DNA from: a virus
Taxonomy: Duplodnaviria > Caudoviricetes
Virus record (IMG/VR): IMGVR_UViG_3300037991_002725
Span: 1-35,954 of that record
Reading direction: 5' to 3' (one strand)
Length of the DNA: 35,954 nucleotides
In this document: positions 1-35,954 of the stretch, in pieces
Numbering within the stretch: position 1 is the stretch's first letter
Layout: the number at the start of each line of letters is the position of its first letter
Notes under the pieces: generated by a model
Databases searched by the model: none
The model's input: only the letters and a program-made list of their open reading frames with translations
What the model was told of the DNA's origin: nothing
Made by a program: the position numbers and the translations under genes

Positions 1-150
1 TTGCACTCTTAACACAAAGGCATCTACTGCGTGTTTGAATACTTCCTCATCACTTAGAGAAAACCCTGCTAAACCTACTTCGTTTAGTATCTCATTCCTT
101 TCTTGTTCCCTTTTCAGAATCTCATTAAAGGTAGAAATTAGGTTCGTCAT
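1..150 (-). CDS. Hypothetical protein, 5' part only (runs off window)
   Basis: ATG at 150, just after the adaptor stop, open to base 1: MTNLISTFNEILKREQERNEILNEVGLAGFSLSDEEVFKHAVDAFVLRVQ. Not in the ORF track. Confidence 0.7.
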   Translation of the reverse strand, partial: MTNLISTFNEILKREQERNEILNEVGLAGFSLSDEEVFKHAVDAFVLRVQ

Positions 151-154
151 AGTA

Positions 155-1228
155 TCACGTTATGAAATGGATTATGTTTTTCTTGCCGTCAATTATCTTG
201 TTTGCTTCCTCAAGAAGAATATCATGCTTAGTTTTCAAATCTATGTTTGATTCTGTTTCGGCAATCATGATTGAGTTATCGTCATGTCGTATTACTTCCG
301 CCGCCACAAACTTAGTCGCTGCTTCATGTATTGGTGCAGGGACTCTACCATCACCTGCGACATATGCAACTCTGATTGAATGGTTAGTAACGTGAGGGTA
401 TTCTTGATAGAAGAATATCTTACCTTCTTTCTTCATTTGCCAAAAGTCCCTCGTTCTTCCTGAGTCTTGATTACCAGTAAATGATTCGATAGTTCCAAAT
501 GTGGATGTTATATTGCAGTTAGAACCATCGTTACCCAATAGCAGTGAAGATATTACAACAGTATCTCCGTTCTCAGAATCAACCGTTGCGTAAAAGAAAT
601 CAGATATGCTCACTGTATTAGTAGTGTCCTTCAAGGTTTTACGAGCAGTTTCTCCTGTGAACCTCGCAGTCTTAGCAGGGAATCTCTCATTGATTGCATC
701 AGAGAGTTGGCTTGCGGTTGTGCTTGAACCAAAGTTATCGTAGAAGTGAGTTCCCTCTACGAGATTAAAAGTGTAAGTTCCGGCAGTGAGAGATATTGTC
801 CATGCACTATTGGTAACAGAAGCAGGGAGAGTTAGTCTAGCAGTTGCAGATGCTAAGTCAACATACCTATCACCTTGCCAAACTTCTAATCGAACCAACT
901 TCTGAATCTTAGGTTGTGATAGTTGAATAAAACCTACATAATCACGATAAGGCTGAACAGGGTATGAACCCTTATTCCATCCATCAAAAGAATAAAACTC
1001 CTCATGATGTATTATTGGTCTGAATGATTGTTTTATGCTATCGTCAATCTTCTCTTCTACTCTCTTGATTATTTTACCTACTTCTGCTCTTGTAGGTGTA
1101 GTAGTATCACTGAAAGCACTTATTTGTAAAAGATTAGATACATCTGTATGTGTGGTGTAGTGTCCATTTCCTATTGCGTAGTTTACATTAATATCTGTAA
1201 AATCACTTGGGGAACGAACCTTACTCAT
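155..1228 (-). CDS. Probable head-tail adaptor (gp6/gp15-like) with beta-rich insertion
   Basis: N-terminal helix (IIKRVEEKIDDSI..SFRP) and C-terminal IRVAYVAG..VPAPIHEAATKFVAAEV pattern typical of connectors; downstream of MCP. Start set at MSKVRSP. Confidence 0.65.
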   Translation of the reverse strand: MSKVRSPSDFTDINVNYAIGNGHYTTHTDVSNLLQISAFSDTTTPTRAEVGKIIKRVEEKIDDSIKQSFRPIIHHEEFYSFDGWNKGSYPVQPYRDYVGFIQLSQPKIQKLVRLEVWQGDRYVDLASATARLTLPASVTNSAWTISLTAGTYTFNLVEGTHFYDNFGSSTTASQLSDAINERFPAKTARFTGETARKTLKDTTNTVSISDFFYATVDSENGDTVVISSLLLGNDGSNCNITSTFGTIESFTGNQDSGRTRDFWQMKKEGKIFFYQEYPHVTNHSIRVAYVAGDGRVPAPIHEAATKFVAAEVIRHDDNSIMIAETESNIDLKTKHDILLEEANKIIDGKKNIIHFIT

Positions 1229-1229
1229 T

Positions 1230-3317
1230 TCATACACTTCCTATCAATTCTTTCAAAGCCATATATTCGTTATAAACAAGTTGTAATTCATCGGAGTCAT
1301 CTTTATCCGCTTTACTGGCTCTTTCTTTCTTCTGTTTATCAGTGGCTCTAACTCTCGATTCACTGAATCTTCCACGCTTGAACTCTCTACTCGATATTCC
1401 GTCTAACTTAGTATCAATGACCATTTTCTTAGGAGCGTTTGACGTGTATTTGATTATTGGAACATATTTGTTTGTAGTCATTCTAAATTCAGCAGACTCT
1501 CCTGTTTTTTCATCTTTGTATGTCTGCCAATTACCTTTTCCTTTTAGAGCATCTAATACATCTTTCTGTAACTCTTCTAAGGTTAAGTCTACTCTTTTTC
1601 CTTCTTGTAAAAAGAACTGACCAACGTTAAGTCCTTCTGTTATCTTACTATTACCTAATTGTTTTCTTAATGTAGATAGTAGTTCCATGAATTTCTCATG
1701 GTTATCATATACTGGCTCATAATCAACTTTCTTTCCATCTCGTTCAACCTGTATTTTTCCTTCTCTTACAACCTCTTGTTCTGTAAATCCTCTTTCATCT
1801 AAAACACGGTTTCCTTCTGCATCTATGACAGGTTTTGTTTCTTGTTGTATTGGAGTATCAACATTATACTTGTCATCTTTTACGCTTGTAATCAAATCTT
1901 GAAGCCAACTTACCATTTCTTTTCTTTGTTTAGACATTAAATGTGAGAAAAATCTATCAAAAGGAACATCAGTTTTATACTCATTCCAACTACCTTCAAT
2001 AGCATCTATCTGATTATCAATCTTCATAAGATGTTCAGCAAGTTTTCTTGCGTCTTTGATGACTTTCTTATCTTGTTCACTACCTGCTCCTTTAGTTAAC
2101 CAAAGAATAAAGTCCTCTTCATCTTTCCATTCTTTTCTCTTTAGAGTTATAGTAGCAGTTCCTATGGATATCTTATTTTCTCTTGGAGTAATGAAAGAAA
2201 GGATGGTGTCTTTCAATACTGATTTTCTCTGTGAGCGAAGAATATCAAGTAATGACTTCTTATCAGGTATTTTTACATCTTGAATAGCATTCCAAACATC
2301 TTCCATGTTTTCATCTCTGCTATTAGAATTGAAAGATTTCTTCTCCCCAAATACAAACAATTCATATTTACCACCGTCTAAAATCACAAGAGATACTAGT
2401 TGGTCAACGGGTTGTCCATAGTTTTCTGCTTTGGTTAGCATTTTTTGTTCAATACCTTCCTCAGTTTCCATATCTGAACCAAAGTCTTCTAATGCCTGTT
2501 CCTCTGCTTCTCTATCTAATTTAGAATCTTCATCCTCTTCTTCCTTTTCATCTTCTGATGTTGCTTTGGATGCTCCACCTACATTAAACTGAAATGAACC
2601 TGTTCCTATTGTTCCATACCCTTCTTTCTTGAAAATCTCTTTGAAGTATCCTTCTGTATCAATAGTTATTATTCCACCTGAAATAGTAATGTGCTTCATT
2701 AATATTGATGGATAGAGTGCGGGTTCACTTCTATCAAAAGCCCCTAACAATCTACTGCTTCTTGCATCGTATTTTTTCTCTCTTCTTTTCTCAGCAGACT
2801 TCTTATCTTTTACACTATCATCAACATCAGTGTCATCTAATCCTTTACCGTATCTCTTACCTAGTAACTTACTAACTTTCAAATCATTCCTCAAATCTAA
2901 AAGTCTAATATTTTCTTTTGCCATCTCATTAAGGAAATTTTGAGAAAAAGCACGATTCTTACCTGATTTAGTAACGTAATTCATATTCTCAAGCATATCA
3001 ACTAATTCATCTAATTGTGCTTTCTCTATTTTACTAAAATACGAATCAAGATACTTTTCATATTCCGCTTCATCAAATTCTAAATCCGTTCCTCGATAGT
3101 CAGAATTGTCCAAAGAAACTAATTTTCTCGTTAATCTACGAACTCCTTTCATTGGAGTTGTGTTAGACACACCATTGAAGATAAAAGCAGTGAGAGTTCT
3201 GAATAACTCATCATCAGTAAACAAGTCATCAACGGTTTGTCTTTTCTTTTCAGGTTTAAGAATAAATCCTACTTTTAACCCGTCAACAACTTTACTTGTT
3301 ACTTTTATCTCTGCCAT
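1230..3317 (-). CDS. Large charged hypothetical protein (695 aa)
   Basis: Long ORF in the morphogenesis operon, K/E/D-rich, no recognisable catalytic motif. Confidence 0.85.
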   Translation of the reverse strand: MAEIKVTSKVVDGLKVGFILKPEKKRQTVDDLFTDDELFRTLTAFIFNGVSNTTPMKGVRRLTRKLVSLDNSDYRGTDLEFDEAEYEKYLDSYFSKIEKAQLDELVDMLENMNYVTKSGKNRAFSQNFLNEMAKENIRLLDLRNDLKVSKLLGKRYGKGLDDTDVDDSVKDKKSAEKRREKKYDARSSRLLGAFDRSEPALYPSILMKHITISGGIITIDTEGYFKEIFKKEGYGTIGTGSFQFNVGGASKATSEDEKEEEDEDSKLDREAEEQALEDFGSDMETEEGIEQKMLTKAENYGQPVDQLVSLVILDGGKYELFVFGEKKSFNSNSRDENMEDVWNAIQDVKIPDKKSLLDILRSQRKSVLKDTILSFITPRENKISIGTATITLKRKEWKDEEDFILWLTKGAGSEQDKKVIKDARKLAEHLMKIDNQIDAIEGSWNEYKTDVPFDRFFSHLMSKQRKEMVSWLQDLITSVKDDKYNVDTPIQQETKPVIDAEGNRVLDERGFTEQEVVREGKIQVERDGKKVDYEPVYDNHEKFMELLSTLRKQLGNSKITEGLNVGQFFLQEGKRVDLTLEELQKDVLDALKGKGNWQTYKDEKTGESAEFRMTTNKYVPIIKYTSNAPKKMVIDTKLDGISSREFKRGRFSESRVRATDKQKKERASKADKDDSDELQLVYNEYMALKELIGSV

Positions 3318-3332
3318 CCATCAGACCCCATC

Positions 3333-4031
3333 CTATGCTAACCACTTAGCCCATGCAACTGCTTTACCTAGTCCTGATGCTAAACCTAGTCCACTCTGCG
3401 GTGGGGTGTATGTTGGTTGGCCTGTTGCGGGGTCAATCCAATATGGATTGTTCATACTGTCATATCCCGAAGGAGGAACAGGATATCCTGATTGGTTATT
3501 GAAAGCCATTTGTTGTTGCATTAGAGTATTATTCATACCTACTGCCATATTTCCACCTTGTATCTGTGAAGGGTCTAGTCCCTGTGGATTCATACCCATT
3601 GGAGTTGTTGTGGGTTGTGGTTGAGAAGGAGAAGAGAATCCTTGTGCCTCAAGATATTGTTGTTTAGCCATTCTTCTCTGCATAACAACTTCACTGTTGA
3701 TAGCAGTAGCCAAAAGATTAGCCAAATCTAAATCAATGTTTTCTTGAGTTATTGATGTAAACTCATTGAGTGCTTCGGGAGCGATTGTTAGATTACCGCT
3801 TGAACTCTGATTGAACTCTAACTTAGTTAACATCTGACTTACAGAGCGTGTTACTACATCTTCAATTAACTTCTCCAAAGCACCCAAAAATGCTTCTCCA
3901 TGATACTGAAAGAAATCCTCTACATGATTCTCTTGTAGTGTTAGTAAGTTGTTCATTGCTTTGAAATTACTTTGTTGTTGACCCTGTATTTGGGTTGACA
4001 ACGAACTGTTGCTTGTTCCGAATAGTCCCAT
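3333..4031 (-). CDS. Gln/Pro-rich protein with helical core and C-terminal amphipathic helix
   Basis: Starts MGLFGTS, helical middle, Q/P/M-rich low-complexity tail, ends GLGLASGLGKAVAWAKWLA. TAATG overlap with the upstream gene. Confidence 0.85.
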   Translation of the reverse strand: MGLFGTSNSSLSTQIQGQQQSNFKAMNNLLTLQENHVEDFFQYHGEAFLGALEKLIEDVVTRSVSQMLTKLEFNQSSSGNLTIAPEALNEFTSITQENIDLDLANLLATAINSEVVMQRRMAKQQYLEAQGFSSPSQPQPTTTPMGMNPQGLDPSQIQGGNMAVGMNNTLMQQQMAFNNQSGYPVPPSGYDSMNNPYWIDPATGQPTYTPPQSGLGLASGLGKAVAWAKWLA

Positions 4032-4705
4032 TATTCTACATCCTCCTCGTCTTGTGCTGATGATACCCTAGTGCCTTCGGCTAATAGTGTTTTCATCCTA
4101 CTATTGATTCCATTGGTTTCTATGATTAATCTGAACAACTCTTCTTCTTTAGTTTCTACTAAAGCAACAGGGGGTTTGATAGTCCAACCCAATGATGTTA
4201 GAGAAGTAATGTCTTCTTGTTTTAGACCAGTCATAGGGCCACTTGCTAAAGGATTCAAACTTCTTGCAGATGGGATGTAAGCACTAAAAGAAAGACCATG
4301 TTCTTCTGCAAGCATTTGTTGTTCTAACATCTCATATTGTCTGTGTATCTGAGCGTGTTTCTCACAGTATGTTCCTCTCATTGGATATCCTTTACGCACT
4401 TTATGTAAAGGAAGAGGTGGCCTCATTGAATCCCCTGCTTCCCAATTCTTTTGTGTTCCACATACTACACATCTATCTTTTATGTTGTATTTGAAACCGT
4501 ATCTTATTCCTAACAGTTTTTTCTTTTCAGGCATAAGCACTTTGATAATTTCTTTCAATTGTTTTTTCGGCTTGACGCTTTTATACTCATAAAGCATGAC
4601 TGAACCTGCTGCTCTTGCAGCAGAAAGTCTGTCAAGAAATGGGTTCATTCCTGTATTTGCTGACTGTGCGCCAATTAAACTGGGTGGCTGAAATTGCATA
4701 GACAT
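4031..4705 (-). CDS. Zinc-finger protein, ArfGAP-like motif
   Basis: CVVCG..W..(x31 spacer)..CEKHAQIHR versus ArfGAP C-x2-C-x16-C-x2-C-x4-R (CxxCSGIHR). Directly downstream of the GTPase. The CDS is solid; the GAP call is tentative. Confidence 0.55.
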   Translation of the reverse strand: MSMQFQPPSLIGAQSANTGMNPFLDRLSAARAAGSVMLYEYKSVKPKKQLKEIIKVLMPEKKKLLGIRYGFKYNIKDRCVVCGTQKNWEAGDSMRPPLPLHKVRKGYPMRGTYCEKHAQIHRQYEMLEQQMLAEEHGLSFSAYIPSARSLNPLASGPMTGLKQEDITSLTSLGWTIKPPVALVETKEEELFRLIIETNGINSRMKTLLAEGTRVSSAQDEEDVE

Positions 4706-4717
4706 ATCATCTCTCCC

Positions 4718-5389
4718 TCAGTAGTCCTTTATGATTGTTAGGATTCCTCTATATACCATTTCTGAATCAGATTTAGCACTTACAATGTATTTGTGACAGG
4801 GTATTCCTTTATCATTTAACTTCTGCATACCGGGTTTGAATGACTCAAATATAGGGTGCTTATCCATATCTCCATTGTAGTCATATTTGTCTTTCCATAA
4901 GTCATATTTGTTAGCCCAAATAGATACTGCTATTGGATAATCATGGGGCTTCTTTTTCTTTTTTTTACCGTTCAAGTTCCAATGAGATGAACAAATAGTA
5001 TCAACTAAAAATGTCCAACATAGTTGTTGTTCTATATCGTAGTGCTTATCCATATGTCTATCATCTATCATGAAAATAATATATTTCACATGACGACCAC
5101 GCATATCTTCTAGCCATTCATTCCAGTAAACAGTTTCTCCACCAACATCAGCAGTTTTTACAGTATGAGCATCACCGTCAAGTTTCACATATTTTCTTGT
5201 GGCTCGATGTAAACCAACTGTTCTATCTGTAATAGAAGGGACTTCTCCTCTTGTTCTCAACTGATGGTGTAATGTTGTTTTACCTACCTTGCTTGCACCA
5301 TACACACCAAACGGTATAGAGTGAAGACGTTGATACATCTTGTTCATAGCCTCAACTATGAGTATTGCAAAGCCCGTCATCACGGACAT
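4718..5389 (-). CDS. Small Ras-superfamily GTPase, Arf/Sar-like
   Basis: G1 GASKVGKT, G2 RTVG, G3 DVGG, G4 NKYD, G5 SAK; hydrophobic/amphipathic N-terminal extension; polybasic insert GKKKKKK. Confidence 0.92.
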   Translation of the reverse strand: MSVMTGFAILIVEAMNKMYQRLHSIPFGVYGASKVGKTTLHHQLRTRGEVPSITDRTVGLHRATRKYVKLDGDAHTVKTADVGGETVYWNEWLEDMRGRHVKYIIFMIDDRHMDKHYDIEQQLCWTFLVDTICSSHWNLNGKKKKKKPHDYPIAVSIWANKYDLWKDKYDYNGDMDKHPIFESFKPGMQKLNDKGIPCHKYIVSAKSDSEMVYRGILTIIKDY

Positions 5390-5395
5390 TAGGCT

Positions 5396-5623
5396 CTACC
5401 CCCATAGATGATTCCAAAAAGAGACAAACCCATCCCAAAAGATAGAGTATAGATTAACACCGAACAACGGCAAAGCATGACCTATTAGAAAAGTTCCTAC
5501 TGAAACTGCTGCACCCCAAATGTAGAACCTTGCTCTTAGAAACCAAATATCAGCAGAATGCGCTCTTTGTAGGTCATATGCTAATGTGGATTCATCGAAT
5601 CCCATTAGGATTTCTCCGACCAT
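5396..5623 (-). CDS. Small membrane protein (75 aa)
   Basis: Hydrophobic FYIWGAAVSVGTFLIGHALPLFGV followed by an aromatic amphipathic tail; SD GAGGG upstream. Confidence 0.8.
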   Translation of the reverse strand: MVGEILMGFDESTLAYDLQRAHSADIWFLRARFYIWGAAVSVGTFLIGHALPLFGVNLYSIFWDGFVSFWNHLWG

Positions 5624-5632
5624 ATTCTACCC

Positions 5633-6046
5633 TCACTCTTGAAATTGTGTTAAGAAAGTAGGGCTTAGAGTGTTGTCGCTTACTGGTTGAACTACAACAT
5701 TTTGTTGCATTTGTTGTTGATTCTGATAGTATGCCTGTTGGAACTGAACTAAGGATTCTCTTACCCTCTTTCTGTTTTCTTCGTCATTTGCCTTTCTATT
5801 CCAATAAGCATCTATTCTTCGTTTTAGTAAGAACTCTTCAATGAAATCGTTGGCAATCAAATCTAATATTACTTTCAATATCATTATCCCACCAACAGTG
5901 CTAACTCCAAATAACACTGCATGGGCTACTCCGCTATATGGGAAGGAAGTTCCCACTAAGGCGTATACGTAAATGTTCAATCCACTTACTGCTCCAACAA
6001 AGAGCATGGTCATTATTAGTCTTGTATCTGTATCTATAACTGGCAA
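5633..6046 (-). CDS. Two-TM membrane protein with coiled-coil/Gln-rich tail
   Basis: Two hydrophobic segments (LIMTMLFVGAVSGLNIYVYALV; VAHAVLFGVSTVGGIMILKVIL). Probable TTG start at 6046 behind GGAG, just after the upstream stop. Confidence 0.8.
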   Translation of the reverse strand: MPVIDTDTRLIMTMLFVGAVSGLNIYVYALVGTSFPYSGVAHAVLFGVSTVGGIMILKVILDLIANDFIEEFLLKRRIDAYWNRKANDEENRKRVRESLVQFQQAYYQNQQQMQQNVVVQPVSDNTLSPTFLTQFQE

Positions 6047-6050
6047 GCAA

Positions 6051-6335
6051 TCAACTCCATGTGCAAGAGTATGCTCCCCCTGAACCACTCAATATAGCCG
6101 TAATACCTGTTCCCATTGCTCTCCCATGCATATCGAACTCAGTTGTTGTATTAGCGGTTAGAATTAGACGTGCGACCTCATCAGCAGAACCAACACTTGT
6201 GCTATCGTGGTCGTATATTTTTAGAGTTGCAGTTCCAGTAGAAGTAAAATGAACACTGTTCAACTTACAGTTACCTACATTCAATACTGCACTAGCGGTT
6301 CTGACTGGACTACCCGCTACTCCACCTACCATCAT
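6051..6335 (-). CDS. Small beta-rich virion-type protein
   Basis: 94 aa, G/T/S-rich with alternating beta pattern; second gene after MCP; ATGA overlap. Confidence 0.7.
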   Translation of the reverse strand: MMVGGVAGSPVRTASAVLNVGNCKLNSVHFTSTGTATLKIYDHDSTSVGSADEVARLILTANTTTEFDMHGRAMGTGITAILSGSGGAYSCTWS

Positions 6336-6766
6336 TCCACTTCCTTCTTAGTGGTTGTTTTCTTAGCAGGTTCTTTTTTGGTTGTTGTTTTCTTAGGAGC
6401 AGGTGTTTTCTTTTCCGGTGTAACAGTCTCAACAACTGTTTCAGTGACAGTCTCAACAACCTCCTCAACTTTCTTCTTAACAGTGGTCTTTGCTTTCTTA
6501 GGATATAGAACGTTCAAAACATCTGCACCCTCATCTAAGCCCAAATGTTCTCTAATCGAAACCAATCTATTTTCAGGCATACTCTTGATATCTTTCTTAT
6601 CGCTATCAATAAACTCTACAATCATTTGCTCGTCACCTAAGTAAAGTGCAGCAATTCTTGCAGGTATCTCAACGGGTATTTCGTTGATAGAATATACCGT
6701 TTCACCTGCACCTTGTATTACTATGTCGCCTCTTGTTCTGTGTTCTTTCAATCTAATATAAGCCAT
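6332..6766 (-). CDS. Hypothetical protein with K/T/P-rich tail
   Basis: First gene after MCP, SD GAGG, C-terminal repeats PKKTTTKKEPAKKTTTKKE. Confidence 0.85.
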   Translation of the reverse strand: MAYIRLKEHRTRGDIVIQGAGETVYSINEIPVEIPARIAALYLGDEQMIVEFIDSDKKDIKSMPENRLVSIREHLGLDEGADVLNVLYPKKAKTTVKKKVEEVVETVTETVVETVTPEKKTPAPKKTTTKKEPAKKTTTKKEVE

Positions 6767-6792
6767 ATTATTACCTCTGTTTTGTTTTCGGC

Positions 6793-6830
6793 AGTAACCC
6801 CTGCCCCATACTGTCGGGGCAGAGGCTACT
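6793..6830 (-). terminator. GC-rich stem-loop downstream of MCP (terminator or RNA stabilising/processing hairpin)
   Basis: Imperfect inverted repeat AGTAACCCCTGCCCC / GGGGCAGAGGCTACT about 40 nt after the MCP stop; no U-tract follows on the coding strand. Confidence 0.6.
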
Positions 6831-6872
6831 ACTTTACGTTTTTCAGATTTACTTACTTATTCAGTGTTAAAA

Positions 6873-8267
6873 TCAAGCACTCTTTATGTTGGTAATCTTA
6901 CCTTGTCCCTTGAAGAAGGAACAGCAAGTTTCACCCATAGTGCGATACATACCCTGATTTCCGAGTTTGCCAACACCGAATGGGTTTCCGCTAGTGATAC
7001 CATCCTCAAAGTATTGGGTTGGTTTCATAACAGATAGCCATAGGTGGTCAGTATCAAGAATCAGTATATCACTGAGCCTGTTGCTTGTTGACTTACCAGT
7101 AGAAGGCATATCCTTTGCAGGGATGATTGGGATGTCATAGTATGTTGCAACTCTGAATCCAACCTCTTGACCCTTTACACCACGAACTCCGTTGTGCGTT
7201 GGAACAACCTCTTTCCTGTCCATAAATCGCTCTTGGCTTTGTAGCAAGTCAGCAATCTTTTGGATGGTATCGTATCCGGTAATGATAACTTTCGGGTTTC
7301 CACCATTCTGCCTGATTCTGCGAATCATGTCATTTAGTAGACTTAGAGTTAATACACGGCAACCGCCTGATGTATAGTTTGCTCCGAAGTCAACCTCTGC
7401 ATCAAGGAAAGATGCAACACCAGTGTATGTGTAGTTTCCACTACCACCGGATGTGTTGACAGTTACAGTTCTCTCAGTTCCAAAGATACTGGTTGCGTCA
7501 GCAAGTTGTGCTGCCGTACCGTTGTTTGTTTGGTTGTGGTAGAATACGTCATCGTCAGCCATTTGAGCGATTTCTGCGGCAGATGAAACAATCTTTAGTA
7601 GAGAAGTGTAGTTCTTCTCAATACCAGTTGTGTTGTTCTCTGAGTATTTCTCAAGAGGCATAACTAGCATCTTACTCTGAACTTCTGCGTGTAGTTTACC
7701 CATGTCCTCACGAACAATTGCTCTGATGTCACCGACACCATCATCAATTGCAGCAAGTTCCATACCGAGTTCTGAGAACTCAAACAGGTGTGCAATAGTC
7801 TTAGGGCTAACATACAGTTTTGTGTATTCAGGTGCAAGAGCATGGAAATCACTTCCAATAACTGCGTTTTCAGGGACACCACCAATGGTATCTGCTCTAG
7901 GTGTTGCTGCATCAGTTGAGTTAATGTTTGCAGTTACAGCATTAGCACCAGTAGCGAACTGTGAACCACTACCACCAATAGGTCGGCTCTTTAGAACTCT
8001 CCAACCGGAAGATGTGTATGGCCTCTTAGCCAACATAGCAAGAGGGTTAACTTCCTGATTTAGCATAGACCAAACTTTCTGTCCATAAAGAACATTGTAA
8101 AGGTCGCCAAGACCAGCAGCAGCAGAAAATGGGTTACTGGCTGCATCGTGAGGAGTTCCGAATCCTCCAACAACTCCACCCGCTTTGAGTAGAGCATTAC
8201 CAGTGTTTCCACCGTATCCGTATGTTGCTGCTTCTAAGTCTTTCATTGTCTTAATGTATCCTGACAT
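6873..8267 (-). CDS. Major capsid protein (HK97 fold)
   Basis: 464 aa directly downstream of the protease, SD GAGGTGA. Halovirus/Magrovirus-type motifs YGQKVWSMLNQE, P-domain GGNPKVIITG, YYDIPII and C-terminal QGKITNI. Confidence 0.9.
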   Translation of the reverse strand: MSGYIKTMKDLEAATYGYGGNTGNALLKAGGVVGGFGTPHDAASNPFSAAAGLGDLYNVLYGQKVWSMLNQEVNPLAMLAKRPYTSSGWRVLKSRPIGGSGSQFATGANAVTANINSTDAATPRADTIGGVPENAVIGSDFHALAPEYTKLYVSPKTIAHLFEFSELGMELAAIDDGVGDIRAIVREDMGKLHAEVQSKMLVMPLEKYSENNTTGIEKNYTSLLKIVSSAAEIAQMADDDVFYHNQTNNGTAAQLADATSIFGTERTVTVNTSGGSGNYTYTGVASFLDAEVDFGANYTSGGCRVLTLSLLNDMIRRIRQNGGNPKVIITGYDTIQKIADLLQSQERFMDRKEVVPTHNGVRGVKGQEVGFRVATYYDIPIIPAKDMPSTGKSTSNRLSDILILDTDHLWLSVMKPTQYFEDGITSGNPFGVGKLGNQGMYRTMGETCCSFFKGQGKITNIKSA

Positions 8268-8269
8268 AT

Positions 8270-9490
8270 TTAATCACCTCTTGTTAATGCGTGAATATCT
8301 TCCCAAGACATCTCAGCCGCCGCCTCAATGCTTGTTGGCATTCCATCAGGTAGAGCAAATGCTACTTCCTGTGCCTTCCTAATTTCTGAATCCTTTTCGG
8401 ATAGGGACTTGCGTAGTTCAGCAAACTCTTCTTTTAGAGCCGCTACATCTGAGCGAGCATCGTAAGATGCTTTTTCAGCCTCCGCCTTCTTAACAGACAA
8501 CTCTTCTGTGAGTCGGGCTTCAAACTGCTTGTTGAGAGAATCGAAAGCCATTGCTTCCATTCTATCTGCCTTGAATTTTGCATATGCTTTTTCTACATTC
8601 TCAGCCGATAGGTCGAGAGTAGCAAAGTCTGCTCCATCAAGCCCGAAGGACTTTAGTTCAGCAGGTGCAGGTTTTGGGTTTCCTCCATCTACAACAACTT
8701 CTCCGGCTTCGTAGTCTCTTGTTGAATCCTCATCAAGAGCCTTCTCTTCCATGTCCTCGTCTGCCTTGTCCATGTCATCCTCTTCTGACTTGTCCATGTC
8801 TGATTCATCATCAGCCATAGCCATCTCGTCATCTTTGGTATCCATGTAGGCCATTTCGTTCTTCGTTACGTCATCATTTTCTGTTGAAGTAACTTCACTA
8901 ACCTGTTTCATCAGGTCGTTCAGTTCTTCAAGTGCTTTTTCTAACTTTTCACTCATGTTTTTTTCCTCCATTTTCAAAATGTCGAATTTTGCTTCGGGGT
9001 TTATCCCCTTCTCGCAGATTGTAACTTCATGCAGTTCCAACCTGTCTATCTCATTATACTCACCATACTCCTCAGAAGTTCTTTGCTTCTTTGAAATGGC
9101 TTGTCCTCCAATACTAAAGGAACGTAGAGTTCCCTTTCTAATTCCTCTTGAGATTTCTTTTGCTTTCTCAATGTCATCTCGTAGTTTTATCACAACATAG
9201 AATCCTACATCATCTACGGCAGTCTTGTGCAAAACTCCGTTAGCATCTCTATACTGCTCTACAACTTCTCCAACTTGCACGTTAGAATGGTTAGACATTA
9301 CATTTCTGTATTTTTCATCAGACATATACTTCTTAACCGCATCATTCAATGCTTCAAGTGTGATTAAATCGTTCTGCTTATCTACTATTTCGATTGAAGC
9401 ATAGCCACCAATGATTAGGTTGTCAGACTTCAAAATAGTAAACTCATGATTACTCTCAGCCTTTAGCAGAGGAGTATCCATCATGAGCAT
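8270..9490 (-). CDS. Prohead (capsid maturation) protease fused to scaffold
   Basis: GYASIEIVDKQND, catalytic-type His (NHSNVQVG) and Ser (SFSIGG), EVTICEKGINP, then an acidic coiled-coil C-half. Start moved to the first ATG. Confidence 0.9.
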   Translation of the reverse strand: MLMMDTPLLKAESNHEFTILKSDNLIIGGYASIEIVDKQNDLITLEALNDAVKKYMSDEKYRNVMSNHSNVQVGEVVEQYRDANGVLHKTAVDDVGFYVVIKLRDDIEKAKEISRGIRKGTLRSFSIGGQAISKKQRTSEEYGEYNEIDRLELHEVTICEKGINPEAKFDILKMEEKNMSEKLEKALEELNDLMKQVSEVTSTENDDVTKNEMAYMDTKDDEMAMADDESDMDKSEEDDMDKADEDMEEKALDEDSTRDYEAGEVVVDGGNPKPAPAELKSFGLDGADFATLDLSAENVEKAYAKFKADRMEAMAFDSLNKQFEARLTEELSVKKAEAEKASYDARSDVAALKEEFAELRKSLSEKDSEIRKAQEVAFALPDGMPTSIEAAAEMSWEDIHALTRGD

Positions 9491-9535
9491 TATCGGTATG
9501 TTTTTCACTCTTACTATATGAAGTAATAGCAATAA

Positions 9536-12127
9536 TTACTCTTTTTTATCCGAAGGGAAGGGTAATTGAGCATAAGAATCTTCATTCAGATTCCATTTAT
9601 TTGGGTTCTCTTCATCGTCTAACATTTCTTGTTTCTTTCCTGTCCATGCTATCCAACTCTTTTGTTCATCTAATGGAACTACTCTAAAGTGCATTCTCGT
9701 TTGAAACTTATCTCCATCTAATCTATATTCATGGTATCCATCTTTTTGAATACCTAATTCTATACTGCCTTTATCCAAGACTTTCTTAGATTCACCTGCA
9801 TTCTTCATTACAATAGCCGGATACTTACCTGACTTACCAAACAATTCGTATATGTCTTCTGACTCTTCAATATCAATAGTCCAACCCATACGCTCGTCTT
9901 TGTATTCTATGATTAAATCTACATTATCATCTTCTCTAAGATTAATTGTATACTTACCTGTTTCTTCCTTTTGTAACTCTTCAACATCTTTTTCCAGTAT
10001 ATCTTCTCTTGCAGTAAACTTGTTAGGATGAAGATAAACTAAATCTTCTTGTTGTTTCATCCAAGACATTAACCTTCCTTCATCAGAGTCGAATAGGTCT
10101 TGAAAAGTTCCTTGATGTTTGTCCTTAACATAATCTAATATCTGTTCAAACCTTAGATTATCTCTACCACTCTCTAATATTTCATTACGAATAGCCAATC
10201 TAAAGGTAGAACGTTTCCCTTTCATTATACTAACTACTTGCTCTTTCCACAGGTCTATGTTGTATAGAGCATTCTTTTGCATAAGAGAATCTCCTTCAAA
10301 ACCATAGATTGTGAAACCATCCATATCCTCTTTTAGAATAATCTCAGCAGTTCCATGTATGTGGTCTGTAATGTAATATCCTTTCTTCACATCTTTCTTT
10401 TTCTGACCTCTTGGGTTCTGTAATCCTGATGTAACTTCAAACATCCCACCTACCTTATCTCCGAATGTATATCCAATTGCATTAAGAGATTTCTTTGTCT
10501 TACTTGCTAGTTGCTCTAATGTTTCAACCGTATCTGATTGAGTTACTTCGGGTATCTCTATAACTTTAGCAGAAAATAGTTTGAACCCATCTTTACCTTT
10601 CTTAACTTCATCAACCTTTACTCTAACAATACTACCAATCTTTACTGATTGTTTTGTGTTGAGAGCCTTACCCACTTCTAAGTAGTCTTTATCTTCAAAC
10701 TCAACAGTCTTGTAGTTCCTCGCAGTTTCAGCATTAACTGGCCCAACTCCCATTGTGTAGGAATGTAGATTGCTCTTTGTCTTCTTATCATCCAACACTA
10801 TAACATCCAAGTCCACGAACTTTTTCCACTTAATCCACTTAGGATTTTTCTTAACCCCAATATAGTAAGTTGATTCTATATCTTTGATTACCACACCTTC
10901 TGATGCAGGTAACTGCATTATTTCTTTAGCATAGGATTCTACTTCTTTTATGGAATCAGCGATTCTTGTATCCTTCTTAGATGGGAATGCTAAGTCCTCA
11001 GACGAATGTTGAGCATACTGATACAAAAGAATATTATTTCTTTCTCGTAGAGTTTCATCAGCAATGTTCTTTCCTTCATGAACCATAATATCAAAGACGT
11101 GTGCTTTTAGTTCACCACCTTTTTTATTCTTGAAAACATGGGCTATTGTATCTGCTCTATGTAATGGCTCATCACCATCAAACAACATGAGTTCCCCATC
11201 TAATATACAATCATTGAACATTTTCTTTTCCAAGTGTTTTACTTGTTTTGGACACTTATCTGTAATGTCCTTTTCATTGAAAGAGTATATTCTGACTTTA
11301 CCATTGAACTTGTGAAGTTGTATTCTCATACCATCATATTTTTCTTGAACAATGTATTCACCAGTAAGACCTTTGATTTCTTTCATATCATCTATCTCAA
11401 AGATTCTATACATTGGTTTGTTGGGAACGATAAAGTCAATTTCTTGTTTTTGTTCACTCTTTGCAATATCTAACTCAACGAGATTATCCCACTTATCCTC
11501 ATCATACTGAGAAGCATACACCTTCTCCAATAATTTGTAAGCCCCCTTGAACTTACTTTCTACTCTTCTTGTATCTTCCTCTTCTCCACCATAATGTTCT
11601 ATGATGTATAATGGAATGTCCTTTGGTTCTAAATCCAAACCCATTACATTCTGAGTTATTTTATCGGGTTTGAGTTCTACCGCTTTCCATGCCTTTTCAG
11701 GTAAAGCATTTGCATGAGAGCGTAGTGCATAATGAATAAAATAAGCAAACAGTGCTTCATTCTTCAACAACTTAGGTATTACATCATCACCAAGTTGTTT
11801 TGAAAACGGGTCACTGACTTTTTCGGATTTGAACCTGAGTTCTTTTACCGCTTCATACAATTCCTTTGCTTGTCTTGATTTTGGGTTGTATGCCTCATCA
11901 GATTGAGCCACGTCTTCTTTGACATAAGTTTTCAATTCATTGCTAAAATCATCAAGAGAATCTAATTGTTCTCTGATATCCTTTACTGTTTTCTTCCAAG
12001 CATCCCCATAATCATCGGGATTTTCTCTTGCTGAAAGATAGGAGTAACGAACCTTCTCAAAGAAATCTAAGACCTGTTTTGTTAGGCCACTTGTTTCTTT
12101 TTCAAACTCTAATCCTGTTTGCGGCAT
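9536..12127 (-). CDS. lig: ATP-dependent DNA ligase with long N- and C-terminal extensions
   Basis: Motif I EKYDGMR, III LDGELM, IIIa VFDIM, IV EGVVIK, V WIKWK, then an OB-like domain. Start MPQTG behind GAGGGG. Confidence 0.92.
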   Translation of the reverse strand: MPQTGLEFEKETSGLTKQVLDFFEKVRYSYLSARENPDDYGDAWKKTVKDIREQLDSLDDFSNELKTYVKEDVAQSDEAYNPKSRQAKELYEAVKELRFKSEKVSDPFSKQLGDDVIPKLLKNEALFAYFIHYALRSHANALPEKAWKAVELKPDKITQNVMGLDLEPKDIPLYIIEHYGGEEEDTRRVESKFKGAYKLLEKVYASQYDEDKWDNLVELDIAKSEQKQEIDFIVPNKPMYRIFEIDDMKEIKGLTGEYIVQEKYDGMRIQLHKFNGKVRIYSFNEKDITDKCPKQVKHLEKKMFNDCILDGELMLFDGDEPLHRADTIAHVFKNKKGGELKAHVFDIMVHEGKNIADETLRERNNILLYQYAQHSSEDLAFPSKKDTRIADSIKEVESYAKEIMQLPASEGVVIKDIESTYYIGVKKNPKWIKWKKFVDLDVIVLDDKKTKSNLHSYTMGVGPVNAETARNYKTVEFEDKDYLEVGKALNTKQSVKIGSIVRVKVDEVKKGKDGFKLFSAKVIEIPEVTQSDTVETLEQLASKTKKSLNAIGYTFGDKVGGMFEVTSGLQNPRGQKKKDVKKGYYITDHIHGTAEIILKEDMDGFTIYGFEGDSLMQKNALYNIDLWKEQVVSIMKGKRSTFRLAIRNEILESGRDNLRFEQILDYVKDKHQGTFQDLFDSDEGRLMSWMKQQEDLVYLHPNKFTAREDILEKDVEELQKEETGKYTINLREDDNVDLIIEYKDERMGWTIDIEESEDIYELFGKSGKYPAIVMKNAGESKKVLDKGSIELGIQKDGYHEYRLDGDKFQTRMHFRVVPLDEQKSWIAWTGKKQEMLDDEENPNKWNLNEDSYAQLPFPSDKKE

Positions 12128-12154
12128 CTGACCCCTCACGTCTTTCGTAGGGAT

Positions 12155-12373
12155 TCAGTCATTTAACTTATCTTCTTTTCCTTCAACATTACTTGTTTTT
12201 GGTAAAGGTTCTTCCGAAGGATTCTTCTTTGGTCTTTTTACTTTGACTTCTTCACCAGTAAGAGGCTCATCCAACTCTAACTGTCCAAGATGCTTTGCTT
12301 CTTGTAGCACTTCTTTTGCTTTGGCAATAGCCAACTCGACTACTTTCTCTTCTTTTGTTACTCTCTCCGGCAT
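12155..12373 (-). CDS. Small hypothetical protein
   Basis: MPERVTKEEK start behind GGAGTGA; charged. Confidence 0.75.
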   Translation of the reverse strand: MPERVTKEEKVVELAIAKAKEVLQEAKHLGQLELDEPLTGEEVKVKRPKKNPSEEPLPKTSNVEGKEDKLND

Positions 12374-12378
12374 ATCAT

Positions 12379-12600
12379 TCACTCCATTTGTTTGACTAAT
12401 TCGTGTATGTCTTCCCAATCCATACTCTTCTTTATCGTGCTACTACCTGCAACATCCTTACTGTCCATTGTAGGTGTAGGTGATTCGTAAACGACAAAAC
12501 CCGATTTCATTAACAGGTTGTCTTTGTTGTAGACTGCTTGCTCTAAGGCTTTTACTTTGTCTACCAATTCTTTCATCAACATCAACATCTCGTCACTCAT
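12379..12600 (-). CDS. Small coiled-coil protein ending in the scaffold-like motif
   Basis: MSDEMLMLM start behind GAGGAGG; ends KKSMDWEDIHELVKQME. Confidence 0.8.
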   Translation of the reverse strand: MSDEMLMLMKELVDKVKALEQAVYNKDNLLMKSGFVVYESPTPTMDSKDVAGSSTIKKSMDWEDIHELVKQME

Positions 12601-12673
12601 TGCTTGCTTCCTCCTCATACATTTTAGATAAACTTTCTTTAATCCGCACTCTTAGTTCATTTTTCCAATTCAT
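12593..12673 (-). CDS. 26-aa microprotein with variant N-terminal W tag
   Basis: MNWKNELRVRIKESLSKMYEEEASNE fills the gap between two genes; below the ORF-track cutoff. Confidence 0.5.
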   Translation of the reverse strand: MNWKNELRVRIKESLSKMYEEEASNE

Positions 12674-12677
12674 TGTA

Positions 12678-13022
12678 TCACTGCTTACCTTTCTTTGATG
12701 GTGGATAAACCATTTTTCTTAGTTGTGTGAATAGTGTTTCGTAGTCCTTTCTCAACTCAGAGGCAGAGGCTAGAATCTCCAAGTTCTTTTCATCAAAACC
12801 TTCTACGGTTTTACTTAGTTTCTTATCAGATTTTACTAAATCCATGTCTTTCAGTTCTTCGATTATATCTGAAAGTTGAGTCATATCCTGACCCATCATA
12901 TTTGTTGGTTGAGCCTTCTGTATGAGTTTCTTCAACTTCTTTTTCTGCTTACCATCAAGTTTCTCAATGAAGACAGGAGAGAAGTAAAATCCTTCATCTT
13001 TTAGCACATCTTGCCAACTCAT
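12678..13022 (-). CDS. Hypothetical protein with N-terminal W tag
   Basis: Starts MSWQDVLK; ATGA overlap. Confidence 0.85.
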   Translation of the reverse strand: MSWQDVLKDEGFYFSPVFIEKLDGKQKKKLKKLIQKAQPTNMMGQDMTQLSDIIEELKDMDLVKSDKKLSKTVEGFDEKNLEILASASELRKDYETLFTQLRKMVYPPSKKGKQ

Positions 13023-14827
13023 GCAGACTCCTCCTCCGCATCATCAGATGAGGGTTCGTCTAATGATTGTTCCTCAAGTTTTACGTTTTGTAAAATAGTT
13101 TCCAATCGAGGGATTACTTCTTTCAAACGTGGTATTGCACTTAGAACATTTAGGTATTCCAAATAATCTTCATAGGATTCAATTAATTCATCAGCGTCAT
13201 ATTCTTCTCCATCTTCGCCAATGATTTTACCGTCATCTGTTTTTTCCGATTTTATTCGTTGTAGCATTTCCTTGTATTTGTTTATGGCTTCATCCAAGTC
13301 ATCTTCATTCTCAATGCCCTCTATACCCATAACATCAATTGTATCTTCTAAAAGTAAATCATGCTTCTCCATCTTTGCCTTGAATGAATCTAATGTTCTT
13401 TTCATACCAACTAAAGTCTTACGTTCTAATTCACCTGAAGTTAGTTTAGGTTTTATCTCCTGTATTTTTCTTGAAAATGTGGTAAAGTTACTGACATCTC
13501 TCTCTACTTCCTCCTTAGTTCTTGGCCCTTGATACTTTGATGGTAGAGATGGGTTTCTCAAAAACATTCTTTTATTCTCAAGTTTAGGAGATGTGCGTTG
13601 TTTCTTTCTACCACTTGTATGATATTCACTTGGGTTTGCCTCATATTCCTCATAGGCATCTTCTAGCATTGGGAAGTTTCTGTTCATACTTAGATTTCTC
13701 TTGCCCTTTCGCATATGAGCAAATCGTTTTACTTTGTCCAACCTGTTTTCTTTGAGTCTACTGTAATCACCAGTCAAAGAATTAATCCTAATCAAATATT
13801 CTAACACGTCAAAGTGTTTAGTCAACAACTCTCCCTTTTCTTTGTCATCCATTTTTTCCTCTGCAATCTGTATAATTTCAGGGACTATTCTGTATATCTT
13901 CCTCAAGACATCATCCTTATTGAAAAACAGTTTAGCATGAATCTTTGGGTCATCACTACCTATCATGTCGTGAATCTCTTCTACAAACTCATCTACATCT
14001 AATGAGAAATAACTTCGTATTGCCTTTTCTCCGGCTTCATCTTCTCCTGATATTTTTATTGGTATTCTAAGATAGGAGTATATTTGTTCAAGTAATTCTA
14101 AGGAAGTATTTCCTTTTGGGTATATTACAAGAGGACTCCAAGTTTTACTTTCGTCATCAAACTCGGCATTTTTTTCATGGAATAAGGAAGAAACCTCAGT
14201 TCTAATTCTACCTTTTCCTTCTAACAAATATGCTTGTAGGTTCTTTGCTCCTGATGCTAGTCGTGGTCTTAGGTCGTCAACAAGATTTCTACTACGAGTG
14301 TTATCTCCATATCTGTCCCATGATTTCATTGCATCATAGAGTTTTTCTGCGAAGTCAATCGCAGCATCTTTTCTTTCACCTAAACCTGTTTTTAGTTTAA
14401 CTAGAGTTTTTTTCTCTCCTTCAAATAATAATTCCAACAGAGAGTTTTCTTCTCTTAGAGCATCTAAATCTCTTATGTTCAATGTCTGCCCTTCGGGAAG
14501 TCTCATGGATTCTTTACTTCTTTTGTTTAGCAATCTTTCCAAACTGTTTATTCTGTTGATGAACTTTCTCTTATCCTTCTCAAACTCAACAGGAGTTAAT
14601 CTATCCCTTGAGTTAGAAAAGAAACCTCTACTCAGAATATTTGTAACCTTAGCCTCTGACTCATCTCTTTCCTCTGCATCTCTTTCTGCGGCATCATCTA
14701 ATGCACGATGAGCCTCACGCAAATCTGCAATAGGAAACTTTGTCGAGTCTTTTTGTTGTGCTTGATTGTAAGCCCACATAACATCAGCATGGATTTCGCT
14801 TCTCTTGAGAATGCTAGTCCATGTCAT
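13019..14827 (-). CDS. Large helical hypothetical protein with N-terminal W tag
   Basis: 602 aa; starts MTWTSILK. Confidence 0.85.
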   Translation of the reverse strand: MTWTSILKRSEIHADVMWAYNQAQQKDSTKFPIADLREAHRALDDAAERDAEERDESEAKVTNILSRGFFSNSRDRLTPVEFEKDKRKFINRINSLERLLNKRSKESMRLPEGQTLNIRDLDALREENSLLELLFEGEKKTLVKLKTGLGERKDAAIDFAEKLYDAMKSWDRYGDNTRSRNLVDDLRPRLASGAKNLQAYLLEGKGRIRTEVSSLFHEKNAEFDDESKTWSPLVIYPKGNTSLELLEQIYSYLRIPIKISGEDEAGEKAIRSYFSLDVDEFVEEIHDMIGSDDPKIHAKLFFNKDDVLRKIYRIVPEIIQIAEEKMDDKEKGELLTKHFDVLEYLIRINSLTGDYSRLKENRLDKVKRFAHMRKGKRNLSMNRNFPMLEDAYEEYEANPSEYHTSGRKKQRTSPKLENKRMFLRNPSLPSKYQGPRTKEEVERDVSNFTTFSRKIQEIKPKLTSGELERKTLVGMKRTLDSFKAKMEKHDLLLEDTIDVMGIEGIENEDDLDEAINKYKEMLQRIKSEKTDDGKIIGEDGEEYDADELIESYEDYLEYLNVLSAIPRLKEVIPRLETILQNVKLEEQSLDEPSSDDAEEESA

Positions 14828-14836
14828 GTAATCAAC

Positions 14837-15061
14837 TCAGAAAGGTATGTTTTCTCTTCTGTTTCTCTTATTCTTAGGTAACAGAATAGCATCAGGAATA
14901 TCAGCAGAGTCAGGATTTTTCTTTTCTACTGTGGTATCTCTATCAATACCTCCAATAGAATAGTCCCTACTAACAGTTACCTTGTCAGTATGCTCTTTTC
15001 TTTCTCTAACTCTTGCTGCCTTCAATTCTCTTTCAAGTTCTCTTACGGTTTTTTCACTCAT
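14837..15061 (-). CDS. Small hypothetical protein
   Basis: 74 aa, SD GGAGG, ATGA overlap. Confidence 0.8.
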   Translation of the reverse strand: MSEKTVRELERELKAARVRERKEHTDKVTVSRDYSIGGIDRDTTVEKKNPDSADIPDAILLPKNKRNRRENIPF

Positions 15062-15351
15062 TGATTTTTCCTCCTTTTTTCTTCATCGAGATTGCTTTTT
15101 GCTCTCCTCATCAATGCTCTATCTCCCGCAGTGTAATCTCTTGGTTGTGGAATTGTTGGGACTCTTGGCCTATTGGTTATGTATTGTGGTGCTTGCATTC
15201 TTGTAGGTTCGCCCTTCTTGTATTGAGCAATTATACCCCTAATTCTCTTTGCTTGAGAACTATGTGCTTCTACTGCCTTATCCAACTCTTTCGCTATTTC
15301 TTCTAATGTTTCTACATTCATCTCATTTTTTAGTACGTCTTGCCAACTCAT
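15058..15351 (-). CDS. Hypothetical protein with N-terminal W tag
   Basis: Start re-set to MSWQDVLK, immediately after the portal stop. Confidence 0.8.
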   Translation of the reverse strand: MSWQDVLKNEMNVETLEEIAKELDKAVEAHSSQAKRIRGIIAQYKKGEPTRMQAPQYITNRPRVPTIPQPRDYTAGDRALMRRAKSNLDEEKRRKNQ

Positions 15352-15352
15352 A

Positions 15353-17011
15353 TCATCCAACTCTCCTTTCTGTTCTTTCGTCAACATTCTCATTTCCGGC
15401 TTCTCTTGGTAATCCTGTAAATCTTTTATCCGGGCCAGTAGCCATAGATGGTTTGTTTCTCGTAGCGGGGGGGTTCTCTTGAGGTTTGCTCTCAGACTTA
15501 TTTCCTCCCATCATCATTTGTTCTTGCATTTGTCCCATTTGAGAGGCATCAATATCAGTTCCGGCATATGGGTCTAATTCAATTTCTTCGCTACCTTCTT
15601 CACCTTCTCCTTCTGTTGGTTCTTTAGGTTCAGGTTTTGTGTAGATGAAACCACCTTCATCATCCATGTCTACTTCAAATCCTAAGTTCTTAATCGCAGC
15701 AGCGACATTCACTTCTATCTCTCTTTTACGTAGAACTGCAATCTCATCCTCTTCTTCGGATGGTGGTAGTTTCAAACACCAATCAGTTATTCCAAACTCC
15801 TCTGACATAAATGGGAACACATAGTTATTCCAAATTGTTTGAGCCATTTCTACCGCTCTGTTAGTAACTAATACCTGCATACCCTCATTGTTCAAACCGC
15901 CACTTGCAGAGTTATCCGCCATGAAGATTTTACTCACACCATAGAATGCTGAAATCCTGTCCCTCAAATCATCCTTAACTTGTATGTAGTCCATTTCCTT
16001 TAGACTGTCCATGAACTTAACCCACTCAACAGAACCTTTTCCTCCCTCAGATTCTATTCCCATTACAGGTATGAAGTGTGGGTCTTGCTCCATCTTTTCT
16101 TTGACACCACGCCAAAATGATTTCATTGAATCCATGTTCCTTGTCTGAACTGCAAGAAGTCCCTTCGGCATTCTTGCTTTAGTGTATGATGAGTTGACAT
16201 AATTCTCCATAGCAATTAGTGTTGTAACATTATTCCATAGAGTGATTATTGGTGAAAGACCATACAATCTACTTGGTGAGTATTTGCTAAAGTGTAGAAC
16301 TTCTCCCTTCACGAAATACTGTTCTTCACCGTTTACCCTGTTAACATAATGAACGGGATAAAGTTCAGAGTTACAAGTTTCGCAAAGTTCAGTTGGGCTT
16401 TGGTGTATTCTGTTTCTATGTCTTAAGCAAGTATATCCGGCTTTGCCTCTTTCCCCCAAGTCATTTGCATAAATGTGCATAGTAACTGGGTCGCCTCTGT
16501 ATACTTCCTTGATTCTGTGCATTCTAACTTTGGAATTGTTATCAGCATAGTATTCTTTCACCATTACCAAATATGCGTCATCCATGATGTTCAAATCATC
16601 TTCAAGTTCCTTTAGGACATCAATGAATAGTTGCTCTGAACAATTTACATATCCATCTAAGAACTCTTTAGCATATTTTAATTGCTCAACATCAGGCTTT
16701 ACCAAATCAGTGCTTCCACAATCAACACATTCCTTCACTGTGCTTTCATGTTCTTTACCACAACTTCTACATTTTAGAGCGAACTTAGAATCCCAATGGT
16801 ATCCTCTTCTGAATATCTCCTGTTTCAACTGAGTGATACAAGTTCTAACAATAGTTGATTGAGATACTATGTGGTAGATGATTGGACTAGTCAAAAGATA
16901 TGAATTATCTCTCTCTTGAATACCCGGATTGAATACCGTTCTATCTGCGGGTTTGGGCGTAGTTTGCCTAAACAAACTCGTTAAACTAAATCTTCTTTTT
17001 TCTTCTACCAT
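15353..17011 (-). CDS. Portal protein with zinc-ribbon insertions
   Basis: DLNIMDDAYLV, YGLSPI, KEMDY, ISAFYGVS motifs of HK97/PBSX-type portals; extra CRSC..CVDC and CLRH..CETC; between terminase and protease. Confidence 0.9.
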   Translation of the reverse strand: MVEEKRRFSLTSLFRQTTPKPADRTVFNPGIQERDNSYLLTSPIIYHIVSQSTIVRTCITQLKQEIFRRGYHWDSKFALKCRSCGKEHESTVKECVDCGSTDLVKPDVEQLKYAKEFLDGYVNCSEQLFIDVLKELEDDLNIMDDAYLVMVKEYYADNNSKVRMHRIKEVYRGDPVTMHIYANDLGERGKAGYTCLRHRNRIHQSPTELCETCNSELYPVHYVNRVNGEEQYFVKGEVLHFSKYSPSRLYGLSPIITLWNNVTTLIAMENYVNSSYTKARMPKGLLAVQTRNMDSMKSFWRGVKEKMEQDPHFIPVMGIESEGGKGSVEWVKFMDSLKEMDYIQVKDDLRDRISAFYGVSKIFMADNSASGGLNNEGMQVLVTNRAVEMAQTIWNNYVFPFMSEEFGITDWCLKLPPSEEEDEIAVLRKREIEVNVAAAIKNLGFEVDMDDEGGFIYTKPEPKEPTEGEGEEGSEEIELDPYAGTDIDASQMGQMQEQMMMGGNKSESKPQENPPATRNKPSMATGPDKRFTGLPREAGNENVDERTERRVG

Positions 17012-17013
17012 AC

Positions 17014-17322
17014 TTACCACTTTACTTTGTTAGCCCAATACGCCGCAGACATTTTCCCCCGCTTAATATTCTTAGCATGGCGAGCCTTGAATGATGCTTG
17101 TTTCTTTTTTCTCTTTCCCTTTGGGTTTTTCTCGGTTACTGTATCAGCACCTTGTTCTCCAAACCGAATAGTCTTGACCTTCTTACCATCTCTGACAACA
17201 ACAACATGAGATTTTGATTTATGTTTAGGGGTTCTCTTTGGTTTACTAAAGCCACTGACACCTGCTCTCTTTAGTGCAGGGTGTTTACCTTTTTTCTTTA
17301 GAATCTCAAACCAATCAGTCAC
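17014..17322 (-). CDS. Small basic protein, conserved marine-phage type, with W tag
   Basis: Probable GTG start giving MTDWFEILK; KPKRTP..KSHVVV..KTIRFG..SFKARH..SAAYWANKVKW, recalled as a common marine phage family. Confidence 0.8.
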   Translation of the reverse strand: MTDWFEILKKKGKHPALKRAGVSGFSKPKRTPKHKSKSHVVVVRDGKKVKTIRFGEQGADTVTEKNPKGKRKKKQASFKARHAKNIKRGKMSAAYWANKVKW

Positions 17323-17518
17323 GATAACCACCACCTGCTTTCTTGTATGCAGCCGCTAACATCTGTGCTTTTCTTGCAGACCATTGACCTGCTCTACCAC
17401 CTTTACTTCCGGCTTTGATTCGTTGGAATATTCTCTTTCTCATTCCGGGTTTAGTATAATTACCCGCTTGGTTGACTGTTGACTTCTTTTTCTTTTTCAA
17501 AATGTCTTGCCAACTCAT
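17315..17518 (-). CDS. Small basic protein (DUF5872-like N-half) with W tag
   Basis: MSWQDILK, then NYTKP..GSKGG..GQWSARKAQ..YKKAGGGY. Family name from recall. Confidence 0.75.
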   Translation of the reverse strand: MSWQDILKKKKKSTVNQAGNYTKPGMRKRIFQRIKAGSKGGRAGQWSARKAQMLAAAYKKAGGGYRD

Positions 17519-17775
17519 AATCCCTCAACCCTCCTGTATTTTTTCTTAGCGGATTTACCTCTTGGAACGTGTTGCTTTCCTTGCTTTGTTCCTTTTCTTT
17601 TCTTACGATTCTCATATGCTTTTTCAGAAGGTGTCAAAGAATCCCGAACTGCTTTTGGAGCATATCTCCCTTTCTTTTTTGATTTGGGTGAGATGTATCC
17701 CCAATCTTCTCTTGTCCATTCAGAGAGTGCTTTTTGCCTTTTTGATTTGGCTTTTAATATTTCAAACCAAGTCAT
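17515..17775 (-). CDS. Small basic protein (DUF5872-like C-half) with W tag
   Basis: MTWFEILK, then LSEWTREDW..RYAPK..NRKKRKG..GKQHV. Family name from recall. Confidence 0.75.
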   Translation of the reverse strand: MTWFEILKAKSKRQKALSEWTREDWGYISPKSKKKGRYAPKAVRDSLTPSEKAYENRKKRKGTKQGKQHVPRGKSAKKKYRRVEGL

Positions 17776-19100
17776 GCAATCACCCCTTCAATAACATCCA
17801 TTGCACCCATCTTACAATTGTCATGTAACTTGGCAACAGTATCAATGTCAATATCATATCGTGTGAAATCATAACCTACATGGTCTTTGTGATTCTCATA
17901 TTTCATCAACTTGAAGAGTTCTTCTCTCCTTTCATTATACCAATCAGCCTTCTTATGTGATTTCTTCATCCTGATTAACTCTAACAGAATATCAGCATTC
18001 TTACCTTTCATTCTGAAATGTGGCCTACATTTTGTAAGTAGTTCAACAACATCATCACCTGAGTAAAAGTTCAACCTGTTTACTGGTCTTGTATCCTGTG
18101 GGGATTTTTGGTCGAGATGTAATCTACCGCACCCTAATGACTTGTGCATCTCCATCATGAAAGCCTTACCTCTTTCTCCTGTTGCAACTAAACCGACTCT
18201 TGGATTGTAATTCTTATCCATTGTAATGTAGCCATCTGAGTCAATAAATGCAGCAGTATAAGCATAGATATCTTTCTTTATCTCATCACTAAACTTGTAG
18301 AAAGCACCGTTAACGGTGGTGATGTTTTCTTGTTTAGCCATTTTTGCAATTACGTTTGGAGTTGTTTTTGTAAAGAGATTCTTTGGTAGCCTTTCATGTA
18401 TCTGCCTTGCAGATATTCCGGGTTCTTCACATATAGATTTTAGAATGTGATGTTTAATTTTATCCTTTGGAGAAGTAGTTTTCATATGCTTCTTCAACAA
18501 TCTTTTGAATTGTCTCTTTGTGTTAGTCATCTCCTTTGTCAATCTTGAGTAATCAGAATTGAAAGGCATATCCTCCTTCTCTATTTTTGCTTCCCAATAT
18601 TTACAGAGAGTATCAATTAGTTCTCGCCTTGTAGTTGCATCGTCAACATATGATAGTTTGATTAGATTATCTTCCGAGCAAGTCATGTCTTTGAGAACTG
18701 GTTTGTATTTACTAATCCAGTAAATGTTATCCATGCTTCTATCCAAGTGGTCAGAATATGCCTTGATTAAATTCTCAATTGAATTGGTAATCTTTACCTT
18801 GTCCTCTCCTTTGAGAGTCCTTCTATATTTTTTTAGTTCCTTTATGGTCTTTGGGATATCAGAACCTTCAATTTCATACTTAGTCAAAGTATACTTCAAT
18901 TCCTTTCTTGCATCAGATAAACTCATTCTGAAATCTTCTGCGTATTTCTTTTCCAAAATACTGTGGTCTTCTATTGGAACATTCGATAGCCAAGAACGTT
19001 TCAAGTCTTTAGTGCGTTCCTCGATTTCTTCTTCTAAAGTCTCCTTTCGCTTTGTTTGCTCAAGAACTTCTTCTAAGATTTCACTATCTTTCTCCGCCAC
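17772..19100 (-). CDS. LAGLIDADG endonuclease-domain protein with N-terminal helical and HTH regions
   Basis: YAYTAAFIDSDGYI motif, then a typical single-motif LAGLIDADG body (LGCGRL, PHFRMKGKNA); wHTH-like ILKSICEEPGISARQIHERL; GTG start. Confidence 0.85.
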   Translation of the reverse strand: MAEKDSEILEEVLEQTKRKETLEEEIEERTKDLKRSWLSNVPIEDHSILEKKYAEDFRMSLSDARKELKYTLTKYEIEGSDIPKTIKELKKYRRTLKGEDKVKITNSIENLIKAYSDHLDRSMDNIYWISKYKPVLKDMTCSEDNLIKLSYVDDATTRRELIDTLCKYWEAKIEKEDMPFNSDYSRLTKEMTNTKRQFKRLLKKHMKTTSPKDKIKHHILKSICEEPGISARQIHERLPKNLFTKTTPNVIAKMAKQENITTVNGAFYKFSDEIKKDIYAYTAAFIDSDGYITMDKNYNPRVGLVATGERGKAFMMEMHKSLGCGRLHLDQKSPQDTRPVNRLNFYSGDDVVELLTKCRPHFRMKGKNADILLELIRMKKSHKKADWYNERREELFKLMKYENHKDHVGYDFTRYDIDIDTVAKLHDNCKMGAMDVIEGVIA

Positions 19101-19112
19101 GCACCTACCCCC

Positions 19113-20546
19113 CTAAAAGTTCAGCCCCATCATTCCGCCTAAAGACCTGTTCATTGGCTTAGGTTCATCAAATATTCCCATATCATCCAACAACATGAAC
19201 ACATCTGATGTCTTTGTAGCACAAGCCACTGCTAATGCTAAACTCATAACTAAGTCGTCATGCGCCCCTACACCCTCAAACTTTCCGGCAGTGGTAATAG
19301 AGAACATAGACAGTTCTTCTATCAACGCATTGGTCAGTCTTCTACTCGCATTATCACCATATGGAAAATTTATTTTTCCGTTTTCTATATTCATTTGAAG
19401 ACTCAGAATTATTTCCTGTTTCTTTTTTCTTGTAGTTGTAAAATCTCTAACATTCAAGTCAGATATGTTTCGTAGTTCCTGTGTAAATGCCTTTGCGAAA
19501 GTGTTGGTTTCATAGAGAACTTCTTCGGGTTCAAAGATTTTACCAATCAATCTAATCTTCTCTATGTTCTCTCTGAAATCTACATTCTTAGCCCTGTCCA
19601 CATGGACTATGGTTTTGTTTTTATTTTCATCAACTTCCAAAACCGTGATTACGTTGTAGTCTCCATCTGTTGAGATAGCAGGGTCAACTCCCACATAATA
19701 CTTGTAGCCCTTTTCCTTACGGTGTCCAAGTTTCAGAACGTAATCTTTGTTCTTACATTTCTCTATGAACTCAGGATTGAATAGAGCAGTTCCAGTAGAT
19801 ATAGGAACACAAAGATATTCTCTTGTAAACTTGAGAGAACCTATCTCTGCTTTTCTTTTCATTAGTGCGTCATAGTCCCAACGCTCAGGCCAAAGTGGTT
19901 CATTCAAAGAGTTTAGACATGGGTACTTCTGAACAGAATATGCTTCATTCTCCTCTAACTGAGCAAAAATATCCGTGTAGGTAAACGGAGTTCCAATCAT
20001 TCTCAACTTAGATGTATGATGAAGTGTTGGTATCATATCCCCGAAGAACCAATCTGTAACTCGTTGAATACCTGCAAGGCTAAACTCCTTCAAAGGGTCG
20101 TCAATGATAATCTCCTGTGGGTGAAGTCCTCTGATTTGAGAACCAACGGAACGCTCCAAGATAGCGTTACCGTTTGTTAACTGAATATTACCAATAGCCC
20201 AACCCCTACTGGGTTTGTATTTCTTAAGAGCAGGGTGGTTGAAGTATCTGTCAATTTCTCTCATGTGAACAAGAGTCTGCTTTTGGTTAGAAGAAATGTA
20301 AAGCATTTGATATGGTGGTTCTTGAAACACAAGATTCCATACTACCCAACTGTGCATAAAAACAGATTTTCCGTGGTCACGACTACAAACAATAACGGTT
20401 CTATCTGTTTTTTCCATTGAGTCTAACCATTCTTGCATATACGGAGGAAACATCATTCCAAGAACATTCTGAAAAAAATATGGAAATGAAGTTTTAGATA
20501 GTTCCATATCCATTGCTGAAACAAAATCTAAATCATCTAATTCCAT
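19113..20546 (-). CDS. terL: Terminase large subunit
   Basis: Walker A SRDHGKS, Walker B IIIDD, motif C GTP, nuclease GVDPA and HDDLVMSLALA. Confidence 0.95.
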   Translation of the reverse strand: MELDDLDFVSAMDMELSKTSFPYFFQNVLGMMFPPYMQEWLDSMEKTDRTVIVCSRDHGKSVFMHSWVVWNLVFQEPPYQMLYISSNQKQTLVHMREIDRYFNHPALKKYKPSRGWAIGNIQLTNGNAILERSVGSQIRGLHPQEIIIDDPLKEFSLAGIQRVTDWFFGDMIPTLHHTSKLRMIGTPFTYTDIFAQLEENEAYSVQKYPCLNSLNEPLWPERWDYDALMKRKAEIGSLKFTREYLCVPISTGTALFNPEFIEKCKNKDYVLKLGHRKEKGYKYYVGVDPAISTDGDYNVITVLEVDENKNKTIVHVDRAKNVDFRENIEKIRLIGKIFEPEEVLYETNTFAKAFTQELRNISDLNVRDFTTTRKKKQEIILSLQMNIENGKINFPYGDNASRRLTNALIEELSMFSITTAGKFEGVGAHDDLVMSLALAVACATKTSDVFMLLDDMGIFDEPKPMNRSLGGMMGLNF

Positions 20547-21033
20547 TTTTCACCACGTCAAACCAAACATCTCGATGAACTCCCCAAACCCATTTCTGAA
20601 CTTGGTCTGCGAACTCTAATCCCCGAATAGCATTTCTTGAGTCATCGGGTAACTCTTCTTCATTCATATCTTTGAACCCATATCTTCTGTATGTGTTAGC
20701 AATTCTTGGATTAGCAATATTAGCAAAAAGAGTTTGGCCTCCTTTCTCCTCTATGAGTTTTTGAACTAGTAATTGTGCTAACCCTCTACCTCTAAATCCT
20801 CTTCTAACGTGAATACCTGCTCCCAAAAGAACTCCTTTGTATGGAGCAAAACCAATAACTCCTACTGGTTTATCTTCTAAAAAACCCACAAACATTCTTG
20901 CAGGTGCAGTAGCCCAAGATGAATTAGGGGATATCCTTTGATAACGCTCTCTTCTTTTTTTGTATTCATAGTACCCATCTTCTAAGAATACTCTAACGGC
21001 ATCATCTTCAGACATCTCTTGAAACTCTAACAT
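20533..21033 (-). CDS. GNAT-family acetyltransferase
   Basis: Motif A IHVRRGFRGRGLA, motif B N..IANTYRRYGF; ends VWFDVVK. Confidence 0.85.
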   Translation of the reverse strand: MLEFQEMSEDDAVRVFLEDGYYEYKKRRERYQRISPNSSWATAPARMFVGFLEDKPVGVIGFAPYKGVLLGAGIHVRRGFRGRGLAQLLVQKLIEEKGGQTLFANIANPRIANTYRRYGFKDMNEEELPDDSRNAIRGLEFADQVQKWVWGVHRDVWFDVVKNGIR

Positions 21034-21037
21034 TTTA

Positions 21038-23743
21038 TCACCTGAAATTAGCCTTCAAGAAATATACACCTTCCTTTGGAACACCATGCTTTTTACTCAA
21101 TTCTTCCATTGAGTTCAATTCGCCTACAATGGACTCCACTTCATGTGCAGTCACGTCAACCTTGAATCTTGATTTCATCAGACCAATTGCACTATTCACA
21201 TGGTCATAGTTGTCCAACTTAGCATTGTTGTAGTATACGGGTTTACCCATCATCTTACGAATCTCGTCATGAACGGATAGGATTGTGTTTTCCTTTTCAC
21301 TTCTCAGAATCTTCATTCCATCTATTGCATTGATGAATCTTTGAACGATAGTGTTAGAGCCTTTTCCTCTCCTATCACTACCTCTAACCATTGTTCTCAT
21401 ACTGTCTGAGTATCCTCCAATGTTTCTCTTGATGTGAGTTTCTATCGCTTCAAATGGATATACCTTACCAACATCATACATCTTACTCCACTCTTCGGGA
21501 GTTTTTCCTCTACTGTTATCAGGGAACTTCATATCGGAAGGCCAAGAAATATCATTAGCCTCTAAGACTTCATGTAGATAATGACCAAACTCTACCATAG
21601 TTTCCTCTGCTAACGCAGAACCTCTTTTGTTTAGCATTATGAAATTAACAGTTTTGATTCCCTTTTCCAATTGATTGACCAAAGTAGGCAAGTCTTTCCT
21701 ACCTTCTATATCTTGTAAGAACTCCAACATTCTCGTTAGGCTCTCTAACTCTTCGGCTTTCACCATTGTATAACCTGCTCTGCCTTCCAATGCTAATACC
21801 TTGAACAAAGCAGTGTCAGTTTTTCCTGTTGCTAATGCTCTGAAAATTCTACGGGTTTTATTTGTCTTTGTGTCGAAAGGTAGAGGGTCATCGAATGGTT
21901 TGTTTGAACCGCTCATAGGAACTACGAAGTAATCTAACACTGCTTCTATCAAATCATCAAACTCTTCTCTTGCCTCTTCAATTTTATCGAGATGGTCTTT
22001 TCTGTTCTTTGTTCCAAGATGAGGCATCTTCTGACTTGGTACTCCTTCTCCTTGTTTATCTGCAATTGCAGAACTGGGTGCTGACGCTCTATCCAAATCA
22101 TCCCCTGCATCTAAGATTTGGCTGAGATTATCCAAGAAGTCTCCAATCTGTCTAAGACGATTGTTGATTCCTCTTGCTGTATTCAGGCTAAGAGGGTCAG
22201 CATTCCAGTTCTCTTCGATTGCAAACTTACTAACAGATTCAGATAATGGTAGATAATATGGGCCATTTCCTCCTCTTGCTAATGTTCTTTCTAATTGGTT
22301 GACGTAATCATTTATCTCGTCATCCATATCAATACCAGTAGCCATCTCTCTAACTGCTCCCGCACCTAACATGGCTTCACGAATTGCTTGAATATCTTGA
22401 GTGAAAGCAACAGTATCCTTGAACGCTCCTGTTTCTTTAGTGAATGCGTGATAGTATAGTGGGTCTACTTTCTTACTTTCAAGTCTCTTTAGTTTTGCAC
22501 CGAAGAGTGAAAGTTCTTCCATTTCCTTTTTCCTTTCTGCTTCCATTACCTCTTCCTCAGAGTCAAGAGTTTGAACACCTTCTACGGTAATAGTTTCCTT
22601 GAAGTCACCAGTTTCCTCATCGTAATATCCTTCACTTCTCGCTTTCCTATCTTCGTCTTCCCTTGTATCGCCACGAACTAAACCACTATCTTCCATGAAC
22701 TTCTCATATAGAGCAAGTCCCTTGTGATTCCTAAAGTAAACTTCCATGTCCTTTGGCTTGAACTTAACAACATAATTCAATTCATCATTGTTTATTGAAG
22801 ATTCAAACTTCAAGAACTCATCCAATATTTTTCTGAACTCTTGGATTTCCTTGTCGTCTTTGTTCTCTTGAATCAAAGGCAGTAATATTTTAGCGAATGC
22901 TGTATTACAATTATTATACGCTTCTTTGAAATCTTCATACTTACCTTGATGTTCTTTCCAAAACGAATAGATTCTGTTTCTTCTATTTAACATCTTCAAA
23001 TCCAACTCACCAATTATTTGGTCAGCGTCTAATTGAATTATTCTCTCTTCTACCTTATCGAATTGTCTTAATACAACCATTAACGGTGAAAGTCTGTCCC
23101 TGACAGAAGGCTTTTGATTCTCAAGAATATACTTCATCTGTTCTACTTCTTTCTTCCTTATGTTTCTATTCTTCAACGAAACTCTGCTTAAGTCCCTTTC
23201 TTGTTCTATTGTATTCTTATACGTTAACTGTTTACCAGTGTCATCTAAGAAAGCCCTCAAAACTTTGTCTAACCTCTTAACATCAACTGCAATAGACCTA
23301 CTAGGGTCAGTTGTTGCTTCTTCCAAGTCAGTGGTCAGAACTCTACCTGATACACCGCCTAATTCTAATAATTTCTTAATCATGCTATTTCTGATAGCAT
23401 CGGGTATTTCTTCAAACTCTTCGTGTTTGGAAGAAATGTCTTCTATCAACAATTGAGTTAGTTCTCCCAATTGTTTGCCTGACTTTTGATACTTAGAAGA
23501 TAACTTCCCATTCTCCATAAAGTCTGCATCATCTTTAATCAAGTTGTATAGGAACTCAGGCTTGAAAGACCTAAGATACTCTTCTGCTCTATCATCGGCT
23601 TCTAATTCAACCTTATCTGCTATTGCTTTAGGGTCTTCATCCTTATACTGTTCAGCAACCATCCTTTCAGTAAACTCATCGAACTCATCAGGCTCAAGCA
23701 TCAAAATCCTAAATGCGTTGTATAGTTCTTCATCTGATATCAT
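21038..23743 (-). CDS. Large acidic hypothetical protein (about 900 aa)
   Basis: Long ORF; start set at MISDEEL behind AGGAG; no recognisable motif. Confidence 0.85.
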   Translation of the reverse strand: MISDEELYNAFRILMLEPDEFDEFTERMVAEQYKDEDPKAIADKVELEADDRAEEYLRSFKPEFLYNLIKDDADFMENGKLSSKYQKSGKQLGELTQLLIEDISSKHEEFEEIPDAIRNSMIKKLLELGGVSGRVLTTDLEEATTDPSRSIAVDVKRLDKVLRAFLDDTGKQLTYKNTIEQERDLSRVSLKNRNIRKKEVEQMKYILENQKPSVRDRLSPLMVVLRQFDKVEERIIQLDADQIIGELDLKMLNRRNRIYSFWKEHQGKYEDFKEAYNNCNTAFAKILLPLIQENKDDKEIQEFRKILDEFLKFESSINNDELNYVVKFKPKDMEVYFRNHKGLALYEKFMEDSGLVRGDTREDEDRKARSEGYYDEETGDFKETITVEGVQTLDSEEEVMEAERKKEMEELSLFGAKLKRLESKKVDPLYYHAFTKETGAFKDTVAFTQDIQAIREAMLGAGAVREMATGIDMDDEINDYVNQLERTLARGGNGPYYLPLSESVSKFAIEENWNADPLSLNTARGINNRLRQIGDFLDNLSQILDAGDDLDRASAPSSAIADKQGEGVPSQKMPHLGTKNRKDHLDKIEEAREEFDDLIEAVLDYFVVPMSGSNKPFDDPLPFDTKTNKTRRIFRALATGKTDTALFKVLALEGRAGYTMVKAEELESLTRMLEFLQDIEGRKDLPTLVNQLEKGIKTVNFIMLNKRGSALAEETMVEFGHYLHEVLEANDISWPSDMKFPDNSRGKTPEEWSKMYDVGKVYPFEAIETHIKRNIGGYSDSMRTMVRGSDRRGKGSNTIVQRFINAIDGMKILRSEKENTILSVHDEIRKMMGKPVYYNNAKLDNYDHVNSAIGLMKSRFKVDVTAHEVESIVGELNSMEELSKKHGVPKEGVYFLKANFR

Positions 23744-23747
23744 TTGC

Positions 23748-25568
23748 TCAACTCCTGTTCTCATTAATCCAATCGTATGGTTGAATCGCTCCTGATTTAT
23801 TGTGTAGCAGTGGTTCTTCCATTACTTGCACCATCTTTCTTCTTATTGCGTCTAATACACCCTTATGTATTTTAGAATATGATTCTGATAGTTTTGTCTT
23901 GAACTCGTCTTCTGCTTCTTTTCTTTTCTTAGAATCTGTTTCCCTAAGTAATCTCTTCAAGGACATTTGCAACTTAGAATCCCTCAACATCTTTCTCGAT
24001 AATTGTAGAACCATAACCAATAAATCTGAAAATTGTAGAACCTGCTTAGAAGAAAGTTGCATATCCTTTAATCTAAACTTACCACCACTATCCATTCCCG
24101 AAAGGAAATTACCCAATGGGTCTTGGTCTACATCATCGAATAGGAAGTTAACTCTCTCAAGGAATAGTTTATCTGTTATAGAAACAGTTCCCTCTGCTTT
24201 TTCTTCCATAGAAAGTAGAGCCTCTTTTATTTTATCAGGGTCGCCATAGTTTACCTTCTTCTTACGCATCTCTCTGACTGAACGTTTGAATCCAACCTTT
24301 GAGAATAAATGTCCTAATTTGGACTTCACCAATCTAACTTGTTTTTCATCTGCTTCATTATCAATCATAGCAACTAAAGCATCTCTTACTTCAACAGGTA
24401 AAGTATAGCGTCTGACTTGAGTTTCTTTCAAGAACTTGTTATAGTCGTCTTCAAGCCCTGCATCAACAACTGCCTGTTTGAACTTAGAATAACCTGTAAC
24501 ATTTGTGACATTACCATCCTCATCTGTCTTGACCTTGACGAATTTATTGTATAACTTATTCAATTCCTTATCGTCTATCTCTGCCCTTTGGAACTTATTA
24601 GCCAACTCCACTTCTTGTAGCGTTTCCTTAGTTTGAGTTCTAACAAAACCAACATCCAAGTCCAACTTCTCATTTCTTAGAATATACTCCATTGCGGGAT
24701 ACATTCTACTTGTGCCTCCACCAGTCTTAGCACCAAAGAACAACTTTTGTGCTTCTCTGATTTGCCCCGAAGAAGGGGCTTCTGATACTGAGAATGTAGG
24801 CATGAATGGTTCTCTTGTATTACCACGTAGATTAGTTACGACCATGTTCAGATAATCTGCTGCAAATCCACCATCAATTGTGCTTGCCTCTAACTTAACA
24901 GAAGTTGCTACAATCTTATCCTTGTATTCAGGGGCTTTGAAGATTCTAGCAAAAGCAGTTCTCTCAATTGGTTGTGATGGCTGACCACCTGCAAGTGCCT
25001 TTCCTTGTTCTATTGTTAGGAACTCAGGTAAAGTTACCTTGATATCTCTCTCCATTACAAACTGGTAATCATCCAAGATATCTCTATCAAAGTTATTTGG
25101 TAGTGTGAGTGTTATGTCCTTAGTGATGTAGCCATAGAGTTCGGGTTTATCCTTGACGTATTTCAGAAGTGCATCTCCGTTCTCAGAGTTCCATTTTATC
25201 AGGCGTGAAATCTTAACTCTTTTATTTCCATCAGTTCCATCATTCAAGAACTCAACTAATTCTTCATGATTACCATTCATGAAAGATTCATACATTTCTA
25301 CTTCTTTTTCATTTGGTCTTTCATATTCAGGATTGTCTTTACCATCAGCCCTCTTAGCAGTTCCAAGTTTATCCAACAAAGGCTGAAACCTTTCTTCCTT
25401 CATACCATCGTCTACTAATGTGTTTACCGCTCTACGCAATTGTGCAGAGTTATGGTTCTCAAGAAGTTCATCGAAGTTACCACTCTTGGATGCTTGAACT
25501 ACCTTATCTCGTAGAGTCTGCTTCTTCAATAGAAGTTCTTCCCAAGCCCAACCGTATCCGTAACTCAT
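23748..25568 (-). CDS. Large hypothetical protein with variant W tag
   Basis: Start MSYGYGWAWEELLLK behind AGGTGA; about 606 aa. Confidence 0.85.
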   Translation of the reverse strand: MSYGYGWAWEELLLKKQTLRDKVVQASKSGNFDELLENHNSAQLRRAVNTLVDDGMKEERFQPLLDKLGTAKRADGKDNPEYERPNEKEVEMYESFMNGNHEELVEFLNDGTDGNKRVKISRLIKWNSENGDALLKYVKDKPELYGYITKDITLTLPNNFDRDILDDYQFVMERDIKVTLPEFLTIEQGKALAGGQPSQPIERTAFARIFKAPEYKDKIVATSVKLEASTIDGGFAADYLNMVVTNLRGNTREPFMPTFSVSEAPSSGQIREAQKLFFGAKTGGGTSRMYPAMEYILRNEKLDLDVGFVRTQTKETLQEVELANKFQRAEIDDKELNKLYNKFVKVKTDEDGNVTNVTGYSKFKQAVVDAGLEDDYNKFLKETQVRRYTLPVEVRDALVAMIDNEADEKQVRLVKSKLGHLFSKVGFKRSVREMRKKKVNYGDPDKIKEALLSMEEKAEGTVSITDKLFLERVNFLFDDVDQDPLGNFLSGMDSGGKFRLKDMQLSSKQVLQFSDLLVMVLQLSRKMLRDSKLQMSLKRLLRETDSKKRKEAEDEFKTKLSESYSKIHKGVLDAIRRKMVQVMEEPLLHNKSGAIQPYDWINENRS

Positions 25569-25665
25569 TCTATTCACCTACTATCACTTAATATGTAACT
25601 CAATATACCATTTGGTATCTTATTTCTAGGATGAGTTACTATGTATCGAATGTTCATTGTAATCT

Positions 25666-25953
25666 TCAACTCCTTTTATTGATATCTACCATATCTTCTT
25701 CAAACGTTCTTTCTTCATCTGAATGATTGAATTTGTAATTAAAATCAACCATAACAAAACCATGTGCATCTTCAACTGAATCATTAATTGCATCCCAAAC
25801 ATCTTCATCAACATCTAAATCAGTAGTGCTTGGAATGTAGTATACTCCAACATTAGGTAAAGACATTCTTTCTTTTTCATACTCCGTAGCATCCCACTCA
25901 ATATCATACACATATACTTCATATGTGGATTTTAGAGTATCCATCCAACTCAT
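25666..25953 (-). CDS. Acidic hypothetical protein with W tag
   Basis: MSWMDTLK; SD GGAGG; ATGA overlap. Confidence 0.8.
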   Translation of the reverse strand: MSWMDTLKSTYEVYVYDIEWDATEYEKERMSLPNVGVYYIPSTTDLDVDEDVWDAINDSVEDAHGFVMVDFNYKFNHSDEERTFEEDMVDINKRS

Positions 25954-26099
25954 TGTAACTCCTCCAACTCAGGCTCTAAAATCTCCTTCTCATCTTCTTT
26001 TCTTCTTGAAGTTGAATCTTTAGGAGGCTTGTATCCTCTACCTCGTAAACCAGTTCCTTTTGATTTACCAGTTCTTTTAATGATATCAAACCAACTCAT
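25950..26099 (-). CDS. 49-aa microprotein with W tag
   Basis: MSWFDIIKRTGKSKGTGLRGRGYKPPKDSTSRRKEDEKEILEPELEELQ; ATGA overlaps at both ends; not in the ORF track. Confidence 0.8.
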   Translation of the reverse strand: MSWFDIIKRTGKSKGTGLRGRGYKPPKDSTSRRKEDEKEILEPELEELQ

Positions 26100-26647
26100 T
26101 GTAAATCATCCTCATCATAGCCATATATTTCTTTCATTCTTCTTCGGTATTCTTGATTTTCCTTTTGATTAGCGGAGTTATCAATTTTCCTGTTAACGAA
26201 ACCTACTCCTAACTTCCTTTGAGTTGGCCTACCTTTCCTGTTAACGAAACGCCTACCACCTGTTTCACCTGTATACTGAACTGGTTTCACAACAGGTTGA
26301 GGATTTTTTGCTCGATAAGTTTCCATTAATTCATTTATAGATTGTTTGAAAGCACGATAGAGTTCTTCTTCTCCATCTCCTTGTCGTCCCATTGATGCAG
26401 TATAAACTAAATGTGGCCCTTCTGCCATATACAATTCACCGTTACGAAACTTGAACTGATACACTGAACGTCTATTTTCACCAGTGCTTTTTGACCTTAG
26501 AGTTAACTCAAAATCATCTCCCATTTTTTTGTTTATTCTTATTATCATGGTTCTATCGCCAAACTTTTCTATGCCTTCTCTTCTAGCAATATCCTTTAGC
26601 CTTGATTGCATAGGCGTTAACTGTTTTATTATATCGAACCAACTCAT
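26096..26647 (-). CDS. Hypothetical protein with W tag
   Basis: MSWFDIIK; SD GGAGG; ATGA overlap. Confidence 0.85.
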   Translation of the reverse strand: MSWFDIIKQLTPMQSRLKDIARREGIEKFGDRTMIIRINKKMGDDFELTLRSKSTGENRRSVYQFKFRNGELYMAEGPHLVYTASMGRQGDGEEELYRAFKQSINELMETYRAKNPQPVVKPVQYTGETGGRRFVNRKGRPTQRKLGVGFVNRKIDNSANQKENQEYRRRMKEIYGYDEDDLQ

Positions 26648-27303
26648 TGTAACTTATCCTCCATTTGCTTTCTAACATCCAACCAAACTTCGGGATGATT
26701 CTGTGCTAACACTTCTTTGATAATCTGCATCTGATGAACGATGATTGTGTCTTGTCTTCTGTGAACGAGTTTACCCTTGAACTCCATTAGATACTTTAGC
26801 GACTCTCTCACTTCCTTCGCTAACTTTGTCAGTGAATCAATTGATTTGTGGTCTAAGTCTTCTATCTCAAACAATGCCTCTAACTTTCTCTCAAGGTTAG
26901 TGATGTTACCACTTAGAGTATCAATCTCATTGACTTCCTTTGTCGCCAATATTTGTGCTGCCGCTTTTTGCACCAATGGTTGTGTATGTTTCTTGATGTG
27001 TCTAACTACTTGTTCCTTTGAACAACCCACTATCTTAGCGGCAAGTTCAGGAGTCATATCTCCCGAATACAATTCCTGTTCAATTTCTGAACGATTCTCA
27101 TAAACACACAATGCACACTTGGGGTTAGAGGCATCAGCATAACCGCCCATGTGATTTCTCTGATGTTTGGCAGATGTTCCACTAGGCCAGTTCATCCTAC
27201 TGTCCAAGTCATCGGGGTGAATGTGCATACTCTCCAAATCCCTCTCAAAGATTTCCCTGTCTTCGTGCATACAAAGACGACATCTCTTTCTTGTTACAGT
27301 CAA
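26644..27303 (-). CDS. Zinc-finger/HTH repeat protein, candidate terminase small subunit
   Basis: Two tandem CxxC..HxxxH units (CRLC..HQRNH; CALC..HIKKH), then coiled coil; upstream of terL; probable TTG start behind GAGGGG. Function inferred. Confidence 0.55.
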   Translation of the reverse strand: MTVTRKRCRLCMHEDREIFERDLESMHIHPDDLDSRMNWPSGTSAKHQRNHMGGYADASNPKCALCVYENRSEIEQELYSGDMTPELAAKIVGCSKEQVVRHIKKHTQPLVQKAAAQILATKEVNEIDTLSGNITNLERKLEALFEIEDLDHKSIDSLTKLAKEVRESLKYLMEFKGKLVHRRQDTIIVHQMQIIKEVLAQNHPEVWLDVRKQMEDKLQ

Positions 27304-27414
27304 TATAACGCCCCCTCGTATGTTCCACATCTAACACAAAAATCACCGGAAGAAGTTGATGACTCAAAGGGAGTTATCGCCAAACAAAAACAACAGACTC
27401 CCAAAAACAAACTC

Positions 27415-27510
27415 TCACTTCTCCATGTAACTACCACAATAGGGACACATTGTATTAGAACAATTATCAAATGGAATTTTCACCTTATAACACATTATAC
27501 AACTCAACAC
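27415..27510 (-). CDS. 31-aa CPxCG zinc-finger microprotein
   Basis: GTG start behind GAGGTGA: MLSCIMCYKVKIPFDNCSNTMCPYCGSYMEK; not in the ORF track. Confidence 0.65.
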   Translation of the reverse strand: MLSCIMCYKVKIPFDNCSNTMCPYCGSYMEK

Positions 27511-27513
27511 TAA

Positions 27514-28626
27514 TCACCTCGCTAACATATCTCTCCAATCAAGAGATTTCTTTTCTGTATCAGGGTCAGGTCTTTCTCCGAAAACCAATGGGCTTCTCGC
27601 AACATCTCCACTTGCTTGTTTGAAGTGCATCTTCATGCCCTTCCTCTTAGCAAGTTCAAACGCCATCAACTTAACTTGTCTTCTTGATAACTTGAACCAA
27701 CATTCTTCGATATCATTTGGAACGTTTATTCTCTTAAGGCTCTCAACCGCATCTGACTCTTTCTCATTCTTTATGTCTTGAGCCTGTCCTACAATTAATC
27801 TTCTAACTTTACTATCAGGAAATGACTTACCCTCTGTTCCGTTATTCAACTCTGTTTCCACTATGGCTCTCAATACAGAAATTGTGAGGGCAGTAGTTGC
27901 AGCCTTCTTACCCTCAATAGGAACAGGGTTATCTTTGTTGATAATTATTGGGGCATCTTCAATATCTTTGATAGCCTGTTTAACTATCATATGTAGGCTT
28001 GGAGAATTGAAAGGAGCATTAGTTCCTCTACCATAAAGTGCTTGCCAAAATGGTGGTGTGGCAGCATTCTTGGAATCATTATACCATTCAGATGAAACTG
28101 CGGGAACATCCTCTTCTTTCAAATCTCTAACAGTTTCATACTCATCAGTTCTATAATGTCCATAAACAGGTTCAGTATCTAATACTCTTCCAGTGTCTTC
28201 TGACCAATCTACTGGATTAGAGAATACAACGTTACGAGGGTCAGCAGAACTTCCCTCAATTCCATCCATTAGTTTGTCTAATGCTTTCAAAGCAGGTAAC
28301 TGTGCTTTCGACATATCAGGTTTAGAGAAGATAGTCTTCAACGCCTTGAAGATAGCAACTCCACCTTTGCCCTTTATCTTACTTCCAGTCTTTCCCTTGA
28401 TTCTTCCAGTTACTCCTTGATTCTTCACTACATCGAGTAAACTCATGTTACTGGCTTCAGGACTAATCATCCCGATTGAATCACCTGCAAGTCCATCGGC
28501 TTTTCTTTCCCACTCTTGGAAAGCCTGTCCGAAAGACCTCTTACTTACGTTGATTGTAGCGTCTGTCCCGTCTGGTAATTTCGTCTTGATACCTTTGTCT
28601 TTTGAGACTCTTTTTCCTTTTACCAC
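27514..28626 (-). CDS. Hypothetical protein ending in W-tag-like motif
   Basis: 370 aa, GTG start behind GGAGGGG; ends KKSLDWRDMLAR. Confidence 0.85.
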   Translation of the reverse strand: MVKGKRVSKDKGIKTKLPDGTDATINVSKRSFGQAFQEWERKADGLAGDSIGMISPEASNMSLLDVVKNQGVTGRIKGKTGSKIKGKGGVAIFKALKTIFSKPDMSKAQLPALKALDKLMDGIEGSSADPRNVVFSNPVDWSEDTGRVLDTEPVYGHYRTDEYETVRDLKEEDVPAVSSEWYNDSKNAATPPFWQALYGRGTNAPFNSPSLHMIVKQAIKDIEDAPIIINKDNPVPIEGKKAATTALTISVLRAIVETELNNGTEGKSFPDSKVRRLIVGQAQDIKNEKESDAVESLKRINVPNDIEECWFKLSRRQVKLMAFELAKRKGMKMHFKQASGDVARSPLVFGERPDPDTEKKSLDWRDMLAR

Positions 28627-29149
28627 GTCTTTTTCCCCCTCCCGTTTTATTGTTGAATAATGCTGATGTCCCGCTTGAGGTTGACGTTACTGCTCCTCCC
28701 ATTCTTAGTATGTTAAACCAAGAATCATCATCGGTGCTTAGTGAACCCTGCATAGTCGCACTATGATGAAGACTATCAAACTTGCTTAAGTTGTTAGGAA
28801 CAAAATAAGAGTTGGTCATTCTATCTCCTGTTCTCATCATTACATAGTTAGCATAGTCTTTCACGCCCTTCTTACTTCTCATAATTGAATTAACTCCTCT
28901 TTTGTAATATGCCATTTCCTTTTCATTTTCTTTCATTGGATTAAGTTTAGCCCACTCAATAAAATAACCGTCATCTCCAAAGATTTCTTCTTTTATGAAC
29001 GGAATAATATAACTGGTTAATTGATTGGGTAACTCAATGAACTGTCTTTTTAGCCAACCTAAGAAATCATCTTGTATAGCCATCAAAACATATTGAGGCA
29101 TAGTTGCCATATTTGTCAACATATTACGCAAAACTTCTCGCCAACTCAT
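28541..29149 (-). CDS. Hypothetical protein with N-terminal and internal W tag
   Basis: Start re-set to MSWREVLR (ATGA overlap); internal SWFNILR; basic tail overlaps the next gene by 86 nt. Confidence 0.75.
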   Translation of the reverse strand: MSWREVLRNMLTNMATMPQYVLMAIQDDFLGWLKRQFIELPNQLTSYIIPFIKEEIFGDDGYFIEWAKLNPMKENEKEMAYYKRGVNSIMRSKKGVKDYANYVMMRTGDRMTNSYFVPNNLSKFDSLHHSATMQGSLSTDDDSWFNILRMGGAVTSTSSGTSALFNNKTGGGKRRGKRKKSLKRQRYQDEITRRDRRYNQRK

Positions 29150-29421
29150 TTCTTCTTCCTCTTCTTTGGCGTAAGTATGTTCCTTGCAGTTTGGCAACAG
29201 AACCTTATCTTCTGAGTTGACTCCAACTTCCAAAAAGAATCTCTTTCCAATCCGAACTTATCTTCAATGTGACAACACAACTCATACCTACTCATACTTG
29301 CAAAATCATCATCAATCTCTAAACCGAGAACTGGCCCATCAGGATGAACAAGTTGTTTATCCAACCAAACATACGTGTTACCCATTAACGAAATTAATTT
29401 TCTAATTAACCACTGTTTCAT
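29146..29421 (-). CDS. Hypothetical protein (91 aa)
   Basis: SD AGGTGA; ATGA overlaps at both ends. Confidence 0.8.
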   Translation of the reverse strand: MKQWLIRKLISLMGNTYVWLDKQLVHPDGPVLGLEIDDDFASMSRYELCCHIEDKFGLERDSFWKLESTQKIRFCCQTARNILTPKKRKKK

Positions 29422-29783
29422 ACTAAATCACCTGTAACAATACGATGAGTGTTTTCATCTGAACCAAGCCATGAAAGTAAACTGATAACTCTTTCATTAT
29501 GGCTTTCAATATCCCTCCTTGTTTCTGACACTAAGTTTCGTGGATGCAGAGTCGGGTCAGTAGAATTAACAATTGGATGGTCAGGATATGGTTCAACGGG
29601 ATTCAACAAAGGAAACTCTTCATTATTGATACTGTTGATTTTTCTAATTTCTTTATTGATACGCTTATGTCCAGTAAACGTAATGCTTCTATTACGCTTT
29701 ATCCAATCAATAGTCGCTTCTTTAGTTTCTTGATTTTCAATAGGTTGAGGCGACCTAAACTTGAGAATTTCAAACCAACTCAT
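29418..29783 (-). CDS. Hypothetical protein with W tag
   Basis: MSWFEILK; ATGA overlap. Confidence 0.8.
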   Translation of the reverse strand: MSWFEILKFRSPQPIENQETKEATIDWIKRNRSITFTGHKRINKEIRKINSINNEEFPLLNPVEPYPDHPIVNSTDPTLHPRNLVSETRRDIESHNERVISLLSWLGSDENTHRIVTGDLV

Positions 29784-30508
29784 TTCTTACCACCTAAACG
29801 CTTTTGCCTATCTTGTAGTTGTTCATTGTCTTGCCAAGTTTCAGGCCATATGTTTCTAAAATTAACATTACCTTGTTTTTTGTATTCTTTGAATCCATGA
29901 ACTGAATTTAATATTATGACTTTTCTAGCAGTCGAAAAAGCACTCAAATCTTCTTTAGGATAAACTTCAATCATAAACTGAGCAACACTTCTATTCAACA
30001 AGTTAGAACCTGTCATCGGTCTTTTTATTCCTTGAATTGTATAATTCAGAGTAGCGTCAACATTTCCTTCACCTGCTTGGTTTTTCTTACCTGCTGAAAC
30101 GAAGGAAGTGTAATTACCAAGACCTTGAACATTATTGTCTATTCCTAAAATAACATCTTTCAACGGGTAATCCCTATGATTGCCAACTCTACTAAACTTC
30201 TGTTGTGCGTCAAAATGTGGTCGGACAATAACAACTGTTCCATTGTTAGTTTGAAACATAGCACCGCTATCTGAAGATGTGCCTTCTTTATCATCTTGAA
30301 ATATTCTGTTTGAGAATCTAATGAAATTAGGCATACCTGCAACAGAACCATCTGAACTTCTTAGTTTTAGAATGTCAAGCCAACTATCGGACTCATCCCT
30401 CTTGTGAAGTACGTCAAACCATAGGTCAAAAGATTCTACCCCGTCTTTTTTCAAAAAATGGGCTGGAATTTTTTTGGGACTAGCAAAATTTTTTTCCATC
30501 TTTTTCAC
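29780..30508 (-). CDS. Hypothetical protein with two tandem W-tag copies near the N-terminus
   Basis: LWFDVLHK and SWLDILK at about residues 30-50; exact start uncertain (GTG 30508 or ATG 30499). Confidence 0.8.
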   Translation of the reverse strand: MKKMEKNFASPKKIPAHFLKKDGVESFDLWFDVLHKRDESDSWLDILKLRSSDGSVAGMPNFIRFSNRIFQDDKEGTSSDSGAMFQTNNGTVVIVRPHFDAQQKFSRVGNHRDYPLKDVILGIDNNVQGLGNYTSFVSAGKKNQAGEGNVDATLNYTIQGIKRPMTGSNLLNRSVAQFMIEVYPKEDLSAFSTARKVIILNSVHGFKEYKKQGNVNFRNIWPETWQDNEQLQDRQKRLGGKK

Positions 30509-30526
30509 CTATAACCAGAATAAAAA

Positions 30527-30754
30527 TCATTTAGCGTCAAAGCCCTCATAATCTGTTAAGCGTGTTTGCCTGAATACCTTGTTTAATATCTCATTACCGA
30601 GTTGTTTTGTAGCGGTTTTTATTGCAACTAATTTCTTATCCAAAGAAGGTTCTAACTTCCCTTGAGCCTTTATGTTGTCAATTTCTTCTCGTATTGAGGC
30701 TAGTATGGTATTGGCGTTTTTTACCAGTTCTAAAATAACAGCCTCATCAGTCAT
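30527..30754 (-). CDS. Small helical hypothetical protein
   Basis: 75 aa, first gene of the leftward operon; TTTGTATAA about 20 nt upstream suggests a leaderless start. Confidence 0.75.
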   Translation of the reverse strand: MTDEAVILELVKNANTILASIREEIDNIKAQGKLEPSLDKKLVAIKTATKQLGNEILNKVFRQTRLTDYEGFDAK

Positions 30755-30826
30755 TGATGGTCGCTAAGAGGTTATACAAATTAACTTTGGGTAATAGAAA
30801 CAATGAAACAAAAAAATTTTGCAATG

Positions 30827-30851
30827 CAAAGCATATGGTTGGATAACTTTG
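30827..30851. repeat. Palindromic element, degenerate copy
   Basis: CAAAG-CATATGGT-tggataa-CTTTG (left spacer missing). Confidence 0.65.
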
Positions 30852-30895
30852 TATAAACGACCACAAAGCCCCGTTAGGGACAATGGGTTTTATGT

Positions 30896-31642
30896 TCACT
30901 CTTCCTCTTCTGAGGCATTGCGAGCAAGTTTGGTCGCTTCTTCCCTTTGTGCGATAATATCGGGTGAACACTCTGATTCAGAGTGAGTCTTCACATCAAA
31001 GGTGCAATCAGTAGTATGGGGCTTGAAGATACGAAGTGCATCTTCGACTTTACTCTTGATTATACCAAAGTCATTCAAAGTGATATCAACCATAACTGGC
31101 TTTACTCTATCCGCTTTGAGAACTCTGTCTAAGGTTAATGTGGTGGTTAGAGTTAACTCTACACCATCAGCAGTATTTCGTAGTTTAGGGGTTAGAGTAA
31201 CTGTTCCCTCATAACCGTCATCATCAAGAGCATAAGAGAGTTCAGCCCTATTGTATGGTAGTTCTCCTTCAAAGGTATCAAGACCCAAGTAGAACTTTGA
31301 CCCTTTAGGTTGTTGCCAAACCAACTTGCTCTTTGTGTTGGTATGACGAATGTAGGAGGCATCGAAGTTGTTTTCCTTTAACTGCTCGACATACTCTTTA
31401 GCGTCTGAAAGATACTTTGCCATGAATGCAGTCTCTCCATCTAAGGTGATTTCGTATTCATATGATGTTTTCTCTTCTTCGACTTGACCATATGTTATAG
31501 ATGGTGGGTCGGATGAATAATGCCAACTGGTCAAAATCAATCCACTGTCCATAAGTCTCTCTGCGACTTTGCAAAATGCTTGGTCGCCCATCTTCTTGTC
31601 GGTATACTGGTATATTGCCTTCTGTTCGTATGTTACGCTCAT
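30896..31642 (-). CDS. Hypothetical protein (248 aa), leaderless
   Basis: Long ORF; CTTAATACC box about 20-28 nt upstream of the ATG, no SD. Confidence 0.85.
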   Translation of the reverse strand: MSVTYEQKAIYQYTDKKMGDQAFCKVAERLMDSGLILTSWHYSSDPPSITYGQVEEEKTSYEYEITLDGETAFMAKYLSDAKEYVEQLKENNFDASYIRHTNTKSKLVWQQPKGSKFYLGLDTFEGELPYNRAELSYALDDDGYEGTVTLTPKLRNTADGVELTLTTTLTLDRVLKADRVKPVMVDITLNDFGIIKSKVEDALRIFKPHTTDCTFDVKTHSESECSPDIIAQREEATKLARNASEEEE

Positions 31643-31683
31643 AGTATTACTAAGAAGTAGTAGGTATTAAGGTAGTCTCTTTA

Positions 31684-31706
31684 CAAAGTATATCCTACCA
31701 TATGGT
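31684..31706. repeat. Palindromic element (left arm plus core)
   Basis: CAAAG-tatatcct-ACCATATGGT. Confidence 0.85.
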
Positions 31707-31785
31707 AATAGAAATAAACTGACATTTGCAAATGGTGAAATGTAACGTGTCAAAATTGACAGTAAAAATGGCTCACAAAACCAGC

Positions 31786-31823
31786 CGAAGCAATTTTTTA
31801 CAACCATATGGTTTAGTGCTTTG
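31786..31823. repeat. Palindromic element
   Basis: CGAAG-N12-ACCATATGGT-N6-CTTTG. Confidence 0.85.
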
Positions 31824-31867
31824 CGGAAAGAACCCTAATTATACCTGAAAAGGGAGGTATATACTAC

Positions 31868-32131
31868 ATGATGAGAACAATGTATGCCATAAAGAGCAGA
31901 AACTACGCAACTGACACAGTTAGAATCACAGAATACCACCAACATGAGAGAAGTGCAATTCGGGAAGTGAAAAGATTGAATGCAATACAGATAGACAGAT
32001 TGACTGCTGAAATTGCAACCCTCAATGGTGCTATTCGTGGTAAGGGCGTTGAAAGGATGCACCAAATCCGTGAAATGCTCAAAAACCCCCAGTATTTCAT
32101 TGAACCGATTAGGGTTCAAGACGGATACTGA
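31868..32131 (+). CDS. Hypothetical coiled-coil protein (87 aa)
   Basis: TTATACC box about 23 nt upstream, SD GGAGG, followed by a cUUCGg hairpin. Confidence 0.8.
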   Translation: MMRTMYAIKSRNYATDTVRITEYHQHERSAIREVKRLNAIQIDRLTAEIATLNGAIRGKGVERMHQIREMLKNPQYFIEPIRVQDGY

Positions 32132-32133
32132 TT

Positions 32134-32155
32134 GGACTGCCTTCGGGCATCCTTT
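32134..32155 (+). terminator. cUUCGg hairpin plus short U-tract
   Basis: GGA-c-TGCC-TTCG-GGCA-TCC-TTT, starting 3 nt after the stop. Confidence 0.75.
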
Positions 32156-32170
32156 CAGGGTTTAACGTCA

Positions 32171-32208
32171 CAAAGTTCGTGCCAACCATATGGTTGTAAA
32201 TTGCTTTG
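32171..32208. repeat. Palindromic element
   Basis: CAAAG-N9-ACCATATGGT-N9-CTTTG, between convergent genes. Confidence 0.9.
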
Positions 32209-32218
32209 CGAACATTAG

Positions 32219-32230
32219 ACCCCGAAGGGT
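32219..32230 (-). terminator. cUUCGg hairpin
   Basis: Minus strand ACCC-TTCG-GGGT downstream of 32284..32793, preceded by a second GC-rich stem at about 32231-32271. Confidence 0.65.
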
Positions 32231-32283
32231 GTAGGAGGGGACTGAGGTGAAATTAGGGTGTCCCCCCCTACTTTTGAGTCCGT

Positions 32284-32793
32284 CTAATCCTCCTTTTGAG
32301 GTATAAGGTTGATTAGAGGCTTACCATCAGCGAACTGATAGTCTTTTGATGTTCCACGCATTGCAGAGTGAACCCTTGAGTCCGTTGAACTCAATTGATA
32401 GTCTGCATACTCTTCGGCAGTGGCGAAAACTCCGCCTCCGCCTCTTTTGCTCTTCACTTCATACATTTGAAGGAAGTTTGACGCATTCCATGCACTAATC
32501 AAGGCACTTCGGGCATCATTTCGGCTTTCGTTGTATGTTGCAAGCATACCCGCATCAATCGAAGAGGCTTTGCCTGTTCTGAATGGTGATGTTGGTATAT
32601 CCATAAAGAGAGTGCGAACAGTAGACATGATTCTTGCCCTTCGGCCTTCATCAGTCTTACCCTTCTTCATGATTCGGTCAAGAGAATCTAAATCCTCTTG
32701 ATATGACTCATGTTCGGGGTCATTCCATCCCTTGTTTGCTCTTTTCCATGCGGTTATCTTCTGAGTGAACTCAGTCCATTTATTTTCGGTCAT
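32284..32793 (-). CDS. Hypothetical protein, paralogue of 34603..35073
   Basis: Start re-set to MTENKW behind AGGAG; the longer ORF would run through the palindrome. Confidence 0.85.
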   Translation of the reverse strand: MTENKWTEFTQKITAWKRANKGWNDPEHESYQEDLDSLDRIMKKGKTDEGRRARIMSTVRTLFMDIPTSPFRTGKASSIDAGMLATYNESRNDARSALISAWNASNFLQMYEVKSKRGGGGVFATAEEYADYQLSSTDSRVHSAMRGTSKDYQFADGKPLINLIPQKED

Positions 32794-32861
32794 ATTTGTT
32801 TCTCCTGTCGTTTTAGACGGTATATTACCCGTATTTAGGGTATTAGGGTATTCAAGATTCA

Positions 32862-32900
32862 CAAAGTAGTTCATACCATATGGTTGGAAGAGGCACTTTG
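32862..32900. repeat. Palindromic element
   Basis: CAAAG-N8-ACCATATGGT-N11-CTTTG. Confidence 0.9.
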
Positions 32901-32912
32901 TCGAATCAGGCA

Positions 32913-32926
32913 CACCCCGAAGGGTG
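32913..32926 (-). terminator. cUUCGg hairpin
   Basis: Minus strand CACCC-TTCG-GGGTG, 7 nt after the stop at 32934. Confidence 0.7.
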
Positions 32927-32933
32927 GCTTACG

Positions 32934-33254
32934 TTAATCCTGTGAAAGTATCTCATCACAATCAAGACCATCAAGATAATCGTTAATATCAGTTGATTGC
33001 CATATGTCCTTCCCACAATCTGAGCAATAAAAGTTAACTTCAATTTCGGGTTCTTCAATCTCATAATACTGTTTACCGTATTGACGTAATAAAGGGCGTT
33101 TCATAACTTCGGAGTCCTCCGCTATCAGAATCCTTGTGCCTTGAACGTATGAATTACGATGTTCGCAGTATGCTTGTATTTCTTCCGTTGCTAAATCCGA
33201 ATAATAATCTGCTAACATCTCGTCATCCTTGTCTTTCTGTGCATCATAATCCAT
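32934..33254 (-). CDS. Acidic hypothetical protein, possible zinc ribbon
   Basis: Start MDYDAQ behind GGAGG; CEH..CSDCG. Confidence 0.8.
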   Translation of the reverse strand: MDYDAQKDKDDEMLADYYSDLATEEIQAYCEHRNSYVQGTRILIAEDSEVMKRPLLRQYGKQYYEIEEPEIEVNFYCSDCGKDIWQSTDINDYLDGLDCDEILSQD

Positions 33255-33510
33255 TGTATTCCTCCCATTCACCATCAATCTCAATCATTGTCTGAGTAGG
33301 CCATTTAGTATCTTCATTCAAATCATTGGAGACATCTTCTTCTACGACAGTGCCATCTTGCAACTCCATGTGTAGTGTGCAATACTTCACCCAAAATCTA
33401 ACTACCTTGCCTGTCTTGAATAATTCTACATTTTCCAATTCATCTATTTTGAATGACATCCAGCAATTGTATGTTAGTTCTATCTCTGTTATGTCCTTTG
33501 TCTCAACCAT
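33244..33510 (-). CDS. Acidic hypothetical protein (88 aa)
   Basis: SD GGAGG; tightly packed operon. Confidence 0.8.
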   Translation of the reverse strand: MVETKDITEIELTYNCWMSFKIDELENVELFKTGKVVRFWVKYCTLHMELQDGTVVEEDVSNDLNEDTKWPTQTMIEIDGEWEEYNGL

Positions 33511-33639
33511 TTAATCAGCCTCCAATTCAGAAAGGTATTCATCAACCACACTAGAAACGTCATTAGGCATATCTGATACATACACCGTTTCTCCATTCTC
33601 TAACGTTACTTCAATTCTCCAACTTGTTATTATACTCAT
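33511..33639 (-). CDS. 42-aa microprotein
   Basis: MSIITSWRIEVTLENGETVYVSDMPNDVSSVVDEYLSELEAD; SD GGAGG; ATGA overlap; not in the track. Confidence 0.75.
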   Translation of the reverse strand: MSIITSWRIEVTLENGETVYVSDMPNDVSSVVDEYLSELEAD

Positions 33640-33767
33640 AATCCGTATTCCTCCAGTATCTCATTAACTCTACACATACATTCATCCCATTCACCAAAGA
33701 ACTCTTCATCTTCCGGCTTGATTGTTATGCTTCCGCATTTCTTGCAACGTATGCAATCTATGAACAT
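33636..33767 (-). CDS. 43-aa Cys-rich microprotein
   Basis: MFIDCIRCKKCGSITIKPEDEEFFGEWDECMCRVNEILEEYGL; SD GGAGTGA; not in the track. Confidence 0.7.
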   Translation of the reverse strand: MFIDCIRCKKCGSITIKPEDEEFFGEWDECMCRVNEILEEYGL

Positions 33768-33898
33768 GGCATACTCACTCCACAATTATCATTAATGCAA
33801 ATATACCAAACAATTCCGCCATCTCCCGGCATCTTGTAGGTAAACCCTCTCTCATATCCTGTTCCGCATTCTCCGCAATATCCAACTATTTCATCCAT
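33758..33898 (-). CDS. 46-aa zinc-ribbon microprotein
   Basis: Start MDEIVG behind GGAGG; CGECG..CINDNC. Confidence 0.75.
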   Translation of the reverse strand: MDEIVGYCGECGTGYERGFTYKMPGDGGIVWYICINDNCGVSMPCS

Positions 33899-33900
33899 TC

Positions 33901-34068
33901 TTATTCCTCCGTATATCCATCGAACCACATTCCACGCTTGCTTAAATCCGAACAAGTTGAACCACTCGTTTCGGGGTCTTTGCAGTGTTCTTGTGCTTCT
34001 TCAAGAGTTAATCCTCTCTTGATTGTTCTATTATTTCCATCAAATCTAAATCTAATTATCTTATACAT
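33901..34068 (-). CDS. 55-aa hypothetical protein
   Basis: Start MYKIIRF behind GGAG; GLTLEEAQEHCKDPETS..WFDGY. Confidence 0.8.
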   Translation of the reverse strand: MYKIIRFRFDGNNRTIKRGLTLEEAQEHCKDPETSGSTCSDLSKRGMWFDGYTEE

Positions 34069-34172
34069 TAGTATCTCTCCGTTGTTATGTGTAGGCATCT
34101 TTTACAGGCATACCCTTTCCTTGTCCATTTGTGTTCCATTACGTGTAAACACCCTCTGCAAACTTTCATCAT
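34068..34172 (-). CDS. 34-aa zinc-finger microprotein
   Basis: MMKVCRGCLHVMEHKWTRKGYACKRCLHITTERY; SD GGAGG; overlaps both neighbours; not in the track. Confidence 0.7.
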   Translation of the reverse strand: MMKVCRGCLHVMEHKWTRKGYACKRCLHITTERY

Positions 34173-34471
34173 ATTCCTCCGCTCCTTTTGTTTCTTGATG
34201 TTGTAATGGTTGTAATGAACTTCAACCTATCGTATTTAGGATTCGTTCCCTCCAACATTTCAGCCAACTCTCTACACTGTTCATGTGTTAATTCTAAGTC
34301 TAACGCCATCTCAACAAGCCAATTGTAATGTCTTCTCGTAAAAAGATTAGATTTACCACTGACTTTAGGGTAAGCATTACCCTTTAGAGTTGCACCACAT
34401 GAACATCTTATCATTATCAAGTTCTCTGTGTCGTCTTCCGTATGGTCTGTCCCGCATATCTTGCATTTCAT
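34169..34471 (-). CDS. Zinc-finger hypothetical protein (100 aa), leaderless first gene of operon
   Basis: CKICG..CSCG; CTTATACC box about 20-28 nt upstream. Confidence 0.8.
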   Translation of the reverse strand: MKCKICGTDHTEDDTENLIMIRCSCGATLKGNAYPKVSGKSNLFTRRHYNWLVEMALDLELTHEQCRELAEMLEGTNPKYDRLKFITTITTSRNKRSGGI

Positions 34472-34514
34472 ACTATTTGACTACTAATGAAGGTATAAGT
34501 GGGGTTCTTACCGA

Positions 34515-34548
34515 CAAAGTGCAAAACCATATGGTAAGAGATACTTTG
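34515..34548. repeat. Palindromic element
   Basis: CAAAG-N6-ACCATATGGT-N8-CTTTG. Confidence 0.9.
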
Positions 34549-34581
34549 TAATCTCAAACCCCAAAGAACGGGTGCTTAGAA

Positions 34582-34600
34582 GGGTAACTGAGAGTTACCC
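34582..34600 (-). terminator. Hairpin immediately after stop
   Basis: GGGTAAC-tgaga-GTTACCC, 2 nt after the stop at 34603. Confidence 0.6.
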
Positions 34601-34602
34601 GC

Positions 34603-35073
34603 TTATTCCGAAGTTACCTCCGAAATTGTAGCGGTTAGACTCTCCATCGAACCATCCCAAGTTCCGTCTTTGGATAGTTTGACTGCTACGCCGTTCACGT
34701 TCTTTAGAACTGAAGAAGCCCAAGCAGACCCGTTAGGGAAGTGCTTGACTTTGCTCCTTTGGTTAGGTAGAAGTAATGCTCTAATAGCATCTCCACCATT
34801 ATCAAAGAGAGTAGCCATCTCATTCACAATTGCAGTTACATCGTTAACGATGGTTTGTGCTTCTGCGGGTAGAGTGTATCCTCTCTGTCCATATGGAGCA
34901 GTTGCGTAATCCCTTGCAATCTCACGGATTGTAGTGGAGATACGAACCTGTCGTGTAGGGTTTGCGTTACCCTTCTCAATCATTCTGCTGATAGTTGAAG
35001 CATCTGCTTCATCAACAGTCTTATCGCTCTTTAGCCATGCCAATGTTGTTCCTGAAAACTCTTTCCATTCCAT
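34603..35073 (-). CDS. Hypothetical protein, paralogue of 32284..32793
   Basis: Start re-set to MEWKEF behind AGGTGA. Confidence 0.85.
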   Translation of the reverse strand: MEWKEFSGTTLAWLKSDKTVDEADASTISRMIEKGNANPTRQVRISTTIREIARDYATAPYGQRGYTLPAEAQTIVNDVTAIVNEMATLFDNGGDAIRALLLPNQRSKVKHFPNGSAWASSVLKNVNGVAVKLSKDGTWDGSMESLTATISEVTSE

Positions 35074-35161
35074 CTTTATCACCTTTTCAAAATAATCGGA
35101 TTTTCTCAAACCCTTCTAAGCACTCTATGGGTCAGATGTTAGCCATATGGGGTCTTTCTGA

Positions 35162-35195
35162 CAAAGTATCCCAACCATATGGTAGTAACACTTTG
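35162..35195. repeat. Palindromic element between divergent genes
   Basis: ACAAAG-N7-ACCATATGGT-N7-CTTTGT. Confidence 0.9.
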
Positions 35196-35235
35196 TAGGA
35201 GACACCCCATATATCCTGTTTCGTGGGTAAGGGGT

Positions 35236-35418
35236 ATGACGGCACAGATAGTCGAGGGCAAGTTATATCCCTATGAGTTAGAAGTGGCTCACTCCAAGTC
35301 GGGACAAGACCACGTTCTAATCATCAAGAGCCTTAAGGTTCGTAGTGATGACTTACCAAGTGCGTTAGAGCAATTAGATTCAGCGTTGAAAGTATTCAAC
35401 ACTATTCTTAGACAATGA
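35236..35418 (+). CDS. 60-aa hypothetical protein
   Basis: Start MTAQIV; CCCCATATATCC box about 20 nt upstream; the longer ORF would start inside the palindrome. Confidence 0.75.
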   Translation: MTAQIVEGKLYPYELEVAHSKSGQDHVLIIKSLKVRSDDLPSALEQLDSALKVFNTILRQ

Positions 35419-35422
35419 TATT

Positions 35423-35450
35423 CCCATATGGGGCTGACGAACAAACTTTG
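35423..35450. repeat. Palindromic element, variant
   Basis: CCCATATGGG-N13-CTTTG, just after the stop at 35418. Confidence 0.55.
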
Positions 35451-35727
35451 AGTTAATGAGAAGAGTAAAACACAAGTGGAATGCGAGAACGGAAAGTTCT
35501 TCGGGCAAAAGGTTCAGTTATTCATGACACTGACTGGACAGTAAATCTTCGATGACCTTGAAAACTCATATAACTCATAGTCAATGTTCCGATGCCCCAT
35601 ATATTCTCAACGAGGCGAGACTACTGAAGACAAGGTGGTAGTCCTAAACCGTAACCGTGTTCCCTATATTTTGGAATAAAAGTCGGATAAGCCTCGACCC
35701 AATCTAAGGTTCTTTTGGGGATGCCGA

Positions 35728-35748
35728 CAAAGTGGCCTACCATATGGT
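35728..35748. repeat. Palindromic element (left arm plus core)
   Basis: CAAAG-tggcct-ACCATATGGT. Confidence 0.85.
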
Positions 35749-35954
35749 TGTTAGACACGCATTAGAAATAAAGTCGGCAGAGGGGTGAGCGTGGTGGTGC
35801 AGGGTACATATACCCTCAGAGGTGGATTTCATATTGTAGAATCCGACCCTTTCAGCGTAGTCACTACCTAATGTAATACTTAACGAACACTAGTTGTTCA
35901 TCACGAAAGGTTTGCTCCCTAAATATCACTATATTTTATCGGGTATCAAACAGG

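What the first reader, a model, noticed from the sequence alone, without database searches (positions are those of the whole stretch)
3333..6046. Viral five-gene Arf-like GTPase membrane module (2 membrane proteins + GTPase + GAP-like Zn finger + amphipathic Gln/Pro protein)
Seen: five tightly coupled genes between the capsid accessory genes and the head-tail adaptor. They encode a 2-TM protein, a 75-aa TM protein, a complete G1-G5 small GTPase, a Zn-finger protein and a Q/P-rich protein ending in an amphipathic helix. Known: Arf/Sar GTPases drive coat recruitment and membrane budding in eukaryotes, and a small GTPase (ArvA) drives vesicle formation in Haloferax. Hosts without peptidoglycan need something other than holin-endolysin, and no lysis cassette is recognisable in this window. 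Inference: a late-expressed, self-contained GTPase switch with anchor, GAP and coat/effector that remodels the host membrane for egress, lysis timing or vesicle formation. I know of no description of such a module in tailed archaeal viruses.
Basis: partly seen in the sequence, partly recalled or inferred. Interest (0 to 1): 0.93.

Follow-up and report, generated by a model that had tools for sequence, protein, structure and literature searches.

The report
Viral five-gene membrane GTPase switch
Abundant ocean viruses that likely infect marine archaea carry a fixed block of five genes (a small GTP-binding switch, two small proteins predicted to sit in the membrane and two partners of no known family) that is kept in the same order even in very distant virus-like elements, and that likely reshapes or opens the host membrane late in infection, a step not yet explained for tailed archaeal viruses.

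The parts
5633..6046 (-). 137-aa protein with two predicted membrane helices (about 13-31 and 45-63) and a long charged C-terminal helix; candidate membrane anchor, holin-like in shape only
   Evidence: Hydropathy peaks 1.72 and 1.89; alignment A4; present in 176 of 176 lineage-1 loci with room; no Pfam or PHROG family
5396..5623 (-). 75-aa protein: nearly invariant soluble N-terminal 33 residues, one predicted membrane helix, C-terminal amphipathic helix (moment 0.57); candidate receptor for the GTPase
   Evidence: Alignment A5; 177 of 177 loci with room
4718..5389 (-). 223-aa Ras-superfamily small GTPase: hydrophobic then amphipathic N-terminal helix, G1-G5, switch-I Arg56-Thr57, Glu after G3, lysine-rich hairpin insert at about 136-148
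4031..4705 (-). 224-aa soluble Cys/His protein (C79, C82, C114, H117), family unknown; not an ArfGAP; candidate effector or non-catalytic regulator
   Evidence: Alignments A2, A8; homologous across lineages (hhalign 96-97%); no Pfam, PDB-sequence, Atlas or clear fold match; 165 of 166 loci with room
3333..4031 (-). 232-aa Gln/Pro/Asn-rich protein with a conserved N-terminal domain and a hydrophobic, basic C-terminal tail; overlaps the stop of the Cys/His gene; candidate coat or effector
   Evidence: Alignments A3, A9; hhalign 88-95% to lineages 2 and 3; no PDB-sequence match below E 0.26; 159 of 159 loci with room

Best explanation
The five genes are a conserved, virus-borne module around a Ras-superfamily GTPase that likely works as a membrane-tethered switch made late in infection, and most likely bends or opens the archaeal host membrane so that progeny can leave. 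Shown: gene set, order, G motifs, conservation, position in the late operon of tailed viruses, transfer as a block between unlike elements. Predicted: the G-domain fold, the N-terminal helix and the membrane segments. Inferred: the two membrane proteins mark a membrane site and present their conserved cytoplasmic helices to the GTPase; GTP binding frees its N-terminal helix and basic hairpin to grip the membrane; the coupled Cys/His and Gln/Pro proteins form the effector that oligomerises there through a lipid-binding tail; hydrolysis uses the GTPase's own switch-I arginine, as in MglA, so a partner need only position it and needs no arginine finger; slow hydrolysis (Glu for the usual Gln) would act as the timer.
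Against: No function was tested. Related haloviruses (HCTV-1, HVTV-1; capsid protein 22-24% identical) have no match to either GTPase query, so tailed archaeal viruses can do without it. Lineage 4 has Ser-Thr, not Arg-Thr, in 9 of 9 readable sequences and keeps Gln, so the catalytic model is not universal. The window's Gln/Pro tail is not more amphipathic than shuffles. Homology of the two membrane genes between the window's lineage and the others is weak (hhalign E 0.001-0.12; a pooled profile did not recover the 137-aa gene). Timing is inferred from gene position only and is unknown for lineages 3 and 4. Foldseek lists only Rab and Ras proteins in its shown rows.
Confidence: 0.45

Rival explanations
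1. The module organises a membrane site inside the cell (a pole, an invagination or a compartment) where the virus replicates or assembles, working like the MglA polarity switch rather than as an exit device.
For: MglA-like intrinsic Arg-Thr; these viruses bring their own replisome and chaperonin (PMC5434244, passages); lineage 3 also carries an RNA polymerase subunit and a thermosome; the module is shared by elements with unlike structural genes.
Against: No Roadblock/MglB family match among the neighbours; in tailed viruses the block lies in the late operon, not with replication genes.
Confidence: 0.2
2. The module changes the host surface for another purpose: blocking superinfection, jamming host vesicle traffic or division, or packing element DNA into vesicles.
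For: Lineage 4 carries it next to glycosyltransferase genes; group-D-like elements show no terminase, portal or capsid match and might spread without a tailed particle; ArvA precedent for GTPase-made vesicles.
Against: It is a single-copy core gene of 13 of 13 near-complete tailed genomes, more conserved than expected of a host-interaction accessory gene; apasvirids are predicted to be lytic (PMC12999244, whole text).
Confidence: 0.17
3. The products are virion or ejection proteins that build a channel through the host membrane at entry, with the GTPase as a gate.
For: In the window's lineage the block sits right behind the capsid and two small genes, where head-completion genes usually lie; membrane segments would suit an ejected channel.
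Against: The block has moved to the head of the operon in lineage 2 and occurs in G003, in which no terminase, portal or capsid match was found over 110 kb (79% complete); no PHROG virion family matches.
Confidence: 0.1
4. The block is not one machine: the two membrane proteins are a holin pair and the other three genes are kept beside them only by operon inertia.
For: Other genes are inserted between the 75-aa gene and the GTPase or between the GTPase and the Cys/His gene in some loci; the 137-aa protein fits the loose description of a holin.
Against: The five-gene order survives in four lineages while the flanking genes differ; no holin family match.
Confidence: 0.08

Closest known systems
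Arf family GTPases: eukaryotic Arf6, Arl8, Arl3, Sar1, SRbeta, and Asgard ArfR (GerdArfR1, PDB 8OUN; bioRxiv 10.1101/2024.02.28.582541, passages and part 1 of one section read)
   Different: About 20% identity or less; below the Pfam Arf cut-off (16.0 against 22.3 bits); Glu after G3 in 90 of 131 lineage-1 sequences; Arg-Thr in switch I; a longer, more hydrophobic N-terminal helix; a basic hairpin insert; virus-encoded with four dedicated partners. That paper found archaeal ArfR only in Asgard archaea and Korarchaeia and has 0 occurrences of 'virus'.
ArvA-ArvB-ArvC (OapABC) of Haloferax volcanii (PMC10927574, passages read)
   Same: Small GTPase with a predicted N-terminal amphipathic helix, in an operon with a Cys-rich protein proposed as regulator; acts on the archaeal membrane.
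   Different: Cellular; three genes, none reported as a membrane protein in the passages read; no Pfam match of any kind for the window's Cys/His or Gln/Pro protein at E up to 1, so no ArvB or ArvC family match.
MglA-MglB of Thermus and Myxococcus (PMC3199381, passages read)
   Same: Arginine directly before the switch-I threonine, which allows catalysis without an arginine finger from a GAP.
   Different: MglA needs Gln82, here mostly Glu; no Roadblock partner recognised; MglA is not among the 50 VIA rows shown (inconclusive).
Rab/Ras-like GTPases of giant viruses of eukaryotes (mimivirus Rab, PDB 5XC5)
   Different: Different hosts and virus group; 12-22% identity; here an N-terminal helix and a five-gene module.
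Holin-based lysis cassettes of tailed phages
   Same: Small membrane proteins with a charged C-terminal tail in a late operon (description in PMC10791045).
   Different: No holin or endolysin family match in the block; a GTPase and two soluble partners are part of it.

Membership tests
Ras superfamily small GTPases | Single G domain with G1-G5 motifs and the Ras-like fold | tested here: met
Arf family (including Asgard ArfR) | N-terminal amphipathic helix (defining feature in bioRxiv 2024.02.28.582541) | tested here: met
   Predicted helix 2-22; best 11-residue moment median 0.65, median shuffle p 0.02 in 131 sequences; 0.59, p 0.05 in 69 of lineage 2. Prediction only
Arf family (including Asgard ArfR) | Nucleotide-driven interswitch toggle that releases the helix | not testable with these tools
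   One AF2 model without nucleotide; needs GDP and GTP structures
Arf family (including Asgard ArfR) | Score above the Pfam PF00025 cut-off | tested here: not met
   16.0 against 22.3 bits. 7 of 20 distant relatives do pass; their gene context was not obtained
Arf family (including Asgard ArfR) | Catalytic Gln after DxxG (Q72/Q69 in ArfR; His in Sar1 and SRbeta, recalled) | tested here: not met
   Glu in the window; E 90, Q 41 of 131; Q 43, E 20, D 5, H 1 of 69; H 2 of 2; Q 9 of 9 in lineage 4
Arf family (including Asgard ArfR) | Closest structural neighbours are Arf-family proteins | tested here: inconclusive
Arf family (including Asgard ArfR) | Branches inside the Arf/SRbeta/ArfR clade in a Ras-superfamily tree | not tested
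   No cellular reference sequences were held; the tree has only unnamed relatives
MglA | Intrinsic Arg directly before the switch-I Thr | tested here: met
   201 of 202 in lineages 1-3; absent in 9 of 9 of lineage 4; a catalytic role is inferred
MglA | Catalytic Gln82 equivalent | tested here: not met
   Glu in the window and in 90 of 131 relatives
MglA | Adjacent Roadblock-fold MglB | tested here: inconclusive
   No Pfam match in neighbours; the low-confidence model of the 224-aa protein is mostly helical; the 232-aa protein was not folded
ArvA (OapA) vesiculating GTPase operon | ArvB (DUF2073) directly downstream and ArvC (DUF2072) within two genes | tested here: not met
   0 Pfam families at E up to 1 for both downstream proteins; none of these families among matches of 31 Cys/His homologues at E up to 10
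ArfGAP zinc finger | C-x2-C-x16-17-C-x2-C with an invariant Arg finger behind it (pattern recalled) | tested here: not met
   Spacing is 31, the fourth ligand is His; Arg at that position in 65 of 123, 0 of 67 and 0 of 2; ligands lost in 8 of 8 of lineage 4
ArfGAP zinc finger | ArfGAP fold | tested here: inconclusive
Holins | At least one membrane helix and a charged hydrophilic C-terminus | tested here: met
   137-aa protein; a loose criterion
Holins | Adjacent endolysin or holin family match | tested here: not met
   No match for the five genes in Pfam or PHROGs
Magrovirales (window's identity) | Halovirus-like head module with an ATP-dependent ligase and a nuclease inside the structural block (PMC5434244) | tested here: met
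   Capsid, protease, ligase, portal, HNH nuclease and terminase matches; capsid 22-24% identical to HCTV-1 and HVTV-1; near-complete relatives 86-103 kb. Clade and host not tested directly

The most novel reading that the evidence does not exclude
A GTP-timed membrane-remodelling machine that archaeal viruses carry themselves: a switch of the Arf/Sar1 type with its own anchors and coat, shared as a block between tailed magroviruses and a second, apparently tail-less kind of large archaeal element ('group D'). It would be the exit route of one of the ocean's most abundant virus groups, a new mode of virus egress, and a coat-like system outside eukaryotes and Asgard archaea.
Probability: 0.3. 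Interest if true: 0.93.

Novelty: categorically new. Interest (0 to 1): 0.8.

Why it matters
How tailed archaeal viruses get out of the cell is described as completely uncharacterised (PMC10791045, passages). This block is a core, single-copy feature of magrovirus-type genomes and gives five concrete proteins to test in Haloferax or on liposomes. It also puts a small GTPase with Arf-type traits in viruses of a non-Asgard archaeal group, which bears on where membrane-acting GTPase switches came from, and it links tailed magroviruses to the unexplained group D elements.

Tried and rejected
ArfGAP reading: rejected. A eukaryote-type myristoylation signal at the Gln/Pro protein's MGLFG start: not kept across lineages, set aside. 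Weak PHROG 'holin' score for the 144-aa gene at 6332-6766 (E 0.0085, no passing stretch): rejected. Pfam OapC score on the 695-aa gene (E 0.031, an acidic stretch): rejected. RecA entries at the top are concatenated P-loop-only matches: ignored. Folding the Cys/His protein gave pLDDT 55 and no fold match; Atlas gave no hit of 0.9 or more; profiles of the Cys/His and Gln/Pro proteins found nothing significant in the PDB; the Gln/Pro and the two membrane proteins were not folded. MglA is absent from the 50 VIA rows shown: inconclusive. GTDB scan: 2 contigs of 47 candidate stretches, both in a Maricaulis bin, both with the capsid gene upstream, read as mis-binned virus contigs; its patterns reach only lineage 1, so a distant host homologue is not excluded. 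No jelly-roll or other capsid gene was identified in G003. Promoter and terminator scan: no more than in shuffles, and all 6 terminator-like sites on the plus strand; bacterial-type patterns only. RNA contigs left most of the GTPase gene and the ligase without cover, which shows nothing. P0249 had no match in viral contigs. GenBank record OR863078 is not held. One paper look-up (PMC8651126) and one search timed out.

Full report
What the window is. A 36-kb linear virus record, 37% complete. Minus-strand genes include terminase, HNH nuclease, portal, ATP-dependent ligase, prohead protease and an SU10-type capsid protein; the capsid protein is 22-24% identical to those of haloviruses HCTV-1, HCTV-5 and HVTV-1. 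A ligase and a nuclease inside the structural block are described for magroviruses (PMC5434244, passages), so the window is read as a magrovirus of Poseidoniales. Host and clade are inferred, not tested.

Observation. The 137-aa gene starts with TTG at 6046. Hydropathy gives two membrane segments in 116 of 122 homologues of the first protein and one in 117 of 119 of the second. The 75-aa protein has an almost invariant soluble N-terminal third. Counts on distinct sequences come after a filter that dropped ORFs mis-picked next to inserted genes: 1, 9, 0, 10 and 10 in lineage 1 and 0, 4, 0, 0 and 0 in lineage 2.

Conservation near the window (lineage 1). The GTPase is encoded on at least 551 IMG/VR contigs; I fetched 182 loci. 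Among loci with enough flank, the 137-aa gene is in 176 of 176, the 75-aa gene in 177 of 177, the Cys/His gene in 165 of 166 and the Gln/Pro gene in 159 of 159; the miss (L118) has two other ORFs after the GTPase and then ends. All five are in 162 loci, in one order, within 3 kb in 161. Extra genes are sometimes inserted on either side of the GTPase, but in the rows printed not between the two membrane genes or between the Cys/His and Gln/Pro genes, which overlap or lie within 3 nt in 74 of 74 loci. To avoid selecting on the GTPase, I took the 24 longest-looking of 80 contigs found by terminase; 23 were held, 20 have the GTPase, including 13 of 13 at least 90% complete, each with one copy. In the three misses the terminase lies too near the contig end for the block to fit (inferred from the coordinates). 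The GTPase is the most conserved gene of the block and was at least as conserved as the capsid protein in the first 80 loci (medians 81% and 76%; these loci were chosen by GTPase similarity).

Distant lineages. A profile search of 1.84 billion representatives gave 83 hits. Lineage 2 (145 contigs, 80 fetched; about 30% identity) has the same order in all 9 loci read in full, plus a small hydrophobic sixth gene. In complete genome G001 (107 kb) the block heads the operon that goes on to terminase, portal, ligase and capsid, so it has moved as a unit. Lineage 3 (4 loci, 2 distinct sets) has it behind a thermosome gene. Its longest record, G003 (110 kb, 79% complete), encodes PolB, an RNA polymerase largest subunit, a resolvase and a small HerA/FtsK-type ATPase and gave no match to the window's terminase, portal or capsid protein or to Pfam Terminase_6C, all found in G001. 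This fits 'group D' of Philosof et al., for which no morphogenetic block was identified. Lineage 4 (11 metagenome loci) shares a resolvase and one more gene with G003, carries a TFIIB-like gene and glycosyltransferases, and has all five genes in 6 of 11 loci, the others being cut by contig ends, with one acidic gene inserted before the GTPase. Profile-profile scores support homology of GTPase, Cys/His and Gln/Pro proteins between the window's lineage and lineages 2 and 3 (88-100%), and of both membrane proteins between lineages 2 and 4 (98% and 91%). Links from the window's membrane proteins to the others are weak (E 0.001-0.12), so there the equivalence rests on position, size and hydropathy.

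The partners. The Cys/His protein looks like an ArfGAP finger only locally (CEKHAQIHR against a recalled CxxCSGIHR). The Arg is present in 65 of 123 lineage-1 sequences and in none of 69 in lineages 2 and 3; the second Cys is Asp in lineage 2, and the distal Cys and His are gone in 8 of 8 of lineage 4. No family, PDB sequence, Atlas cluster or fold matched. It may still regulate the GTPase without a catalytic residue. The Gln/Pro protein ends in a Gly/Ala-rich hydrophobic stretch in the lineages shown, but the moment is above shuffles only in lineage 2.

Mechanism. The shown facts are a five-gene unit, core in tailed magroviruses, in the late operon, portable between unlike elements, with a working-looking GTP site and several predicted membrane contacts. 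Its presence where no head-tail genes were found argues, with the caveat of an incomplete record, against a structural part of the tailed virion and for a job on the shared host. I put most weight (0.45) on a late switch that remodels or opens the membrane for exit, then on a membrane organiser (0.2), other host-surface roles (0.17), entry or ejection (0.1) and a loose holin pair (0.08). Binding between the proteins could not be modelled. Contigs from 3 of 4 RNA libraries cover parts of the block, for example 5561-5831 and 3939-4321, which is weak support for expression.

Literature. 'Magrovirus' with 'GTPase': 0 papers. 'GTP' occurs 0 times in the main text of PMC11706807, PMC5434244, PMC10160649, PMC5332604 and PMC10768690 (term searches and passages) and is not mentioned in PMC12999244 (whole text); supplement searches of the first two found no GTPase (only 8,917 characters were held for PMC11706807, so its annotation tables may not have been seen). 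Searches (listings only) showed no description. Zhou et al. 2023 (Environ Microbiol 25:367), seen only in a reference list, could not be read and may annotate the gene; some database entries already name relatives 'GTPase SAR1 family protein'. Earlier notes of this scan report the same cassette on at least 8 other genomes, with look-alike stretches in 45 windows of 39 genomes; I read them after reaching my reading, and they are not independent evidence.

Verdict. A real and unusually well conserved module with no described counterpart; labels 'GAP-like' and strict 'Arf' do not hold; function unproven. Interest 0.8.

Noticed in passing
G003 (L266, L270-L275) and L356-L366: Large archaeal element with PolB, RNA polymerase largest subunit, thermosome, resolvase and a 238-aa HerA/FtsK-type ATPase, but no terminase, portal or HK97 capsid match; fits the unexplained magrovirus 'group D'. 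A packaging ATPase of tail-less viruses is a possible reading; no capsid gene was identified.
   Followed up: partly
L271:10304-19171 (-): 2955-aa protein with guanylate kinase, NUDIX, glutaredoxin, HD, DUF7831 and DUF5824 domains.
   Followed up: no
L183:7735-7992, L358:3871-4200: A small hydrophobic sixth gene follows the Gln/Pro gene in lineages 2 and 4; it may belong to the module there.
   Followed up: no
L365:9229-9999: Acidic 256-aa gene inserted between the small membrane gene and the GTPase in lineage 4.
   Followed up: no
window 1230-3317 (-): 695-aa gene right after the block is highly variable: matched in only 37 of 80 loci, median 29% identity.
   Followed up: no
window 6051-6335 (-): 94-aa gene directly upstream is kept in 175 of 175 lineage-1 loci but had no match in lineages 2 and 3; probably a capsid-linked gene, not part of the module.
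   Followed up: partly
L081, L082: Two contigs of a GTDB Maricaulis bin carry the capsid gene and the whole block; likely mis-binned virus contigs.
   Followed up: partly
proteins P0272, P0288, P0299, P0308, P0309, P0314, P0316: Distant relatives of the GTPase that pass the Pfam Arf cut-off and lack the switch-I Arg; all on contigs under 2.4 kb, context unknown. They may bridge the viral family to cellular Arf-related GTPases.
   Followed up: partly
L263:13386-13682: SWIB/MDM2-domain gene in a lineage-3 element.
   Followed up: no
window 20533-21033 (-): GNAT acetyltransferase gene directly before the terminase.
   Followed up: no

Follow-up and report, generated by a model that had tools for sequence, protein, structure and literature searches.

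Magroviruses infect abundant archaea of the ocean and rank high in number among the tailed viruses of archaea, a group whose way of opening the host cell has yet to be explained. In this work we focused on a small GTPase gene of one magrovirus, for which the original prediction had proposed Arf-type signatures, membrane targeting without myristoylation and a role as a timer. The locus raises two questions: whether the protein belongs to the Arf family, and what it may do for the virus. Naming it an Arf, or taking its Glu for a timer mark, would misdirect experiments.

The virus and its GTPase gene

The whole stretch of DNA analysed (the window, 36 kb) is a fragment of a group B magrovirus, 37% complete and without PolB. 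Its capsid, protease, portal and terminase genes all lie on the minus strand. The capsid protein is closest to those of haloviruses, the nearest being those of HCTV and HVTV with 23-24% identity. A ligase gene within the head module and a homing endonuclease gene ahead of the terminase gene (Table 1) are traits of magrovirus groups A and B, according to a part of PMC5434244. The split PolB that marks group B1 is present in 3/3 complete relatives of the window virus. The ligase in the head module, the endonuclease, the halovirus-like capsid and, in the relatives, the split PolB place the virus in Magrovirales group B, the Aoguangviridae; group A bears the ICTV name Apasviridae (PMC12999244). 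A second viral clade carries a chaperonin, the mark of group A, in 4/4 records, and we read this chaperonin as thermosome-type.

Table 1. Features of the window, with positions counted from its first nucleotide
Feature	Position	Strand	Remarks
ATP-dependent DNA ligase beside prohead protease, inside head module, and homing-endonuclease-like gene before terminase	9536-12139 and 17772-19100		Magrovirus A/B hallmarks
Gene A	5633..6088	-	Two predicted transmembrane segments and a helical tail with charged residues; homologues begin near 6046, the likely true start
Gene B	5396..5623	-	75 aa; near-invariant soluble N-terminal segment, a single transmembrane segment (predicted), C-terminus amphipathic and rich in Trp
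Gene G, small P-loop GTPase	4718..5389	-	223 aa; translation, alignment, model
N-terminal helix of GTPase	5324..5389	-	Residues 1-22, predicted membrane anchor; hydrophobic 1-12, amphipathic 10-22; no Gly2
G1/P-loop GASKVGKT	5276..5299	-	Residues 31-38; without Arf-type Leu-Asp at positions 2-3
G2 RTVG	5213..5224	-	Contains Thr57; Thr to G3 Asp, 24 residues
G3 DVGGE	5135..5149	-	Residues 81-85; residue 85 varies within the family (Q, E, D or H)
Switch II YWNEW	5114..5128	-	Residues 88-92; W92 corresponds to the distal Trp of Arfs, and W89 takes the place of their Arg
Basic loop GKKKKKK	4949..4969	-	G141 and Lys 142-147; insertion before beta-5/G4
G4 NKYD	4901..4912	-	Residues 160-163
G5 SAK	4772..4780	-	Residues 204-206
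Gene D	4031..4705	-	224 aa; invariant Cys79, Cys114 and His117, likely a zinc site
Gene E	3333..4031	-	232 aa; rich in Q/N/G/M/P (39%); helical core conserved, C-terminal end invariant

A GNAT acetyltransferase gene lies immediately upstream of the terminase gene (window 20533-21033). A motif resembling W-x-(D/E/S/N)-(I/V/L/T)-L-K was counted 14 times (raw count) on the minus strand of the window, mostly at the N-termini of late ORFs (for example at positions 13016, 14821, 15345, 17313, 17512, 17769, 25947, 26093, 26641, 29143 and 29777), and it also occurs in G001 and G004. It is possibly a capsid-targeting or protease-cleavage signal of internal head proteins. A promoter scan with a bacterial consensus returned fewer sites than shuffled sequences did. 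Metatranscriptome contigs of relatives cover the capsid and protease genes; among those listed, a single 154-nt contig touches the GTPase gene, which is too little to show its expression.

Translation of the GTPase gene showed intact G1 to G5 motifs, DVGGE, YWNEW, the N-terminal helix and GKKKKKK before G4, all placed as originally described. In an AlphaFold2 model (mean pLDDT 72.6, below 50 at residues 35-38 and 46-60), residues 2-22 form one helix and residues 64-83 a beta-hairpin within a Ras-like fold, and a fold search returned Ras-like structures with Z up to 14.2 and an rmsd of 3.0-3.4 across 162-168 residues. There is hardly any doubt that the protein is a small P-loop GTPase (TRAFAC). 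Pfam gave four matches below cutoff and of equal weight, SRPRB, Roc, MMR_HSR1 and Arf. A search for homologues yielded 363 at E<=0.001, and a tblastn search with the GTPases of both viral clades found no match among 50,697 GenBank phage records. W89, W92, K146 and N160-K161-D163 are invariant in the 121 aligned group B homologues, all of which have NKxD and 120 of which have SAK. The gene is strongly conserved under purifying selection, with a median dN/dS of 0.08 (966 of 3160 pairs, those with dS of 0.1-1.5).

Arf-like signatures and family membership

The DxGG form of G3 was found in 121/121 group B and 74/79 group A proteins, and the distal Trp of switch II in 195 of the 200 viral proteins. 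DxGG is also present in 10 of the 18 nearest non-viral rows and in three other archaeal-type references, and it is therefore not diagnostic of Arf. The Arf toggle motif at the start of switch II reads aromatic-D-x-GG-Q-x3-R-x2-W. In full, this signature occurs in 0/200 viral proteins, and neither the aromatic residue before the G3 Asp (0/200) nor the switch-II Arg (0/200) was found among them. Since the references had been fetched with the toggle motif, they cannot serve to test it; the existence of such a signature is cited in a passage of PMC6724607. Leu-Asp at G1 positions 2-3, described as an Arf/ArfR trait in a section of PMC11914678, was present in 18/23 Arf references. All of the viral proteins lack it and have AT, AS or ST in group B and pairs led by P or A in group A. 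The distance from the G2 Thr to the G3 Asp is 19 residues in 24/24 Arf references, 24 in 119/121 group B proteins and 32-34 in 79/79 group A proteins, the Rab range being 23-27. Passages of PMC6724607 and PMC11914678 tie the G1 Leu-Asp, the interswitch, the aromatic residue and the switch-II Arg to the Arf toggle.

Similarity searches gave a mixed picture, with references gathered by motif scans and labelled by motif and likeness; among these references, L597 agrees with a stretch of 8OUN. The best PDB sequence match was the Asgard ArfR 8OUN, a weak one (E of 0.12 and 0.009; with the profile, 0.009 versus 0.03 for KRas). A profile of 11 ArfR/Arl references scored highest, with 31.5 bits versus 15.1 for Arf, 13.9 for Rab, 11.7 for ArvA and 2.6 for MglA. 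In the fold search, where the top matches scored Z 13.7-14.2, Arf6 and SR-beta (14.0-14.1) ranked level with G-alpha and with an Asgard GTPase of the Rag type, and Foldseek ranked G-alpha and Rab first.

Trees were built on 161 columns, with few ArfR rows and with Rag and SR-beta absent. In the first (65 of the 89 collected rows, LG+G4), a single clade (95/83) held the viral proteins together with their closest non-viral relatives and stood apart from Arf, ArfR, Rab and MglA (99/97). In the second (52 rows, mixture model, no outgroup and six long rows removed), this clade was recovered with 99/97, outside an Arf family supported by 93/78. The AU test rejected a grouping of the viral core with Arf alone (p=0.009); it did not reject the whole family and Arf as sisters (p=0.40), the viral core with ArvA (p=0.09) or the whole family with ArvA (p=0.47). 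As the nearest non-viral rows had been found with the viral profile, their grouping with the viral proteins is partly built in.

The trees put the viral GTPases together with a family that has no name and is probably prokaryotic. Its Arf-like G-domain proteins (P0154, P0169, P0180, P0186, P0196, P0198, P0201, P0202 and others) share the viral clade in both trees; they resemble the viral GTPase in DxGG or DxPG, in mostly lacking the Gln, in the switch-II Trp pattern and in a hydrophobic N-terminus, but are only 16-28% identical to it. The nearest non-viral clusters in the ESM Atlas are mostly from bacteria (0.93-0.95), ahead of Asgard archaea (0.92). No genomic context was found for the nearest non-viral rows (genome scan, A5; viral scans, P0176 and P0186; protein searches, P0169 and A4). 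A broad profile detected no orthologue in 300 sampled Pseudomonadota genomes, its only matches being two Era-like proteins and two misbinned viral contigs (centre genome).

Of the Arf-type signatures proposed at the outset, DxGG, the distal Trp and the N-terminal helix hold; membership in the Arf family does not, in view of the toggle signature, the interswitch and the trees. The protein clusters with non-Arf proteins, yet it has the N-terminal helix. We consider it very probable that the GTPase is Arf-like but outside the Arf family. The lineage that it marks resembles Arf and is relevant to the question of how often prokaryotes evolved GTP switches that bind membranes.

The residue at the catalytic Gln position was of no help to the timer proposal. 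Of the 121 group B proteins, 82 have E and 39 have Q at residue 85; in the 79 group A proteins this residue is Q in 48, E in 19, D in 11 and H in one. Quick trees require at least 4 changes in group B and at least 8 in group A, hence at least 12 overall, and viruses of both the Q and the E type have the same cassette. Glu85 was to signal a partner-dependent timer, a claim that we abandon for a site that varies so freely. Because residue 85 flips despite strong purifying selection elsewhere, it is unlikely to be catalytic in cis. Since the intrinsic hydrolysis of Arf proteins is very low even with the Gln, a Glu says nothing specific about a timer. Their Gln serves GAP-stimulated hydrolysis (a passage of PMC6724607). 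It is possible that a partner or a dimer supplies the catalytic group in the whole family. Five columns in the neighbouring proteins D, E and B track the E/Q state of the GTPase; with only four E/Q changes, these columns are inseparable from shared ancestry.

Probable membrane targeting and the five-gene cassette

The proposed non-myristoylated membrane targeting is plausible, since a hydrophobic N-terminal helix and a basic loop are kept in both viral clades, and we predict with good confidence that the GTPase is membrane-associated. The length of the helix is conserved (24-25 residues). The helix is amphipathic at residues 10-25 (moment 0.5-0.64) and uniformly hydrophobic at residues 1-12 (mean hydrophobicity 1.03, moment 0.25-0.28), the first half being unlike that of the Arf references. 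The N-terminal maximum of hydropathy over 19 residues is 1.36 in group B and 0.96 in group A, versus 0.0-0.13 in the Arf references. Since the hydrophobicity of the helix stays below what is usual for transmembrane segments and half of it is amphipathic, it may also be releasable in the manner of an Arf helix. Residue 2 is Ser and thus not the Gly2 of myristoylated proteins, which occurs in 0/118 group B and 3/79 group A rows. Before G4, the loop holds a median of 6 K+R per 20 residues in group B (range 4-10) and 8 in group A (6-9), compared with 2-4 in the references. What is conserved is the charge; the Lys run itself is strain-specific.

The GTPase gene is part of a block of five genes, A, B, G, D and E (Table 1). 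All five were present in 52/52 loci selected by capsid and having at least 4 kb downstream, after exclusion of 28 of the 80 loci as too short. Among 80 loci selected by GTPase, B was found in 80, A in 79, and D and E in 74, the remainder stopping at a contig edge. Group A has the same gene order in 67/80 loci (profile), with about 30% identity to group B; the B profile missed 13 loci, and the two of these that were inspected hold a single-helix gene of 73-74 aa at this place. HHalign between the two groups indicated homology for G (99.9%), D (96.7%) and E (93.3%), and genes A (4.8%) and B (0.9%) were matched by position and topology only. In group B the cassette has head genes on one side and neck genes on the other, and in group A it precedes the terminase region; with its order kept at a different genomic place, the block moves as a unit. 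It is very likely that the cassette and the GTPase make up one functional unit.

In Pfam and PHROGs no likeness of the cassette genes to a known holin, ESCRT or coat protein was found. A low-confidence model of D (pLDDT 61) gave no fold match at Z >=5, and a predicted complex of the GTPase and the proteins of D, E and B scored 0.00, which counts neither way. In group A (L081-L160), a sixth gene of about 82 aa with two hydrophobic segments follows E in 80/80 loci, and a short gene is often inserted between the GTPase and D genes. A genome labelled Parvibaculum (G010; L260, L265, L181) includes contigs that bear the group A cassette and a thermosome of viral type; these are probably misbinned virus.

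Incomplete genomes of the host order, the Poseidoniales, were scanned as well. The broad GTPase profile was not found in 301 of them, and Pfam Arf was not found in 101. ArvA was likewise not found in 101 genomes of this order, which is that of G008, and is present in 104/201 genomes of the phylum.

Possible role in virus exit and comparison with known systems

Exit is the simplest reading of a late and movable block that is always kept, codes for two predicted membrane proteins and belongs to lytic viruses without known lysis genes. Remodelling or breach of the membrane for virus exit is our best guess, at slightly less than even odds (about 0.45). The holins of archaeal tailed viruses are unidentified so far and holins are hard to detect by sequence, as stated in parts of PMC10791045. 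The conserved block around a small GTPase is a directly testable candidate for exit.

The GTPase would form the centre of the five-gene cassette of group A and B magroviruses and likely sit on the inner face of the host membrane. Its hydrophobic N-terminal helix would serve as a more or less permanent monotopic anchor, aided by the basic loop, a mode that recalls SR-beta or Sar1 more than a myristoyl switch. The GTP state may control assembly of A and B with D and E through the surface that bears the two invariant Trp. Hydrolysis would be independent of a Gln in cis, so that any acceleration would come from a partner or dimer. The GTPase would likely act late in infection, remodelling or breaching the membrane with the two predicted membrane proteins, and we guess that lysis or egress would be the end result. 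That the GTPase gates exit, timing and driving the assembly of two membrane proteins and a two-protein coat, is a more tentative proposal. If true, this would be the first such exit system in a prokaryotic virus and an independent parallel to membrane remodelling by Arf and coat proteins.

The position of the cassette between head and neck genes in group B suits assembly or entry equally well. A role in assembly, in which the cassette tethers prohead or tail assembly, or a replication-assembly compartment, to the host membrane and the GTPase acts as a checkpoint without lysis, is unlikely although it ranks next: in group B the cassette lies on one tightly packed strand between capsid and neck/tail genes, in group A just ahead of terminase-region genes, and E, a low-complexity protein rich in Q and G, could act as a scaffold or form condensates. 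However, tblastn of the GTPase against the haloviruses HCTV and HVTV gave no match, so closely related heads assemble without it. Less probable again is an entry module, some of whose proteins would be packaged and help the genome across the host envelope, like podovirus ejection proteins. The cassette genes do adjoin head genes, and by its language-model features E comes closest to DNA-transfer proteins of the P22 gp7 type (score 0.88; 121-129 of 256 features), a lead only, which falls below the 0.9 mark and finds no support in PHROGs. Moreover, A and B are predicted integral membrane proteins, and W-x-x-(I/V)-L-K, the presumed mark of internal head proteins, is in none of the five cassette proteins.

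A takeover of the envelope by vesiculation, the viral GTPase (absent from the host) shedding membrane, receptors or particles without lysis, seems to us improbable. ArvA, an archaeal GTPase that has an amphipathic helix at its N-terminus and a zinc protein as neighbour, drives vesicle formation (a part of PMC10927574). That it was not found in the 101 host-order genomes scanned and the unrejected trees that join it to the viral family would fit; but the likeness of ArvA to the viral GTPase extends over just 33 columns at the P-loop, its G3 is DTPG and its switch II has no Trp, and neither D nor E matches the Pfam families of arvB (DUF2073) or arvC (DUF2072). Finally, a true Arf-family switch with an interswitch toggle, made a slow partner-dependent timer by Gln-to-Glu, is very improbable: DxGG with the distal Trp (121/121 and 74/79), the best-scoring ArfR/Arl profile, the top fold matches with Arf6 and SR-beta and the unrejected sister grouping with Arf are set against an absent full signature, a longer interswitch, the missing G1 Leu-Asp, the rejected direct grouping, an Arf clade that leaves the viral family out, a residue 85 that flips within the same cassette and the tie with Rag-like GTPase and G-alpha.

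The cassette may be compared with the holin-type lysis cassettes of tailed phages. Both are late-region blocks with small one- and two-helix membrane proteins, but the magrovirus cassette has a GTPase and no endolysin or holin family match, and we know of no GTPase in known lysis cassettes.

With the Arf family (Arf/Arl/Sar1/SR-beta, and the Asgard GerdArfR1, 8OUN), as described in parts of bioRxiv 10.1101/2024.02.28.582541 and PMC11914678, the GTPase shares a small G domain, DxGG, the distal Trp, a beta-hairpin interswitch and an N-terminal helix that, like those of ArfR and Arl8, lacks Gly2. It differs in lacking the G1 Leu-Asp and the aromatic residue before G3, in the Trp that replaces the switch-II Arg, and in its variable Gln site, an interswitch longer by 5-15 residues, a more hydrophobic helix, the basic insertion before G4 and a separate long-stemmed clade. 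ArvA/ArvB/ArvC (OapABC) of Euryarchaeota share the archaeal setting, the N-terminal membrane helix and a zinc protein downstream (a part of PMC10927574), and the ArvA G1 (GxYG) is similar. ArvA is, however, cellular, with DTPG and without the Trp pair and the basic insertion, and its operon has no membrane genes and partners not detectably homologous to D and E. Derivation of the viral GTPase from ArvA was considered and found no support, the likeness being restricted to the P-loop.

We found no mention of the magrovirus GTPase in the literature, although annotation tables of magrovirus papers may list it as a GTPase; "GTP" is absent from the main text of PMC5434244, PMC10160649 and PMC11706807 and of the supplement of PMC5434244. 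Arf-like GTPases on a putative Asgard mobile region have already been published (a section of PMC11529989), as have giant-virus small GTPases. A pattern scan of giant viruses gave 61 matches, 46 of them P-loop proteins; many of the records (L321-L381) encode Arf proteins of the canonical kind with Gly2, and there is one protein that resembles Sar1 and one that resembles G-alpha. Giant-virus Arf and Rab proteins are likewise small GTPases that viruses encode and that presumably act on the membranes of their hosts, but they are canonical, eukaryotic-type and carried by viruses of eukaryotes, whereas the magrovirus GTPase belongs to a separate lineage in an archaeal tailed virus. What is new here is the placement of this protein outside the Arf family together with its variable Gln site.

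What the first reader, a model, noticed from the sequence alone, without database searches (positions are those of the whole stretch)
30827..35748. Accessory region organised as cassettes delimited by the palindrome CAAAG-N6-12-ACCATATGGT-N6-11-CTTTG
Seen: perfect 10-bp cores at 31697, 31803, 32185, 32875, 34526, 35174 and 35739, and variants at 30832 and 35423. All are intergenic once starts are corrected, and one lies at essentially every boundary between transcription units, whether divergent (35174), tandem (32875, 34526) or convergent (32185). Units point in both directions. A site between convergent genes is not explained by a simple promoter role. The variable spacers and outer arms let each site fold as a hairpin or cruciform, reminiscent of integron attC sites. 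Inference: either binding sites for a viral regulator or insulator, or recombination sites of a cassette-shuffling system for early genes. No recombinase is recognisable in the window.
Basis: partly seen in the sequence, partly recalled or inferred. Interest (0 to 1): 0.82.

Follow-up and report, generated by a model that had tools for sequence, protein, structure and literature searches.

The report
Palindrome-jointed shuffling cassettes in magrovirus
An ocean virus that likely infects archaea keeps its small accessory genes as units joined at one 10-letter DNA palindrome, and related viruses carry these units moved, flipped, gained or lost exactly at that palindrome, likely through a still unidentified cut-and-rejoin enzyme.

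Summary
The feature is real. The window is part of a group-B magrovirus (Poseidoniales virus). Eight cores (seven perfect ACCATATGGT, one variant) cut 30.8-35.7 kb into seven units. The same array lies at the gene-arm divergence point in 46 of 46 relatives recruited by a protein, not by the motif. Relatives differ by whole-unit moves, inversions and indels that break at the core: 41 homology ends there against 3 expected, and the half-site travels with its own cassette in 40 events against 1. Each half instead forms its own weak, covarying hairpin (GGT..C-TTT-G..ACC), leaving an invariant CATATG hinge. No tyrosine, serine or HUH recombinase was found in 5 near-complete genomes. I favour sequence-specific breakage and rejoining at the core (0.6) over PeSL-like by-product recombination at a regulatory site (0.25). 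Against fast switching: 0 of 8 short-array pairs at 90% identity or more are rearranged, and no rearranged joints appear in 8 contig sets. My paper searches found no description. The scan found this system before on other magrovirus genomes. I saw three points in none of those notes: a two-core form in a distant clade, acidic minigene units, and a weak LAGLIDADG-plus-ligase candidate.

The parts
30830..30839 (.). Left boundary core, variant AGCATATGGT; hairpin arm on the inner (right) side only
   Evidence: mismatched cores are enriched at array ends (45 of 137 terminal vs 22 of 343 internal)
30835..31701 (-). Cassette 1 (867 bp): 248-aa gene 30896-31642 (family f24, unknown function) with a TATA-like box just after its hairpin
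   Evidence: RNA contig over 31005-31191 in one run
31697..31706 (.). Core, left arm only
31702..31807 (.). Unit 2 (106 bp): gene-less AT-rich unit without CTTTG arms; begins with the same 18 bases as the 84-bp unit of L030, which lies at another junction
31803..31812 (.). Core, right arm only
31808..32189 (+). Cassette 3 (382 bp): 87-aa gene 31868-32131 (family f58) with a 3' cUUCGg stem-loop at 32141; lies elsewhere and inverted in relatives L022 and L030
32171..32208 (.). Full two-armed site (core 32185-32194) at a convergent junction
32190..32879 (-). Cassette 4 (690 bp): f0 paralogue A, 32284-32793, 169 aa, mostly helical, no fold match; 3' cUUCGg stem-loop at about 32218-32230
32862..32900 (.). 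Full two-armed site (core 32875-32884), tandem junction
32880..34530 (-). Cassette 5 (1651 bp): run of small minus-strand genes from 34471 down to 32934; close relatives swap genes inside it, away from cores
   Evidence: joints at 33233-33648
34515..34548 (.). Full two-armed site (core 34526-34535), tandem junction
34531..35178 (-). Cassette 6 (648 bp): f0 paralogue B, 34603-35073, 156 aa
   Evidence: RNA contigs over 34618-35105
35162..35195 (.). Full two-armed site (core 35174-35183), divergent junction
35179..35743 (+). Cassette 7 (565 bp): 60-aa gene 35236-35418 (family f9) plus a tail without a long ORF, covered by an RNA contig at 35456-35679
35739..35748 (.). Right boundary core, inner (left) arm only; matches the last site of the arrays of L022 and L030, so the whole array is in the window
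17772..19100 (-). Single-motif LAGLIDADG-type protein (442 aa) between terminase and portal; weak enzyme candidate
   Evidence: against:
9536..12139 (-). ATP-dependent DNA ligase in the structural module; could rejoin cut ends (inference)

Best explanation
The region is an array of gene units joined at an invariant palindromic core, at which related viruses have moved, flipped, gained and lost whole units, likely by sequence-specific breakage and rejoining inside CATATG by an enzyme not yet identified. Shown: (1) unit boundaries; (2) breakpoints at the core; (3) both orientations; (4) each gene cassette ends on both sides in a covarying hairpin whose base uses the core's GGT, so a junction can be drawn as hairpin-ATAT-hairpin; (5) array ends and gene-less units mostly lack the hairpin. 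Inferred: each cassette is its own transcription unit (TATA-like box right after the 5' hairpin, cUUCGg stem-loop at the 3' end). Because the core is symmetric, any cut or crossover in it can rejoin in either orientation, which gives inversion, excision and reinsertion. Single units seem to move while their neighbours keep order, which fits excision and reinsertion better than block inversion. The core alone appears sufficient, since arm-less units move too. The CTTTG hairpin likely marks or insulates gene-bearing ends at the DNA level. In short arrays like this one the shuffling is evolutionary, not phase variation.
For: Homology ends pile at +5 to +9 from the core centre: 41 of 292 vs 3.0 expected. 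Core-to-core moves and inversions at base level: L007 5306-6006 = L054 7097-7798 in another position; L024 9396-10022 inverted against L045; an 84-bp core-to-core indel between L022 and L030 at 90-94% identity. In 68 collapsed neighbour-change events the inner half-site travels with its cassette in 40 and the outer half alone in 1. L219 vs L231 (93% flanks): 17 shared blocks, 7 inverted, 24 of 34 ends at cores against a null of 0.07, many units sharing only the 8-10-bp core. CATATG is unchanged in all 67 variant cores; the centre is ATAT in 259 of 260 two-armed matches. Hairpin covariation in non-redundant halves: first pair 0.71 vs 0.34 expected, arm lengths r = 0.43 (450 of 536 halves); 17 of 19 armed variant halves carry the compensating partner. 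Arms on promoter ends 248 of 259, terminator ends 235 of 258, outer boundaries 21 of 127, short units 3 of 76. Array present in 46 of 46 protein-recruited loci and confined to one region in 5 of 5 genomes.
Against: No enzyme identified: 0 of 5 genomes for PF00589, PF00239 and PF01797, none among 53 proteins scanned with Pfam, no fold match for f0 or f2. 0 of 8 short-array pairs at 90% identity or more differ in order or orientation, and a close relative in run X12 is collinear over the array. In 7 of 68 events both halves are kept and the gene behind them is swapped, and in 20 of 68 both halves are too diverged to tell. The core is also the longest perfect identity between joints, so microhomology-driven exchange would cross there too. 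The hairpins are weak: mean -1.24 vs -1.02 to -1.14 kcal/mol for chimeric halves, and the C(TTT)G loop closes in only 74 of 536 minimum-energy folds. The other 14 long-array pairs, at 70-79% flank identity, show only 9 of 76 ends at cores.
Confidence: 0.6

Rival explanations
1. PeSL-like by-product: the palindrome is a binding site for a dimeric regulator or insulator at every transcription-unit boundary. General, microhomology-tolerant recombination (the virus has an AAA_24/RadA-like ATPase, ERCC4 and PD-(D/E)XK nucleases and two ligases) uses it as the longest shared identity, and selection keeps only swaps of intact units.
For: TATA-like box directly after the hairpin on promoter ends (81 of 218 vs 29 of 194 on terminator ends) and cUUCGg on terminator ends (65 of 258 vs 1 of 259). 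A weak 18-bp extended palindrome also in arm-less halves suggests direct protein read-out. Slow shuffling in short arrays. Gene swaps behind retained promoters. Repair enzymes present. Precedent in T4-type phages (PMC2839356).
Against: L219 vs L231 are scrambled at cores shared over only 8-10 bp, among gene-less units with no evident promoter. The central hexamer is invariant while outer core bases vary with compensation. Full sites persist at convergent junctions (14 of 18).
Confidence: 0.25
2. The core is primarily a genome-processing site (origin, concatemer resolution or packaging end) at the point where the two gene arms diverge. Occasional cutting at internal copies followed by religation shuffles the units as a side effect.
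For: Cumulative GC-skew minimum in or within 0.9 kb of the array in 4 of 4 genomes. A distant clade (36% capsid identity) has just two perfect cores, 1.86 kb apart, at the same point (G006, G032), with short repeated motifs nearby.
Against: The skew switch is also explained by transcription direction. Near-complete records run through the array without ending there. In the cultured relative HCTV-1 the divergence upstream of terminase is internal, not a genome end. 25 of 27 distant records, many of them partial, lack the core pair.
Confidence: 0.1
3. One reading: each site folds as one hairpin or cruciform across the palindrome and is read by an integron-type integrase.
For: A cassette array with breakpoints at the site; hairpins with a one-base 3' excess recall extrahelical bases (recalled analogy).
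Against: Left and right halves vary independently. No tyrosine recombinase in 5 of 5 genomes. Cassettes lie in both orientations (164 vs 103) and carry their own promoters. No host array found.
Confidence: 0.04
4. Assembly artefact: chimeric joins at short repeats.
For: All sequences are metagenomic assemblies, and many contigs end near the arrays.
Against: A 10-bp repeat is too short to confuse k-mer assembly (knowledge). Moved units are 77-95% identical, not identical. Independent runs bridge the window's junctions in the same order.
Confidence: 0.01

Closest known systems
PeSL (promoter-early stem-loop) cassettes of T4-type phage hyperplastic regions (PMC2839356; PMC4122927)
   Same: Intergenic promoter plus stem-loop elements in a hypervariable region of small unknown genes; exchange between elements moves self-contained units; no integrase recognised.
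   Different: PeSLs carry sigma-70 promoters and are thought to recombine by homology, giving indels, replacements and minicircles. Here an invariant symmetric core is the crossover point, both cassette ends carry the same hairpin type, inversions are common, gene-less units move too, and the promoters are TATA-like.
Integron cassette arrays (attC/attI, IntI); features recalled
   Same: Tandem cassettes, single-unit moves, hairpin ends with a bulge, array boundaries that differ from internal sites.
   Different: No IntI; two separate hairpins instead of one fold across the site; symmetric core with both orientations; cassettes carry their own promoters.
Halovirus HF2 intergenic repeats (PMC8707807) and HGTV-1 TATA-plus-inverted-repeat motifs (PMC3950731)
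   Same: Archaeal tailed viruses with repeated promoter-bearing intergenic motifs before small genes; shuffling was suggested for HGTV-1.
   Different: In the passages read, those are promoter motifs upstream of genes; no palindromic crossover core, two-ended hairpins or inversion was described.
IS200/IS605 and REP-RAYT HUH systems; features recalled
   Same: Ends defined by short DNA hairpins beside a fixed short sequence.
   Different: No Y1 HUH transposase; symmetric target; confined to one locus.
Magrovirus group B (PMC5434244)
   Same: Ligase and LAGLIDADG gene in the structural module; the close relative G001 has split PolB, a second ligase and (in its clade) ribonucleotide reductase.
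   Different: The array is not mentioned in the main-text passages searched of three magrovirus papers.

Membership tests
Integron | Tyrosine integrase (IntI) encoded with the array | tested here: not met
   PF00589 in 0 of 5 near-complete genomes, controls ring in 14 of 14
Integron | attC folds as one imperfect hairpin across the site | tested here: not met
   No length correlation or complementarity across the core
Integron | Cassettes in one orientation, mostly promoterless | tested here: not met
   164 vs 103 orientations; TATA-like boxes at 5' ends
Integron | Single-stranded recombination via extrahelical bases | not testable with these tools
   A 3' arm most often one base longer than the 5' arm is compatible
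PeSL | Promoter plus stem-loop composite, intergenic, in a hypervariable region | tested here: met
   (promoter activity itself untested)
PeSL | Sigma-70-type promoter | tested here: not met
   6 sites vs 13.6 in shuffles; TATA-like motif instead
PeSL | Exchange by homologous recombination across the shared element | tested here: inconclusive
   Crossovers map to the core in 40 of 68 events, past the hairpin in 7, unclear in 20; the core is also the longest identity
PeSL | Excised minicircles | tested here: inconclusive
   No such joint in 8 low-depth contig sets, which drop rare variants
Serine or tyrosine invertase / shufflon | Dedicated recombinase beside the sites | tested here: not met
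   PF00239 and PF00589 in 0 of 5; only weak partial PHROG hits
Serine or tyrosine invertase / shufflon | Binding arms at fixed distance from the crossover | tested here: not met
   CTTTG lies 3-14 nt from the core; only a weak fixed-register 18-bp signal
IS200/IS605 or REP-RAYT | Y1 HUH transposase | tested here: not met
   PF01797 in 0 of 5, controls ring in 7 of 14
LAGLIDADG target site | Single-motif (homodimeric) LAGLIDADG protein with intact acidic motif | tested here: met
   5 of 5 genomes, domain 69-91% identical, FIDSDG invariant
LAGLIDADG target site | Pseudopalindromic 22-24-bp site cut around four central bases (PMC2602781) | tested here: inconclusive
   Invariant 6-bp centre, 10-bp core, weak signal to 18 bp; cleavage not testable
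LAGLIDADG target site | Enzyme and site co-occur | tested here: not met
   Only 2 of 27 distant LAGLIDADG-bearing records have the core pair, though many are partial. Those two share the strand PRVGLVATG with group B, which is one phylogenetic contrast.
Restriction-type 6-bp cutter site | Avoidance of the site elsewhere in the genome | tested here: not met
   CATATG outside arrays 122 observed vs 118 expected in 4 genomes
Magrovirus group B | Ligase and LAGLIDADG in the structural module; split PolB (B1) | tested here: met
   Window; split PolB in relative G001, 89% capsid identity; criteria from PMC5434244

The most novel reading that the evidence does not exclude
An integrase-free, virus-encoded cassette-shuffling machine of a new class. 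A sequence-specific enzyme opens the CATATG hinge between two DNA hairpins to give self-compatible ends, and these are rejoined in any order or orientation. The boldest candidate pair is the domesticated LAGLIDADG homodimer (4-nt overhang ATAT) plus the structural-module ligase, to which I give about 0.1 on its own. The array would have expanded in group B from an ancestral two-core site.
Probability: 0.35. Interest if true: 0.9.

Novelty: new variant of a known kind. Interest (0 to 1): 0.74.

Why it matters
It shows how an abundant clade of marine archaeal viruses organises and reshuffles its accessory genes: defined, exchangeable units with an exact joint. That makes the old 'linker-mediated modular evolution' idea testable at single-base resolution. 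If a dedicated enzyme acts on a 10-bp symmetric site, it is a recombination chemistry outside the tyrosine, serine and HUH families searched here, and a natural modular-assembly system. The array also delimits the genes these viruses keep as mobile payload (f0 family, acidic minigenes).

Tried and rejected
Single hairpin across the core: rejected. Cassette-specific terminal inverted repeats (lead e1-6090734): not seen; the two ends of one cassette are 0.605 identical vs 0.596 for other halves of the same genome (n = 373), and short units show no extended terminal repeat. f0 as the recombinase: model pLDDT 85.8, mostly helical, no Foldseek match at E <= 0.001, best VIA Z 7.5 on a three-helix stretch, which is a common arrangement; absence of a match does not exclude a role. 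f2 (about 400 aa, 52 of 69 stretches, Cys/His motif): no Pfam, PHROG, PDB-sequence, atlas-family or fold match. PHROG 'transposase' (window 26644-27330, E 5e-5) and 'DNA invertase' (a gene found in 1 of 4 genomes, E 3e-4) hits are weak and cover only part of the profiles. Rfam: nothing above threshold. Host arrays: 30 stretches in genome contigs; 28 are singletons (about 27 expected by my arithmetic) and one contig, in two loci, carries magrovirus array genes and is probably misbinned; no title names Poseidoniales. Reads: no joint at a core in 7 DNA and 1 RNA contig sets. A few loose ends start just behind cores (X7 at 35186 and 35750; X1 and X12 at 30843-30852) but cannot be tied to this virus. 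Contig depth looked somewhat higher over the array than on the short left flank, but the tool warns it is no copy number, so I do not use it. The apparent ACC-AGA-GGT array in G006 is a protein repeat. The G006 gene between its two cores is not an f0 homologue. No complex prediction was run. PF07508, telomere resolvase and Rep-type HUH families were not searched separately. Paper searches without a description of the element; term searches in three magrovirus papers. Supplements were not opened, and subscription papers are not in the library.
Full report
Identity of the window. The 35,954-base record holds a head-tail virus structural module on the minus strand: capsid, protease, portal and terminase. 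An ATP-dependent ligase (9536-12139) and a LAGLIDADG-type gene (17772-19100) are embedded in it. That layout is described for magroviruses of groups A and B, the presumed viruses of Marine Group II archaea (PMC5434244; passages and the first third of the Results read). The close relative G001 (89% capsid identity) has a split PolB and a second ligase, which places the clade in group B. The best annotated capsid matches are haloarchaeal siphoviruses at 23-24% identity. The host is inferred from that paper, not shown here.

Observation. Seven perfect ACCATATGGT cores lie between 31697 and 35748 and none elsewhere; with one mismatch allowed there are 11 matches against 1.00 expected. The two-armed pattern matches 4 of them, with 0 in 100 shuffles. 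With the variant at 30830 the cores delimit seven units of 867, 106, 382, 690, 1651, 648 and 565 bp. The last core matches the terminal site of relatives L022 and L030, so the array is complete in the window. The 35423 variant is probably not a junction.

Distribution. The two-armed pattern hit 115 stretches of IMG/VR; 113 loci from 93 contigs were laid. In the 69 merged stretches over 5 kb, window included, 480 sites fall in one cluster per stretch and 3 outside. In 5 of 5 near-complete genomes every core is in the array. To avoid picking by motif I recruited loci with the conserved f2 protein: 208 found, 80 returned, 46 with at least 7.2 kb upstream. All 46 carry three or more cores there, and 25 of them did not match the earlier set. 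Some arrays have 21-23 sites, mostly short gene-less units. The array sits between the structural arm and the early/replication arm, which both read away from it, at the GC-skew minimum in 4 of 4 genomes. Cellular genomes gave chance-level singletons plus one probably misbinned viral contig.

Anatomy of a site. Over 450 unique sites the left and right spacers are uncorrelated in length and no more complementary than shuffled pairs. Following a lead from earlier scan notes I tested each half on its own. Read outward, a half is ATGGT, mostly 4-9 variable bases, CTTTG, a variable stretch and then ACC. ACC follows within 16 nt in 450 of 536 non-redundant armed halves (chance 0.21). The bases above the GGT/ACC pair covary: 0.71, 0.52 and 0.46 paired against 0.34, 0.25 and 0.30 expected, with TA, AT, CG and GC all used. 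Arm lengths correlate (r = 0.43, best shuffle 0.16), with the 3' arm most often one base longer. The pair next to the loop is 0.56 against 0.36. When the core's outer bases change, the partner changes too in 17 of 19 armed halves. CATATG is unaltered in all 67 one-mismatch cores. So a junction is best drawn as hairpin-ATAT-hairpin. The hairpins are weak and would need single-stranded or strongly supercoiled DNA (inference).

Cassettes as transcription units. Of 411 inner units, 269 could be oriented by gene families seen in at least three stretches. Arms occur on 248 of 259 promoter-side and 235 of 258 terminator-side halves, but on only 21 of 127 outer boundary halves and 3 of 76 short-unit halves. 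A TATA-like motif follows the ACC on promoter sides (81 of 218 vs 29 of 194). A sequence that reads cUUCGg in transcript sense marks terminator sides (65 of 258 vs 1 of 259; that this is a stable RNA tetraloop is recalled). Junctions are tandem 103, divergent 28 and convergent 18, and 14 of the 18 convergent ones are perfect with both arms. At divergent junctions neither hairpin is in the adjacent mRNAs, and at convergent ones there is no promoter, so the common function is at the DNA level (inference). In one RNA run, contigs cover parts of four cassettes and none of those listed spans a core, a weak hint only.

Breakpoints. In all-against-all BLAST, 41 of 292 distinct homology ends inside arrays fall at +5 to +9 from a core centre against 3.0 expected, and none at -19 to -1 against 9.8. 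Pairwise views show exact core-to-core moves (L007/L054, L042/L048), inversions (L024/L045, L066/L070, L026/L059, L054/L077) and an 84-bp core-to-core indel between L022 and L030. The window's own 87-aa cassette lies elsewhere and inverted in L022 and L030. Of 100 pairs with a shared cassette and a different neighbour, 87 passed a stricter filter and collapsed to 68 events. The inner half-site alone is kept in 40, the outer alone in 1, both in 7 (the gene swapped behind a retained hairpin) and neither in 20. L219 and L231, 93% identical in flanks, share 17 blocks, 7 inverted, with 24 of 34 ends at cores. Their long arm-flanked cassettes stay collinear while short arm-less units are scrambled. 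The CTTTG hairpin is therefore not required for movement.

Results against rapid or exclusive core switching. Among short-array pairs, 0 of 8 at 90% identity or more differ in order or orientation, 4 of 7 at 83-90% and 15 of 27 below. Eight contig sets show no rearranged joint at a core; a close relative in X12 is collinear and differs by swaps inside cassette 5. The core is also the longest perfect identity between joints, so crossover position alone cannot separate a dedicated enzyme from microhomology use. What tips me toward a dedicated step is the invariant centre together with heavy scrambling at 8-10 bp of shared sequence.

Enzyme search. Tyrosine, serine and Y1-HUH families ring in 0 of 5 genomes, with working controls. 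Pfam scans of 53 and 29 proteins and a PHROG scan of 30 found none. f0, present in 57 of 69 stretches and twice in the window, and f2 have no fold match. CATATG is not avoided elsewhere (122 vs 118), which argues against a simple 6-bp cutter. The LAGLIDADG protein is conserved in 5 of 5 genomes with its motif intact, and such enzymes leave 4-base 3' overhangs on pseudopalindromes (PMC2602781, passages). That would fit an ATAT hinge and the neighbouring ligase. The co-occurrence test was mostly negative: of 27 distant records with this gene (many partial) only G006 and G032 have cores, as one pair 1.86 kb apart. In G006 the pair forms 16- and 20-bp perfect palindromes around a single gene at the arm divergence. 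Those two share one strand motif with group B, but that is a single contrast. I keep the candidate at about 0.1.

Comparison and novelty. It works most like PeSL-mediated modular shuffling (PMC2839356: abstract and two sections read; PMC4122927: abstract only) and resembles integron arrays (recalled), but it fails defining tests of both. HF2 intergenic repeats and the HGTV-1 motif are archaeal promoter-repeat precedents (PMC8707807 and PMC3950731, passages). Nine library searches and term searches in three magrovirus papers found no description; supplements and subscription papers were not seen. Earlier notes of this scan report the same system on other magrovirus genomes; they are not independent support. 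I had reached the PeSL comparison and the core-breakpoint result before reading them; the half-site hairpin test came from them. Verdict: real, family-wide, undescribed in what I could search; a new variant of cassette shuffling, with about a one-in-three chance of a new recombination chemistry.

Noticed in passing
Short core-to-core units in L001, L004, L014, L026, L032, L040, L051, L056, L059, L066, L070, L076 (e.g. L051 12428-12529): 14 of 33 units under 140 bp carry a GGAGG-type ribosome-binding site and a 6-11-codon acidic minigene (e.g. MFFDDDE, MYDDED, MFDEED) with synonymous variation; function unknown, possibly acidic-tail mimics. Not in this window.
   Followed up: partly
window 31702-31807; L023, L030, L042, L047, L048, L060, L075, L079: A second class of short AT-rich gene-less units, several sharing GAAAAATGT or TTTCAACAT motifs; they move and flip.
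   Followed up: partly
G006 97941 and 99802; G032 55130 and 56985 (L443, L446): A distant magrovirus clade has exactly two cores, in long perfect palindromes, around one 397-aa gene at the arm divergence, with many GGTTTTACC repeats nearby. G008 has GGGTAAACCC repeats at its divergence point and no core.
   Followed up: partly
window 32284-32793 and 34603-35073: f0: a helical family of about 165 aa with 114 members in 57 of 69 stretches, often two in the array plus one just outside; no Pfam, PHROG or fold match.
   Followed up: yes
window 35456-35679: An RNA contig covers this stretch without a long ORF behind the 60-aa gene; possible non-coding RNA; no Rfam match.
   Followed up: no
L116:7738-8946 (family f2): A highly conserved protein of about 400 aa with a CxCGH..H motif, in 52 of 69 stretches and absent from four distant genomes; no known family or fold.
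   Followed up: partly
window 25577-30508: Many genes at the start of the structural arm begin with an MSW/MTW..ILK-type leader, and CCAACTCA/ATGAGTTGG k-mers cluster in the matching region of relatives.
   Followed up: no
L116:9218-9445, 13110-15962: G001 encodes a ThiS/ubiquitin-like protein (weak hit), a ThiF enzyme, a JAB-like protein (weak hit) and a TFIIB homologue close together.
   Followed up: no
window 4718-5389: A small GTPase-like protein (weak Roc/SRPRB hits below cut-off) in the structural module.
   Followed up: no
L153/L154 (NZ_NZTP01000027.1): A contig in an Altibacter MAG carries a six-core array with magrovirus array genes, probably misbinned.
   Followed up: yes
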